Shown here: in pieces, positions 1-64,000 of the stretch | Numbering within the stretch: the first letter of the stretch is position 1 | Layout of the letters: the number at the start of each line of letters is the position of its first letter | DNA from: Lytechinus pictus | Taxonomy: Eukaryota | Direction of reading: 5' to 3' | NCBI RefSeq assembly: GCF_037042905.1 | Contig: NC_087245.1 | Span: 36,148,001-36,212,000, forward strand | Length of the DNA: 64,000 nucleotides | The notes under the pieces: model-generated | The model's input: the letters and a program-made list of their open reading frames with translations, nothing else | Databases searched by the model: none | What the model was told of the DNA's origin: nothing | Program-made: the position numbers and the translations under genes

Positions 1-3000
1 CGTGCAGGTGCATATGCCCGGCAAACTTATTTGACAGCCCGCGTTGAGTCATGTTTAAACCGCCGCACAGAGGTATGTTGTTTTTCATCTGCAAAGGTTT
101 CGAGCTAAACACGGTTATATCCGATACCCTTGATTGTATCGTAGACGAAATATCCGTTGTGAATGATCCGGTTGACATGGATTCGCCTGCAGTGGGGGGG
201 GGGGGGGGGCGGGGCGTGGTTAAAAGGCATGTCGCTTAGATCTGTCAAGAGGGTGTGTAAGTCAATAAAATTGACTTATGATGTGGCTTTACTAGAAACG
301 TATAAATCCAAGCGCATATTGACCACAGGGGCGTAACAGGGGTCGGTGGCCGGAGGGGGGGGGGGCAAGAGCCAAAAATTTCCCGGTCATATCATAGTAT
401 GAACAGGATTTTTTTTTATGATTGTGCCCCGAGCATTAGGGCGAAGCTCAATGCGTGATAAGTACCCCCCCCCCCAAAAAAAAAAGGAGGGGCACAGCAT
501 GGCGCGCGCGCAAAAATTTACTCAATAAAGCCCCGAGCGAGCGTAGCGAGCGAGAAAAGAAATTGCTTTCTCATGAGAATCTAACTTTGTGATTGATTTT
601 GACATGGATTCAGAAAATAACATAATATCTTACATCTTTCTTTCCTTTCATTTTCTTTCATCTTTTATTTTTTGTTCTTGGTTGTAGAACTTTTACGGTA
701 GGCAGTGCCATGCGGCAGGCGCGGATCCAAGATCTTGTAGGGAGGGGACCCAAATTTGACTTGTGTACTTTTCCAAAAATGATGCCCCTCCCTCTCTGCC
801 AAACAAACATAAGAGCCTTCAAATGCATGTTGAATTATCTTACTTTATAATCACATGAAAAAAGGCAATTGAAGACCATTTTTCTTTTAATGTACTCATG
901 AAGAAAAAAAATCCATTAATATAATCACTTTTTTAAATAATAAATGCGAGCGCCAAGCGCGAGCGATTTTCTGTTTTAAGCCTTTTGGGTTTCAATTTTG
1001 TTTAATCTCTCATCAGAGGAGGCCCTAATAGAATTGTGTAAACAGGAGCTGTATACTAGCCGTTTTAGAGTATAGCATTCAATTATTGATAACCTCTTGG
1101 GAATAATGCAATTTCGAAGGCAATCGACTAATTATAACAATCTCCTCATCAGTGGTGTAGCTGGGATTTGTTCAGAAGGGGCGCATGGGGGAGGGGGCTT
1201 GTGAACTTTTTGTAGGTGTAGGGGGCACCATGATAAGAAAGAAATTGGTGTGGGGTACAGACCGGAGTTAAAGAAAATCTGAGATCTATTCTAAAAAAAT
1301 GCAATGGGGTATTTCACAAGGCCTCAGTAAATAATGCGAACGCGAAGCGCGATCTGATTTTTTTCTTATTGTTCATGTATTTATCTTGAAAGCTTAAGTA
1401 ATTGTTGTGATGAACACGATGCATATCTACTTTTTGAAGAAAAAAGTGAGTGCGAGCCTGAAGCGCGAGCTGATTTTTTTTTATTTTTTTTAATTTCCAC
1501 AATAACAGCAAGTACATGTTTTACATCTCAACGTAATTATGGAAAAAATTCAATTCAAATTACATTGGAATAAAACAATACAATACGTTCGTGAAAGCAG
1601 TCAAATAATTGATAATGATCAGACAACAAAAACACCGATTAATTTTTAAGTTTGAGTTTGCGTTTAAAAGTAAACAAACTTGGTGAGTTCTTTATATATA
1701 GACTCATCCAGAGAATTTAATAAATCAAGACCAGTGTGAATAATAGTTTTCTGTTTAAATAATGTTCTCAACAAAGGAAGGTGAAGTTATGATAATTGTA
1801 TTGTGGGATAGCTATGGAAACGATCATTTTTGGTAAATAATAAACTTAGAAGGGTTGGCAATTCACCGCGATTTAATTAGTACATAAAACAGCCAAGACG
1901 AAGGTGATATAAGTAATTCATTTTCACAATTTTATTAAAATAAAAAAGTTCATCTGTGTGAGCCAGTGGCGTAATTACGGGGGGGGGGGCAAGATTATAC
2001 AGCAATGTTCTATAGATATTCACTTTAGATTGAGAAGGGAAACATAAAACAATGAACTCAAAAGCAGCATTACGCACAAGCGTAATATTTTTTTTTTCGT
2101 CTTAGAAGTGAAACGCGAAAAAAAAAACATTTGAGTTCAAAAGCATCATTATACATAAACATAATACAATATTTTTAAAAGAACTTAGGGTAATTAATTT
2201 CACATTTCGTCTCGGACAATCAGAGAAAAAACAAAACAAATACTGTGCTCACAATAGGGGCCAAAGTTAGGTTAAAGCAAAAATTTCAATTTTCTTCTAA
2301 CATGTACAATAATATGCAAAGGAAACAGTGTGTGTGAGGGTGTTCGTGTGTGCGTGTGTGACACAATCAACTCATATTTTGCATATCAATATGTTGTGTT
2401 GGAAAACGCAAAAAACAATTAGTTTATAACAAAATTTGATTTGAATGTTTTTCCACTCTTGTTTTTTATTTACAAAATACATGATAAACAAAGAATAATT
2501 ATAATTATAATTATGATCCATGATAATACATAAATGACAAACTAATAATAATTAGATTACAATATGAAGTAAAAAAAAAAGTAAACATGTTTAGAAAAAG
2601 AACAAAGTATTCAATGACTAATTACAAGTTGGAGAAGGGGTTTCTGCGAAAAAGCAAAAGTGGTGCGATCATAGGCGGCGGAAGCGGGGGGGGACATGTC
2701 CCCCTAAATTTGAGGTGGGGGCGTTATCGGACACAAGCATAGACGCTATACACTAGCATAAATAACCATTTTTATTGTATTTATAATTCATAGTACTTGA
2801 CCATATATTTTCACTTTCGCCTGAGAAAGGAAATTTAAAAAGTTCAAAATCGGGACCAAATTGGGTGGCAACAATAAAAATAGCAAAATACTGCAGGTGA
2901 TAATACGACCTACCCCCCCCCCCCCCCCCTCTCTCCAATAACAATATCATGATATCAACATGTTAATCCGTGGATGCCATTGGACAGACTCTAATTAATC

Positions 3001-3541
3001 TCTAAATTTACAAGAAATTCAAGCTCAATATTTCTAATACAAACACAAGATTTACTCAGGAATAATGCATACCAATATTTCTTATAAATACAGGTATCAT
3101 TTAATATATTCTGGACCCCTAGGCAGAACAGAGTGGTAATAATTACCTTTCTGGGTGGACAATCCAGCCATGCATATGTATTTATTTGTATTTTATTTCG
3201 TAATTATATCTGATGTATTTTGCATGTTTTTTATGAATGGAAAATATATACAATATAGATCCCTATTAATTTGTTCAAAATCATTCTGCCTCACCACTGA
3301 ATTGCCAGTAGTAGCAGTCACTGTTCAAATCAGATGGAAAACACATTTATCTCTCGACGTAGCATTAGCATGCACATTTAATTTATGTATGTATACTTGT
3401 GTAAGGACTGCAGTTGAAAAGTCTAGCTTTTAAAAACCCTCTGCCTTGACGACCAACCAGACGTGTTTTTTATTCAACGATGTAAGCCTACTAAATCTTT
3501 TCATTTTGTTAAAACTGCGAAATGAATGAAATTGAATAAAG

Positions 3542-3911
3542 TTAGTTTGATGTCTGATACAGTTCATTATCAATCAACCCGTCATCATCTTGCTCACATG
3601 TCAGTGGACGTGACGTCACCAGAGAGACTTCGGTATCCATATACGTATGCATGGGATCTTCGGAAGTACCACTCCGAATCGGAGGCATGTCCATGTAAGC
3701 ATATTCATGTTCATCCACATCGCTTGCCATACTGGGCATACTGGGAGGCAATGTTGGATCCGAGGCATACACGTTTTCGTTCACACACAACGTCTCGTGT
3801 GCGAGTAACGGGGTCGGTGTGGTGTCCTCTGATTGGTCGGAAGTTACGTTGCCCATAGTAACGAGGGGACTGCCAAAAGCAGGCGGATTGCGTAACTGTT
3901 GTCTGTTTTTC
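3542..3911 (-). CDS. SMB-SRCR receptor, last exon (7): cytoplasmic tail
   Basis: Acceptor ccctttacacag|G, phase 2. Encodes (R)KNRQQLRNPP...ENVYAS...HEYAYMDM...TYMDT...DNELYQTSN*, in frame with the TM exon. Confidence 0.85.
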
Positions 3912-4428
3912 CTGTGTAAAGGGGTAGGGTTACCTAATATGAGCCACATACATGTAACTATGGAAGTTTTTGTGCATATTCATATTAAACGTTTCAAACA
4001 CAGAATCATAAGAGAGTGTATGAAATAATATTATCTTTTGGTATTTAAGGAATTCTTTATTGTTATAAATATACTAGTAATACACAGAACAGAATTTAGT
4101 TCAGTTATAGTTTTATACTTTCTCATTCCCAACAAAGAAATACAAAATCAATGTAAGTATCATAAGCGCAGAACAGTCATTTAAACGTCTTCAATATTCA
4201 ATGCACTTTCAACCAAAGATGGTATTTCGCACATACTCGGGTTCAGCGAAAACGAGTGCAAACTTTAAAAGAAGTATTTTATGAGCAATTATACAATATA
4301 ACATGCCTCATTTTAGCCAATCACATAGCACCATCCTGCGTGGAATATAGTAAATATCATTAACGTCAACAGACGTTTACAATCTGCAACCGATTACAGA
4401 ATTCGAAAACAAAGCCTAGGTTTCTCAC

Positions 4429-4510
4429 CTCTGAAATCTGACCATCACAATCAAGGCGACTATGATAAAGAGAAGAACGACCGCTACACCGATTATGATG
4501 TAGATATACA
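4429..4510 (-). CDS. SMB-SRCR receptor exon 6: transmembrane helix
   Basis: tttgcttttcag|...|gtgaga. Encodes MYIYIIIGVAVVLLFIIVALIVMVRFQR. Phase 1 in, phase 2 out, matching both neighbours. Confidence 0.9.
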
Positions 4511-4938
4511 CTGAAAAGCAAATGTACATAATATCATAGACTTAAATCATGATTATGAGAATATATTACATAGCTTATGTAGGTTCGAATCAGTGATAGG
4601 TCAATACGCCATCACGTGATCATAGCTGCGAGGATCGCATTTGGTATATTCGAGGTTTTGACGTCACCTCAGTGAATATAACTGCGTTGTTTTTTCAATT
4701 GCGGCGTTATATTCACTAAGGTGACGTCACTCGCTGCTTACAAGTTGCGTAATCATGTAGTTTATTTGATGTACGCGCTAGTGTTAATGCGTCGATTGCA
4801 TGAAGAACGCGCTTGATGTATTTTCCAAATTTGTTCTATTATGACGTAGACGGATCAGAGCTGTAGCAAGAATTTCGGGTTGGGGCCAGATGATGAAGGC
4901 ATTATCTTATGGCGAATCCATATAGACTATATAATATA

Positions 4939-5128
4939 ACAGATATTGCCTGGTCTATCGTTTTAATAAATTAACATTTCAACTCCCCTCCGAAGCTATA
5001 TTTTTCCCTCGGGAGAATATTTTCCCTCAGCGCTGCGCGCTTCGGGCAAAATATAATCCCTCGGGAAAAATATAACTCCGTCGGGGAGAGGAAATGTTAT
5101 ATTCAAACTCTAGGTAGGCAATATCTGT
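4939..5128. mobile_element. Palindromic MITE
   Basis: Ends ACAGATATTGCCT / AGGCAATATCTGT, with internal inverted arms TATATTTTTCCCTCGGG / CCCTCGGGAAAAATATA. Confidence 0.6.
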
Positions 5129-5164
5129 ATAATATTACCTGCATATTAATGATAGTAATAACGA

Positions 5165-5315
5165 TTTGTTTACATGGGGTAGCCTCTTCAACCCTTCCCC
5201 GATCTAAATGCTGAGCTCTAAGCTAATATTAAAAAAAAGAGTATATGGTATGACTCGGCCGGGCATCGAACCTACCATGAAGCGGGCGCTCTACCACTGG
5301 GCGGCCATGCACGGT
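5165..5315 (-). mobile_element. tRNA-derived SINE fragment
   Basis: Reverse strand reads CAGTGGTAGAGCG...GGTTCGATGCCCGGCCGAGTCATACC (A/B-box-like head) without a complete cloverleaf. Confidence 0.55.
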
Positions 5316-5488
5316 TTATTCTGCACCTCGCGAGACATTTCCTTTTCTTTACGATTTTTTTTTATTATTTATTTGTTTAGTATGGTTCCATGACATATAC
5401 TCCGGTGACAATTGCTCGGGTATATATCCCACTCTCTAATCGAATGACAAACTGCAACCCAAATTTTATAAACCACTTCAATCCTACG

Positions 5489-5869
5489 CACTAAGGAAAA
5501 TAGGTTCAACATTGCACCTTTAGAGATGCAGACCAAATGTCAAACTTGGAGCACCTTTATGGTGCAACTTTGTACCTTTTTGGAAAGGTGCAACTTTGCA
5601 CCTCTCTGAAAGATGCAAATTAGCACCATTAAGGTGCAGAATTGCACCACACAGGTGCTTATTTGCACCTTCAAGAGAATGCAAAGTTGTACCCGTCCGA
5701 AGGTACAAAGACTATACATGCTATACGCGAGGTTCAAACTTGCACCCCCATTACCCGCTGTGGGCCTGCGCAGGCGCGGTGGCGAGTGATAGGTGCAACT
5801 ATGCTCGAATATTCGCTCTGCACCTTTTTCCGCAAAGTTGCACCTTTCGTGCAACCCTATTTCTTAGTG
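5489..5869. mobile_element. CACTA-ended MITE with reiterated TTGCACC motif
   Basis: CACTAAGGAAAATAGG ... CCTATTTCTTAGTG termini and many internal TTGCACC/GGTGCAA copies. Confidence 0.6.
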
Positions 5870-6167
5870 TTTAACCTCAACCCTCCGTATTAGATTAAAT
5901 AAACCCCGGATCATTTGTCGCAGGAGCAAATGTCGTCACCACCCTGACATGAATTCGGGTTTTAATAAAAAACAAAAAAAGAAAAAAAAATAAGGAAGGT
6001 TCGACAAAAATCTGCCAAAGTGTAACAGAGCTTGAATTTTCAATGAATTTTATTTTGTGACGTCACATGAAAGCAACTGCTTTTTCATTACATGAATGCA
6101 ATACACTAAGTTTAAGTGTCCCCCGGAATCTTCGCCTGTGGTAACAATACAGAATTGATGTACGTAC

Positions 6168-6320
6168 TATCGTTTTTGTCCTCATTAGTATTCGAATGTT
6201 TTGTTATTGTTGTGCTTGATGATTGAGATGACGACACAGTTGATGAATGAGTTTTAGTCGACAAGATAGGTGTGCTGATTGCAGTGGCCACAGTCGTCTT
6301 TTCAACAGCATCGCTGTCGT
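6168..6320 (-). CDS. SMB-SRCR receptor exon 5: Ser/Thr-rich stalk
   Basis: cttctttccatatag|...|gtacgt, 153 bp, phase 1-1. Encodes DDSDAVEKTTVATAISTPILSTKTHSSTVSSSQSSSTTITKHSNTNEDKND. Confidence 0.8.
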
Positions 6321-6454
6321 CTATATGGAAAGAAGATGAAAATCACACACAGTTAAAATTTAGATTTAGATAATGAAAATACGCTAGCCCTTCCCTCGCA
6401 CACAGGGCTAGTGCTAGGGTATTTTGATGGGGGAGCAAAACTAAAGATGACGTC

Positions 6455-7170
6455 ATATGACCACCACCATCATCATCATCATCATCACCACCACCACAAT
6501 CATCATTATCATCATAGTCATCATTAAAATCATCATTATCACCAGCACCACAATCATCATCACCATCACCACCATTATGACCATGATCATCATCATCACC
6601 TTTATCATCATCATCACCACCACCACCACCACAATTATTACCATTATCATAGTCATCATCACCATCAACATCAAAATCATCACCATCACCACAATCATCA
6701 TCATCATCATCATCACCACCACCGATCGTCATCATCACCATCATCACGACCACGGGCACCACCATCATCATCATCACCACCACCACCACCACAATCATCA
6801 TTATCATAGTCATCATCAAAATCAAAATCATCATTATCACCATCATCATCATCACCATCAGGACCATGATCATCATCACCATCAAAAATCAAAATCATCA
6901 CCATCATCATCATCACTATCATCATCACCATCACCACCACAATTATTACCATTATCATAGTCATCATCACCATCAACATCAAAATCATCACCATCACCAC
7001 AATCATCATCATCACCACCACCAATCGTCATCACCACCGTCATGATCATCACGACCACGGGCACCACAATCATCATCACCACCACCACCACAATCATCAT
7101 TCTCATAGTCATCATCAGAAAATTCAAAATCATCATTATCACCATCATCATCATCACCATCACCATTTCC
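6455..7170. repeat. (CAT/CAC)n compound microsatellite with higher-order duplication
   Basis: Trinucleotide array in the receptor intron. Source of the spurious His-, Asp- and Ile-rich ORFs. Confidence 0.95.
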
Positions 7171-7269
7171 AACCATCAGTCGGTCACTGTACACATAAAA
7201 CATAGAGACGAGCTAATACCATCAATTTAGAGTCAAATTGCAACGTGGAGTATTGATTCCAGTACGTAC

Positions 7270-7383
7270 CGATGCAGGTGAGCCCAAGAAGACCTTTACA
7301 GCAGTCAACTTGTGAATCAGTTGAACACAAACCCTGTGTAGTTATATTGGTAGTGAATGTGCACTGGCTGAGATTCCTTGCAC
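7270..7383 (-). CDS. SMB-SRCR receptor exon 4: C-terminal half of SRCR domain
   Basis: ttttcgacacag|...|gtacgt, 114 bp, phase 1-1. Encodes GARNLSQCTFTTNITTQGLCSTDSQVDCCKGLLGLTCI, matching the SRCR L..C...C...G..C pattern. Confidence 0.85.
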
Positions 7384-7742
7384 CTGTGTCGAAAATTATA
7401 TTTTAGAGACAAAGGAGATAATGAACATTAAAATAGGTGAACGTCTTCAAGTTACCACCTCCACATCCGAAGTAGAAAAGGTTTTATTTCCAAGGGCTTG
7501 GCAGATGTTACGGCACATTAGTAAACTGCACATTTTAGTAAATGACGAAAATGTGCAGTTGCAGAAATGTTATTCAGGGCTTCAGTCCTTGAGGGAAACC
7601 CTGATCCGCATCTGAAATGAACATTAGTCTGCAGGCACTGACACTGATTGACACTTTGATCAACAAGTGAGTCTCCACGCAAAGACTAGCACTGCACATA
7701 AAACTTGCTTTTGCTGAGGGCCTTCAGTACACAAGGCATTAA

Positions 7743-8928
7743 AGCCCCTTTCACAATTGACGTACGACCTGTTTACGACCACCTGCAACAGTTTTTTCTT
7801 GTTGTTGCACGATCGATCCCTTGGTGTCTTGCGAGCACTCGCAGTCGTTGTAGACGATCGCACAAACTCGAGGTGGTCGGAGGTGATCGTGACTGGTCGC
7901 ATCTGAACTTTGAACATGTTCAAAATCCAAACGCGATCAAATACGATTGATTCACTCGCAACAGGTCGTACCATCGGTCGGGCGATCATCGTGTGAGTGT
8001 TGTTCAACGTTGTACGACTTGGTGCGAGAGGTGGCACAACTAAGTATAGTCGCATTTAGTCGACTGGAGGTCGTACAACACTTGCACATGTGCTGGAGAC
8101 CTACAGAGACCAGTCTTGCGACTGGGTGCGATAATATGAGACTGTTGCAAGACCGATCGAAATTACGGCTTACTACATTCCACTACCGTTGCATTCGCAT
8201 GTATGCGACCGTTCAGCCCCTTTCACAATTGACGTCCGACCAGTTTACGACCGCCTGCAACAGTTTTTTCTTGTTGTTGCACGATCGATCTCTTGGTGTC
8301 TTGCGAGCACTCGCAGTCGTTGTAGACGGTCGCACGAACTCGAGGTGGTCGTGGCTGGTCACATCTGAACTTTGAACATGTTCAAAATCCGAACGCGATC
8401 AAATACGATCGATTCACTCGCATCAGGCCGTACCCGGGGTCGTACCATCGGTCGGGCGATCATCGTGCAAGTGTTGTTCAACGTTGTACGACTTGGTGCG
8501 AGAGGTGGCACAACTAAGTAGTCGCATTTACTTGACTGGAGGTCGTGCAACACTTGCACATGTGCAAGCGACCTACATGTACAGAGACCTGTCTTGCGAC
8601 TGGTTGCGATAATAATATGGGCCATAAGACTGTTGCAAGACCGATCGCAACGGCTTACAACATTGCACTACCATTTCATTCGTATGTATGCGACCGTTCC
8701 ACTCGCAATCCCTCGTGCAACACTCGCATGTGATCGCACGAGCACAATAAGACCATATGCGACTTACTCGTGCAATGGGGTTTACTGGTTGTTTTTGTTG
8801 TACGACAGCTGTTGCAACTGTGAAAGCCTCTGTGCGATCTTATGAGATGACTAGCGATTGATGCCTGTTGCAGCCTGTCGCACGACCAAAAGGTCGCAAA
8901 TGGTCGTACGTCAATTGTGAAAGGGGCT
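7743..8928. mobile_element. Non-autonomous PIF/Harbinger-like element, copy 1
   Basis: TIR AGCCCCTTTCACAATTGACGTACGACC / GGTCGTACGTCAATTGTGAAAGGGGCT, TSD TAA/TAA. The left ~470 bp is repeated internally (second left end near 8215). Confidence 0.85.
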
Positions 8929-8930
8929 TA

Positions 8931-10525
8931 AGGCGACCGCACACCTTACGATTGGTCTGCGACCCGATTTCAGAATAAAATGTTGTAGAATTTGATGCTA
9001 ACATTGAGACTTGGAATATCTTAAGCCCCTTTCACAATTGACGTACGACCTGTTTACGACCGCCTGCAACAGTTTTTTCTTGTTGTTGCACGATCGATCT
9101 CTTGGTGTCTTGCGAGCACTCGCAGTGGTTGTAGACGAACGCACGAATTTGAGGTGGTCGGAGGTGGTCGTGACTGGTCGCATCTGAATTTGAACATGTT
9201 CAAAATCCAAACGCGATCAAATACGATTGAGTTACTCCCATCAGGTCGTACCATCGGTCGGGCGATCATCGTGTGAGTGTTGTTCAACGTTGTACGACTT
9301 GGCGCGAGAGGTGACACAACTACGTATAGTCGCATTTAGTCGACTGGAGGTCGTACAACACTTGCACATGCGCTAGATACCTACAGAGACCAGTCTTGCG
9401 ACTGGTTGCGATAATATAAGACTGTTGCAAGACCGATCAAAATTACGGCTTACAACATTCCACTACCGTCGCATTCGCATGTATGCGACCGTACAGCCCC
9501 TTTCACAATTGACATCCGACCAGTTTACGACCACCTGCAACAGTTTCTTGCTGCTGTTGCACGATCGATCTCTTGGTGACTTGCGAGCACTCGCAGTCGT
9601 TGTAGACGGTCGCACGAACTCGAGGTGGTCGTGACTGGTCACATCTGAACTTTGAACATGTTCAAAATCCGAATGCGATCAAATACGACCGATTCACTCG
9701 CATCAGCTCGTATCCGGGGTCGTACCATCGGTCGGGCGATCATCATGGGAGTGTTGTTCAACGTTGCACGACTTGGTGCGAGAGGTGGCACAACTAAGTA
9801 GTCGCATTTACTCGACTGGAGGTCGTACAACACTTGCACATGTGCTAGCGACCTACATGTACAGAGACCTGTCTTGCGACTGGGTGCAATAATATGATGG
9901 GCCATAAGACTGTTGCAAGACCGATCGCAACGGCTTACAACATTGCACTACCGTTGTGTGCGATCGTTCCCCTCGCAATCCCTCGTGCAACACTCGCATG
10001 TGATCGCACGAGCACAATAGGATCATAAGCGACTTACTCGTGCAACGGGTTTCACTGGTTGTTTTTGTTGTACGACAGCTGTTGCAACTGTGAAAGCCTC
10101 TGTGCGATATTATGAGATGACTGGCGATTGATGCCTGTTGCAGCCTGTCGTACGACCAAAAGGTCGCAAATGGTCGTACGTCAATTGTGAAAGGGGCTTT
10201 ACTGTGTAATGTTCTAAATCATCGTACGAATATACCTATGTTCAAATCTGTGACTATGCTATCACCCTTCTTAGAATAAAAGCGAATTTAATATCTAGTC
10301 GTAACGACGTCATAGCAGTCGTACGATTGGCTACGATTTGAAACTTATTTGGCCTTTACTCCGAAGTAAAGGCTTGCAATCTTTCAAAATGGTTATATTA
10401 GTATTCTTTCAATTGATTTAAACCTCAAACAAAATGACATGTTCCATTCAAATTTTCAGAAAATGAGCAAAATGCGATTTGTTCCAAAATCGGATCGCGA
10501 ACAGCCGTGAGTTGTGCGGTGGTCT
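8931..10525. mobile_element. Host MITE (~420 bp without insert), Harbinger-like
   Basis: Ends AGGCGACCGCACACCTTACG / GTGAGTTGTGCGGTGGTCT, flanked by TTA. Interrupted by the 9024-10198 element. Confidence 0.75.
9024..10198. mobile_element. Non-autonomous PIF/Harbinger-like element, copy 2
   Basis: Same TIRs and internal duplication, TSD TTA/TTA. The empty site is visible in the host paralogue near 14690. Confidence 0.88.
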
Positions 10526-10603
10526 TTACGTGTATAGGCTGCCCAGTCAGACCCTTAACCCGAGGGAAGGTTTTCACAGCAGACTATATATACTACAAAT
10601 TAC

Positions 10604-10831
10604 CTGAACCGCATGATGCGTATGAGTGTAGGATGGGGATGGAGACGTTCAACGAGGTGTCGGTCGAATAACTGGATCCAGTGTTCGAGTAACCGAGCTG
10701 AGCGCATGCAGCGGATGCCTCCCATGTTAACCATCTACCACCGTGGCAGATATAACCAACGTCCTCCTCTCTCGTCTTCTCTTGAACGATGACCAAACCT
10801 TCAAGGGATGCAGCCCCCGCAAAATGAATCC
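10604..10831 (-). CDS. SMB-SRCR receptor exon 3: N-terminal half of SRCR domain
   Basis: Encodes RIHFAGAASLEGLVIV...GYICHGGRW...ASAACAQLGY...YASCGS, resembling SRCR VRLVGG..EGRVEV..WGTVC..W...A.VVCRQLG. Donor CAG|gtaatt. The acceptor (gatgaag|) is weak, so the 5' boundary is less certain. Confidence 0.85.
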
Positions 10832-10978
10832 CTTCATCATCAAACATAAAAGCAACATAAAAAAATCACAAACATAGAGTGTAAAGCATAATAAGGTATC
10901 ATCCCACCCCCGACACAAACATTGCAGATAAAGGATATTTCGTTTATTACAAGTCCAAGTGTATGATATTTCATTTCA

Positions 10979-10985
10979 TTTCATT

Positions 10986-11076
<91 letters not shown>

Positions 11077-11078
11077 TT

Positions 11079-11145
<67 letters not shown>

Positions 11146-11160
11146 TCTATTTATTTAATT

Positions 11161-11205
<45 letters not shown>
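10979..11205. repeat. (TTTA)n microsatellite
   Basis: Direct observation. Confidence 0.97.
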
Positions 11206-11206
<1 letters not shown>

Positions 11207-12156
11207 TCACGGTATACTCACTTCAGCATATTGGCTGTTGATATATGACTATGTTATCAATATATATTCATGTTAACAGTGGTGTAATGAGCCCCAGACT
11301 TTGAGGGGACACAACATGTTAAACACATTTTAAAAAGTCGCGATCGAGCGAAAGTTTTGGCGTTTTGAACTTTTGGAATGAAAATCTAATTTGTGATGTA
11401 TTTGACGCAATATTCAACAAATGATACCATATATCATACTTTTTTCATTTATTAATTTATTTTGGAAGGGGGTGAATATTTGGAGGACAGAACCCTCTCC
11501 CAAGCCTGCACCTGTATTTTTAAAAGAATAATCCCAAAACCGCCCTTTATACGGTTGCCAAAAGCTGATTCCGTCTACTGGTACATGTGGACCTTCCGCC
11601 TAAAAGCAATACTATGTTGCTGCCCTCTGCGTTCGTTGTGGTACACGTTTGCTCTATTGTTTAAAGAGATACTCCAAGATGAAAATAATATGATAGTGAA
11701 CAGATAAAGGAAATCAGACTTAACCAATCGAAACACTGAAAATGGCATCAAAATCGAACGAGAATAACAAAGTAATGACATTTTAACATGTCTAATACAT
11801 GTCTTCATGAATATGCAATTAGAAATTAAGCTGATGGTATAAATATCCCACTTATTATCAGTACTATTTTGTATTTATTACATGAAATTATATTTATTCA
11901 AATTTTGTCGACCGAGAAGGAAAAAAAATGGATCGACAACAGATCAACTACGCTAGGGAGACATATTTTGCAAAAATATATGAAAATATTTGCCCAAGGG
12001 ATAAATAATTTGGCCGAAGCGCATAGCACTGATGGAAAATATTGTCTCAAGGGAAGTATTGCTTTGGTAAGAATATACAGATAGATAGATCATTAAGTAA
12101 ATAAAAAATAGATAAATAAATAAATAATTGTCGACGGGACGTTCATTTATACTTAC

Positions 12157-12294
12157 GGGTGCACTTTTGTAAAAAGTCGGTACAGCAGTCATTGAATTTA
12201 ACACATTTATCATTACATTGGCAACTCATTCCTCCATCGAAACTACCACATCTACTTCGGGATCTACTTTCACAAGAATGCAATTGATTGGCTC
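12157..12294 (-). CDS. SMB-SRCR receptor exon 2: somatomedin-B domain
   Basis: tttctctattctgcag|...|gtaagt, 138 bp, phase 1-1. [39 protein letters not shown] has the 8-Cys SMB pattern. Confidence 0.9.
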
Positions 12295-12898
12295 CTGCAG
12301 AATAGAGAAACCATGATAAAAGTGTGGTTAAAATGACGAGGTTGTTGTGATGGTTGTTTCGTTTTAAATAAATGTTATCAATAGCGTAACAGGTGGGGAG
12401 CAGGGGACAGGCTGCCCCCAAGGACCTGGAAAGCGGGTTGTAAAGGACTGGGGAATTTTCGGGAATTTTCAGCTGCTAGGAATTTGGGAATTCTCAATTT
12501 TTTTTTTACACAAACTGAAAAATTGTATTTTTAAATACAAACTTATCATGGACATTCTCATATAATTTATTTTCCATACATACAGTCTACACAAAGAGGT
12601 TTACCCAATATTGAGTAAAATGGGAACATGCACGTTGGTTGGGTAAAAAGATATATTTTGTAAATTTTACGTTGCGTTGAAATATCCCAATATGGGGATA
12701 ACAAGGGCGTCGCTAGGGCGAGCACATAATACGCCCGCCTGTAACGCAGAAAATTGAGTCATTGGTCAAGCAAGAAAAGTGATAGGTGGCGACTCGACCT
12801 TTGACCTTTTCACCTAAAAATCAATAGGCTTCCTGGGATCCATTCTAGTATTATACACACCAAATTAGCTAAAGGACGGAAAGAGCGAGGAAAGATCC

Positions 12899-13804
12899 AG
12901 GCCTGGTCACACCGCCAGAACTTTGCTGGAGCGTTCCTGGAGCGGTGAAAAAAATTCATCACCGCTCATTACCGTTTACCACCGTTTAACAGAAGTTGGC
13001 TCTATTATAAGGCAACGCCGTATACGCTCGGCTACCGCTGATGGTCCCTCCTCCCGCTCCGAAAGTTTAGAGCTACACAAAAAAATTGCGAGCGGTGAGG
13101 AGCGGGCAATTTCAGCTCCGGAAAAGTTCACTACCCCGGGGTTCACCACCGCTCCAACAACGCCCAGTCAAAGTTTGGCATCGCGCGCTAGACGCAAGTT
13201 CGAGGACGCGTGGGTCTGCTAGGCCAACGCAGAAATATCTTGAACGCTGCATGGACCACCGCTGATTCGCCAGCTTTGCCCGGGCGGTGATTAAACGTTG
13301 CAAAAACTTTGGTGAAGCGGTTGTAAGCGTTTTACGAGCGGACACAGGATTGCTTGAACGATGTCGGGCGATCCATCGCGGTGATGAGCTTTGGTTTGGC
13401 GTTGGTATGGAGGTGTCGGAGCGGGACCAGCATTTGGCTATAAATATGGGGAGAAATGGACCAGGAACCCTTTTAGAATCTATTAGAATTTCTATCAGAG
13501 CGAACTGGTCAAATCCAGAGTCAAAAGCGGAATCCCGCTAAACCAACTTTTAATCCCCGCCGTGCCAATGCCCACATGCGCAGAACGCCACTCTATCAAC
13601 ACTTGCGTCACCGCTATACCAACGTTCGCTACCGTTAAACCAACGCTAAAGCCATACCGGCTTCAGCGGCGCAGCGCTCAGGCAACGCCCGTGTTTTCGA
13701 TTTTCCCCCGTTTTTGCGCGGTGACGAGCGTTGTAAAAATTCGGCCCCCTCTCCATACCGTTGAACGAACGCTCCAAAAAAGTTCGGGCGGTGTGACCAA
13801 GCCT
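12899..13804. mobile_element. GC-rich non-autonomous DNA element (Harbinger-like TIRs)
   Basis: AGGCCTGGTCACACCGCCAGAACTTT ... AAAGTTCGGGCGGTGTGACCAAGCCT. No clean TSD. Confidence 0.7.
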
Positions 13805-14616
13805 AAGATACATGAAACGTCTATACAACGCTAGTAGCACGGAAATAGAAAGGATGTAAGCGTACGCATCTCATAAATAAAGTATAAAAAAACGGTAACC
13901 CTTTGGAACTGTCATCCACTTCCATCCGTTTTCACCCGCTAGGTTTTCGATGAATATCCGTTTAGCACCCGCGCAACATAGTACCCACGTCCTTTCTTTT
14001 CCGTTATGTTTTCGTAAATTTTGTCAAATTCTGGAGCGGATGAAGCGGTAGATTAGCGCCCTATTATTCTTCTGCCAGTCAAATATAGTTCCGAACACTT
14101 ATATATTTCTTCCCCATTCGGACAAAGAAAGGTCAGTGATTGCCCTACCTAGAATCAGCGTAAGATGGTAAATCATTATGCATACACCTTTGTCAAACAG
14201 CTATTTTCAAATTAGCGAATTTGGGATTGGGTTGGGTCGAATGAATATCTTTTGCCTTCCTTCCTTTCTGGATGGATAGAGGAGCAACCTCTACCATCAA
14301 AATCATTCAAGCGCCCTATGTATAACAACCATCTTTTCACCTTTCTGCGTTTCTTGATTAATTTTCAATTTAGACATTTTCATTGACGAAAGAGGAGTAG
14401 CTCGATTATCAGGCTGCATTTTCGAGACAATTCTCAATTTTAAATTGTGGCCTCGTTGCATTTATTAGAAAGAATCGCTTTAATTCAAATAAGAAGAAAT
14501 TCGGCGAAACTCTTGAAATATTATTCAAACATCAATATGTGAGCGACATTACAAATGAATCATTTCCATTTGAATGCTCAATTGCTTACAGCTCCATTCA
14601 TATCAGTGTTTTGAAC

Positions 14617-15022
14617 ACGATTGGTCTGCGACCCGATTTCAGAATAAAATGTAGTAGAATTTGATGCTAATATTGAGACTTGGAATATCTTACTGTGTAA
14701 TGTTCTAAATTATCATACGAATACCTATGTTCAAATCTGTGACTATGCTATCATCCTTCTTAGAATAAAAGCGAATTTAATATCTAGTCGTAATGACATG
14801 AATGACGTCATAGCAGTCGTACGATTGGATACGATTTGAAACTAATTTGGCCTTTACTACAAAAAAAGGCTTGCGATCTTTCAAAATGGTTATATTAGTA
14901 TTCTTTCAATTAATTTTAACCTCAAATGAAATGATATGTTCCATTCACATTTTCAGAAAATGAGCAAAATGCGATTTGTTCCAAAATCGGATCGCGAACA
15001 GTCGTAAGGTGTGCGGTGGCCT
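14617..15022. mobile_element. Second, uninterrupted copy of the host MITE (left TIR missing)
   Basis: Near-identical to 8948-9023 joined to 10202-10525. Ends TCGTAAGGTGTGCGGTGGCCT|TTA. Confidence 0.85.
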
Positions 15023-15164
15023 TTAGGTACGTGGGACAAAATGATTTGGCGACAGGGGCAGTAGACCTATTAAAGGGTTTCAAAGTTCATTACTTTGATT
15101 ATTTCTTTTTAATGTAAAGGACAATTTTTCAAAAATCACTTTTTTTATAACAGTGGTATACAAT

Positions 15165-16260
<1,096 letters not shown>

Positions 16261-17124
16261 CTAGTACTACAGTAGAAAGGGTTTAAGCATTATTGTTGCG
16301 GTGACATCAGGCCTGTCAGGAGCGGTAGTAGACGGTATAAAAAACATAGTGTAGGTGAAAAATAGAATATAAGATGGGGGTCGGGTGTCTGGTTTTGAAT
16401 ATGAATATTATATGAATTCAACAGTTGTAATCTTCTTTAATTGTGTTCTATTTGATATTGCCAAACATTTTGTACTAAAAATTGTTGAGACTTTGGTTGA
16501 TGACTTTTACAAATGGCTGTTTAAAATCGACTTTCCGAACATACATCTGGGTATATATTTGGAGGTAGAAAATAAATCGAAGCTGTCAACTCAGTTCAGT
16601 AGTAATGTCAGCTTTCCTTTTATAATAATTTTGAGGTAGTGTGCGATAGAGGTTTAATTTGTCAATAAAACGGTCAATGCTACATTCTAGCATTATGACG
16701 GACATAAAGAAATGATTTTTATTAACCTTGCAAATAAAAAACCTACCTTCTCATCCAGAAATAATGAATAAAAATCGTTATGATGATGTGTTTATTATTT
16801 ACCTTAAAAACATGCTGTTTTCCCTCTTTCTGAAACAGCGAACGAATCGAAGTGTCCTAATAAAGACGTGCGATAAACTAAGTTCCATAAAAAAAAAAAA
16901 GGGCCCAAGCCCGGCCGTATGTGCGGAAGTTCATTTAAATGAGAATGAAACATTAGCATTGCTTGTCCATAATTATACAAAAAGTAAACAAACAGGTGCG
17001 CCGTGGCCATTCCCTTAAATACCGCACCCCGATTGGATGAAAGTTTTCACTCTACGCAGGCGTCATTGTGATGTCACGTCAGATAGTTCGTTGACTTCTC
17101 GGATTGACCTATTTCTGGTGACTG

Positions 17125-17295
17125 GGTGGTGTTTCATAAAGCTGTTCGTAAAGTTACGCACATCTTTACGCACGACTGGAACCTGTTCTGAGGTGCTAAA
17201 TCAGTTACATAGGGAGATCATTTAGCACAAGAAAGGGTCACCAGTCGTGCGTTAAGTCATTCGTATCTTACGACCAGCTTTATGAAACGGGCCCC
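17125..17295. mobile_element. MITE, TTTCATAAAGCTGTTCGTAA family
   Basis: Inverted ends. Related copies at 42640-42794 and 54369-54528. Confidence 0.75.
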
Positions 17296-17572
17296 ATGCA
17301 GGGGCCCTACATTAAAGGCGCATAAGCATTGCTGGACATCTTCAACCGTCTTGTCTAACGAAATTCCGGTTTTATTTTTCCAATCACTAAAATTTATTTT
17401 GTATATTATGATGGTGAAGATGGATTAAAGAGGAAGGGGAGGTGAACAGATATAATGTATCACGTTTTACTAAAAAAAATCTTTAAAAAAATGCAAACAA
17501 ACAAAAAACTAAGATTGTGAGTATCAGGACAATAATTATTTGGGAATTTATTTTCCCTTCCCCGAGACCTAA

Positions 17573-17790
17573 GCGGTGTTGCAAGAAAATATTTGCGATC
17601 AATTGCAAATATTCTGTTGCAATTTTACAACTGATAGATCAATGTTAGCTGAAGCAAATCAGATTAAACTTCTTGTTTCAAGGAGCAGATTAGCAATCAA
17701 TCACTAATTTGCAATTAACTACAAGTCATAAAATTGATTTAGGGATCAAAAATAGACTTGCAATTGATCGCATGTTTCTTGCAACACCCC
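17573..17790. mobile_element. MITE with GGTGTTGCAAGAAA TIR
   Basis: GCGGTGTTGCAAGAAA ... TTTCTTGCAACACCCC. Confidence 0.65.
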
Positions 17791-18090
17791 ATTAAGAGCT
17801 GAAGGTGCCGATAGTGTCTATTTTTTTAAAAGGAAACCAAAACCAAAGGAGAGAATCAATCTTTGAAGAAAGAGTAAAATGAGGAGAGCAATATCAAAGA
17901 AGTTTTTATATCAAAATGGTTTATGAAGTAACAGAGTTGCGGAAGTGAGTAATTTCAATGGGTGTCCTTAAATTGGCAACCATGCTAAAAAAAATTGCAA
18001 ATTTTGTGGACAAATCTCCATTTGCTTTTTACGCATATTTTAAGATTTCCCCCCATTCTTACATCTTTTCTTGCTTTTGAGCTCAAAATA

Positions 18091-18301
18091 CACTGCAAAA
18101 ACTCCGGTGTTGATTAACACCAGCCCAGAATCTATATCCGTCCACATTAGAGAATTATTGCTGTTTTAATACTAATTGGTGTTGTATAAACACTTATCTG
18201 GTGTTAGACCAAAACGAAACTGGTGTTGTTTATTACTTCTCTGGTGTGGACAGATATAGATTCCGGGCTGGTGTTAAATCAACACCGGAGTTTTTGCAGT
18301 G
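18091..18301. mobile_element. CACTG-ended MITE, TA TSD
   Basis: TA|CACTGCAAAAACTCCGGTGTTGAT ... ATCAACACCGGAGTTTTTGCAGTG|TA. Paralogue at 63243-63490. Confidence 0.85.
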
Positions 18302-18982
18302 TATTATGTCATAAGAAATATAATTTACACCACAGATGTCAAGGTCAGGGGGAGTATTGCACTTGAGTAATCTACTGAGTGGATTTGGCGCTTGATTTAG
18401 TCACATAATCATAAATACTTTGCCAATTTAAGCGGGTAAGGATCCCTATGGATAATGTCAGAAAGACTTCAGATAATTTCAATAACTCTTATTTTATAAC
18501 TATATTTTTATGAAACTTTTTGCTTTGCTCCCCGCCTCATTTAACTCTTTCCTATAAGATTCTTTTCACAAGTTTCAACACGTTGGAATTGTGTGAAATA
18601 GTTTGTTTTTCTTTTTTTTTTCAGAATAAATGGCTTCAGTCTATACACAAATCACGTTTTAATTGGAGCAATTTTGGGTCCATCAACCTCGACCTTTTTT
18701 GGCCATCATTTCGCCTCACGATTTTTTTTTTTTTACCGGCCGAATTTTGACGTCTTGCGAATATGTATTAAAACCAAATTTGCCCGGTTACGCGGTTGCG
18801 AAATTACGCAACATTCGCAACCGCGATCCTGAGTAAATTTTGGTCTTGAACAAATGCGCATTCAGTGTAGACATGTAGACAGATACTAGATATAGGTAGT
18901 AACTATCAAAATGGAAATAAATTCAAAATAATAATTTGCAAATTTAACAAGTTATGATAAAGAGTATACACATACGACCTAC

Positions 18983-19052
18983 CTGTTTTGCAGAAGAAAC
19001 ATAGAGTCAATGGCAGGCCAACTGCCAAGAATAACTTCTTCATTCTCTTCAT
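18983..19052 (-). CDS. SMB-SRCR receptor probable exon 1: signal peptide
   Basis: ATG at 19052. MKRMKKLFLAVGLPLTLCFFCKT has a basic N-region and hydrophobic core. Donor CAG|gtaggt in phase 1 fits the SMB exon. The link across the 6.7-kb intron is inferred. Confidence 0.6.
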
Positions 19053-19263
19053 TTTGCTTCCAAAATAACTGATTCTATTTGAGAAAGTCAATTAGCACCT
19101 TTTCTAAACTACATGCAACCTTAATTCACTTTCTCTTTGCTGAGTAGTTGTGACATGAAATACCTCTCATCCTCAAACCCTTAGTTTTCTCTCCTTTTCT
19201 TTCAGAATCGTACTTCCGGTATGCTACATGCAACTGCATAGGAAATCCTGAAAATTTGTACTA

Positions 19264-20250
19264 CAGTGCGTATAAAAAAAAGTTTACACTTTGAAAAAGC
19301 CCTGGGAATTAAAAAATATACAACATGTTGGTAATTTTTTCACATATATTCTTGGGTTTGGGTCTCATCTATCCAATGGAAGTAAAAGTTTTGACAAAAT
19401 GTTACACTTGAGTGAGCACTGTCCAATTTTGTAAAGCTCGCAGAAATCTGTTTGCGCAGAAATGATCGTTTTCACGCTGTGTCAGGGGAAAGGGCGAAAT
19501 CAAACTTACCCTGCGAAACATTTCTTATACATTTCCCTTGCACTTTAAGACAATTGAAATAAAACGAATACATTGAAGCATTTTGTAACAATTTTGCCTC
19601 CCAAACTGAAAATTTCAACACTCAGTAAGCACAACCTTTACCCTTTTTGTGCCAGCAGGATCTGTGGACATAACTGAATCTGAACAAAAGTTTATATCAG
19701 ACATCTCCAGCATTTTTCACTAAAATTTTATCATTTAAAGTGGTTTTACATTTAATTTTTCATTTAATACTCGTTTCTCAACACCTTTCTCAAGCTTGAC
19801 AATGATTAACAAAATGAAAATCAAGCCTACGCCATTTCATGTAAATCGCAGCTCAGTGTAAAGCAAATATCGTCACGATGGCCTCGGTGTGTGGAGGAGC
19901 GGGGTGGGGTGCAATGCACTCTCTGAAGTGTTTTGGGCAAGGAAACAATTTAAAAAGGTAAAAGATATATTCAAATCAATTTTACTAGCTAAATTCCAAG
20001 TGTTCTTCATGATTAAGGTCTACTTTTATTCGCATAACTATTTCAAAGTTCTGCGCAAATCATTTTTCACTAACTTTTCAAAAGTAAGTGGTGCTCACTC
20101 AAGCGGAAATATTTTTCGACAGTTATAATTATCGTCATTTGCTTAAATGGATCTGTACCAATGTTAAAACGTGGAAAAATCACCAGGATATTACCAATGT
20201 ATAATTTTACAGGATTTTTTCTAAGTGTAAACTTTTTTTAATACGCTCTG
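19264..20250. mobile_element. Non-autonomous Tc1/mariner-like element
   Basis: TA|CAGTGCGTATAAAAAAAAGTTTACACTT ... AAGTGTAAACTTTTTTTAATACGCTCTG|TA. No transposase ORF. Confidence 0.8.
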
Positions 20251-21096
20251 TATAGTGTATGTTACATGTACAGTATATTGGACTGCCCGTTCAGAGCAAT
20301 ATTCAGATAGATTTATAATGGGCAAATTCAGGTACAAGGATATATTGTTACCTATATTACTTCCACATCCTATAAAATTGAGAATTCCCAACTATTGTTA
20401 AACAAAATGTGTAGCGCTACTACCTTTTCTAAACTACAGGCAACCTTAATTCACTTTCTCTTTGCTGAGTAGTTGTGTCATGAAATACCTCTAATCCTCA
20501 AACCCTTAGTTTTCTCTCTTTTTTAAACAATGTTAAGTTATTCCTGCAGCCCTATTCCTGCTAATACAATGCATCTCAGAAAAACACAAAAAATATTGAT
20601 TTTTTTTGCCAATTAAATACATTTAACATTTGTAACCATAAGGAATGGGTGATAGGTCCCTATAATTCATTGTCATACTTGTGTCATTTAATGCGAGTCG
20701 GTATGATGCAAAATATGAGAAATAATTAAGAGAACAGGTTCAAAATGAGTATCACCGGTTTGTAGCCGTTTCATGTATCAAAGCCTGTATACGCTCTAAC
20801 TTGCAGGGATTTGAAATAAATCCAGGTGAATTGTAATTATAGGGACCAATCGAATTCTGGATTTAATTTTAATCCTTAAGATTCATTCTTAAATCTCAAA
20901 GAATTTAAATTCAAATTCCTCCAGATTTAAAAAGAAATTCATGGGATTAAAACTACATCCAGAATTCAATTTTCCCTAACTATACTGTACAGTCTGATTG
21001 ATTTCTGGATTTTGTTAGAATCCTAAAGGTTCATTCTTAAGAATCTCGAAGAATTGAATTCAACTTTCTCCAGATTTAAAATCAATTAGGATTAAA

Positions 21097-22250
21097 ACAA
21101 GTGGAGCGCCTCTGGCAGTCTCACCTGCATCACGCGATACAATATAGCAGCAGTGCTGAATTTCAAAACTATACTATAAAATAATTATTCACAAAAAACA
21201 TATAACTCGGACACAATAATACGTTCATTGACAGTAAATGACATTTGACCTTGATCATGCGACCTAAGACTTGTCAGTGATATTTGATTTACCCCTATAT
21301 CTACATTTTAGAAACTATATCTATAAACTTTGAAAGTTATGACAGCAATCTAATTACCTCCAAAATGGCCAAAGTTCAATGACCTTATATTTTAAATAAC
21401 CTTAGACTTTGATCATGTGACCTGAAACTAGCATGAGATGTTCAGTGATACTTGATTACTCTTGTGTCCAAGTCTTATGAACTAGATCCATACACTTTTA
21501 GAGTTATGATGGTTATTCAACAAATACCCCAAACATGGCCAAAGTCCATTGACCTTTGATTTTGGTCATGTGACCTGAAACTCGCAAAGGATGTTCAGTG
21601 ATTCTTGATTACTCTTATGTCCAAGTTTCATGAACTAGGTCCATAATATTTCAAATGTATGATGGTAATTCAACAGATAGCCCCAACTTGGCCAAAGTTC
21701 ATTGACCCTAAATGATCTTTGACCTTGGTCATGTGACCTGAAATTCGCACAGGATGTTTAGTGATACTTGATCAATCTTATGTCCATGTTTTATGATCTA
21801 GACCAATAAACTTTCAAAGTTATGATGGTAATTCAACAAATACCCCCAACTTGGCCAAAGTTCATTGACCATAAATGACATTTGACATTGGTCATGTGAC
21901 TTGAAACTCAGGTAGGATGTTCAGTGATAATTGATTACGCTTATGTTCAAGTTTCATGAATCATATGCTTTCAAAGGTATGATGGTAATTCAACAGATAC
22001 CGGCAAACTTGGCCAAAGTTCATTGACCCTAAATGACCTTTGACCTTAGTCATGTGACCTGAAACTCGGACATTATATTTAGTAATACTTGATTAATCTT
22101 ATGGTCCAGTTTCATGAACTAGGTCCATATACTTTCTAAGTTATGCTGTCATTTCAAAATTTAACATTCTGTTAAGATTTAGTGTTGACGCCGCCGCCGC
22201 CGTCGGAAAAGCGGCGCCTATAGTTTCACTTTGCTATGCAGGTGAGACAA
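21097..22250 (-). mobile_element. Helentron-associated (HINE/DINE-like) non-autonomous element with ~160-bp internal tandem repeats
   Basis: Subterminal IRs GTCTCACCTGC / GCAGGTGAGAC, a short GCC-AGA-GGC hairpin at one end, (GCC)n near the other, A/T-run flanks, and about 5-6 units containing GGCCAAAGTTCATTGACC...GTCATGTGACC. Confidence 0.65.
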
Positions 22251-24327
22251 AAACGGGAAAAGGGATATGAAGAGAAAAAAAAAGAAATTAAGAGATGGCA
22301 AAATAAAACGGAAATTTATGGCGGGAAAGGGAAGAAAAGGCAACCAAAAGAAACGGGATATGGGTAGAATGGAATGAGCGAAAATGCTAACATAAAATCT
22401 AATTCGAAAAAAAAATAAAAAAAGGGGGAATTGACTGAAGAAATCACGAACGCGATCGGGCTGCCGGGGATGAATGATAATGAAGAAAAAATCGGATGGT
22501 GTATACTTTGTATGAAGTCTATAGTACCTTGCTAAATTTCATGCAATAATGGTCGCAATCAGGACAAAAATATCATGAACTTCAAGAGGTTCCGGAGGTA
22601 TACCGCCCAAGCATTGCCGATGTCCCTAGCCAAGGGATAGACATGCCCTTTCAATTACATAATTAGAATTTCATGTTCATATGAGGCCAGAAATTTCCTC
22701 ACTCGCTTCGCTCTCTCGGGACGTTTTAGAAATCTGCCCACTTTCCCATATTTTAGACCTACCACCTCAAAATGTTTGGTTTATAATGTGTTTTGTAAAA
22801 CAAATCCGTGGTTTGATTTTCAGGTTTAAAATGGCTGAGTTTTTGTAAGGTTTCGTGGGCTTCGCCCCCGGACTCAATCCACATTGCATTGATGTACAAA
22901 TGGAAGGCTTTTGGGGCATATGGCCCCCCAAAATTCTACGACCAAGAACAAAAAATAATAATAAAAGAAGGAAAGAAAGAAAAGGGCGGGGAAAAGTGTA
23001 ATATATAATGTTATTTTCTGAATATAATGTCAAAATCTATCACTAAGTAAGATTGTAATGAAAAGGTGAGAAAAAAGTCTCGCTTCGCTCACTCGGGACC
23101 TTAAAAAAACTTTTGCCACCATGCTTGATGTGCCCCCACATTCAAGAAAAATCCTGTTCACGACTAAGCATAAAAAGAGAGGAAAGCAAAGCAAAGCAAA
23201 GATAGAAGGTGAAATACGATATCGTTTTCTAAATATTATGTCAAAATCTGTCACAAAATTTGATTTTTACAATTGGTAACAAGGTTGAAGAAATGTCATT
23301 ACACCACATATTGTTGTCTATATGTAGAATAAGTCTTAAACCAAGAAATAACAACAATGCAGGATTCCATATGAATTATGCATTTTAATCAAAATTTTGT
23401 GATCTAGCATATCAAATACTTTTGATAGATTAGTGCTCCTGTTAGGCCTTCATGTTAGTGACTATGGCATAAGCTATTTTCTCATATAATTGTACATTAA
23501 AGCAAGGTCGGTTGAATGACTTAAAAAAAAACATATTGATTTGAATTTAAAATATTGAAGGGCAAAATTTGTATAGTCTCTTGGAAATAATCCTTTTCAA
23601 GGATTTTGATATACAAGGGAGAATTGATTTAGGTCTATAATAACTTATTTCGCGGACTTTTTTTTTTTAATTGAGTTTACTTTTGCAGTTTTAAGGGACT
23701 CTGGACATTTCCCAGTATTAATATGATTGAAAATCTAAGTCAGATGGGATGCAATAAGACATGTAAGTTTAATGAGTAAATATTAATCCCGGTATTAATC
23801 CTATCGTGGGGCCCCTACTGGGATTTACTTGACTTAAGAATGTTGGTTATTTTAGTTATTTCATTAGGACTAGTGGGATTCAAAACTAGTGATGAAGTTA
23901 CAGGTTCCGGTACAAACTTAGTAAAGCTTTCTTCTTCTTCTTCTTATGTTGGTGTGAGTGGCGATTAGTCATATTTGACTATTTTCATTTGGCAGTTTGC
24001 TTGTTTTTCTTCAAAGCTACCATACTTTGTATCTCAAGATGGCATCCTCCTGTGCGTACGTCGTGTGGAGAAGGCATGGCATGTTTTTTAAAAGACTGAG
24101 CATTTTGCAGGGGAAATTAACCAATTTTAGTCAGGAATTTTGGTGACTCACATTCTGCCAATAATATCAAAGATTTGATCGGTCATGAAGGAAATGTCGG
24201 AAAGGATGTGGAAGCAAAAGTAAGTAAACAAGAAGCAATTGCGTCAAGCCAGGCCAGGGCAACATGGCCATGGGCAAGGCAGCTCGAGGCGAGCTAGACA
24301 ACCGGGAGCCCAGGGCGTGTATTGGGC

Positions 24328-24655
24328 TAGTCCAGATTGGACCTTGTTGTTTGGAAGTGCCTTTTCCCAAAGCTAACATAGAGGGCACATGTCTCCCAAT
24401 CTCTAATCAGCGCCAATCCACTCATCTTCCTCGGAGGGAAGATGAGTGGATTGGCGCTGATTAGGAGGAAGATGAGTGGATTGGCGCTGATTAGAGATTG
24501 GGAGACATGTGCCAATCTCTAATCAGCGCCAATCCACTCATCTTCCTCGGAGGGAAGATGAGTGGATTGGCGCTGATTAGAGATTGGGAGACATGTGCCC
24601 TCTATGTTAGCTTTGGGAAAAGGCACTTCCAAACAACAAGGTCCAATCTGGACTA
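24328..24655. mobile_element. Near-perfect palindromic element with a re-duplicated hairpin core
   Basis: TAGTCCAGATTGGACC...GGTCCAATCTGGACTA. Flanks GTATTGGGC / GTAATTGGGC resemble a ~9-bp TSD. Confidence 0.8.
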
Positions 24656-24734
24656 GTAATTGGGCCGGCATAGACACGGGACTAGGGTAATTTATGGTCA
24701 AAATATTTATAAAACTGAATTGTGAAAACAGAAA

Positions 24735-25415
24735 TAGGGTGTCTGGAGAAAAATATTATTTTTCTTATTTCAAGAAAATATCACATTTTCTTTGTGAATT
24801 TGAAGAGAAATGACCTTCAGACTGACAGAAATGTAACATTTTTGAAAAAAATCCGATTATTGGCTGCAAAAGAGAAGAATGAAATTAGGTCAATTTTCAG
24901 CATTTTTCTGCCATAGACTGTGTAGTTAAGAAATGGACACACACAAATCCAAATTTTTAGCTTCCGAGAGCTGTTATAAATTCATTATTAATGCCAAAAA
25001 CTTGTCCATAAAGAGTCCAATAGGATTTTTTATGCTCTTTCTGATGGTATGATTTTTATAAAGATTTGGAAACCAGATCACAATGAAAAATTGCGACAAA
25101 GTGAAAAAATTGTGCAAAACAGAAATTTCATTTTCCCATAGAAAACGCATGGGGAAATGGCAATCTCAACACACACAAAAATAAGGGTTTGCAATTTACC
25201 TCTAAATCCTTATTTAAAATGATCATATAAACTTGTCCTTACTGTCAAAAGAAGCCCCTGAATATTCTCTTTCCAAACATGCCAAACACAAGTTAATAAT
25301 CAATTCAGATCACGTTTTTCTAGTAGCCTGAACTTCCCGAAAAAAATGTGCCACATTTTTCCCTAAATCAGCCTGTCTTATGCTGACACTTTTCAGTGTG
25401 GCTTCAGACACCCTA
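24735..25415. mobile_element. Nested non-autonomous DNA element
   Basis: TAGGGTGTCTG ... CAGACACCCTA termini, CAGAAA on both flanks, interrupts the foldback arm. Confidence 0.65.
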
Positions 25416-26373
25416 AGTCAGAAATTATGCACGTACCACGATTATATGGATGAAGGTCTAACGTGTGGCAGTATCCTGACATCGAAGCACAGACTGGAAC
25501 CTCGGTCAAAGTAAAAAAAACGAAAAGTTCTGTCGCGGTAGCTCTCCTTTCAGTTTCAAAATTCAAAACAAAATGGCCGATCGAGACCGAGCGCTATAGC
25601 ACTAGCACATATATAGACTTGGTCAAATTTGCGCATGCGCCCTACACCCTCGGTACCGGTCTCGATCGGCCATTTTGCTATAAATTCTGAAAGAAGGAGA
25701 GCTACCGCGACAGAACTTTTCGTTTTTTTGGAGGTTCCAGTCTGTGACTGTGCTTCGATGTCAGGATACTGCCACACGTTAGACCTTAATCCATATAATC
25801 GTGGTAAGTGCATTATTTCTGTTTTCACAATTCAGTTTTATAAATATTTTGAACGTAAATTACCCTAGTACCGTGTCTATGGCCAAATACACGGTAAGCC
25901 CCTGGGCTCCCGCTCGGGAGCTCCCTGGGTTAGACAGCTGGCAGCCGTCTGTTTCGAGGAGTTTTTAAACTTTTTTTTTTTTTCTCCTCGTACATAGCCT
26001 GGAGGCTTCTGGGGAGTAAAATTATTTTTACTATACTTAGGCTTACTCTCCATGAAGCCTGGGACGGCAGGGCATAGGGCTACACGCACCAAGTATTTTG
26101 GAGACAACAATGTTGCTAAAAAATACTTGATTTGTTTAACTTACTTATCACACAATTTTGTAAATGGGAAAGAAGTTCATTTCCCCCCATTAGGCACTTA
26201 TAACCTTATTGTTACACGAAAAATGATACAAAAATTGAGAAAAATCTTGTAAGAAGATGAGCAGATACTCACAGATGATCTTGTCGCCATATTTCCGTCT
26301 TTGTTTCGTAGCCTAGTTACAAGAAGCGTATAAGAGAGGGCGACGATATCATGAGCAGTGCCAATTTAAATTT

Positions 26374-26531
26374 AAAAAAAAATACTTCAAGTTCAATCGT
26401 CCGATGAATATCATGAATTGTAAAATATTTGCATTAGCTAATAAATACTATATCTTACAATATTTATTAGCTAATGCAAATATTTTACAATTCATGATAT
26501 TTATCGGCCGATTGAAGTATTTTTTTTTTTT
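26374..26531. repeat. AT-rich hairpin (inverted repeat)
   Basis: ATATCATGAATTGTAAAATATTTGCATTAGCTAATAAATA and its reverse complement around a short loop. Confidence 0.85.
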
Positions 26532-26534
26532 AGG

Positions 26535-26965
26535 AATTGTCATCATAACTTAAAAATGTTATGGATCTAGTTCATGAAACTTGGACATAAGAGCAACCAC
26601 GTACATGTATCCCTGAATATCATATGCGAGTTTCAGGAACATGGCCAAGGTCAAAGGTCATTTAAAAGTCGATGAACTCTGGCCATGTTCGGAGTATGTG
26701 TTGAATTGGCATCATAACTTAGAGGGTTTATGGATCTAGTGCTTGAAACATCGACATACGGGTAATCAAGTATGAATGATTGTTTTGCACATGTCTTAGG
26801 TCACATGATCCTGGTCAAAGGTCGTGATGGGTCAGTGGACATATTTTATTATCACATTTAGTGTTTTCTTCTATGAATAAATATTCATTAGCTGTTTTCA
26901 AAGGCAGCACTGCTGCTATATCTAATTGCGTAATGCAGGCGATACTGCCAGAGGCGTTCCACGTC
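26535..26965 (+). mobile_element. Partial inverted copy of the 21.1-22.2 kb element family
   Basis: Shared repeat unit (GGATCTAGTTCATGAAACTTGGACATAAGAG) and terminal GCAGGCGATACTGCCAGAGGCGTTCCAC. Confidence 0.7.
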
Positions 26966-27064
26966 TTATCATTATCATTTGACATTCGTGAAGTGTGATG
27001 ATATTTAGGCGTATTCTGCATCAAGAGGTTTCTCACTTTCGTTTCTTGTTTCTTTTCCGTTTAG

Positions 27065-27196
27065 TTCTCATACGAAGGCCTACACGTTTGGCCCAACATT
27101 CCGAGCAGAGAACTCAAGGACAAGACGTCAATTGGCAGAATTCTATATGGTTGAAGGAGAGCTTGCTTTTCTAACTCGTGAAAAGATATCACTAAG
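27065..27196 (+). pseudogene. NARS2: NARS2-like exon (motif 2)
   Basis: tttccgtttag|...|gtaatt. [35 protein letters not shown]. At 132 bp it is one base short of the phase-0 junction needed by the next exon. Confidence 0.9.
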
Positions 27197-27284
27197 GTAA
27201 TTTTCTTTTTTTTTCTAAATTCTGGAGGTTTGTATCCACATCTAATTGATAATATGTTCTAATTCTCAGATTGTCTGATACAAT

Positions 27285-27533
27285 TAATGATAACAGCTGG
27301 ATTTATAAAGCACTTTTCGCCATAGGACACGAAGCACTGCTATTATTACCCCAGCTTTAGCTGCACTGCCTATTTAGGCGTTGAAGCATTTGAGGAATTT
27401 CTTCCTTCCGGGTACCCATTCACCTCACCTGGGTTGAGTGCAGCACAATGTGGGTAAATTTCTTGCTGAAGTAAAACTATCCATGGCTGGGAATCAAACT
27501 CATGTATTGAGAGACGAGAGTTCTACCCACTAG
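27285..27533 (-). mobile_element. SINE (tRNA-derived, conserved-core type)
   Basis: Reverse strand has a degenerate B-box head (GAGTTTGATTCCCAGCCATGG), an ACCCAGGTG...AATGGGTACC core and an A/T-rich tail. Confidence 0.6.
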
Positions 27534-27867
27534 TAAGGACTAAAACCCGGGTCCCGCCCGGAAGCCTCGGGTACCCGGGTAGAAAAATCTATACCCGATA
27601 CCCGAAAATTGCTTACCAGTATAACGTATAAATGTATTTAATTTGTATTGCGTAGTGTAAGACATGATTGTAACTCATCACAAAAGTACACAAGTCTCAT
27701 TTTGAATCTCACCAATTACCCTCGAAATATCCATAAATATATAAGTTTTTCAAGTGATGATGTGACTGAGATCGTTCGATCGTCGCCATGTCTCTTTAGC
27801 AGCTTGAGCATACGAAGCGCCAGCCAACCACGTTCATGTACCATTTTCAGTTCATCATAAACCGAAA

Positions 27868-28027
27868 ATAAGGTTTATCGCTAATCAGAATCGCAATGCA
27901 TTATGGGAATGAAAAGGGGGCCGCTAGCCAGCTCTGCTAGCCAGCTCTGCACGTGCGCAGAGCTCGCTAACGGCCCCCTTTTTTATCTCATGATGCATTG
28001 CGGTTCTGATTAGCGATATACCTTATG
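27868..28027. repeat. Imperfect hairpin / palindromic MITE
   Basis: ATAAGGTTTATCGCTAATCAGAATCGCAATGCAT... versus ...ATGCATTGCGGTTCTGATTAGCGATATACCTTAT. Confidence 0.7.
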
Positions 28028-28411
28028 GTAACACGATCGTGATTGACTGGCGCATTCGGCGCTCCGAAACTACCCGGAAATCAATTGACTTCTAAATAAA
28101 GGACTACGGTGTATTCTCTGTTAATATCCGTTTCCAACCTTGTGATTTGATCTGTAGTGCTTCTTTCTTTCCTGAATCCAGATTGGATAGGGGTGATGAT
28201 ATTATTTTCCTCTATATACCAATTCATTCTGTTCTTTATCAACCTTTCCATCAGTTTACATAATTGGTCGATAAGACGATGGATTAGAAGCTTCCTTTCC
28301 TTTTTTTAAGATTGGAATTTGTATAGCTTCTGACCATTGATATGGCAATAAGCTCTTAACCCATATTTCATTGAATAAATCTAGTATGACGTCAAATATC
28401 TTACCTGGAAT

Positions 28412-30239
28412 TAGGCCTGACTTGAAACGGATATTTCAATATTCGGATACCCGACACTGAAAACCGGACGGCGGACGGGTATCCGAAATTTTACCCTGAA
28501 ATATAAAAAATAATATCTATTTGCACTTATTTGAGTTATATTTAAGATTTTCAGTTATATTTGAGTTTTGAACCTATCCGATGATGGCGAGAGTCAGCAT
28601 GCACTAATTAAAATATTTCTGAAAACCACAAAATTACGAGAAGCTGAATATTTTGGGTTGAATCTGTTTTCCAATCGGATTTGACTAATGTGAGTTAGCG
28701 TGAGGCTACTCAGGCTACGGCTACAAATGTAGATCAAATGACTGTGTAAGCTATTAGTAAATGACTATTATTTGAGTTATACAAGTCGGGCCTCGTTACA
28801 ATCCCATTTAATGGTTGCGAGAGTATGTGTGTATATTTTTTAGTTCCGATCGAATGAAATAAGATGCAATGAATTTGACCGAGGCGAGTGTAAGTGCGAG
28901 TCTACTATTACTAAAAGTCTAAAACCAGACAGGGCTACATCATTCAGCTCACGCACGTGCTGTCCTGTCTAGACGTGTCTGGAGTGAATCGTTCGATATA
29001 CATGTATATTTGGTCACATTACACTCGCTACACCTTCAAATGGGATCGTACTTGGAATATTTTCATTTTCATGGCGGGTTTCTCCCCAGTCCCCAAATTA
29101 TAGCCAAGCTTCTCATTTCTCAACTTCTGAAACATAATCACACTTCTAACAAAGATTCAAGACAAGATTTAGTAACAGTAACTAATCACTTACATTCATC
29201 ACCAGTAAGTTTTACTGCAAAACACGTTGATTCACAACCGACCACATACTCGGCGGGCGCACATCATAAACCTTTCTGGCACGATACCGCCTTTTAAGTA
29301 TTGTTGTTAACGTGATGATGGATATCAAAATTTATAGTGGATATGCCATTTAAACTGAAATAAAGGAAAATGTGTGTTTTGTAATTTATATATTAAATTT
29401 TAATTCATGAAAGAGATTTTCAATTGACAATTATAATTCTTTCATAATTCTCATCATCATTCATCGCTATCTTCACCAATCTTGATAATCATTTAAAATC
29501 ATTTTCACTAGCCATCACTCATCATCGTCATTCATTTCAGTTTCAATCTCATTATCATTCATCACAAAGTCCGCCATTATCATAATCACCAGTAAATCAG
29601 TATCATAATAATTGACAGTACACATTAAAACATAGTTTCATAGTTTAAAAAATAATCATCTTCATTGGTATTAACCAAAGTTGCTGTGAGAAAAAGTAGA
29701 ATTCATTTTGCATTTGATGAATAAATTACAAGAAACAACATGACACACCCGAGTAACCCGATCAACATTTATTTGACGCTTAAATGGTTTCAAATTATCT
29801 TCATTCTTCACTCGCATTGAAAGTCGAGGTAAGAAAATATACGATGAGTTACGCATTTGAAATCATCAAAACATAAGACGGGAAAGAAAAACGATCTTAA
29901 GCGACACCATAGTAAAATCGCCATTGTTGTCAGAATGGAACTTTACTCCATTCACGGACGGTCATGATCCAAAACTGATATAAGGTCATGTTTCAAAACT
30001 GATATAAAAACGATGCTTTTCGGCGGGAATATATTACCGAAGAAGATTAATTGATATTGGTGATTATATTGGCAACTAAAACTTATAAATTTTGTTGGTG
30101 AGTCTTACTAAATTTAATGAGTTTTTGTGACAGGAAAGTGGTGAATCAGTGTCCACGGATACCCGAACCCGAAAAATGAAAACCGTTATCCATCCACGCG
30201 GGCGGAAACCGTTCGGATATCCGTTTGGTGGCAGCACTA
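28412..30239. mobile_element. Non-autonomous hAT-like element inserted in LINE ORF2
   Basis: Perfect 8-bp TSD CCTGGAAT (28404-28411 / 30240-30247), TAG...CTA termini and subterminal CGGATA(T/C)C repeats. Confidence 0.88.
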
Positions 30240-31107
30240 CCTGGAATGTTCCATATCATTTTGGCTTGAACATCATCCTTACCTGGGGCAGTGTCCTTGA
30301 TTTCATTAATAGCACCTTGTATTTCACTCATGTTAAAAATATCATTTAGCACATGATCTTTGGTTGTACTTGCCTTTCCAATGTTGTTCTTGATTATATC
30401 TTCTCTCTCTTTCCTCCTGTTGGCTTCTAATTTGTCAAGGTTTGGGTCTATATGATTAAAACATTGAAGAAAAATAGATGCCTTTTCTTCCGCCGACTTT
30501 GCTATAGTTTTCCCATTGTCCAAGATCAAATCCGGTATTTTTGATTTACAACCTTTTATACCTTTTACTTTTTTCCAAACGGAGCTAATACTTACCATTC
30601 TGTTAAGTTTGGCACAGTAGTTTTTCCAATACTCTCTTTTTTTGCTTTTCTAAAAACTGTTTGTGCCTCCCTTTTTTTAATCAAATATTTCTCGAAATCT
30701 TCATAAAGGAATGTTTTACACATGAACCTGTTCTTAGCTTTATTTCTCTCCTTTGCGGCTCTGGAACATTCTTTGTTCCACCAAGGTACAGGCGATTTAT
30801 CAATATGTTTTTTTACAGTCTTTTCTCTTTGTTTATCAAAAGAGGCAAGCATTGTGTCTACAAGTATATCGTATTTACCTTGTATATATCTAAATCCAAG
30901 TATTTGTCTTTTATATCCTCGAATCTGGATTCCATTTAAATCTTGTACAATTTCCAATTTATTTGTGCTTGTCTTCTACTCTTGGAAACACTGTACATAT
31001 GTTTGTCTTGTTTCCAATATATCATGAATACTTTTATTAATACTAAACTTAATGACAAAATGGTCACTTCCAAAGTTATGTTCAGAGACCGCCCAATGGG
31101 TATAAAC

Positions 31108-33772
31108 CACTGAACTGGAAATATGTGGAATACGTGTCCCTATTCCCAACGTACACAAAGCCGTGCGGCAACCAAGAGCATCGGGCTTCACGCTCGACTG
31201 AGCGCGCCGCCATTTTGCTAGGTCAATACTGGCTGGTCGACAAACGCTGCGTGTAGGCAGATGGGAGAAAGGAACGTGCTGTTTAAAGTTTTAGTTTGCT
31301 TTGTTACATCATGAACTATATGTTATTGAATACTTTCATAACTGAAAATGTTGATTTAGTCACACTTTTGTATTAAAGGGGAGTAAACATACAGACACAA
31401 AATCATGAAAAAAATCGACCTTCCACGCGCACACTGTGAAAAAGAAAGGCCCCACAACAAATATGCTTTCTGAGTAGGCCTACAATTTGTCTGAACAATA
31501 AAGGCCTACTAGCTGGTTGCATTAAAAAAAATATTTTAACGATTAGAAATCATGTCCCTTTTCTCTAGCTTTTTTTTTTAACCTCCCTTCTCATTCAACT
31601 ATTCCTCTCATCTCATTTTCTCTGATCTTCCTCTTTTGTCCATCTCTCTTATCCTCCCTTTTCTCCATCCCCTTCTATTTCTTCCATTTCTACTTTCATG
31701 CCCCTCTCTCTCTTATTTCTCCCCTTTATCATCTCGATCTCCCTCTTTATTATTTTTCCTTTCTCTTTCATTTCTTCTTTCTCTCTGATTTTCCTCTTCT
31801 TTCTCATCTCTCTCTCTTACCTTCCCTTTCTCTCTATCCCCCTTATATCTCTCTTTTATTTCCTCTTATATCCCATCTCCCTTATATCGAGCCCTCTTTT
31901 ATCTCCCTCTCGTCTCGCCTTTCTCTCCTCACCTCTTTCTCATCCCTTGTCATTTCCCCCTTTCTCTCTCTCTCTTTCTCTTTGATCTTCCTCTTCTTTC
32001 CATCTCTTCTTGTTGATCGTCTGTTTCTTTTTTTCTCTCTCCATCTTTATCATTTTGCCTTTCTCATTTCAACTTTCTCTATATAAATTTTGAGTAAATA
32101 TTCCCTTCCCTCCCTCTCATACTGTTCAATCACACATTCAGGGTGAAAAATTGAATAGAAGTTTGAGGACAAGAAGGTTGTTACTTTTAAATGAAGCCTT
32201 CAAAGTTGGACCTTCTTGTGCTCAGCCATGAAATATCTACTAAGTACAGTGTATATAAAAATGGGCACAATAGAATTTAATTGAATTCTTATGAAATTTA
32301 ATTTGGAAGAGCATGGATGTTGCACGACATATATGCTTACATATATACATCAATACACCTTTACATAAAGGAATGGGTGATGGATAAACAAAACCAAGTC
32401 AACTCTAACAAGTTTACTAATACAAATTAGAGCACTAATCAGAAAAGCATAGCAATGGTAATTCCATTTAAAAAGTTGTGGCACTTTAAATTTCGCTCAT
32501 TTTCACATACCAGTTATATGCATATCCTGGTCAGTATGAAATATTCCACATGTCAAAAATTGCACAACAAGACCACTACCTCTTGTCAAATATTTTAACC
32601 CCTTTTTTTAAACTACATGAATTACCAGGTCCCATTACATTGTGCATATAGAAATATGTTTGTACATGATTGGCTTAATGACATTAAAATACACTTTGCC
32701 AAACTAAGTACATCAGTATTAATTTTATATTTATAGAGAAAACATATTGCATCTTGCACATACTTTCAATTGCCATAATGAAAAAAAGGAAGCTGAAGTA
32801 GCAAGAACATTCCTGAGTTAATTAATTGCACCCATACACACACATTGGATTGGTAATGGCTAAGAATTATTTTTTTTAAAGCAAGCAAGCAGTGACAACA
32901 AATCAATGAATACAAAAGTAATTGCACAATTCTGAGTTAAATCTATAAAATAATTGCACGTACTGGCACAAGTATAAACCACAGATGGACTGTGCAGATT
33001 TCCTGTATAATTGCATTCAATTTATCAAGTACCTTTACAGTGGAAAAGGTCCACCAATAATTGCACACTCTTGGCAAGGGAGAACTCACTGAATTAAGAG
33101 AAATTATAAACAAAATCTGCACAGTCCATTGTTTAAGTGCCTTCATGCCTTAGTCATTTCAAAAGTTTAGGACACAGTTTATGTACATTAAGTGATGGTT
33201 TGACAGAGGCCAAGAAATATCCTTTGTCAAGAAGTATTACCAAAAAAAAACCGATGATATGGCAAGGTAGTGCGTACACTGTAATATACAGTATATGAAC
33301 ACATTTCCAGTTAGGGCAAAGGGCAATTCATGAGTGTTCATTACTTTAAAAATGTAGACACCAACCAATTAAAATAGTGGCTTTTACAAAATATTATTGG
33401 ATGATTGTAAATAAAATGCACTTGTAAGTGTAACAGACCTGACATGACATGTCATGGGAATGTCACATCCATTTTGTCTACAATTGTTCACTACAATTTT
33501 GTAAAATTCATGATGGATATTTAAATAGTCAAATAATCTCAGCAAGAACTATTTGAAAATTGTAAAATTCCAGAGTGTGATATGCTTTGAAATTAATGTC
33601 ATGTCAGTTATGCAAGAATTACCATACATCATACATTTAGTTCATTACTTTCTTCTACGGCGCGTTCTCGAACAATTGACCTAGCAAAATGGCGGCGGTC
33701 ACGCGACATATCGAGTTCGCCGGCAATGTTTTGCTTGGGTGAACATGTCTTCCACGGATTTCCAGTTCAGTG
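31108..33772. mobile_element. 2.7-kb non-autonomous DNA transposon (hAT- or P-type, 8-bp TSD) in the LINE endonuclease
   Basis: TIR CACTGAACTGGAAAT / ATTTCCAGTTCAGTG, perfect TSD GTATAAAC (31100-31107 / 33773-33780). Internal CT-rich tract at 31580-32120. Confidence 0.9.
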
Positions 33773-35787
33773 GTATAAACACTCATTTCTTTGGATATAA
33801 AAGTCAGGTCCAAAGAGGATTTTCCCCCACTGCGCGGGTCAATCCTAGTTGGAGTACCATCATTAAGTAAAACAAGATCATATTTATTCATAAAGTCTTC
33901 AACCGTCTTCCTGTTAACGTCCAAGGTGGCGCACGCCCAAAGTGGATTATGAGAGTTGAAATCACCACACACTATTACCTCACCTGTTCTTTACAATTTT
34001 TTATTATTTCTTCAAGCAAAGTGTGACTTATTTTGTACAAGGATTGTAAAAATTTACGAGTGAAAATATATTATTTTGTAAATAGATATCTACAATAATG
34101 TATTCACTATCCTCGGGAGTATTTATAACCTGAAATTATATAGATTCGTACAGGTATATTGCAAGTGCTCCACGTTTGTCATGTCTATTTTTGTTTACTA
34201 AATGATAAGGAAAACTTGTCATATTATATTCATAGTACCATGTTTCCTGAATGCAAATTATTCCCGGTTTCTCTTGAGTAGAGATATTTACTATACTTTC
34301 ATATAAATTAAAGCCATGAGCATTCATGGATTGTGCGTTCCATTGAAGTATATTAACCATAAATAATGCGATGATGGTCACTGCAGTGGATGAAAGAAAT
34401 CATAGATATGGGAGGGAGGATTGTGAAAGGGTAGGAAAGCTGAAGAATGAGAAAAGGATTGGAAAGCTGAAAATGATAGCAAAATGAGAGGGTGTAAGAG
34501 TTCCATCTGTCATGGCCATCATTCATTAGAAGTTGCTAGTCTTTCATGGATCATTTGGGGAAGTATATTTGTAATTCCCAGGCAAGATTTGGCAGCTTCT
34601 ACAACAAGGCATATTCTATTGGAGTGGGTATGTTCGTGTTCCAAAAATTACAAACACAATAAAAGCTAAGAAGTCTATACTTCTCATTGTGATGTTTGCT
34701 TTCGGGCTCTTACTCTGGGTGTGGTTATTCCTATATTCCTCCTCGGACTGCACTGGCGAGGCCGTGGAATATACCTCGTCCCTAGGTGCCACTGGTGTAC
34801 TAGATTGCTCTTTGCCAAAAATAAAAGGAGAAGCATTCCCCTTTTTTGGTTTATGGCTTGTCCTTTGGGGTTTTGGTTTGTCCGTGCTACGTGTACGTTG
34901 GGAGAGAAAACTGTGTTCCTCTTTTTGCGAGTGTACTCGATCTAACGCTTGCGCGGGAATAGACTCTGCTTTGATGTGGAATTTCTTTGTAGCTTCTGCG
35001 TAGGAGTTTTTTTCATTTTGTTTGATTGTGTAAATTTTAACGGCCTCTTTGTATGAGGTACATCCAAGATATGCTGCAGAGTGGTTTTGTTTGCATCTAC
35101 AACACTTACGGGTCTCTTTGTTTGGACAGTCGTTGTAACTATGATCCTCTCCACATCGCACACAACGTACTTTGTTTTTGCAACTATCTGCCACGTGTCC
35201 AAACATTTGGCATTTGAAACATCTAGGTGGCGGAGGAACATGGTCAAATACTTCATAGCGTACATATGCGAAGTGAATTTCTTTTGGCACTTCTCTTCTC
35301 TCAAAAGTCAAAAGAACCAATGGGGTGTTTTTTAACTCCCCGTCGATTCTTTTCCAAAATCTTTTGACTCCTATGACCTTGTCCTTCCTCGATACCTCTA
35401 TAATTCTTCATCTTCAACCTCAGTACTTACCTGTATAACTCCTTTTCTTATCTGGGTCATACCAATCTGCTTTGATACTTATGATAGCTATTCCTGCAAA
35501 CTCTGTCATTGACTTCAACTTTTCTGCTTGTTGTTGGTTTTTACACATTATCTTTAAGTTATTTTTTCCCCTTTCTATCTTTTGCACTTGCCCCACGTTT
35601 TCGTTTAGAAATTTTGCCCTTTTGATCGGATTGATTTTGACTACATTCGATTGTATTCCTTCTCAAGTGAACCAGTCAGCCCTTGTTGCTTGACAGGCGA
35701 GTTATTAATTGTACTGATCCTTGCTCTTTTAGACTTTCTTTGAGTACTTCTAACCTTCTTTGGAATAGTATGCCACTCTCCTTCTGT

Positions 35788-36198
35788 TGTCTTGTCTTGT
35801 CTTGTCTTGGGTTAAGTCGGCATATGCAGACTTGCTGTACTCCGCCAACTTTATTGATGTGTGTGAAATCACCAAGTAAGCAGGTCACTTGCTAGGTTTT
35901 TGATTGAGTTTGGATTTGAAAGAGTCTAATGAGTTTATCAATGTTGTGTCCATGTTTAACTCGTTCCAATCTTTGGTAGTTCGAGGGAAGAAGCTGTATC
36001 TATGAGCATCCCTTTTGACTAGTAGACGCTGGAGCTTGATACTATTTCCTCTAGTCTGCCGGGTGTTTTGCTGGATGAAGTTTTTGGGGTTGATGGCAAC
36101 AAGACCTTTGATTATTTGGAACATTAGGCTCAGTTCCAAATAATCAAAGGTCTTGTTGCCATCAACCCCAAAAACTTCATCCAGCAAAACACCCGGCA
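35788..36198 (-). mobile_element. 5'-truncated LINE 3' end (CR1/L2/RTE-like) with (CAAGA)n tail and 5' inversion
   Basis: ORF2 C-terminus TRG...RYSFFPRTTKDWNEL...SLDSFKSKL, tail (TCTTG)n on + at 35789-35809, and a 66-bp inverted duplication at the 5' end. Confidence 0.8.
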
Positions 36199-37145
36199 AG
36201 ATATCCTTAGCTTCGGTGATAGTTTGATCACGAAATACATTGTCAGCCACCATAGGCGATGCCGCGATGGTGGGTGAATTCTATCTTGCGATTGGTAATA
36301 AATTGCGCTAGCGTAATCTTCATACGCCTCCTCTGGCGAGGAGGCAGAAGTAGCCATTTCAATAATCACAGACACATTTGTTATCCTTCTTTGTTATGTT
36401 TGTTAATGTTATAAAGTTAGGTGCTAATGGGTGAATAAATGGAAACGCCAAGTCGGTTAAATCTTACCTTATAATGTGCAAACAAATATAACAAACAATA
36501 TACTTTGGAGCCAACAGTCTGTGTTAGACTTTGAGTAAAACTCGGTGAAACTTACAAGTTTAAGGCTGTCAGGACTTGTCCGTTTGTTGTCCTGGCGTCC
36601 ACGTGGTTTGGATAGGCCTTTCGAAATTCCCGCCACTTTCTACCATGTTAGCTTCGGCGTGTTTACTCTCGTACGCCCGGTCTTCTTTTCTAAAAACTGC
36701 TAAAATCCCTTTGTCATTGAATTGCTACGCATGCTCTTCTAGACGTTCATGCGTTCTCAATTCACTCCAAACGTCCCAATTGAACAGTGCACCACTGATT
36801 GTGTTTGTGTTTGTGTTCTGTGTTTTGTAATTGAGTTTTCAATCGTGATTCATGCTGCTGCTTATATTTGAGAATCGACATTTAACACACCCTTTAAATA
36901 GATCCGTCTTGTTTCTTGAGCCAGTGGGTGTTTTTTTTTTCTTCTCACCCATCCAAACCATCAAAGTCTGCCTTTCCTAGGGTGTTTGATCCTCACATTT
37001 TACAATGTATATATCTACTCATATGATTTTTTTACCTGATAAATAATTTGAATTGAAAAAAATGTACTTATTCTCGTAAGCTGTTTTACTCTCAATAGGC
37101 CCCATTGCTTCATTATCTTATGAACATCACTCCTTGTTGTTGCAG

Positions 37146-37250
37146 GTCATGGAAGACTTTGTGAAATCAGTTGCCAATACCGTCTACACAAAGAGCTCAG
37201 AGGATGTCCAATTTATTGGGGACAGAATCAACGAAGGAACCAAACATGCG
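37146..37250 (+). pseudogene. NARS2: NARS2-like exon
   Basis: ttgttgttgcag|...|gtgagt. VMEDFVKSVANTVYTKSSEDVQFIGDRINEGTKHA. Confidence 0.8.
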
Positions 37251-37841
37251 GTGAGTGGATTTTGGTTCAGTGAAAGACAGTGTTTTCACTTTGAAGGAAA
37301 TTGACAGAATTCCAGGAAATGTGGATCATTTTCAGGTGATTTTGGGGAAATGAAAAATTCCAGGAAATTTCCTGGAAATCAGAAAATTACAATTAAACAT
37401 AGCAACTTTCAATATTCATGTTATATTTTAAAGAATTATTTGCTTCATACGTAGCCCGCAGGCCACTCGCATTTTGTAATTTTGTTGCTATTTTTAAAAA
37501 GTGCATTCAACAGAAAGCGTTGATTTTGATTTTGGTCACTTGGACCAAATTTAGGCTTGCTTAGTTAATGTCCGATTTTCGTTGAAAATAAATTTTGAAA
37601 ATTCCAGGAAATGTCTATGAATTTCAGGAAATTTGTTAGTCAGTTTCGGTAAAATTTGTTTTGGATCTGTGGAAACACTGGTGAAAGATGTCATTTCAAT
37701 CGCAATGTACAGGGACTATCTAGGGTCCTGTTTTGTAAGGACTTGTTTTAATAACAAGTGCAAAATTTCTATAACAAAGTTGCCATCGGCCAATCAGATT
37801 GAAGGGTTTCTGTAGCTTTGAACTGTTATTGTAAAATTGAT

Positions 37842-39325
37842 ATTCAATTCAATTTATTTTTCTCGGTATAAAAACAACAATACAAATAGTATAAACATGA
37901 AATAAATCGGACATAGACATAAATAAAGTATTATATTGAAAGGGTAGCAGCCAAAAAGAAATTAACCTTATGTATGGCCGACCCAAATAAGATAACATAT
38001 CATTTTAACAATTAAAGTAGAAAAAGGGAAACTATTACCTAACTAACCCAAACAAACAATCAAATTAATAATTAAGTAAAAAATGAATAAGTAGTGATGA
38101 TCTGGTATTTACAATTCCTGCTAAAAACGTTAAGAGAGCAACTATCCTTAAGTTCCTTTGATAATGTATTCCAGATTAATGGTCCCCTATAAAAAATTGA
38201 ATTTTTAAATAATTTTGTTCTTAGTTTAGGTCTATGAAAATCATTATTGCCCCTGGTTGTATAATTATGTATATTACGATTTAAAACAAAATAATTACAT
38301 ATTGATTAAGGCAAAAGATATTTATAACACTTATACATAGAAATTGCAGTTTCATAATCACAAATGTCTTGAAATTTTAAAATCCTCTGAGACTTAAAAA
38401 TTGTTCTGTATGAGCATAAAAAGATGAATGGTTAACAATTCTTATTGCACGTTTTTTGAAGTTCAAAACTTCTATCCAGGTGTGAATAAGAAGCACTGCC
38501 CCAGGCAAGAATACCGTAACTTAAAAAGGTGCAGCAAGTGCATAATAAATAATTCGTTAAAAAGTAATTGGAAAATTGCGTAATCTGTACAAAATGCCTA
38601 TGATTTTGTAAATTGTATTACAAATCAAATCAATATGAGGAACCCATAGCAATTTACTATCAATTATAATACCAAGAAATTTGACTTGCGATGCCTTTGC
38701 TACACTAAAATTTGCCAACTGCACCTGCAGATTGTCAATGCATATTTTTTTATTTGTAAAAATCATATACTGTTTTTGAGAAATATTTACAGATAATTCA
38801 TTAATGGTCAACCAAGAAGTTAACTTTTTTAATTCATTATTGCACTTGCAGAACATCAATATTATCATGTGACATAAAAATATTTGTATCATCGGCAAAT
38901 AAAATATATTTCAATTTCGAAGATACATTGCACAGATCATTTAAATACAAAGTAAATAAAAGGGACCCGAGGATAGAACCTTGGGGCACTCCACACCTTA
39001 AGTCCTTTTAATTAGATTGTTGACTATTTAAAGTTACAAATTGTTGTCTATGACTTAAATAATTGTTTAAAAGATCCCAAATTTTTCCCCTTATTCCATA
39101 TTTGAATAATTTTTTCATGAGTATTCTATGGTCAAGTGTGTCAAACGCTTTCTGTAAATCTGAAAATAAGCCAATTGATACACCTTTCATTTCGATAACA
39201 CTAGTAATACTTTGAATAAAATCAAGTAATGCTGAAGATGTGGAATACCCCACCTGAAATCCATGTTGGTTCGGACTAATAATAATGCACTCATTGATAA
39301 AATTCAGTAATCTAACATATAAAAT
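37842..39325 (-). mobile_element. 5'-truncated CR1/L2-group LINE, RT region
   Basis: DLQKAFDTLDH, GVPQGSILGP, YILFADDT, KFLGIIIDSKL. Frameshifted. TTGAA-repeat tail. Confidence 0.9.
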
Positions 39326-40244
39326 AGTTGTATTATTTTAAGCATCGCGATTGGCCAATACGTGTCACATGACATCCAACTTTTTTGTGCACTGCACAGC
39401 AGTGCAAAAGGTGCGCAACAAAAATTGACATTGCACGCTCAAGCAGACTAGTCCGGTAGAAGTCCCGAGAGAAGTCCAACAAAACTGTACTAGCTGTAAC
39501 TTTTAAAGAATTTGTTTCTGTGTTGCTATTTTATAAAACATGTAATGCACTTGCTCTGTCATGCATAAAAGTAAATGCAGAGAAAGCTCGGTTTCTTCAG
39601 ATGGTGCACACTGGGCACTCGCCATCAGTGGCTCGTGCACAGTGCGGCACCTATCTAAAGAAACCTTGCGTGCTCTGCATTTCCACTAACGCACTCGGCT
39701 GCATGCATTATTTGTATAATATAGTTTAATGAAACAGACTGCAGTTCTGGTAGGCAATATATAGCAATATTAAGATACATGTATGAGATTATCTGGAATT
39801 CCTTTCTAATTTTTGAGATCAATATCTATGTATTTATAATTAACCCTACATAGCTGGGGAGGGGGCAATTTAGCCTGTCCCCATCACAAGAAATCTGTAA
39901 CATGCAAAGCTTGCCCCACAATATCTAATGACTTGTCTTTTGAAATCCTGTTTTTAGTGGGGCATCGGAAATTTACGAAGAATTACATGATGACTGGAAT
40001 ATTGGAGGCCAATTCTCTCATTTTTATGCCCTCGAAGATGAAGTTCGGAGGGGGCATTAAGCGTTGCCCATGTCCGTAATGTGCATATTGTTTAAAGATT
40101 TGGTCACCCTAATTGCTATAATTTGACTTTTAGGATGGTATGTAATTATCTCAATGCTACTTGGACACCATGCCCATGTCACAGCAGGTTTTGCTCAATA
40201 AGTTCATAAAAATGAGTCTGAAAGTCTCAAAATTTCCAGTAAAT

Positions 40245-41525
40245 ATATTTATTTTATTTATTTATTTATTAAAATATCTTTATACAGGATAACAGGCTCA
40301 GATTGACTGTTTTTCAGCCTGGTCCTGTTAACATAAAATAACAATATATACATAATAGATAGAAGAGTAACTTGGGTTCTGTACAGTAATGAGTGAATTC
40401 AATAACATTTAAAATCAAAATTATCACTAATACAAAATTGTTCGAAGATAAAATACACCACCAGTCACAAATTCCCAGACTCACCACTACCTGCCTCCGC
40501 CAGAGAACAATAGAATCAGTGGACCAAATCCATTGCTCTCCGGCCGAAACAGGCAATAGTGATTCAATGAATGGTGATCGGTACCGTATTCATTTTTTTT
40601 TTTTTATTATGAAATGGGAAAACTATCCTGTAGACAATACAATAAAGTTCTGTGAAATATAAATTAAGATGTATAATATCATTGACATAGTAAATACAAA
40701 ATTCAACAAAATTTATGAAGGAAATTAAGAATATAATTATCAATGAGCATATCATACTAGACTTAAGTATAAAATTTTACAAAATAAAAATCGCCAAGTT
40801 AAGTAATGAAAGCTTATTTGCTAAGAGTACGAATTATATTACATAAAAATCATTCATTCCAACATATTTGATATCCCAAATCATTAACAAAATCAAAATA
40901 TAATAATAAAGTAAAATGGAACAAAAAGCATATAATATTAATTATTGAAATAAAACTTCTTATAAATCAATTTAAATGTTTCGATAGTTTGTGCATTTTG
41001 AATATTATGGGGTATGTCGTTCCATCGTTTGGCACCGGAAAATCTGAAAGCTTGTTTGAAAATTGAAAGGTGAACAACGGGTGCAACTACGTTAAGGCTA
41101 TCATTATTTCTTGTATGGTAATTATGTCGGTCACAGACCATTTCAATGTCATTACAAAGTTGGGGAGGGGCTAATCCATGTATACATTTAAACATTTGTG
41201 TGGCAAGAAAGTATTCTTTTCGTTCATCCATATCAGTCCAGGAAAGGTTTTTTACAAATGTTTTAAGAGAAATATTTTGATCAAATTTTCCAGTTATGTA
41301 ACGTGCGGCTCTTTTTTGCAATCTATAAATTTTGCTTTTGTTTTTATCGGTAGTATTTCCCCAAATAGGTAGTCCATAATCGATGCAAGGTTGTATTGTA
41401 AATTTATAAAGGATGTTTAATAATGAAGGACTTAAAAATTTTCTTAATTTTCCAAGGGAACGGATCTTGAATCCAATGGATATGCATAAGTTATTGACGT
41501 GAATGTCCCATTTATGTTCTTTATA
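40245..41525 (-). mobile_element. 5'-truncated L2/CR1-group LINE 3' end
   Basis: ORF 40938-41525: YKFTIQPCIDYGLPIWG...LQKRAAR...GLAP...HNYHTR...FRFSGAKRWNDIP. Long 3'UTR and (TAAA)n tail near 40250. Confidence 0.88.
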
Positions 41526-41675
41526 TGAATGTAAAGTGTACAAACAATAAATGTATAGTATAATTAGTATCCAGTTATGCTGAAATGTCACATTTTTGGC
41601 CCCAATTTCATGGAAATACTCATGTTTATCACTTTTTTAATGTGACTCCTTTTTTATGCTCTTTTTTTTTTACAG

Positions 41676-41742
41676 ACTCTCGTATACAGAAGCCATCTCA
41701 TTATTGGACAGACATAAAGATCAATTTGAATTCAAACCATTA
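41676..41742 (+). pseudogene. NARS2: NARS2-like exon
   Basis: ttttttacag|...|gtaagt, 67 bp. LSYTEAISLLDRHKDQFEFKPL. Confidence 0.85.
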
Positions 41743-42913
41743 GTAAGTAGATAGGCCTTCTATCATACAAGGGAATGTCCACCCCAACAAAAAAGTTGAT
41801 TTGAAATGAGAGAGGAGAATTAAGCAAACTTAATGCTGAAAATTTCATTAAAATCTGATGTAAAAATAAGAAAGCTATGACATTTTAAAGTTTCGCTATT
41901 CTATGTATGTAAATGAAGGAATTGATGACGTCAGCCACTCGCTATTTCTTTTGCATTTTATTTTAAGAAATATTAAATATCTTAGTTTTCTCATTATAAA
42001 GTAAAATAAAGCTTGAATTTTAGTCTGAAAATCTAAATTTGTTTGTTATATTTATGCCTTCACCCACTGCAGGTGTTGCCAGAGTCATTGGCCCTAATTT
42101 ACAAAGGTAGTTTTGAGAACCATTGGTTGAACCCGTGGTTTATCCAGATTTCCTATATATGGGCAATTCCATAAATTTGTAAGTCTGACCCCCTATATGC
42201 GGGACCTTTGTGAAATGTTCTGTCCATAATTTCTGGTTCTTATGACAGTCTGTAATGTTCTCAAAGGACCATGATTTGGTCAGTTTATGAAGTAGAGTAA
42301 GACTTGATTAAAAAAAATGTTGATCATTTTATGGAATCGCTTCATTTACTGAGTAAAAATAAAAAATCCAGCGCTGATAACGTGTTTTTGTCACAAAGCG
42401 CCAGATTGATGCCTATTGCCTTGGTTGAGCATGCTATTTTATTCATCAATCTGCTGTTTTAAACAGTTGACTCATTAATTCAAACAGTGGACTCAACCAT
42501 GGCAATAAGTTCATATCTAGAAACGGTGAAGGCATAAATTTTTACTATGTGTAGTATGTATCCATGTAGTTTATCTCAGACTTTAGACGTGTAGAAGCAT
42601 TAATCTAGTTTATTTCCTTCATTGTCTCCTTGTATTCAGGGGGCCATTTCATAAAGCTGTTCGTAAGTTAAGAGCGACTTTAAGGACGACTGGTGATACT
42701 TTCTTACGCGCAAATCCATCGCTAATGAATATACCATTCGCCATAAGAATGGATCACCAGTCTTAACTTACAAACAGCATTATGAAACACCCACCTGGTA
42801 TCAAACAAACTCCATGAACATTCAACAGGTTTGTGCAGTTATTTATCTCAGAGTTTAGAAGGGCAGAGGCATTAATCAATTTTTCTTTCATTTATGCTTT
42901 TGCTTTTATACAG

Positions 42914-43045
42914 TGGGGCTTTGACCTGCAGTCTGAACACGAGGCCTTCTTGGTTTGTCACTGTGGGAACATCCCTGTCTTTGTAGTGGACTACCCAAAG
43001 TATATCAAACCTTTCTATGCTAGGCTGAATAGCGATGACAAAACG
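42914..43045 (+). pseudogene. NARS2: NARS2-like exon
   Basis: ttttatacag|...|gtgagt. [44 protein letters not shown]. Confidence 0.92.
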
Positions 43046-43101
43046 GTGAGTAGCTGGTTTGACATATTGCATTAACACATAGCTGAAATCAGATCATTTA
43101 A

Positions 43102-43858
43102 CCCTTAATAAACTGGGGGGGGGGGTCAATTTGACCCCCCCTCGACAAATTTCGTCAGTACGCCGTCGAGCGAAATTTTTTGAAAGCGCCGCTCACTGAC
43201 TTTTTACTTTCAAGTCTTGCACGTCTTTTGAGACCAAACTTGCAACGCCCGGGTACGCGGTTCCGAAATTACACAATATTTTGTAAGGGCATGTCGGTCC
43301 CAAAATTGCTCAAAAACGTGATTACGTGGACAAAGTCAGTGCAAATTGTGTTTTTTAACCAAAAATCATAAATGTATGATTATTTTTAGTTTTGTTGGTT
43401 TAGATGGATTTATTTTATGTTATTTATGATTGCAAAAGTGTCACCGACAAAGTTTAATCGAAAAAATGAATAAATACATACAAATAAAAAAAAGATACAT
43501 ACGAAATTAATTATTTTTCAGCAATTTTTTGTAGATTTTTGTTTAAAAATGTAAAAATCTATATGTTCACCAATAATTAGCATTCTACTAGTTGTATAAA
43601 TTGAGTTAAAGGCAAAAACATACCAAAAAAAAAACAAAATTTAGGGCAAATTTCATACTCTTATTTGCATATTTGATTAATGAAAAAATATAAGCAATTA
43701 ATTTTTTGAAAATTTGACTATACAGTCTTGTAGTTTACATCTGGGTCTACGCATGTGCAAATTTTTAGCGGCGATCGCGAAATCAACGGCTGAGATCTGG
43801 GGGGGGGGGTCAATATGACAAGTATATGTTTGTCTGCAATAGCCCAGTTAAGATAGGG
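43102..43858. mobile_element. piggyBac-like MITE
   Basis: TTAA|CCCTTAATAAACTGGG ... CCCAGTTAAGATAGGG|TTAA. Confidence 0.8.
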
Positions 43859-44487
43859 TTAAATTCATTTTAAAAATGGCAAATTTAAATGTCTATTTAG
43901 TCCACCCCAACAAAAAGTTAGGCCGAATATTCATCAAAATTTGATGTAATAATAAAAACAGTTGTATGCTCATCCTGGTCAGTATGCAAATGAGGGAACT
44001 AATGACAATGATCATTTCATCAGTTTCTTATGTATTATATGAAATATCTGAATTTTCTCCGCATTATAATGTGAAACAATACTTGTAATTCACTTTTCCT
44101 TGAATGTGTGGTATTGTCATTGTTATCTATTGTGATTTGATGAAAAGTCTATCTCTTGTCAAATCCGCAAAAAATGAATGATGTATAATTTAAAGAATGA
44201 AATATCAAAGAAAAGTGAATGGGCACCATCATTTACTCTCCAATTTGCATTTCACTGTTTTGTACAAAATAAGTGAAATTAAAAAATATCATAACTTTCT
44301 TATTTTGCATCCAATTTTGATGAAATTTTCAGTGTTATGCTCATTTGATTTTTCTCTTCTGGACTTGACCTCTAATGGAATATGTGTCGCAGTCAGAGGC
44401 TGAGTAGAAGAGCCTTGTCTTACAAAGATTTGTGATTGATCCAATTAATCACAACTAGTAAAGTGCATTTCATAATTCTTTATACAG

Positions 44488-44711
44488 GGGTCCGTTGCAG
44501 AAAGAGTTGCGTTTAAACGCAAGTCAATAAATCAATTGCAAGTCCCAAATGCGCGCTGTTGATTGGTAGAAAATCAAGTTGTGCATGGCCCGTTGCAGAA
44601 AGAGTTGCAATCAATCGCAACTATAAACATCATGCGCAACTTGATTTTCTACCAATCAACAGCGCGCATTTGGGACTTGCGTTTAAACGCAACTCTTTCT
44701 GCAACGGACCC
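44488..44711. mobile_element. Palindromic MITE with CAG TSD, nested in another MITE
   Basis: CAG|GGGTCCGTTGCAGAAAGAGTTGCGTTTAAACGCAAGTC ... GACTTGCGTTTAAACGCAACTCTTTCTGCAACGGACCC|CAG. Confidence 0.85.
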
Positions 44712-44946
44712 CAGTATAAAGAATTGCAGGAAATGTCATCAATGTCCCTTTGTTGATGAGCAGGAGCAAAGAGATTTGCCAAGACGTTGATGGTTGTAGA
44801 AGTATATGTCATATAATATTTCGAAATTACACATGCGTTTTAGATGTTGGGGTCGCTGGCTTGCCATAGTTGTGAAGGGGCCCGAGTGTACAATGAAAAC
44901 TACAGTACTTTATGACTACAAATTTCTTTTCAATATTTTACCCCAG

Positions 44947-45080
44947 GCAGCAGTTGTAGATCTGTTGGTTCCAAGAGTAGGCGAGTTGATCGGTGGTGGC
45001 CGTAGCTTGAGAGAGGAACGTCTTGATGAACTCCAACATAGAACAAAGCACCTGGGACTACAGGATTCTAATTACCAATG
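44947..45080 (+). pseudogene. NARS2: NARS2-like exon
   Basis: tttaccccag|...|gtatgt. [44 protein letters not shown](W). Confidence 0.92.
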
Positions 45081-45140
45081 GTATGTAGTGCAAGACCCTA
45101 GTTCCAGCAACATTGAAGCTAAAGCCTGGCTCTTGCCGTT

Positions 45141-45333
45141 GGGCAATTCCATAAAATATGTATGTCCGACCCCCTATATGTGGGACTTTCATGAAATTTT
45201 CTGTCTCTGATTTCTTGTTCTTTTGACAGTCTTTTAATGCTCTCGAATGACCAGTCAGTTTTTAAAGTGAAGTAAGACTTGAGAAAAATGGGGTCAGACG
45301 TACAAGAAGGTTGATCATTTTATGGAATTGCCC
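45141..45333. mobile_element. MITE with GGGCAATTCCATAA TIR
   Basis: 14-bp TIR. Related copies near 42161-42340 and 63680-63970. Confidence 0.75.
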
Positions 45334-45991
45334 CTTTGCATTTTAAGCTGCGTATTGCTGCGTAAGCCTCCCCAAAAAAGCAATACGCAGCCCAGCGCAG
45401 CATACTATGCAACAAAGTATTCCGTTGCAATTATACTTTTACCATGGTTATGCACGCTATTTTATTCACGAGTCCACTGTTTTGAATTGATGAGTCTACT
45501 GTTCAAAGCAATGGTCTCGTGAATGAAATAATGTGCTCACCATGACAACCTGTGGCAAAAGTGTGCATCACCATTGGACATTTTTCATTATACATGGTAA
45601 AATGAGCGTAATTTATACAGGAAATTTGCATACAACTATGGTTTTCAAAACCACCTTTGTGAATTTGTGCCTTTTAGTGGCAGCAAATTTGGAATTGACT
45701 TTGTTTTAATTTAGAGTGAAGCTCAAACCACACAGGAATTTTCAGTATGAATAGAGATCTTATAGGCTGGTGGCAAAGAATTTAGAAGTGAATTTGGTTA
45801 ATTCATTACAGGGAGGCTCGAACTATACTGGAATTTCGATTTCAGAATTCAAAAATTGTACAGAACTTTTATCGTGAAGATTTTATGGGTTGGAATTTTC
45901 ATATCAAGTGCTAATGCAATTTCATTGATCGCAACGTAGTGTGCATTTTACGCCTGGCTTAATGATTAAATACTTGCTTTTGCTTCTCCAG

Positions 45992-46150
45992 GTATCTGGA
46001 TTTAAGACGCTTTTGAACAGTTCCCCATGGTGGCTTTGGACTTGTGGCTTTGGACTTGGGTTTGAGCGCCTGCTAGGGTACTTACTTGGTGTGGACCACA
46101 TACGAGATGTCATTCCCTTCCCACGATTCCCTGGCTCCTGCCCTCTCTGA
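45992..46150 (+). pseudogene. NARS2: NARS2-like terminal exon (motif 3) with nonsense codon and frameshift
   Basis: ttctccag|. [16 protein letters not shown], then duplicated GTGGCTTTGGACTT, then [30 protein letters not shown] in a shifted frame. Confidence 0.92.
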
Positions 46151-49100
46151 TGGTAGCTCTGTCAAACTTCTTAATGGGGACATCTTCTGATTGTGGTGTG
46201 ATGGTGCTGATTTTACCCGACTGCTGAGAACGGATGATGAATGTCTGCTAGCAACCAGAGGACAGATGGCTTTGCATCCTTGCAGAGGGACCTGGACATG
46301 AGGTTCAGGGGAAACCAGGAAGTGGGGGGGGGGTGTTTCACAAAGATTTAAGTGCGACATATGGGGTGTTGCAGGAAACTTGCAGTTGATCGCAAGACAG
46401 TTTTAGGACCACAAATCAATGGAAAGTCTCCCTTTTCATTGCAATTTTGCAAATATTTCCCTGCAACCCCCCCCCCTAGGAGTCGCACTTAAATTTAAGT
46501 AGCGCACTTTATGTGCACTACCGTGTGCTAGCGTTTAAGCATGACTCAAAGTCCCTCTTATCTTTTGTGAATCGCCCATCAGGACCTAGGCCTCGCATCA
46601 AACACAGGAATCTGTGTTACGAAGATCACTGTCCTACCATTGCGCGCTACCATTGGGAATGTTTCTTGGAACAAATAGTTATTTTCACAGACTAATTCTC
46701 TCTAAGCCAATCAGATACAAGGAATATGGTAGCTTATAACAGAAGTCAGTAAAGTCCAAGTGCACACTATGCGATCCGATACAACAGAAGTCAGTAAAGT
46801 CCAAGCGCACACTATGTGATCCGATACAATACAGTTTTTTTAATGAATTGCATTTTGCATTAAATATGAAAGTGCCAAGGAGTAAAAGTATTTCATTTGA
46901 AGACAGGCATAATGTTAGGAATAATAAAATCATAATTTTGCTTTGCGGCAAGCCCTGTGGTCGGAGTAATGTCCAAAGTGGCTTCAAGTCGCAGCCGTTG
47001 GTGACATTATGATTTGGAATTGAATTTGCTTTTATCCCTACACGGATGCTCGAATTAAACTGAATTTCGATTGTAATAGTCAATCCACTTTTTTTAACTC
47101 TACTCGCTAAGATTTCATAAGTTGGAATGTTCATATCAAATGTTATTGGAATTTCTTTGAAATTTGGATTGCAACGAATCGTATAGTGTGCGCTGGGGTT
47201 TTGAGTCACTATTTGTTACATTGCATGCTCCCCTGATATACCATATTTTATCAAGGGTTATTATCTAATACTTACTGATATTATCCGAAAAATTGACAAT
47301 TATGAGGTCAGTATGGTAAGGTCCCCTAAGACTGCGCAGGCCCCTTGTCTGCGCACATGCGTATCTGCGCGACTCTAGCAAAAGAAGATACACGACGACC
47401 ACAGACTTTACATGACTTTAAAATACATAGAAACATATTCATGAAAAAAACTAACTCAAAATGATGGAAAATCAATAATTTGGGGGCATTTATGTGACGG
47501 CCTCCAAATGCAGCCTTTTTCATAAAAATCCCTGAAATCGTGTGTAAAGTGAATGGGTGCGCAGACATGTGGCTCTCCATTATTCTGTTTAATCTGAAAA
47601 TGACTTGCTGATGTTTTTTCCAAGAAAATCATATATTTCTCTAAAATTCTTATGAGATTTCAACTGTAAATTTTCTTGAAAATAAAGAAAAATCATGATT
47701 AATATTAATCTAAATTTTTAGGTGCGCAGACATGGCTCCTTCCCCCTTCAATCAAAAGTGAATGTAGTCTAACTACTTCAGACTCTGCATCATGCATTCT
47801 GTGGAAAATCAAAGGTCTTTGCCTGCAGACTACTAAAGGCTTTGAAGAAGTTAGTGCAATATTATACAAATAATGCATGGCTCAGTGCATTGGGTCAGCA
47901 TGCGATAACTCTGTCTGGAAACCATACATTTATGTCAATGGGTCATCGACATCATTGCCCTCTTTGTGACCTTGGATTATCACAGTTTTAAGGGTAAATG
48001 AAAAAGAGAAAAAAATTGATCTTTCAAAGTCGGAAATGTAACACTCCTGGAATATTGCATTGCATAATGCAGGCAATATCTATTTAACATTGGAGATTTC
48101 TGCCACATTAATCAAATCTACCAAGAGTCATATATTTGGGTTTTTTTAATCCAATATGGGACTTAATGTGCTTTTGCTATTCATGAACCCATTTTATATT
48201 TTTTATGTAGACTTTTTGTAGCAGGAGCAGGTCCAAGCTATTTTCTCTTTGCTTACAGTTAAAATATCAGAATTATCAGTTCTTTCATTAGTAGATGCAA
48301 ACTCTGTTAGCCATGGTTACTACATGTAGGAGTCAATAAGTTGTGCATTGGTTAGAAATGATTTGCAAGTATTTTTAGTCTTTGAATTATGATCATTTAG
48401 AATTAGGCTGAGTATTTGTGGTTTAAAAGCCTGTCTTCAGTTTTGAAAAAGGCTAAAAAATGTAAAATATTCTTGATCATTTTACATTTTGATTTTAAGA
48501 CTTTGTAGTAGCTGATTAATTTTCTTTTTTTTTCATCCCCCAATTCTCTGACAATTTAAATATTCAAACCAAACATATTTAGTGCCCTCTATCAGTGATA
48601 TTTTGTGTTCCTTTGATAGGGCTTTTTGAACATTTAATCTTACAAATTTAGGGATTTATTATTATTTATTATAGTCAAAGATTATGTCCTAAAATCTTCA
48701 GTCCAGTCCATGCCTTGGAATAGGTTAACAAATACGTAAACCTCGTAGTTTATTTTGACCGGGCACCCAATCAGAATACATTGTCATGTACATGTAAAAT
48801 GGCAATTTTTTTCACCTGTAAAACTCATTTTTATTTCATATCCTCCACATCTGAAATGTTTTAGGGCATACAGTACACATTCATATAGTGTAGTAATGAA
48901 TTGCAATTACCATAGTGACATTTTGGTGGATTTACCAAGACTAAAAACAGGCTTTAAGTTAATGTATAATTTTTCTCAGTAAAGTTGTGATTTTGTGATT
49001 ATTTTGTGTTGACTAGTCTGCAAAAGTGGATCCAAAGGTTTTCCAGAGTTTTTGCCGTTTTGAGTTTTATCTCTGGTTTTTTACCCTGGACCTACTTGTC

Positions 49101-51821
49101 GTAGAATTTTTCAACACAAAATTTTCACTCCCCTGCGCAGCAGGGACAAATGTCACATAGGTCATTATTTGAAATTAGGTTAGGTTTGCAATATATTCTC
49201 GGTCTGGCACTGGCGGGGTGTAACATTTGATTGCATGGAGTTAATGATCCATGTGCATGTATATTTTTCTAATTTTTTCATACTCCCATTAATACATGGT
49301 GCCAGTTATATGCTTTTCTGTTTGTTAAGTAAAAAGTCCAAGAGTATTTAGGCCTGTTAAGGAAGTACTTAAATATAAATTATCAGATTGTTTTGGATAT
49401 TTGAAAAGTATATGCAGAGTTGCCAATTAGTGGGATTTGTTCTAAATAATTAATAGGATTTTTAAGGGGAAATCGACACTAAATAAGGTTTTCCCCTAGA
49501 AATATGATTTTTGAAACTTGTAAGAATTATGATTTTTAGTATGCTTCGTTTTCACAAAAATCTTAAAGAAAAATAAGATTGTAGGCTTGACGATAAGATA
49601 AAAAGAAATAAATAATAGGATTTTTTTTCACAATGTAAGTTGGCAGCTCTGTATATGGCACTATCGAGACAATTCCCAGAAGTGTTTCACAAGTAGCTAA
49701 AATCAGTCTCAAAGTCATGCTATAGTATGCACATGATATGTAATGTGGAGCTTCATTGATTCATACAGAGAAGAGCACGTTCTCTGAGCATGATCCAACC
49801 AATGAAGTTTTTGTATTTCATTTTCCAAACAAGTGAATATTCAAAAACAATTTGTAGTCATAGTTTCATCTTTGTGAAGCACTCCTGTGATTTGTCCCGT
49901 TTGTCGCATGTAATGTCAGATAGCTTGGACCTGCTTTACAGTGTATGATTGTCTGTACTACTTGCTTTGCATTCTTGATGTTACTTTTCTTTCTTGAACA
50001 AAACTGTAAGACCAGCAGCCGAGAAGATTCGTTAAAGTTGGAGGACCATGGCAGTTGACCTCATTGATTGATGGTGGTAGGCCCGACACCTCACAAACAT
50101 GGCTTCCTGTCTGGTTTAAGCTGGGATCGTCCTGTCAGAATTGCACAATATGTGATGTCACTACCGTGAGACCTATTTTTCAGTGTGCAGAGGAGGGCAC
50201 TTGACACTGCTGTGCATGGCATACAGCTTCCGTAATGTAAGTGCTTTATTGATGATTTCAATGAACTTTTGTGTAGCCGAGAGTATGGGAGACAATGTAC
50301 ATGATTTTCCAGCAGTTATTACTGAAGTTATTCATTAGTTTGGAAATAGAGGGCAGCATTATTACCCACACTGGGCTTTTATTTACATTTAGCATCGATC
50401 ACACTTCAAATTCATGACTAATCTTTGGAATGATATTCTTTTCATGAAAATCTATCAAAACGATACCATCCCTGAAAGCAATTTTGATGAATTTGTAGGG
50501 ACTTAAAAAAATCCCCATTGCTCTCCTCCCCTCGTGTTTAACATTCCCCTCTCCTCTTCTACAATGTAATACTTGCATTATTTGTTGATCCATTGATTGC
50601 CGTCTTTCTTCATATACCTCCCAGTACTATCCGCTCTAGCTGCTGGTCCAAAGTAATCTTTGTTTCACACTGTTGCAACGTAACATCTGCCATGACTGAT
50701 ATAATAATTTGCTATTTAGACAAAGAAATCATTTAAAAGGAAATTGATAAATGTTTCCAGACTATGATATCCCTATTTTTTTATTAGTTGTCTAGACATG
50801 ATAGAGCAGCGTGAATTATTTTGCAATAAATCAAATCCCCTTTTCTGTACCTATTATTTTTTGGACGGACTAATTGGAATTATTTTTTCTAAATATTTGG
50901 TTCAATCCCCATTCACCATGAACCTAATTTTTTTTTCAAAAATGCCGAGTGTGTATCTATGATGTAAACACAGAATGAGAGAGATCTAGCCAGACCTGTG
51001 TTGGATGATAATGATATTGTGATGAAGGTGGCTTCTCAATATTGGTTCGTCTGCAAAAAAAAAAAAAAAGACAAAAACAAAAAACATAAAGACAAACCTT
51101 TTGTCTTTTATACTAAATTTGGATAAAAAGTCGAACCTTTTTATGGGGATTGTGTGCTTCAATGGTTTTCCACAACTTCGCCTCCAATCACTACAAGACA
51201 AGTTAGTCTGGAATCTAGTTTTAGAAGTGCAATGTCAAATTTTTATGTCTATCTTGCCAGCATTTGCCATTTACTTTTCAAGCCTTGCCCGCTCTAGTGT
51301 TTCTAGTTGACCCTTTGTGTTGGGCCTTTTGCACGTTTGTCAAATATATTTGATGGAGCAGTTTAGCCAAGCTTAGTCGCAGTAATCAAGGTTCATCAAG
51401 AATCGGTTTGCACTACAAACAAGCAAAGAGAGGAACCGTTGTTTGAAGAGTGATCTGCTGACTTCCAGAGTAATGTTTCAATTGCATGTGACATTTTTGT
51501 ATTTGGTGTTTGAGAATCTGATTTTTTTTCAACCTATTTGTTGGTATCCATTACTCTTCAAAACATCATGCAGGTTGCATATTATCAGTTAGTAATTCAA
51601 ATGGTGACATCTGATGAGGGGTCTGTGTCTTTGTTTTACTAAAAATACATGGTGCCTTACAGGTGGTCTAAATGATGATAATCCTTGCATCGTTTGGTAA
51701 ACATTACAGCATTTTGATCTGCATTGCTCTTGCTATCTGCTTATTGCCATCTGGACTCTGGAATTCATCCACATTTCAGTCTGTGGGTGAGGCAGTGATC
51801 CACCAGGTTCTCAACATTGTG

Positions 51822-51978
51822 GGACCCATTTCATAAAGGACTTGCAGTTGTAGTAACTTTGTCATTATGGCAACTACCATGGAAACCTTGATTCTGATTG
51901 GCTGCTGAGCCCAGTTACCATGGTAGATGTCATTATGGCAGAGTTACAACAGTTGCAAGTCCTTTATGAAACAGGCCC
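51822..51978. mobile_element. Palindromic MITE
   Basis: GGACCCATTTCATAAAGGACTTGCA ... TGCAAGTCCTTTATGAAACAGGCCC. Confidence 0.75.
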
Positions 51979-54545
51979 CTGAATTCTCCATTTCCATTCT
52001 TTCCATCTTTGTTTAATCATTGCATTGCCCAGTAGTTTTTTCCCCAGGGAATGAGAATTGCATTTATTCACTTGGCCGAATTCAAAATGGGTTGCTGTAT
52101 TTATTGAGGTATTTGATAGAACTTGGCATATCTGACTTGGTTGATCTGGTCCTCTCTCAAATGTGCATTATCTCTCTGCTGTGCTTTGAAAAATTTATTC
52201 GGTCCAAACCAGAGCTGATATTCAGACGAACCTAATCGTAGAGGATTGTGATGTTGCCTTAGGGAAGGAGCCAGACTGGGATATCTCTTCGAGACCCGAG
52301 AGTTCTGATCATGGTGATCAATGAATGATGCTTGTAATTCCTTGAAGAGCCTCATCAGCATCCGCACTTGGTGCCATCATAATGATGAAGTTAGGGCGAA
52401 TGAGTCTTCGAGACTTGCCCATGTTATTGTATCGGATTGTCGTACCTTGATTAGCCTCGGCAACATTCTCACATGGATGGATAATTGTGGCAAGGACGAA
52501 GGGGCCCTCTAGCATAACCCAGTTTTGATGGAGTGTAATTGGATGGCTTCTACTAGATTGTTACAATGGTTTCCGACATTGGTCTGGTACAAGTTGTGGA
52601 AATTCTATTTGGTGCTGTCCTTGAAATTTGACATTCCTTCTGGAAGATTGTTACAGTTGGCTTTCACTTTTGCCTAAAGAAGTAGATTCCTACGTCAAGT
52701 CTGAAAGAGCCTGTGGAAATTTTTGTCTGGTGCTGCTTCTGAAATTCCGTCTTAATCATCTTTCGATTGAAGAAAGTGTTTCCTACATCCATTCTGAAAG
52801 GAGTTATTGGATGCCGTCTCATAAATTTGACATTGCACTTCACTACTAGGGAACATGCGTTGTACTGTGATGATTGAGGGTGCGTTGTGGGATATAAAGT
52901 GCACTTCCTCAGGACGAGCCTATCTTGAGGGTTCAACCTGTTAGATCTAGATTCACAATATCTTATCATTCTGAATGCAATAGCTCTATCTCTCAAAATT
53001 TCTGTGGAAGAAGTGATGGATGCATACGCAAACCATTTGGTTCTGGTATGATGGTGAATAAATGAAGGGGAAACAATAAAAACAAAACAAAACAAAAAAA
53101 CAGATGGGTTTTTTTTCCCTATTGGTTTATTTCAATAAATCAACCAAAAATGCAGTGTTCATTGAAGTTCATGTAAACACAATTGTATTATGTACAGAAA
53201 ACGGTGCGTTTATTTGCAAAATTGTTCTAATACTTCCCAATTGCTCAGGATGCTGCTTATTAAAAAATAATAGCCCCCCCCCCCCCACAAAAAAAAAAAT
53301 AATAATAATAAAATGAATAAATAAATAAAATAAAATTTAAAAAATGGAAAAAAGTAAATAGATAAATGATAATAATGATAATAACAAAAAATAAAATAGA
53401 TTAATAAAAAGCAATTGAAATTTTTTTTTTTTTTAAATGCAATGATACATTAATTGAAAATGAAAAATATTAGGACAAACTTTATTGGTAATATGGTTTA
53501 ATAAAATTATTTAGAACATTTTAGATATCAGTCATGTATGTTAAATGTTGATATAGTGTGAAATGAAGGTAGGTTAGCAGAAATGGGGCGCATTTCATGG
53601 AGAGTTTTGTCAATGATTTTCACTAGTTAGCTCTCAGCCAATCAGATGCAAGAATTTTCAGTAGCTTGTAACATCTGGTGGTGAAAATCACTGACAGATA
53701 TCTTTGTGAAACACTCCCCATGATGGATAGTACAGGGAGGTATGAAGAGAGACCACAATGAATGGATTAACTGGTAATCCTGTAGAAAGAAGAGGGGGGA
53801 TAGAGGAGGGGGGGGCAGATTAAAGGAAATAAATATGGCAAGAAAGATAAGGGGGTGGGGAGAAGGGGGAGGGGTTGGAAAATCTATGCATTGTCTCTCA
53901 TACACTTGGCTGCACAAAGTATCATTGAAGTTGTCAATAAAGCACCTACATTAAGGATGTGGTATGTCATGCATGGCAGTGTCCAGTGCCCCACCCTGCA
54001 CACTTAAAAATAGGACGATTGGTGGTGATGTCATGTATTGTGCGAGTTTGACAAGGAGACCCCAGCTCAGACTGGCGGCCATTTTGTGAAGGTTAGGGCT
54101 TGCTCCTTCAAATCAAGGTCAGTTGCTATGGTAACCTCCTAACTTGGATGGATCTTCTTGGCTGCTGGTCATTTTTTTTTTAATCAATTTTTTTTAACTA
54201 TTTGAATAAACCATTTGGAATATGAAAACAACTCTTGCTTTTCATTTGTATTTGTGCACATGGAGTATCTGTGAAGTTATTGCAATCTCCCTGCCCCCCT
54301 TTTATCATCTGATGCGATATCCACACCCCTTTTATCTCCGGTCATCTCCCCTGCCCTTTTGATATCTGGGGGCCGTTTCATAAAGCTGTTCGTAAGTTAA
54401 GAACGACTGGTGATCCTTTCTTACGCACTTAACCATCGTCAATGAATATACCATTTACCACAAGAAAGGTCATCAGTCGTTCTTAAAGTTGCTCTCAACT
54501 TACGAACAGCTTTATGAAACACGCACCCGTTGTGATCTCCCCGCC

Positions 54546-54650
54546 CACTAGCGTAAATTCTTGCGTCATACCTATTGTTCTGGGGGGATGATTTATTGTT
54601 CCACCCCCCACCCCGGAATAATAGGTGCGACGCAAGGATTTACGCTAGTG
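54546..54650. mobile_element. Short palindromic MITE with 8-bp TSD
   Basis: CACTAGCGTAAAT...ATTTACGCTAGTG. Flanks TCCCCGCC / GCCCCGCC (7 of 8 match). Confidence 0.7.
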
Positions 54651-56029
54651 GCCCCGCCCCTCCTGCAAGCCAAAGCCGACATTATTTCTGTAATCTGTAG
54701 CTTTTTAGGTTTCTAATGGGCATTGAGCAATGTGTAGTAGGTAATCCAAATATAGTGGGGCAGGCGTTAATCACTCCCCAATTTCCATCATTTCCAAATT
54801 TTGACAAGGTCAAGAGAAAACTTTCACACATGCCCTTTATAGTCGAGTCACTTCAATATTCAGTGACAAATGTGCAGTGTCAGTAGAATGCCTAAAAGTT
54901 ATTATTTTTTAAATATTTTTCATTAATCTTAATTTCTTCATCCTCCCTCGCATTTGGATTACCTTTTTTTCGCCGTATAAGTGGCAAATTTGCGGCTTAA
55001 TGAATTGGTGAAATGCTTACATGTATTGAAGAATTTAAGCTTATACAGTACTTTGAAGGTTGTCGTGTTTTGGCTTGCAGCAGGTCAGGATAATCCCCCA
55101 TTGAGATTTGCACATTGATAACCCCCCCCCCCCCCCGAAAAGTGGATATCATCCTAAAAAAATCCTCTTGCCAACAAGTTTGGAAAACTTATCCTTTTCA
55201 ATGGCATTTTTGCCACCCTTTTTACTGAATTGGTAATTTTTATGTTCTAATAAAAACATCATTTGATGTGCAAGTCTCAATGAGTTATCGAACCCCCATC
55301 CCATATTTAGGACTCTGGATAAAATGTTGCAAAATGGATTGATATTCAGGGCCAAACTTTTCTTCCTTTTCAAAAATTAAAAATTCATATGATAACATGG
55401 CAACTATTCCTTGGCTGTTTTTGCGACATGAAATATTCCAATATCCACCAAATTAGTGAACCTCATTAGTAAACTTCATTTTCTGGTAGTTTCAAAGTGT
55501 TTCCATGATCTAAAATAGGAATTAAAGGCACAGCGGTTATTGACCCAGTTTGCAACATTCCGAGTATAGTTTCAGTTAAAACTAGGGAGGGATATTTTTT
55601 TCATTTTCAAAAAGTGAACTTCATTAAATGCAGTTTTGTGGAAATTATTTCGATTTTGTTTTTTTTTATTTGAAGATTACTGACAAAGTGTTGTATAGTT
55701 TGTCACATATTTAATTTTTATTCTCGAATAATTATCAATGCATTTAAAAGAGACGCAGTACATGGACAACATATAAAATTCACAAAACAAGAATAAATAG
55801 GCCTATTACTTTAAATTGGCAGTGCTAACGGATATATATCTAGTTTGGATAAAGTTTTTGAGTGTTTCTGTCACAAGAAGTTTTGGATCTGAAGATAATT
55901 GGAATTTTTTTTTTTCGCATTTGCATTTCCTGAAGTTCACTCTTTTCCCTCCACATCCAAGGGTAAGGCGGGAGAGAGAAGGGAAGAAGGGGAAAGGAGG
56001 AACAGAAAGAAAGGGTGATAGAATGAGGT

Positions 56030-56590
56030 GGTAAAGAGAAAGGGGTTGTCATATAAAGAATGTGGAAGGAATGATGAGATCGTTTGACAAGGATGAAAAA
56101 AAACCATTAGTAAAGCTGGATGTGATTATGTGTGTGTGTGTGTGTGTAGAGAGAGTGGGTGAGTGAGAGAAGTGGGAGAGAGATTAAAGAAAGGGAGGGA
56201 AAGAGAAAGGGGTTGTCATTTTGAGAAGGTGGATGTGATGATGAGATCGTTTGACAAGGATGAAAGAACCTTAGTAAAGCTGAATGTGATTGTGTGTATG
56301 TGTGAGAGAGAGTGAGTGAGAGAGGTGGGAGAGAGATTAAAGAAAGGGAGGGAAAGAGAAAGGGGCTGTCATTTTGAGAAGGTGGATGTGATGATGAGAT
56401 CGTTTGACAAGGATGAAAGAACCTTAGTAAAGCTGGATGTGATTGTGTGTGTGTGTGTGTGAGAGAGAGAGAGTGAGAGGGAGATTAAAGAAAGGCAGGG
56501 AAAGAGAAAGGGGTTGTCATATTGAGGTGGATGGGATGGTGAGATCGTTTGACAAGGATGAAAGAGCCATCGGTAAAGGTGGATGTGATG
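56030..56590. repeat. Minisatellite, ~150-170 bp unit x ~3.5 with embedded (GT)n(GA)n
   Basis: AAAGAGAAAGGGG(T/C)TGTCAT...GAGATCGTTTGACAAGGATGAAA recurs at about 56033, 56201, 56353 and 56501. Confidence 0.9.
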
Positions 56591-57174
56591 GAGCCAGAGT
56601 TACAGACCAACATCAATCGGGTAAGAACAGTTTGAGGCAAGGTGAGAGGAGGTGAAATGTTGCTGAAGATGAATTGCAAAATCCGCAATGAACAAGAAAG
56701 GAGAAATGAAAGAGAGCGTTCGAGATAACCCGGATGTGAAGGGGTAGTTGATGAAGATTATTTTGTCATAATTGAAAGAATACAATGATAAAGAATGAAT
56801 TTGAAATTCGTATATCAGATAGAATGAATATGATTCAAAAGAAACATTGAGCAATATAGAAGAAAATGAGAAATTATAAAGTTAAGTGATGGAAATCCAA
56901 AAAAATATGAAGGGAGAGAGAGAGAGAGCAGGGAGGGATGGACCCGGGGGGAGTTACCGATACAAGAATAAATACAAGTAGCCAGAAGAAGGGTGTAACA
57001 ATCATTTACTTATGTTTATAAAATGGTGATATGGATCCCAAACAAATGATTGGATGAAATCGATCACGTGACCAATCATTTGTTTTAGCAAACATGAAAA
57101 TTTGCTGATGACTTGTTCTTATGACCAGTTCTATATAAACAGGTCATTGCTTTGAGATGAGGACAGTTTTACAA

Positions 57175-57349
57175 CATAGGCGGAAGCGGGGGGGGGGGGG
57201 GCGGGGGTCCTGCCCCCCCCCCCCCCCCTCAATTTGAAGTGGGGGACGGACCCCCACCCTAAAATTTCTGCTTGTCCAATTTTTACCTGTGTCCATCCCA
57301 AAATGTCGGGTGGACCCCCCCCTAAATTTTTTGGCTTCCGCCGCCAATG
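57175..57349. mobile_element. hAT-like G/C-run MITE
   Basis: CATAGGCGGAAGC ... GCTTCCGCCGCCAATG. TSD TTTTACAA / TTTAACAA. A similar end occurs near 2670. Confidence 0.7.
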
Positions 57350-59373
57350 TTTAACAAGGATCCACACCACTATTTTATAAACCATCATTTGATCAACAGA
57401 CGACGTTTGACATTTCACATGGATCATTCAACAGTGTAGTATTGTTCCGAAGGCTTTTATCATCATGATTATTGGTTGTTATACAATCAGGGTAAACTCA
57501 GCTATCTAATTTGACAAAAATGTTGCTTTGAGTTTCTTTTAAACCTTTCTTGTATGGGTTCAATTTTCGCAGGGGGGTGATTTTGGACTGTGGAACGAGA
57601 AACGGCTGAAAAAATAAGCGGAAGTGAGCAAAATGAACCGTCTAAGAGTTTTGCATATTACTACACAAGTATAGACAAATATATTATCAAGTCAGTTTTC
57701 CCTAAAATGAAAACTGTCTGAAGCTTTTAAAAATTTAGAAACTTAAACAATTTCAATAATCAATTCTAATTGGTGAAACGATGCACAAGGCTGCATATAG
57801 ACATGGGCCGGCTCGAAATTGAAAAAAAGAAATAAATAAATGACAGTAAATTTGGCCCTAAAATGCCATATATGGTCAATTTTGAATAATGAATATGTAG
57901 TTCAATATTTTTCTTCTTTGCAGTCTGCTATTAAAATACCACATAGCTTGCCATCGTAGATTTGAGATTACAATAACGTTTCTTTTCTTATGATGCATAG
58001 AAAGCCTTTTTAACTGGTATTCCCTGATTGTAAAACAACCCAGCATGAAGGAAACATAAGTACACAGCATAGCCGACAGAAGAGGGACATATTTCTCATT
58101 TGTCATGATTCTACTTTCAAATCATTATTTTTTTTAGATTATAAAAAGACGAAAAAAAATAATTTTGATCATCTTTACCATTCAATTTCAGTGTATGTTT
58201 TGTTAGTTTTATGGGCATAAGCGCAATGACAATGGCAATGAATTTATTAGCCACATGTCATCATTATTACGGTATTGGAGCCATTTTCATGCATCATTTA
58301 CAATGTAATATTCTTTTGCATTTTAAATATTCATATAATATTTAAAAACACACGGGGCTTGTTCCTACGCGTTAAGATTTTGGCGGCCGCTGGGGCCACA
58401 CATAAAATTGGAAAGACGAGTAACGTTTATTTTTAATTTAGATAAATTTCCAAAAGAAAAATGCAAGCTTTCACATTTTTTGGAGGAGGGGGAGTTCTAT
58501 GACCATGGATGTGATCACAACTTTCCATAGAATATGCGTGTTTCTCCCCACACTATTTTAAAAATGATCCTGCCCCCACTTCCACCGGCTATGCTGATTC
58601 CTTTAAGAAATGACAAATATTCAAAGCATATTCCTTTCTTAAGTAACCGAATAAATGTTGCACCTTTTAACCTACAAGTTTTGTTTAAAAAATCTTATGA
58701 GATTCTGAAGGATAATCTAAACCAAAAAAAAGCAGTTAATAGATGAGTGAGCGAGGCATCCGAGCAAAAAAATAAAGATGTGGAATTCATGGAATTCCAA
58801 ACCAAACTTCGTTTCTGCACAAGTGCATTTAGCTATTGTATTACAAAGAATATTAGGCCCCCTATATTTCTTCATCCAATTTTTTCTGCCCACTCAAACT
58901 GCTGCCCTCCGATTTATAAACGCTGCAAATACTGAACCCCGAATAGGCCTATGAAAAGGCAGTTTTATAAGGAATACACAGGAGTGTGAAAGGAAGCAAA
59001 GCGACGGAGCTTTAGAAGACGATGCAATTTTTAAAAGCCTCCAAAGGCTATATGCATATTTCTTCAACAACCAGTTATTCAATTCAATTCATTTTTTCAT
59101 CACCATGGACCGCATGCGGTATATCTACTGAAATCCTAATGAAGCATTAAACAATCATTATTATTATGTTTGACGTGGAAGAACATGATGACAGAATACG
59201 GCCTCTTCCTTGAGAAATTCAGGGACTTTATATTACAGCATGCATGGGAACGCCCCCGCAAATTAAATAGAAACCAACCAGTTGAGAATCCACATACAGT
59301 AAATGTGTAAAATACAAACATTCCCTACTCAAGGTAGTAGGCAAAGGTTGTGTTACCTATAGTTCTTCACCAG

Positions 59374-59655
59374 GGTCCCGTCTTACAAAGAGTTGCGATT
59401 GATCCGATCAATCGCAACTATGGAAAGCCAGCAAAGTCAACATATATATTTATAAAATGCATGTTTGTTCAAAAAAATTATAGATATGAATATATACCAT
59501 AAATTCATTGATTTTTTGACAATTTGGTGTGTTCTCCTTTGTTTACAAAGGACATTTTGCAAATTTCCTGTAAAAAAATAATTACGACACTGATGGATTT
59601 CCATAGAGTTACGATTGATGATTGAATCAATCGTAACTCTTTGTAAGACGGGGCC
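59374..59655. mobile_element. MITE with CAG TSD
   Basis: CAG|GGTCCCGTCTTACAAAGAGTT ... AACTCTTTGTAAGACGGGGCC|CAG. Family members at 61537-61797 and about 44410-44882. Confidence 0.85.
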
Positions 59656-61536
59656 CAGTATACGTTATTCTTATCTGAATAACGCCATGAAAACCCAAAA
59701 CAGATCATGGGAAGGAGTAATTAACGTTGTCGTATGCGAGGAAGGTGAGCAAATCTTGGTCGACCTATTTCAAGATGATGTTGGTCATATTGGTCATAAC
59801 CAGGCACGGATCCAGGGGGGGGGGGGGGCACAGGGGGAACGTGCCCCCCTTTTGAGAAGCGAAATTAAAATTTCTAATGTAAAAATGCCATTGAAACAGA
59901 GGTGTGCCCCCTCTTCTAAAATTGAAGACCATTTTTTTTTGCTTGTCAATTTTTTTTTCGGGTACAAAATATCCTTAATTTGTGGTTGAAAACCCTCTTT
60001 TTTTTTGGGGGGGGGGCTTGCTAAAAAATTTCCTCCGAAAAATTTCTCCCCCTTTTGGAAAATACAGAAGACCAACTGGATCTTTGATCACCCCTCACCA
60101 TGGCGAGACTGCATCGGGTGAACCTTCCAACCATGGGGATCGGCATGGCCGTCGACCGGAGTCCATTATCCACATCCGAGTCCTCCTCGATCCTTCTCAT
60201 AGTAAAATTGGGTCCTCGCATGCAAATGGCAAATCGAATTGGATGGTCAGCAGTGACATCAGACCTCATCTCACCGGAAGATAACCCCGTGCGGATGCCT
60301 TCCAAGCAACATTCTCCTATCCACCTGACCCGCCATCATCTCCTGATGAAAACCTGTTCTTTTCCTCGCTGACCAGGCCACATGGATGGTGACATACTCG
60401 AACGTAAGCCTGTTCCACTTCAAGTTTTTGGACCGTGATGCATGAGGTGGTCACAGATCGTTGACCACCAGCAAGTCTTGAAGTCTTGGTCGACGCCAGG
60501 TTAATTCTTGCTCTAATGGTAAACGACAGAAAAGGGGGGAAAGAAAAATGAAACAGTCTTCCGTTTCTCGTCTATTCATGACTATGGTAACTTTTTTTAT
60601 TGGCGATTATCACTAGCGCTCAGCAGCCAATTACAATCAAGGTTCCCATGGTAATAATTACAAAGTTAATATTCTTTAATTTTTCTTGATTTATCTGGCG
60701 TGTCTTCGAATCAATAAACGAGACAAAGTCATAAGCAGCAATTTTGTGACATTTTTGGTCCCTCAATGGGAGACAAACAGGAAAGCGAAACAATCCTTTC
60801 CCACTGGCGCTCGTCGGCAATGCCTAAAATCAAATTAAAATTGATTGAATATAAAATTATGCAACTCCCGGTACAACTCATACCTGTACATTGTTATTTC
60901 TATTGTAACAATTATCCAAATAAGTATTGCAAATTTTTGGATTCATAAAAATTCAACTGGTCAAACTCGGTGTAAAAATGGAGTGTTGAAACTAATACCA
61001 GATAGGCTCCCCGCAGGACCACGCCCTGGGGTGTACAAAATACACCCGAGAGCTCGAAAATAACATCAGAGGGTGTAAAAGTAGCAATCAAAGGTGTTGA
61101 ACTAACACCCAAACTTTAACACTGCAGCTATAATTGACTGGTGTGTTCGTTTATAAATAAGTACATAAAATCAAGAGGAAAATCACTAATTGGCTATAAA
61201 ATTATGAATATAATAATGACCCAATTTAATTACACAATAGTTAATTTCGAGTAAATCAAGAAAAATAGAAACAACTTTTGTGAGCAATTTGGCAAAATTT
61301 TCATTCGCTCCGGGCACTTCCATGTGGATTTGCGAGATATAAATTAGGCCCTACACACAAGATGTGCTCAAGTTTAAGCAGCAATTTTCCATATTTAATG
61401 ACAGCCGAGATATGGACGTGGGTCAATCTCATACTCATATACTCAATAGTAATAATAAACATCCAGAAGTATGTCTGAATAACGCCATAAAACAGATCAC
61501 AGAGAATAGTAAGGTTGAGCCAATTTGGTTGATCTG

Positions 61537-61797
61537 GGCCCCGTCTTACAAAGTTACGATAGATCCAGTCAACCACAACTATGGAAAGCCAGCAACGCCA
61601 ATATCTAAAATACATTTTTCTTCACTTTTCTAGAAATGGTGTGGAGTCCTACATTCACAGTTTTCTTAGAAATTCAGTGTGATTCTCTTTGTTTTCAAAG
61701 GACAGTGTGCAAATTTCCTGAAAAAAAATGCCATTGTTGGATTTCCATATACTTGAGGTTGATTGGATCAATCGTAACTCTTTGTAAGACGTGGCAC
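61537..61797. mobile_element. MITE, same family as 59374-59655
   Basis: GGCCCCGTCTTACAAAG ... CTTTGTAAGACGTGGCAC. Confidence 0.8.
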
Positions 61798-62339
61798 TTG
61801 GGAGCATTTCATGACAGGACTTGTCAGACGTTTTATCCGACAAGTCCCGCTTCATCCGACATTTACCATACCCACTTGGCCAATCAAAATCAAGGAAAGT
61901 TATCGGATCCGAAAACTTGTAGGACAAAAAAAATTATTGATGGAACGGTTTCCAGTTTTCTGTCATTGAATCCCGCTGTTTGTCTCCGTGAATATTCCCA
62001 TCAGGTCAAGTTGACCAACTAGAGATCCTTGATCACCCCTTACCTGCATCGGGTGAACTGTCTAGTCGTAAAGGCCATCGTACCTGCATCGTCGACCGAA
62101 GTACACTGCCACACCTTATACCTTCCTGTGGTGATCCTGCGCGTTGTAGGCTCTCTCAAGTTGGAAACAGAATTGGCCGGTGAACCGTGACGGACGTCAG
62201 ACCTATCTCACCGTAGGATAATCTCAAGAGGACGCCTTCGAAGCAACATTCTCCTTTCCACCTGACCCGCCATCATCGTCTGTGAAAACCTGCTCCAATC
62301 CTTGTTGACCAGGCCGCATGGGTGGCGATGTATATACTG

Positions 62340-62567
62340 CACAGTAAAATAAAAATATAGCGCGTTGTTTAAGCCCGTCACTCTAACAACAAGTTGTTTA
62401 AACTTTTTAAACAACTTGTTTAAAAAGTTTACAGTTGTTTAAAAAGTTTACACAGTTGTTTAAAACTTTTAAACAGTTGTTTAAATGGTTTAAACAATAG
62501 TTGTTAGAGTGACGGGCTTAAACAACGTGCTTAGAATTTTAAAACTTAGAACAGCGTTTTTACAGTG
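62340..62567. mobile_element. Palindromic CAC(A/T)GTAAAA MITE
   Basis: Arms GTTGTTTAAGCCCGTCACTCTAACAAC / GTTGTTAGAGTGACGGGCTTAAACAAC. Absent from the paralogous segment at 60.39 kb. Confidence 0.8.
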
Positions 62568-63242
62568 TGTATATACTCTAGCGTAGCCCTATTCAAATTC
62601 AAATTGTGCTTCAGCATGCATTGGGCAAGAATCAATCGTATAATCTGGGCCATGATCTACGGGTGGAAGACTTGGTCGACATAAGGTTAACTCTTGAGCT
62701 GTTGGGAAAAGACAGAACATAAAAATGGGTGGGTCTGTCTTATACAGACATGCCAGCAACAGGGAGCTACAACCCACCACAAAAGGAATTAAAACTACAT
62801 GTATCAGATTATATGGTAACCATTTTATCATGGCAACTGGCATGGTAACAGGTCGGAGCAGTCAATCAAGTCCAGTAAAAAAAAACATGGCTGTTTAGAA
62901 ATATGTTTAGGCCCTATACAACACTGTATGGCCGTCAAAGTAGTGGTGTAAAATGTTTAAAAGTTTTTAAATGTTTTGAATATAAACAAAATCAAATTTA
63001 AAATAAATCTAGACGGAATGTAGCTAAGGAACACTCGCAATGTGGACTTTTAATCATTTAAAAATAGTTTTAAATCTCGAGGGATTTAAATGAATCTATA
63101 GAATTCAAACTAAATTAAAAACTCGATTGGTCCGTAGTTACTCTTCATCTGGATTTATTTTATATCCCTGTATTAGTGTAGTGGTGCTAAAGACGGAATC
63201 ATTACATTAAATGCTTAGAATGTGTATTAGTCCTAAGCGCTA

Positions 63243-63490
63243 CACTGAAAAAAAAACTCCGGTGATTTAACACCAGTCCGGAATCTATATATGTCCACAC
63301 CAGAGAAGTGTTAAAGAATACCAGTTTGGTTTTGGTCTAACACCAGATATGTGTTTATACAACACCAATTAGTATTAATACAGTATCGGTTTGATTCCAA
63401 ACTGGTGTTATTTCAAAACTTCTCTGGTGTGGATAAATATATATATAGATTCCGGGTTGGTGTTAAATCAACACCGGAGTTTTTGCAGTG
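63243..63490. mobile_element. CACTG-ended MITE, TA TSD (inverted paralogue of 18091-18301)
   Basis: TA|CACTG...CTCCGGTG ... CACCGGAGTTTTTGCAGTG|TA. Confidence 0.85.
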
Positions 63491-64000
63491 TATGTTGCTT
63501 CCATAACTATTATTATTGATGTCTCCTGGCTCACCGTTATTACCATGTAATGGGCAAAATGTATTCAAACGATTCCTTTCGCCAGTTGTTGGTATAATCC
63601 TAACATGAAGTACATGCTACAAGGACGGATTTGTGAGAATGGTAAATGAACATGTTCATATCTTATGCTGATAGCTTATAGCAATTCCATAATATGTACG
63701 TCCGACCCCCTATAAGTTGGACCTTCATGAAATTTTCTTGCTCTTTTGATAGTCTGTAATGTTCTAAAAGGACCATGAATTGGTCAGTTTATGAAGTGAA
63801 GTATAGTCAATGGAATCAATCGTAGAAAAATGTTCTACGATCATTTCTAAGCTTTGTGTTATGGGCCCCAGATTAGCTCCTTGCCTCCTTTGCATTTAGA
63901 GAGTATATATGGCAATTCCATAAAATGATCAACCTTTTTGTACGTCCGACCCCCATTTTTCTCAAGTCTTATACAATGTACAATCAGTCGTGAAAATCAA

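What the first reader, a model, noticed from the sequence alone, without database searches (positions are those of the whole stretch)
3542..19052. Hidden 7-exon receptor with SMB + SRCR + Ser/Thr stalk + TM + multi-tyrosine tail
Seen: seven minus-strand GT-AG exons (70+138+228+114+153+82+370 = 1155 nt) join in phase without stops into 384 aa, of which the ORF track shows only fragments. Known: SRCR proteins are expanded innate-immune and adhesion receptors in marine invertebrates, and SMB domains mediate protein binding (vitronectin, ENPP). Inference: one SMB followed by one SRCR, coupled to a signalling tail, is an uncommon architecture and may be an uncharacterised signalling receptor.
Basis: partly seen in the sequence, partly recalled or inferred. 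Interest (0 to 1): 0.72.

Follow-up and report, generated by a model that had tools for sequence, protein, structure and literature searches.

The report
Sea urchin somatomedin-B SRCR surface receptor
This is a real, already catalogued but unstudied sea urchin cell-surface protein, one of hundreds of scavenger-receptor-like genes, with an unusually drifted outer domain and an inner tail that probably recruits signalling proteins.

Summary
Seven minus-strand exons with six GT-AG introns (70+138+228+114+153+82+370 nt) give 384 aa with no internal stop. It is not hidden: the product is identical to RefSeq XP_063957651.1, 'uncharacterized protein LOC129266469', Lytechinus pictus. Orthologues exist in L. 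variegatus and S. purpuratus. Contigs from probable RNA runs carry several exons at intron-free spacing.

Anatomy: signal peptide, SMB (Pfam pass), a divergent group-A-type SRCR (fold Z 11.3 to CD163), Ser/Thr stalk, TM, and a disordered tail whose 5 tyrosines are kept in all three species. The SRCR has no D/E at the six SALSA cation-site positions and carries an extra Cys-Cys pair.

The SMB-SRCR pair is not unique: an echinoid family (SMB-SRCR-WSC-CCP-TM) shares it and lies on a same-length contig in two species. Best reading: a fast-evolving, non-catalytic receptor working like CD5/CD6 (protein ligand outside, phosphotyrosine docking inside), about 55%. Ligand, cell type and immune role are untested. 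A new, uncharacterised member of a known, heavily shuffled superfamily. Interest 0.3.

The parts
18983..19052 (-). Exon 1 (coding part): start codon and probable signal peptide, aa 1-24
   Evidence: in-frame stop upstream. Basic n-region then hydrophobic core (12-residue Kyte-Doolittle mean up to 2.3), conserved in S. purpuratus. SignalP not available.
12157..12294 (-). Exon 2: somatomedin B domain, 8 Cys (aa 31-68); this allele has a 4-residue insertion relative to P0001
   Evidence: Pfam PF01033 31.8 bits, cut-off 23.1. PDB matches EndoU, vitronectin and SUSD2 SMBs. X1 contig piece 12157-12297 with 0 other letters.
10604..10831 (-). Exon 3: first two thirds of the SRCR domain (aa 70-146); purine-rich, weak-looking acceptor; skipped in an S. 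purpuratus isoform model
   Evidence: PF00530 19.5 bits, E 0.0013, below cut-off. P0007 joins the SMB directly to the exon-4 equivalent. X5 contig piece 10603-10800.
7270..7383 (-). Exon 4: last third of the SRCR domain, with a 7-residue insertion holding an extra Cys-Cys (C173-C174)
   Evidence: Alignment A2. Fold match spans model residues 69-186.
6168..6320 (-). Exon 5: Ser/Thr-rich stalk (46% S+T), probably O-glycosylated
   Evidence: pLDDT <50 over aa 187-230; only 24% identical to S. purpuratus; X1 contig piece 6168-6320.
4429..4510 (-). Exon 6: transmembrane helix (about aa 236-258) followed by basic residues
   Evidence: 19-residue hydropathy up to 3.5; helix 231-269 in the model.
3542..3911 (-). 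Exon 7 (coding part): disordered cytoplasmic tail with Y310, Y332, Y334, Y352, Y380 and the stop codon
   Evidence: 5 of 5 Tyr invariant in three species; pLDDT <50 over 270-384; no Pfam family.
3186..3541 (-). Probable 3' UTR with AATAAA at 3474, 3197 and 3186
   Evidence: X1 contig piece 3203-3597. Contigs cannot fix an RNA end.

Best explanation
A single-pass type I surface receptor with no enzyme activity of its own. Shown: signal-like N-terminus, SMB, SRCR fold, Ser/Thr stalk, TM and a disordered acidic tail with five conserved tyrosines. Inferred step 1: the stalk holds a compact SMB-SRCR head away from the membrane. Inferred step 2: because the acidic cation site used by SALSA and MARCO for broad, calcium-dependent binding is missing, the head binds a specific protein partner on another cell or in matrix/coelomic fluid, rather than microbial polyanions. 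Inferred step 3: clustering lets a Src-family kinase phosphorylate the tail, which then docks SH2 proteins (YxxM at Y334 in Lytechinus, a recalled PI3K-type motif) and a PTB adaptor (C-terminal N-x-x-Y at Y380). It works like CD5/CD6 but is not their orthologue. It most likely arose from the echinoid SMB-SRCR-WSC-CCP-TM family by duplication and loss of WSC and CCP, then diverged quickly.
For: Topology and domains: (Z 11.3, rmsd 2.7, 104 aligned to CD163; CD6 Z 9.5). All 5 tail Tyr are invariant while the tail is 57% identical between L. pictus and S. purpuratus; E-N-x-Y, E-Y-x-Y, H-T-Y-M-D and I-D-N-x-L-Y contexts are kept. NxxY is named as a PTB motif in PMC4985636 (passages). CD5 and CD6 are SRCR receptors whose 4 and 9 tail tyrosines dock SH2 proteins (PMC6305463, passages); CD6-CD166 binding has lost calcium dependence (PMC7043408, passages). 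0 D/E at six cation-site positions in 5 of 5 focal records. Feature look-alikes of the TM plus tail include SCIMP, MUC1 fragments, poxvirus A36R and LIME1 (all under 0.9, leads only). Origin: the top 8 of 134 non-focal domain hits to the focal SRCR profile are SMB-SRCR-WSC-CCP proteins; their loci have the same longest-contig length as the focal gene in both species.
Against: No phosphorylation, binding or expression data. Conservation within 3 residues of the tyrosines is not higher than in the rest of the tail (19/30 vs 46/89, p=0.30). YxxM becomes YxxV in S. purpuratus. The same motifs also fit endocytic sorting signals. Loss of the acidic site is not rare: 9 of 50 other distinct SRCR domains have at most one D/E/N/Q there. 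The SRCR tree leaves the focal clade on a long branch (2.88) in an open polytomy, so sisterhood with the WSC-CCP family is not resolved; the score margin is small (21.1-26.5 vs 21.0 bits), and the SMBs do not rank as closest (155th-365th of 455, in a set pre-selected for likeness to the query). Raw reads of one run gave zero depth in the exon-only bins (X21, about 6% read), another about 1x (X24).
Confidence: 0.55

Rival explanations
1. An endocytic or scavenger-type receptor: the head captures ligands and the tail tyrosines act unphosphorylated as sorting signals (Yxx-hydrophobic and NxxY) for clathrin adaptors, like insect class C scavenger receptors, which also carry an SMB and a Ser/Thr stalk.
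For: Y334 and Y380 fit recalled AP-2 and PTB-adaptor sorting patterns. SR-C proteins have CCP, MAM, SMB and Ser/Thr domains plus a TM (PMC6191154, passages). The fold is shared with CD163, MARCO, SCARA1 and SCARA5.
Against: The acidic cation site that SALSA needs for ligand binding is absent. One SRCR with no collagen or coiled-coil region gives little avidity. In Sf-SR-C the fragment holding the SMB was not among those reported to bind.
Confidence: 0.2
2. A developmental adhesion or matrix receptor unrelated to immunity: the SMB binds a secreted or matrix protein as in vitronectin or SUSD2, the SRCR is a structural spacer, and the tail links to cytoskeletal adaptors.
For: The SMB is intact with 8 Cys and is about as conserved as the SRCR (68% vs 65% to S. 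purpuratus). An S. purpuratus isoform model drops most of the SRCR but keeps the SMB (P0007). The gene has clear one-to-one orthologues, unlike a tandemly amplified immune array.
Against: No RGD. The SRCR cysteines, including the extra pair, and many surrounding residues are invariant in three species, more than a passive spacer needs. No expression data either way.
Confidence: 0.17
3. A duplicate under relaxed selection that is drifting towards loss of function.
For: The SRCR diverges faster than the paralogue's (65% vs 84% identity between L. pictus and S. purpuratus). It falls below Pfam's cut-off in most records. Two L. pictus records differ at 17 positions plus an insertion. RNA depth is low.
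Against: The frame is intact in three species; PMC11688612 (passages) puts the L. pictus-S. purpuratus split at about 40 million years. All 16 SMB and SRCR cysteines and all 5 tail tyrosines are invariant.
Confidence: 0.05

Closest known systems
LOC129266469 (L. pictus), LOC121417806 (L. variegatus), LOC100889106 (S. purpuratus): RefSeq 'uncharacterized protein'
   Same: The window's product is identical to XP_063957651.1/XP_063957659.1; the others are full-length orthologues.
   Different: Nothing in architecture. The S. purpuratus model has a 53-aa N-terminal extension whose L. pictus counterpart looks like 5' UTR with in-frame stops.
Echinoid SMB-SRCR-WSC-CCP-TM receptors (LOC129266459; XP_003725934 / XP_030830643; Diadema XP_072180906)
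   Same: N-terminal SMB directly followed by one six-Cys SRCR with the same linker length, then TM and a tyrosine-bearing tail; 29-31% identity over SMB-SRCR; same longest-contig length as the focal gene in two species.
   Different: They have WSC and CCP domains instead of a plain Ser/Thr stalk, a much more canonical SRCR (about 83 vs 22-37 bits on my profile), no Cys-Cys insertion, and an unrelated tail.
CD5 / CD6 (vertebrate group B SRCR receptors)
   Same: SRCR ectodomain, TM and a non-catalytic multi-tyrosine tail (PMC6305463); fold match CD6 Z 9.5, CD5 domain III Z 7.3.
   Different: SRCR-only ectodomain of three domains (CD6: PMC4533223, search listing), group B, no SMB, T-cell expression. 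No sequence evidence of orthology.
Class C scavenger receptors (Drosophila dSR-CI, Sf-SR-C)
   Same: SMB plus Ser/Thr stalk plus TM in an invertebrate receptor (PMC6191154).
   Different: They use CCP and MAM domains; no SRCR is listed for them.
Group A SRCR scavenger receptors and SALSA/DMBT1 (MARCO, SCARA1, SCARA5)
   Same: SRCR fold (Z 9.7-10.2) and the six-cysteine core.
   Different: No acidic cation site, two extra cysteines; MARCO/SCARA are type II collagenous trimers (recalled) and DMBT1 is a secreted multi-SRCR protein.

Membership tests
Somatomedin B domain (PF01033) | Pfam gathering score and 8-Cys pattern | tested here: met
   31.8 bits for exon 2 and 26.6 for P0004 vs cut-off 23.1; Cys 31, 39, 48, 50, 54, 60, 61, 68.
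SRCR superfamily | Pfam PF00530 gathering score (26.1) | tested here: inconclusive
   P0001 passes (29.0). P0004 is not listed at E<=0.001; P0002 and P0003 are not listed at E<=1. All five focal records match a home-built SRCR profile run without filters at 22-37 bits.
SRCR superfamily | SRCR fold (curved beta sheet cradling one helix) | tested here: met
   Model pLDDT mostly 70-86 over aa 41-180, one block at 55; Z 11.3, rmsd 2.7, 104 aligned to CD163; all Foldseek rows shown are SRCR-bearing proteins. Caveat: the input alignment held SRCR relatives.
Group A SRCR | Six core cysteines, without the two extra cysteines of group B | tested here: met
   C98, C112, C143, C153, C165, C182 align with the six cysteines of the paralogues; definition from PMC10855680. 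An additional C173-C174 pair lies in an insertion, not at the group B positions (positions recalled).
Group A SRCR | Canonical disulfide pairing | not testable with these tools
   Model coordinates were not returned; the pairing of C173/C174 is unknown.
Cation-dependent pattern-recognition SRCRs (SALSA, MARCO type) | Acidic dual cation site (SALSA D1019, D1020, D1058, D1059, N1081, E1086) | tested here: not met
   0 D/E at six positions in 5 of 5 focal records. Positions were placed on my profile consensus, whose spacings (1, 38, 1, 22, 5) equal those in PMC7043408; the last two positions align uncertainly because of the insertion.
CD5/CD6 family | Three group B SRCR domains, no other ectodomain module | tested here: not met
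   One six-Cys-core SRCR plus an SMB.
CD5/CD6-like non-catalytic tyrosine-phosphorylated receptor (works-like claim) | Disordered tail with several conserved tyrosines and no catalytic domain | tested here: met
   5 of 5 Tyr invariant; no Pfam family in exon 7; pLDDT <50.
CD5/CD6-like non-catalytic tyrosine-phosphorylated receptor (works-like claim) | Ligand-driven tail phosphorylation and SH2/PTB recruitment | not testable with these tools
   Needs biochemistry.
Class C scavenger receptor | CCP and MAM domains | tested here: not met
   Neither found by Pfam in P0001-P0004.
Echinoid SMB-SRCR-WSC-CCP-TM family | WSC and CCP domains after the SRCR | tested here: not met
   Absent from the protein; tblastn of family members finds only exons 2 and 3 in the window.
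Echinoid SMB-SRCR-WSC-CCP-TM family | Common origin of the SMB-SRCR head | tested here: inconclusive
   Best SRCR scores and shared contig lengths favour it; the tree is unresolved.

The most novel reading that the evidence does not exclude
An echinoid-specific, CD6-like recognition receptor evolved independently of vertebrates. Its SRCR has swapped the ancient cation site for a new Cys-Cys loop, its ectodomain is kept as deeply diverged alleles within L. pictus, and skipping exon 3 switches ligand binding off while keeping the signalling tail. It would be a candidate self/non-self or cell-cell recognition receptor in a genetically tractable urchin.
Probability: 0.1. Interest if true: 0.65.

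Novelty: new member of a known kind. Interest (0 to 1): 0.3.

Why it matters
Most sea urchin SRCR genes are known only as counts, and how any of them signals is open (my knowledge; the papers read describe repertoire and expression). A compact, apparently single-copy SRCR receptor with an intact tyrosine scaffold, in a species with genetic tools, is a practical handle on that question. Its divergent SRCR also shows that Pfam-based repertoire counts can miss members. It does not change any general view: domain shuffling around SRCR is the norm in this group.

Tried and rejected
No whole genome is held for this window, so paralogues, synteny and dN/dS could not be tested on DNA. Linkage to the paralogue rests on equal longest-contig lengths and near accession numbers (S. 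purpuratus XP_030830641 vs XP_030830643; L. pictus XP_054760303 vs XP_054760292, but about 2,900 apart in the newer annotation).

Run search: no RNA holder listed; the holders are 'RNA?' by guess. Table 5 showed none of the exon junctions among its 15 rows (repeat joints dominate; 102 rows not shown), so junction support is by piece spacing only. Exon 1 lay outside the stretch laid.

AlphaFold with 3 sequences failed (pLDDT 33). Atlas searches gave no hit at 0.9 or above. Earlier findings: 0 in 3 look-ups.

Enriched conservation around tyrosines: not seen (p=0.30). Ectodomain-specific polymorphism: 14/206 vs 1/126 differences between P0004 and P0001 (p=0.012), but a third record, P0005, differs from P0004 at 5 tail positions, so I do not claim it. 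'Unique architecture' rejected. Identity with srcr142 rejected: that gene is LOC129277690 (PMC11688612 supplement). A shared tail ancestry with LOC754555 is unsupported beyond one 8-residue match (E 0.63). Weak Pfam hits over stalk and TM (TMEM154, Psg1, zf-A20 and others) are below cut-off and treated as compositional. No complex was predicted: no candidate partner.
Full report
**Observation.** I read the region on the minus strand and joined the exons by coordinates. The final model is 19052-18983, 12294-12157, 10831-10604, 7383-7270, 6320-6168, 4510-4429 and 3911-3542. All six introns are GT-AG, phases 1,1,1,1,1,2, giving 1155 nt and 384 aa with no internal stop. Symmetric phase-1 exons are typical of shuffled extracellular modules (established knowledge). 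An in-frame stop lies 18 codons upstream of the ATG. Open AG..GT windows of these lengths occur by chance (4-15 per length), so independent evidence was needed.

**Already annotated.** Searches with exon 7 and exon 3 each returned the same 3 proteins (of 70 and 53 candidates): LOC129266469 of Lytechinus pictus, LOC121417806 of L. variegatus and LOC100889106 of Strongylocentrotus purpuratus, all 'uncharacterized'. The cluster of the first holds a 384-aa record, P0004 (XP_063957651.1, XP_063957659.1), identical to my model at every position. The window is therefore very probably L. pictus, and the gene is not hidden.

**RNA.** Four runs were laid on 3000-12500. In X1 (contigs, RNA by guess) one 811-nt record has exon 5 at letters 233-385 and 3910-3568 at 469-811; the 83 letters between equal exon 6 plus the first base of exon 7. 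Another record covers 12157-12297 with no differences; its three extra bases are also the last three of exon 1. In X5 one record has exon 3 at 1-198 and exon 7 at 551-708, three letters more than exons 4-6 need, the same net offset as the P0002 stalk. Unique intron bins 3951-4267 and 10925-11241 have zero depth in all four runs (the second is largely a skipped repeat). Limits: the junction table showed only repeat joints (102 rows hidden), the exon 4 and exon 6 pieces were not among those listed, raw-read run X21 had zero depth in the exon-only bins (about 6% of the run read) and X24 about 1x.

**Anatomy.** Exon 2 is an SMB with 8 cysteines (Pfam 31.8 bits), matching EndoU, vitronectin and SUSD2 SMBs in the PDB; there is no RGD. 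Exons 3 and 4 make a divergent SRCR: of the four orthologous records scanned only P0001 passes Pfam's cut-off, but all five match a home-built profile. A model from a 23-sequence alignment is confident over most of aa 41-180 and matches SRCR structures: CD163 Z 11.3, MARCO 10.2, CD6 9.5. The alignment contained SRCR relatives, so this is not fully independent. The six core cysteines follow group A, and a 7-residue insertion adds an invariant Cys-Cys; Cys-Cys occurs in only 2 of the 82 other domain rows. The acidic cation site that SALSA needs for binding (PMC7043408, passages) has no D/E in any of 5 focal records, but 9 of 50 other distinct domains also have at most one D/E/N/Q there, so this is uncommon, not exceptional. 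Exon 5 is a 46% Ser/Thr stalk, exon 6 a TM helix, exon 7 a disordered tail. All five tail tyrosines are invariant across the three species at 57% tail identity. With about 55% of tail columns invariant, five of five has a chance near 0.05, and the flanks are not enriched (p=0.30), so this is modest evidence.

**Relatives.** A profile search of 1.84 billion representatives gave 226 hits at E<=0.001, of which I saw the best 150. Only 2 scored beyond 1e-30: P0001 and P0007. P0007 is an S. purpuratus isoform model lacking the exon-3 equivalent. Among the 163 proteins then held, 143 had SMB only, 9 SRCR only, 8 both, 3 neither; the 8 were five focal records and three Diadema proteins. A search with the Diadema SMB-SRCR head gave 5 hits of 264 candidates (lengths 250-797 only): SMB-SRCR-WSC-CCP proteins of Diadema, L. 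pictus (LOC129266459) and S. purpuratus, an SRCR-WSC protein (LOC754555) and a starfish multi-SRCR protein. The L. pictus and S. purpuratus paralogues have the same longest-contig lengths as the focal gene (44,300,000 and 39,667,378), and the S. purpuratus accessions are two apart. The paralogue is not in this window. Its SRCRs are the top 8 of 134 non-focal domain hits to the focal profile, by a small margin, while the tree of 87 SRCR rows leaves the focal clade on a long, unresolved branch. The focal SRCR is 65% identical between L. pictus and S. purpuratus, against 84% for the paralogue. All SMB+SRCR proteins I found are from sea urchins; these searches are limited in length range and sensitivity and do not exclude others.

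**Variation.** The two full L. pictus records differ at 17 positions plus a 4-residue insertion, 14 of them in SMB, SRCR and stalk; at 11 of the 17, P0001 has the L. variegatus residue. A third partial record differs at 5 tail positions. This may be deep allelic variation or unresolved copies; I cannot tell without DNA.

**Mechanism.** Best reading (0.55): a non-catalytic receptor working like CD5/CD6 (PMC6305463, passages), with a protein ligand bound by the SMB-SRCR head and kinase-dependent docking of SH2 and PTB proteins on the tail. Topology and conservation are shown; ligand, kinase and partners are inferred from motifs (YxxM and Src-type acidic contexts recalled; NxxY per PMC4985636). 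Look-alikes of the TM and tail include SCIMP, MUC1 fragments, A36R and LIME1, all below the tool's bar. Rivals: endocytic scavenger (0.2), developmental adhesion receptor (0.17), decaying duplicate (0.05).

**Literature.** Nine full-text searches. Gene and protein identifiers: 0 papers. SRCR + somatomedin B + sea urchin: 1 paper, a sponge study where SO appears only in a figure legend (PMC8242945, passage). SRCR + somatomedin + echinoderm: 2 papers on other topics (search listing only). PMC10855680 (passages, sections 2.2 and 2.7) reports 359 S. purpuratus SRCR genes, 70% in tandem clusters, with Sushi and WSC among the commonest partners; 'somatomedin' does not occur in its main text, and its supplement was unreadable (43 characters), so the orthologue or the architecture may be listed there. 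PMC11688612 (passages and supplements) studies srcr142, a different gene. PMC6376265 (passages) added nothing specific. Subscription papers, including the 2006 sea urchin immune repertoire paper (recalled), were not searchable.

**Verdict.** Real, correctly modelled, annotated but unstudied. A new member of a known kind with a mildly unusual head. Interest 0.3.

Noticed in passing
window 7742-8929 and 9023-10199 (intron 3): Two ~1.18-kb non-coding elements, 94% identical, each with perfect 28-nt terminal inverted repeats. The second sits inside an older repeat (8930-9022 plus 10200-10531; another copy at 14690-15028) with a TAA duplication; many reads show the uninterrupted form (joint 9020-10199). 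Looks like a young non-autonomous DNA transposon, PIF/Harbinger-like by its TAA target (recalled).
   Followed up: partly
window 19097-19198 and 20422-20523: A 102-bp duplication (96%) just upstream of the start codon; both copies are followed by GT on the minus strand, so they may be alternative 5' UTR exons. The proximal copy translates to a stretch resembling the S. purpuratus N-terminal extension, with stops, suggesting that extension is mis-called UTR.
   Followed up: partly
P0007 (S. purpuratus isoform X2); window acceptor at 10832-10833: An isoform model skips the exon-3 equivalent in frame, removing most of the SRCR and leaving five cysteines of it. The L. pictus exon-3 acceptor lacks a good pyrimidine tract.
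   Followed up: partly
window 28084-35662 (minus): Decayed non-LTR retrotransposon: gag-like Cys/His-knuckle ORF (34619-35407, no Pfam hit), endonuclease (33658-33990, PF14529 51 bits) and reverse transcriptase fragments (28084-28305, PF00078 28 bits).
   Followed up: partly
window 38075-41636 (minus): Further LINE fragments; 39011-39337 matches PF00078 at 35 bits.
   Followed up: partly
window 6468-7166, 10985-11205, 15175-16258: Long simple repeats in introns: CAT x232, TTTA x55, GTA x365. They produce long low-complexity spurious ORFs.
   Followed up: no
window 21235-22157, 26534-26962, 56027-56589: A ~160-bp tandem repeat with an inverted related copy near 26.5-27 kb, and a second minisatellite near 56 kb.
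   Followed up: no
   Followed up: partly
window 19100-64000: No other host gene was recognised among 19 ORFs of 110 aa or more; 13 window ORFs (12 from this range) were scanned against Pfam. Short-exon genes would be missed.
   Followed up: partly
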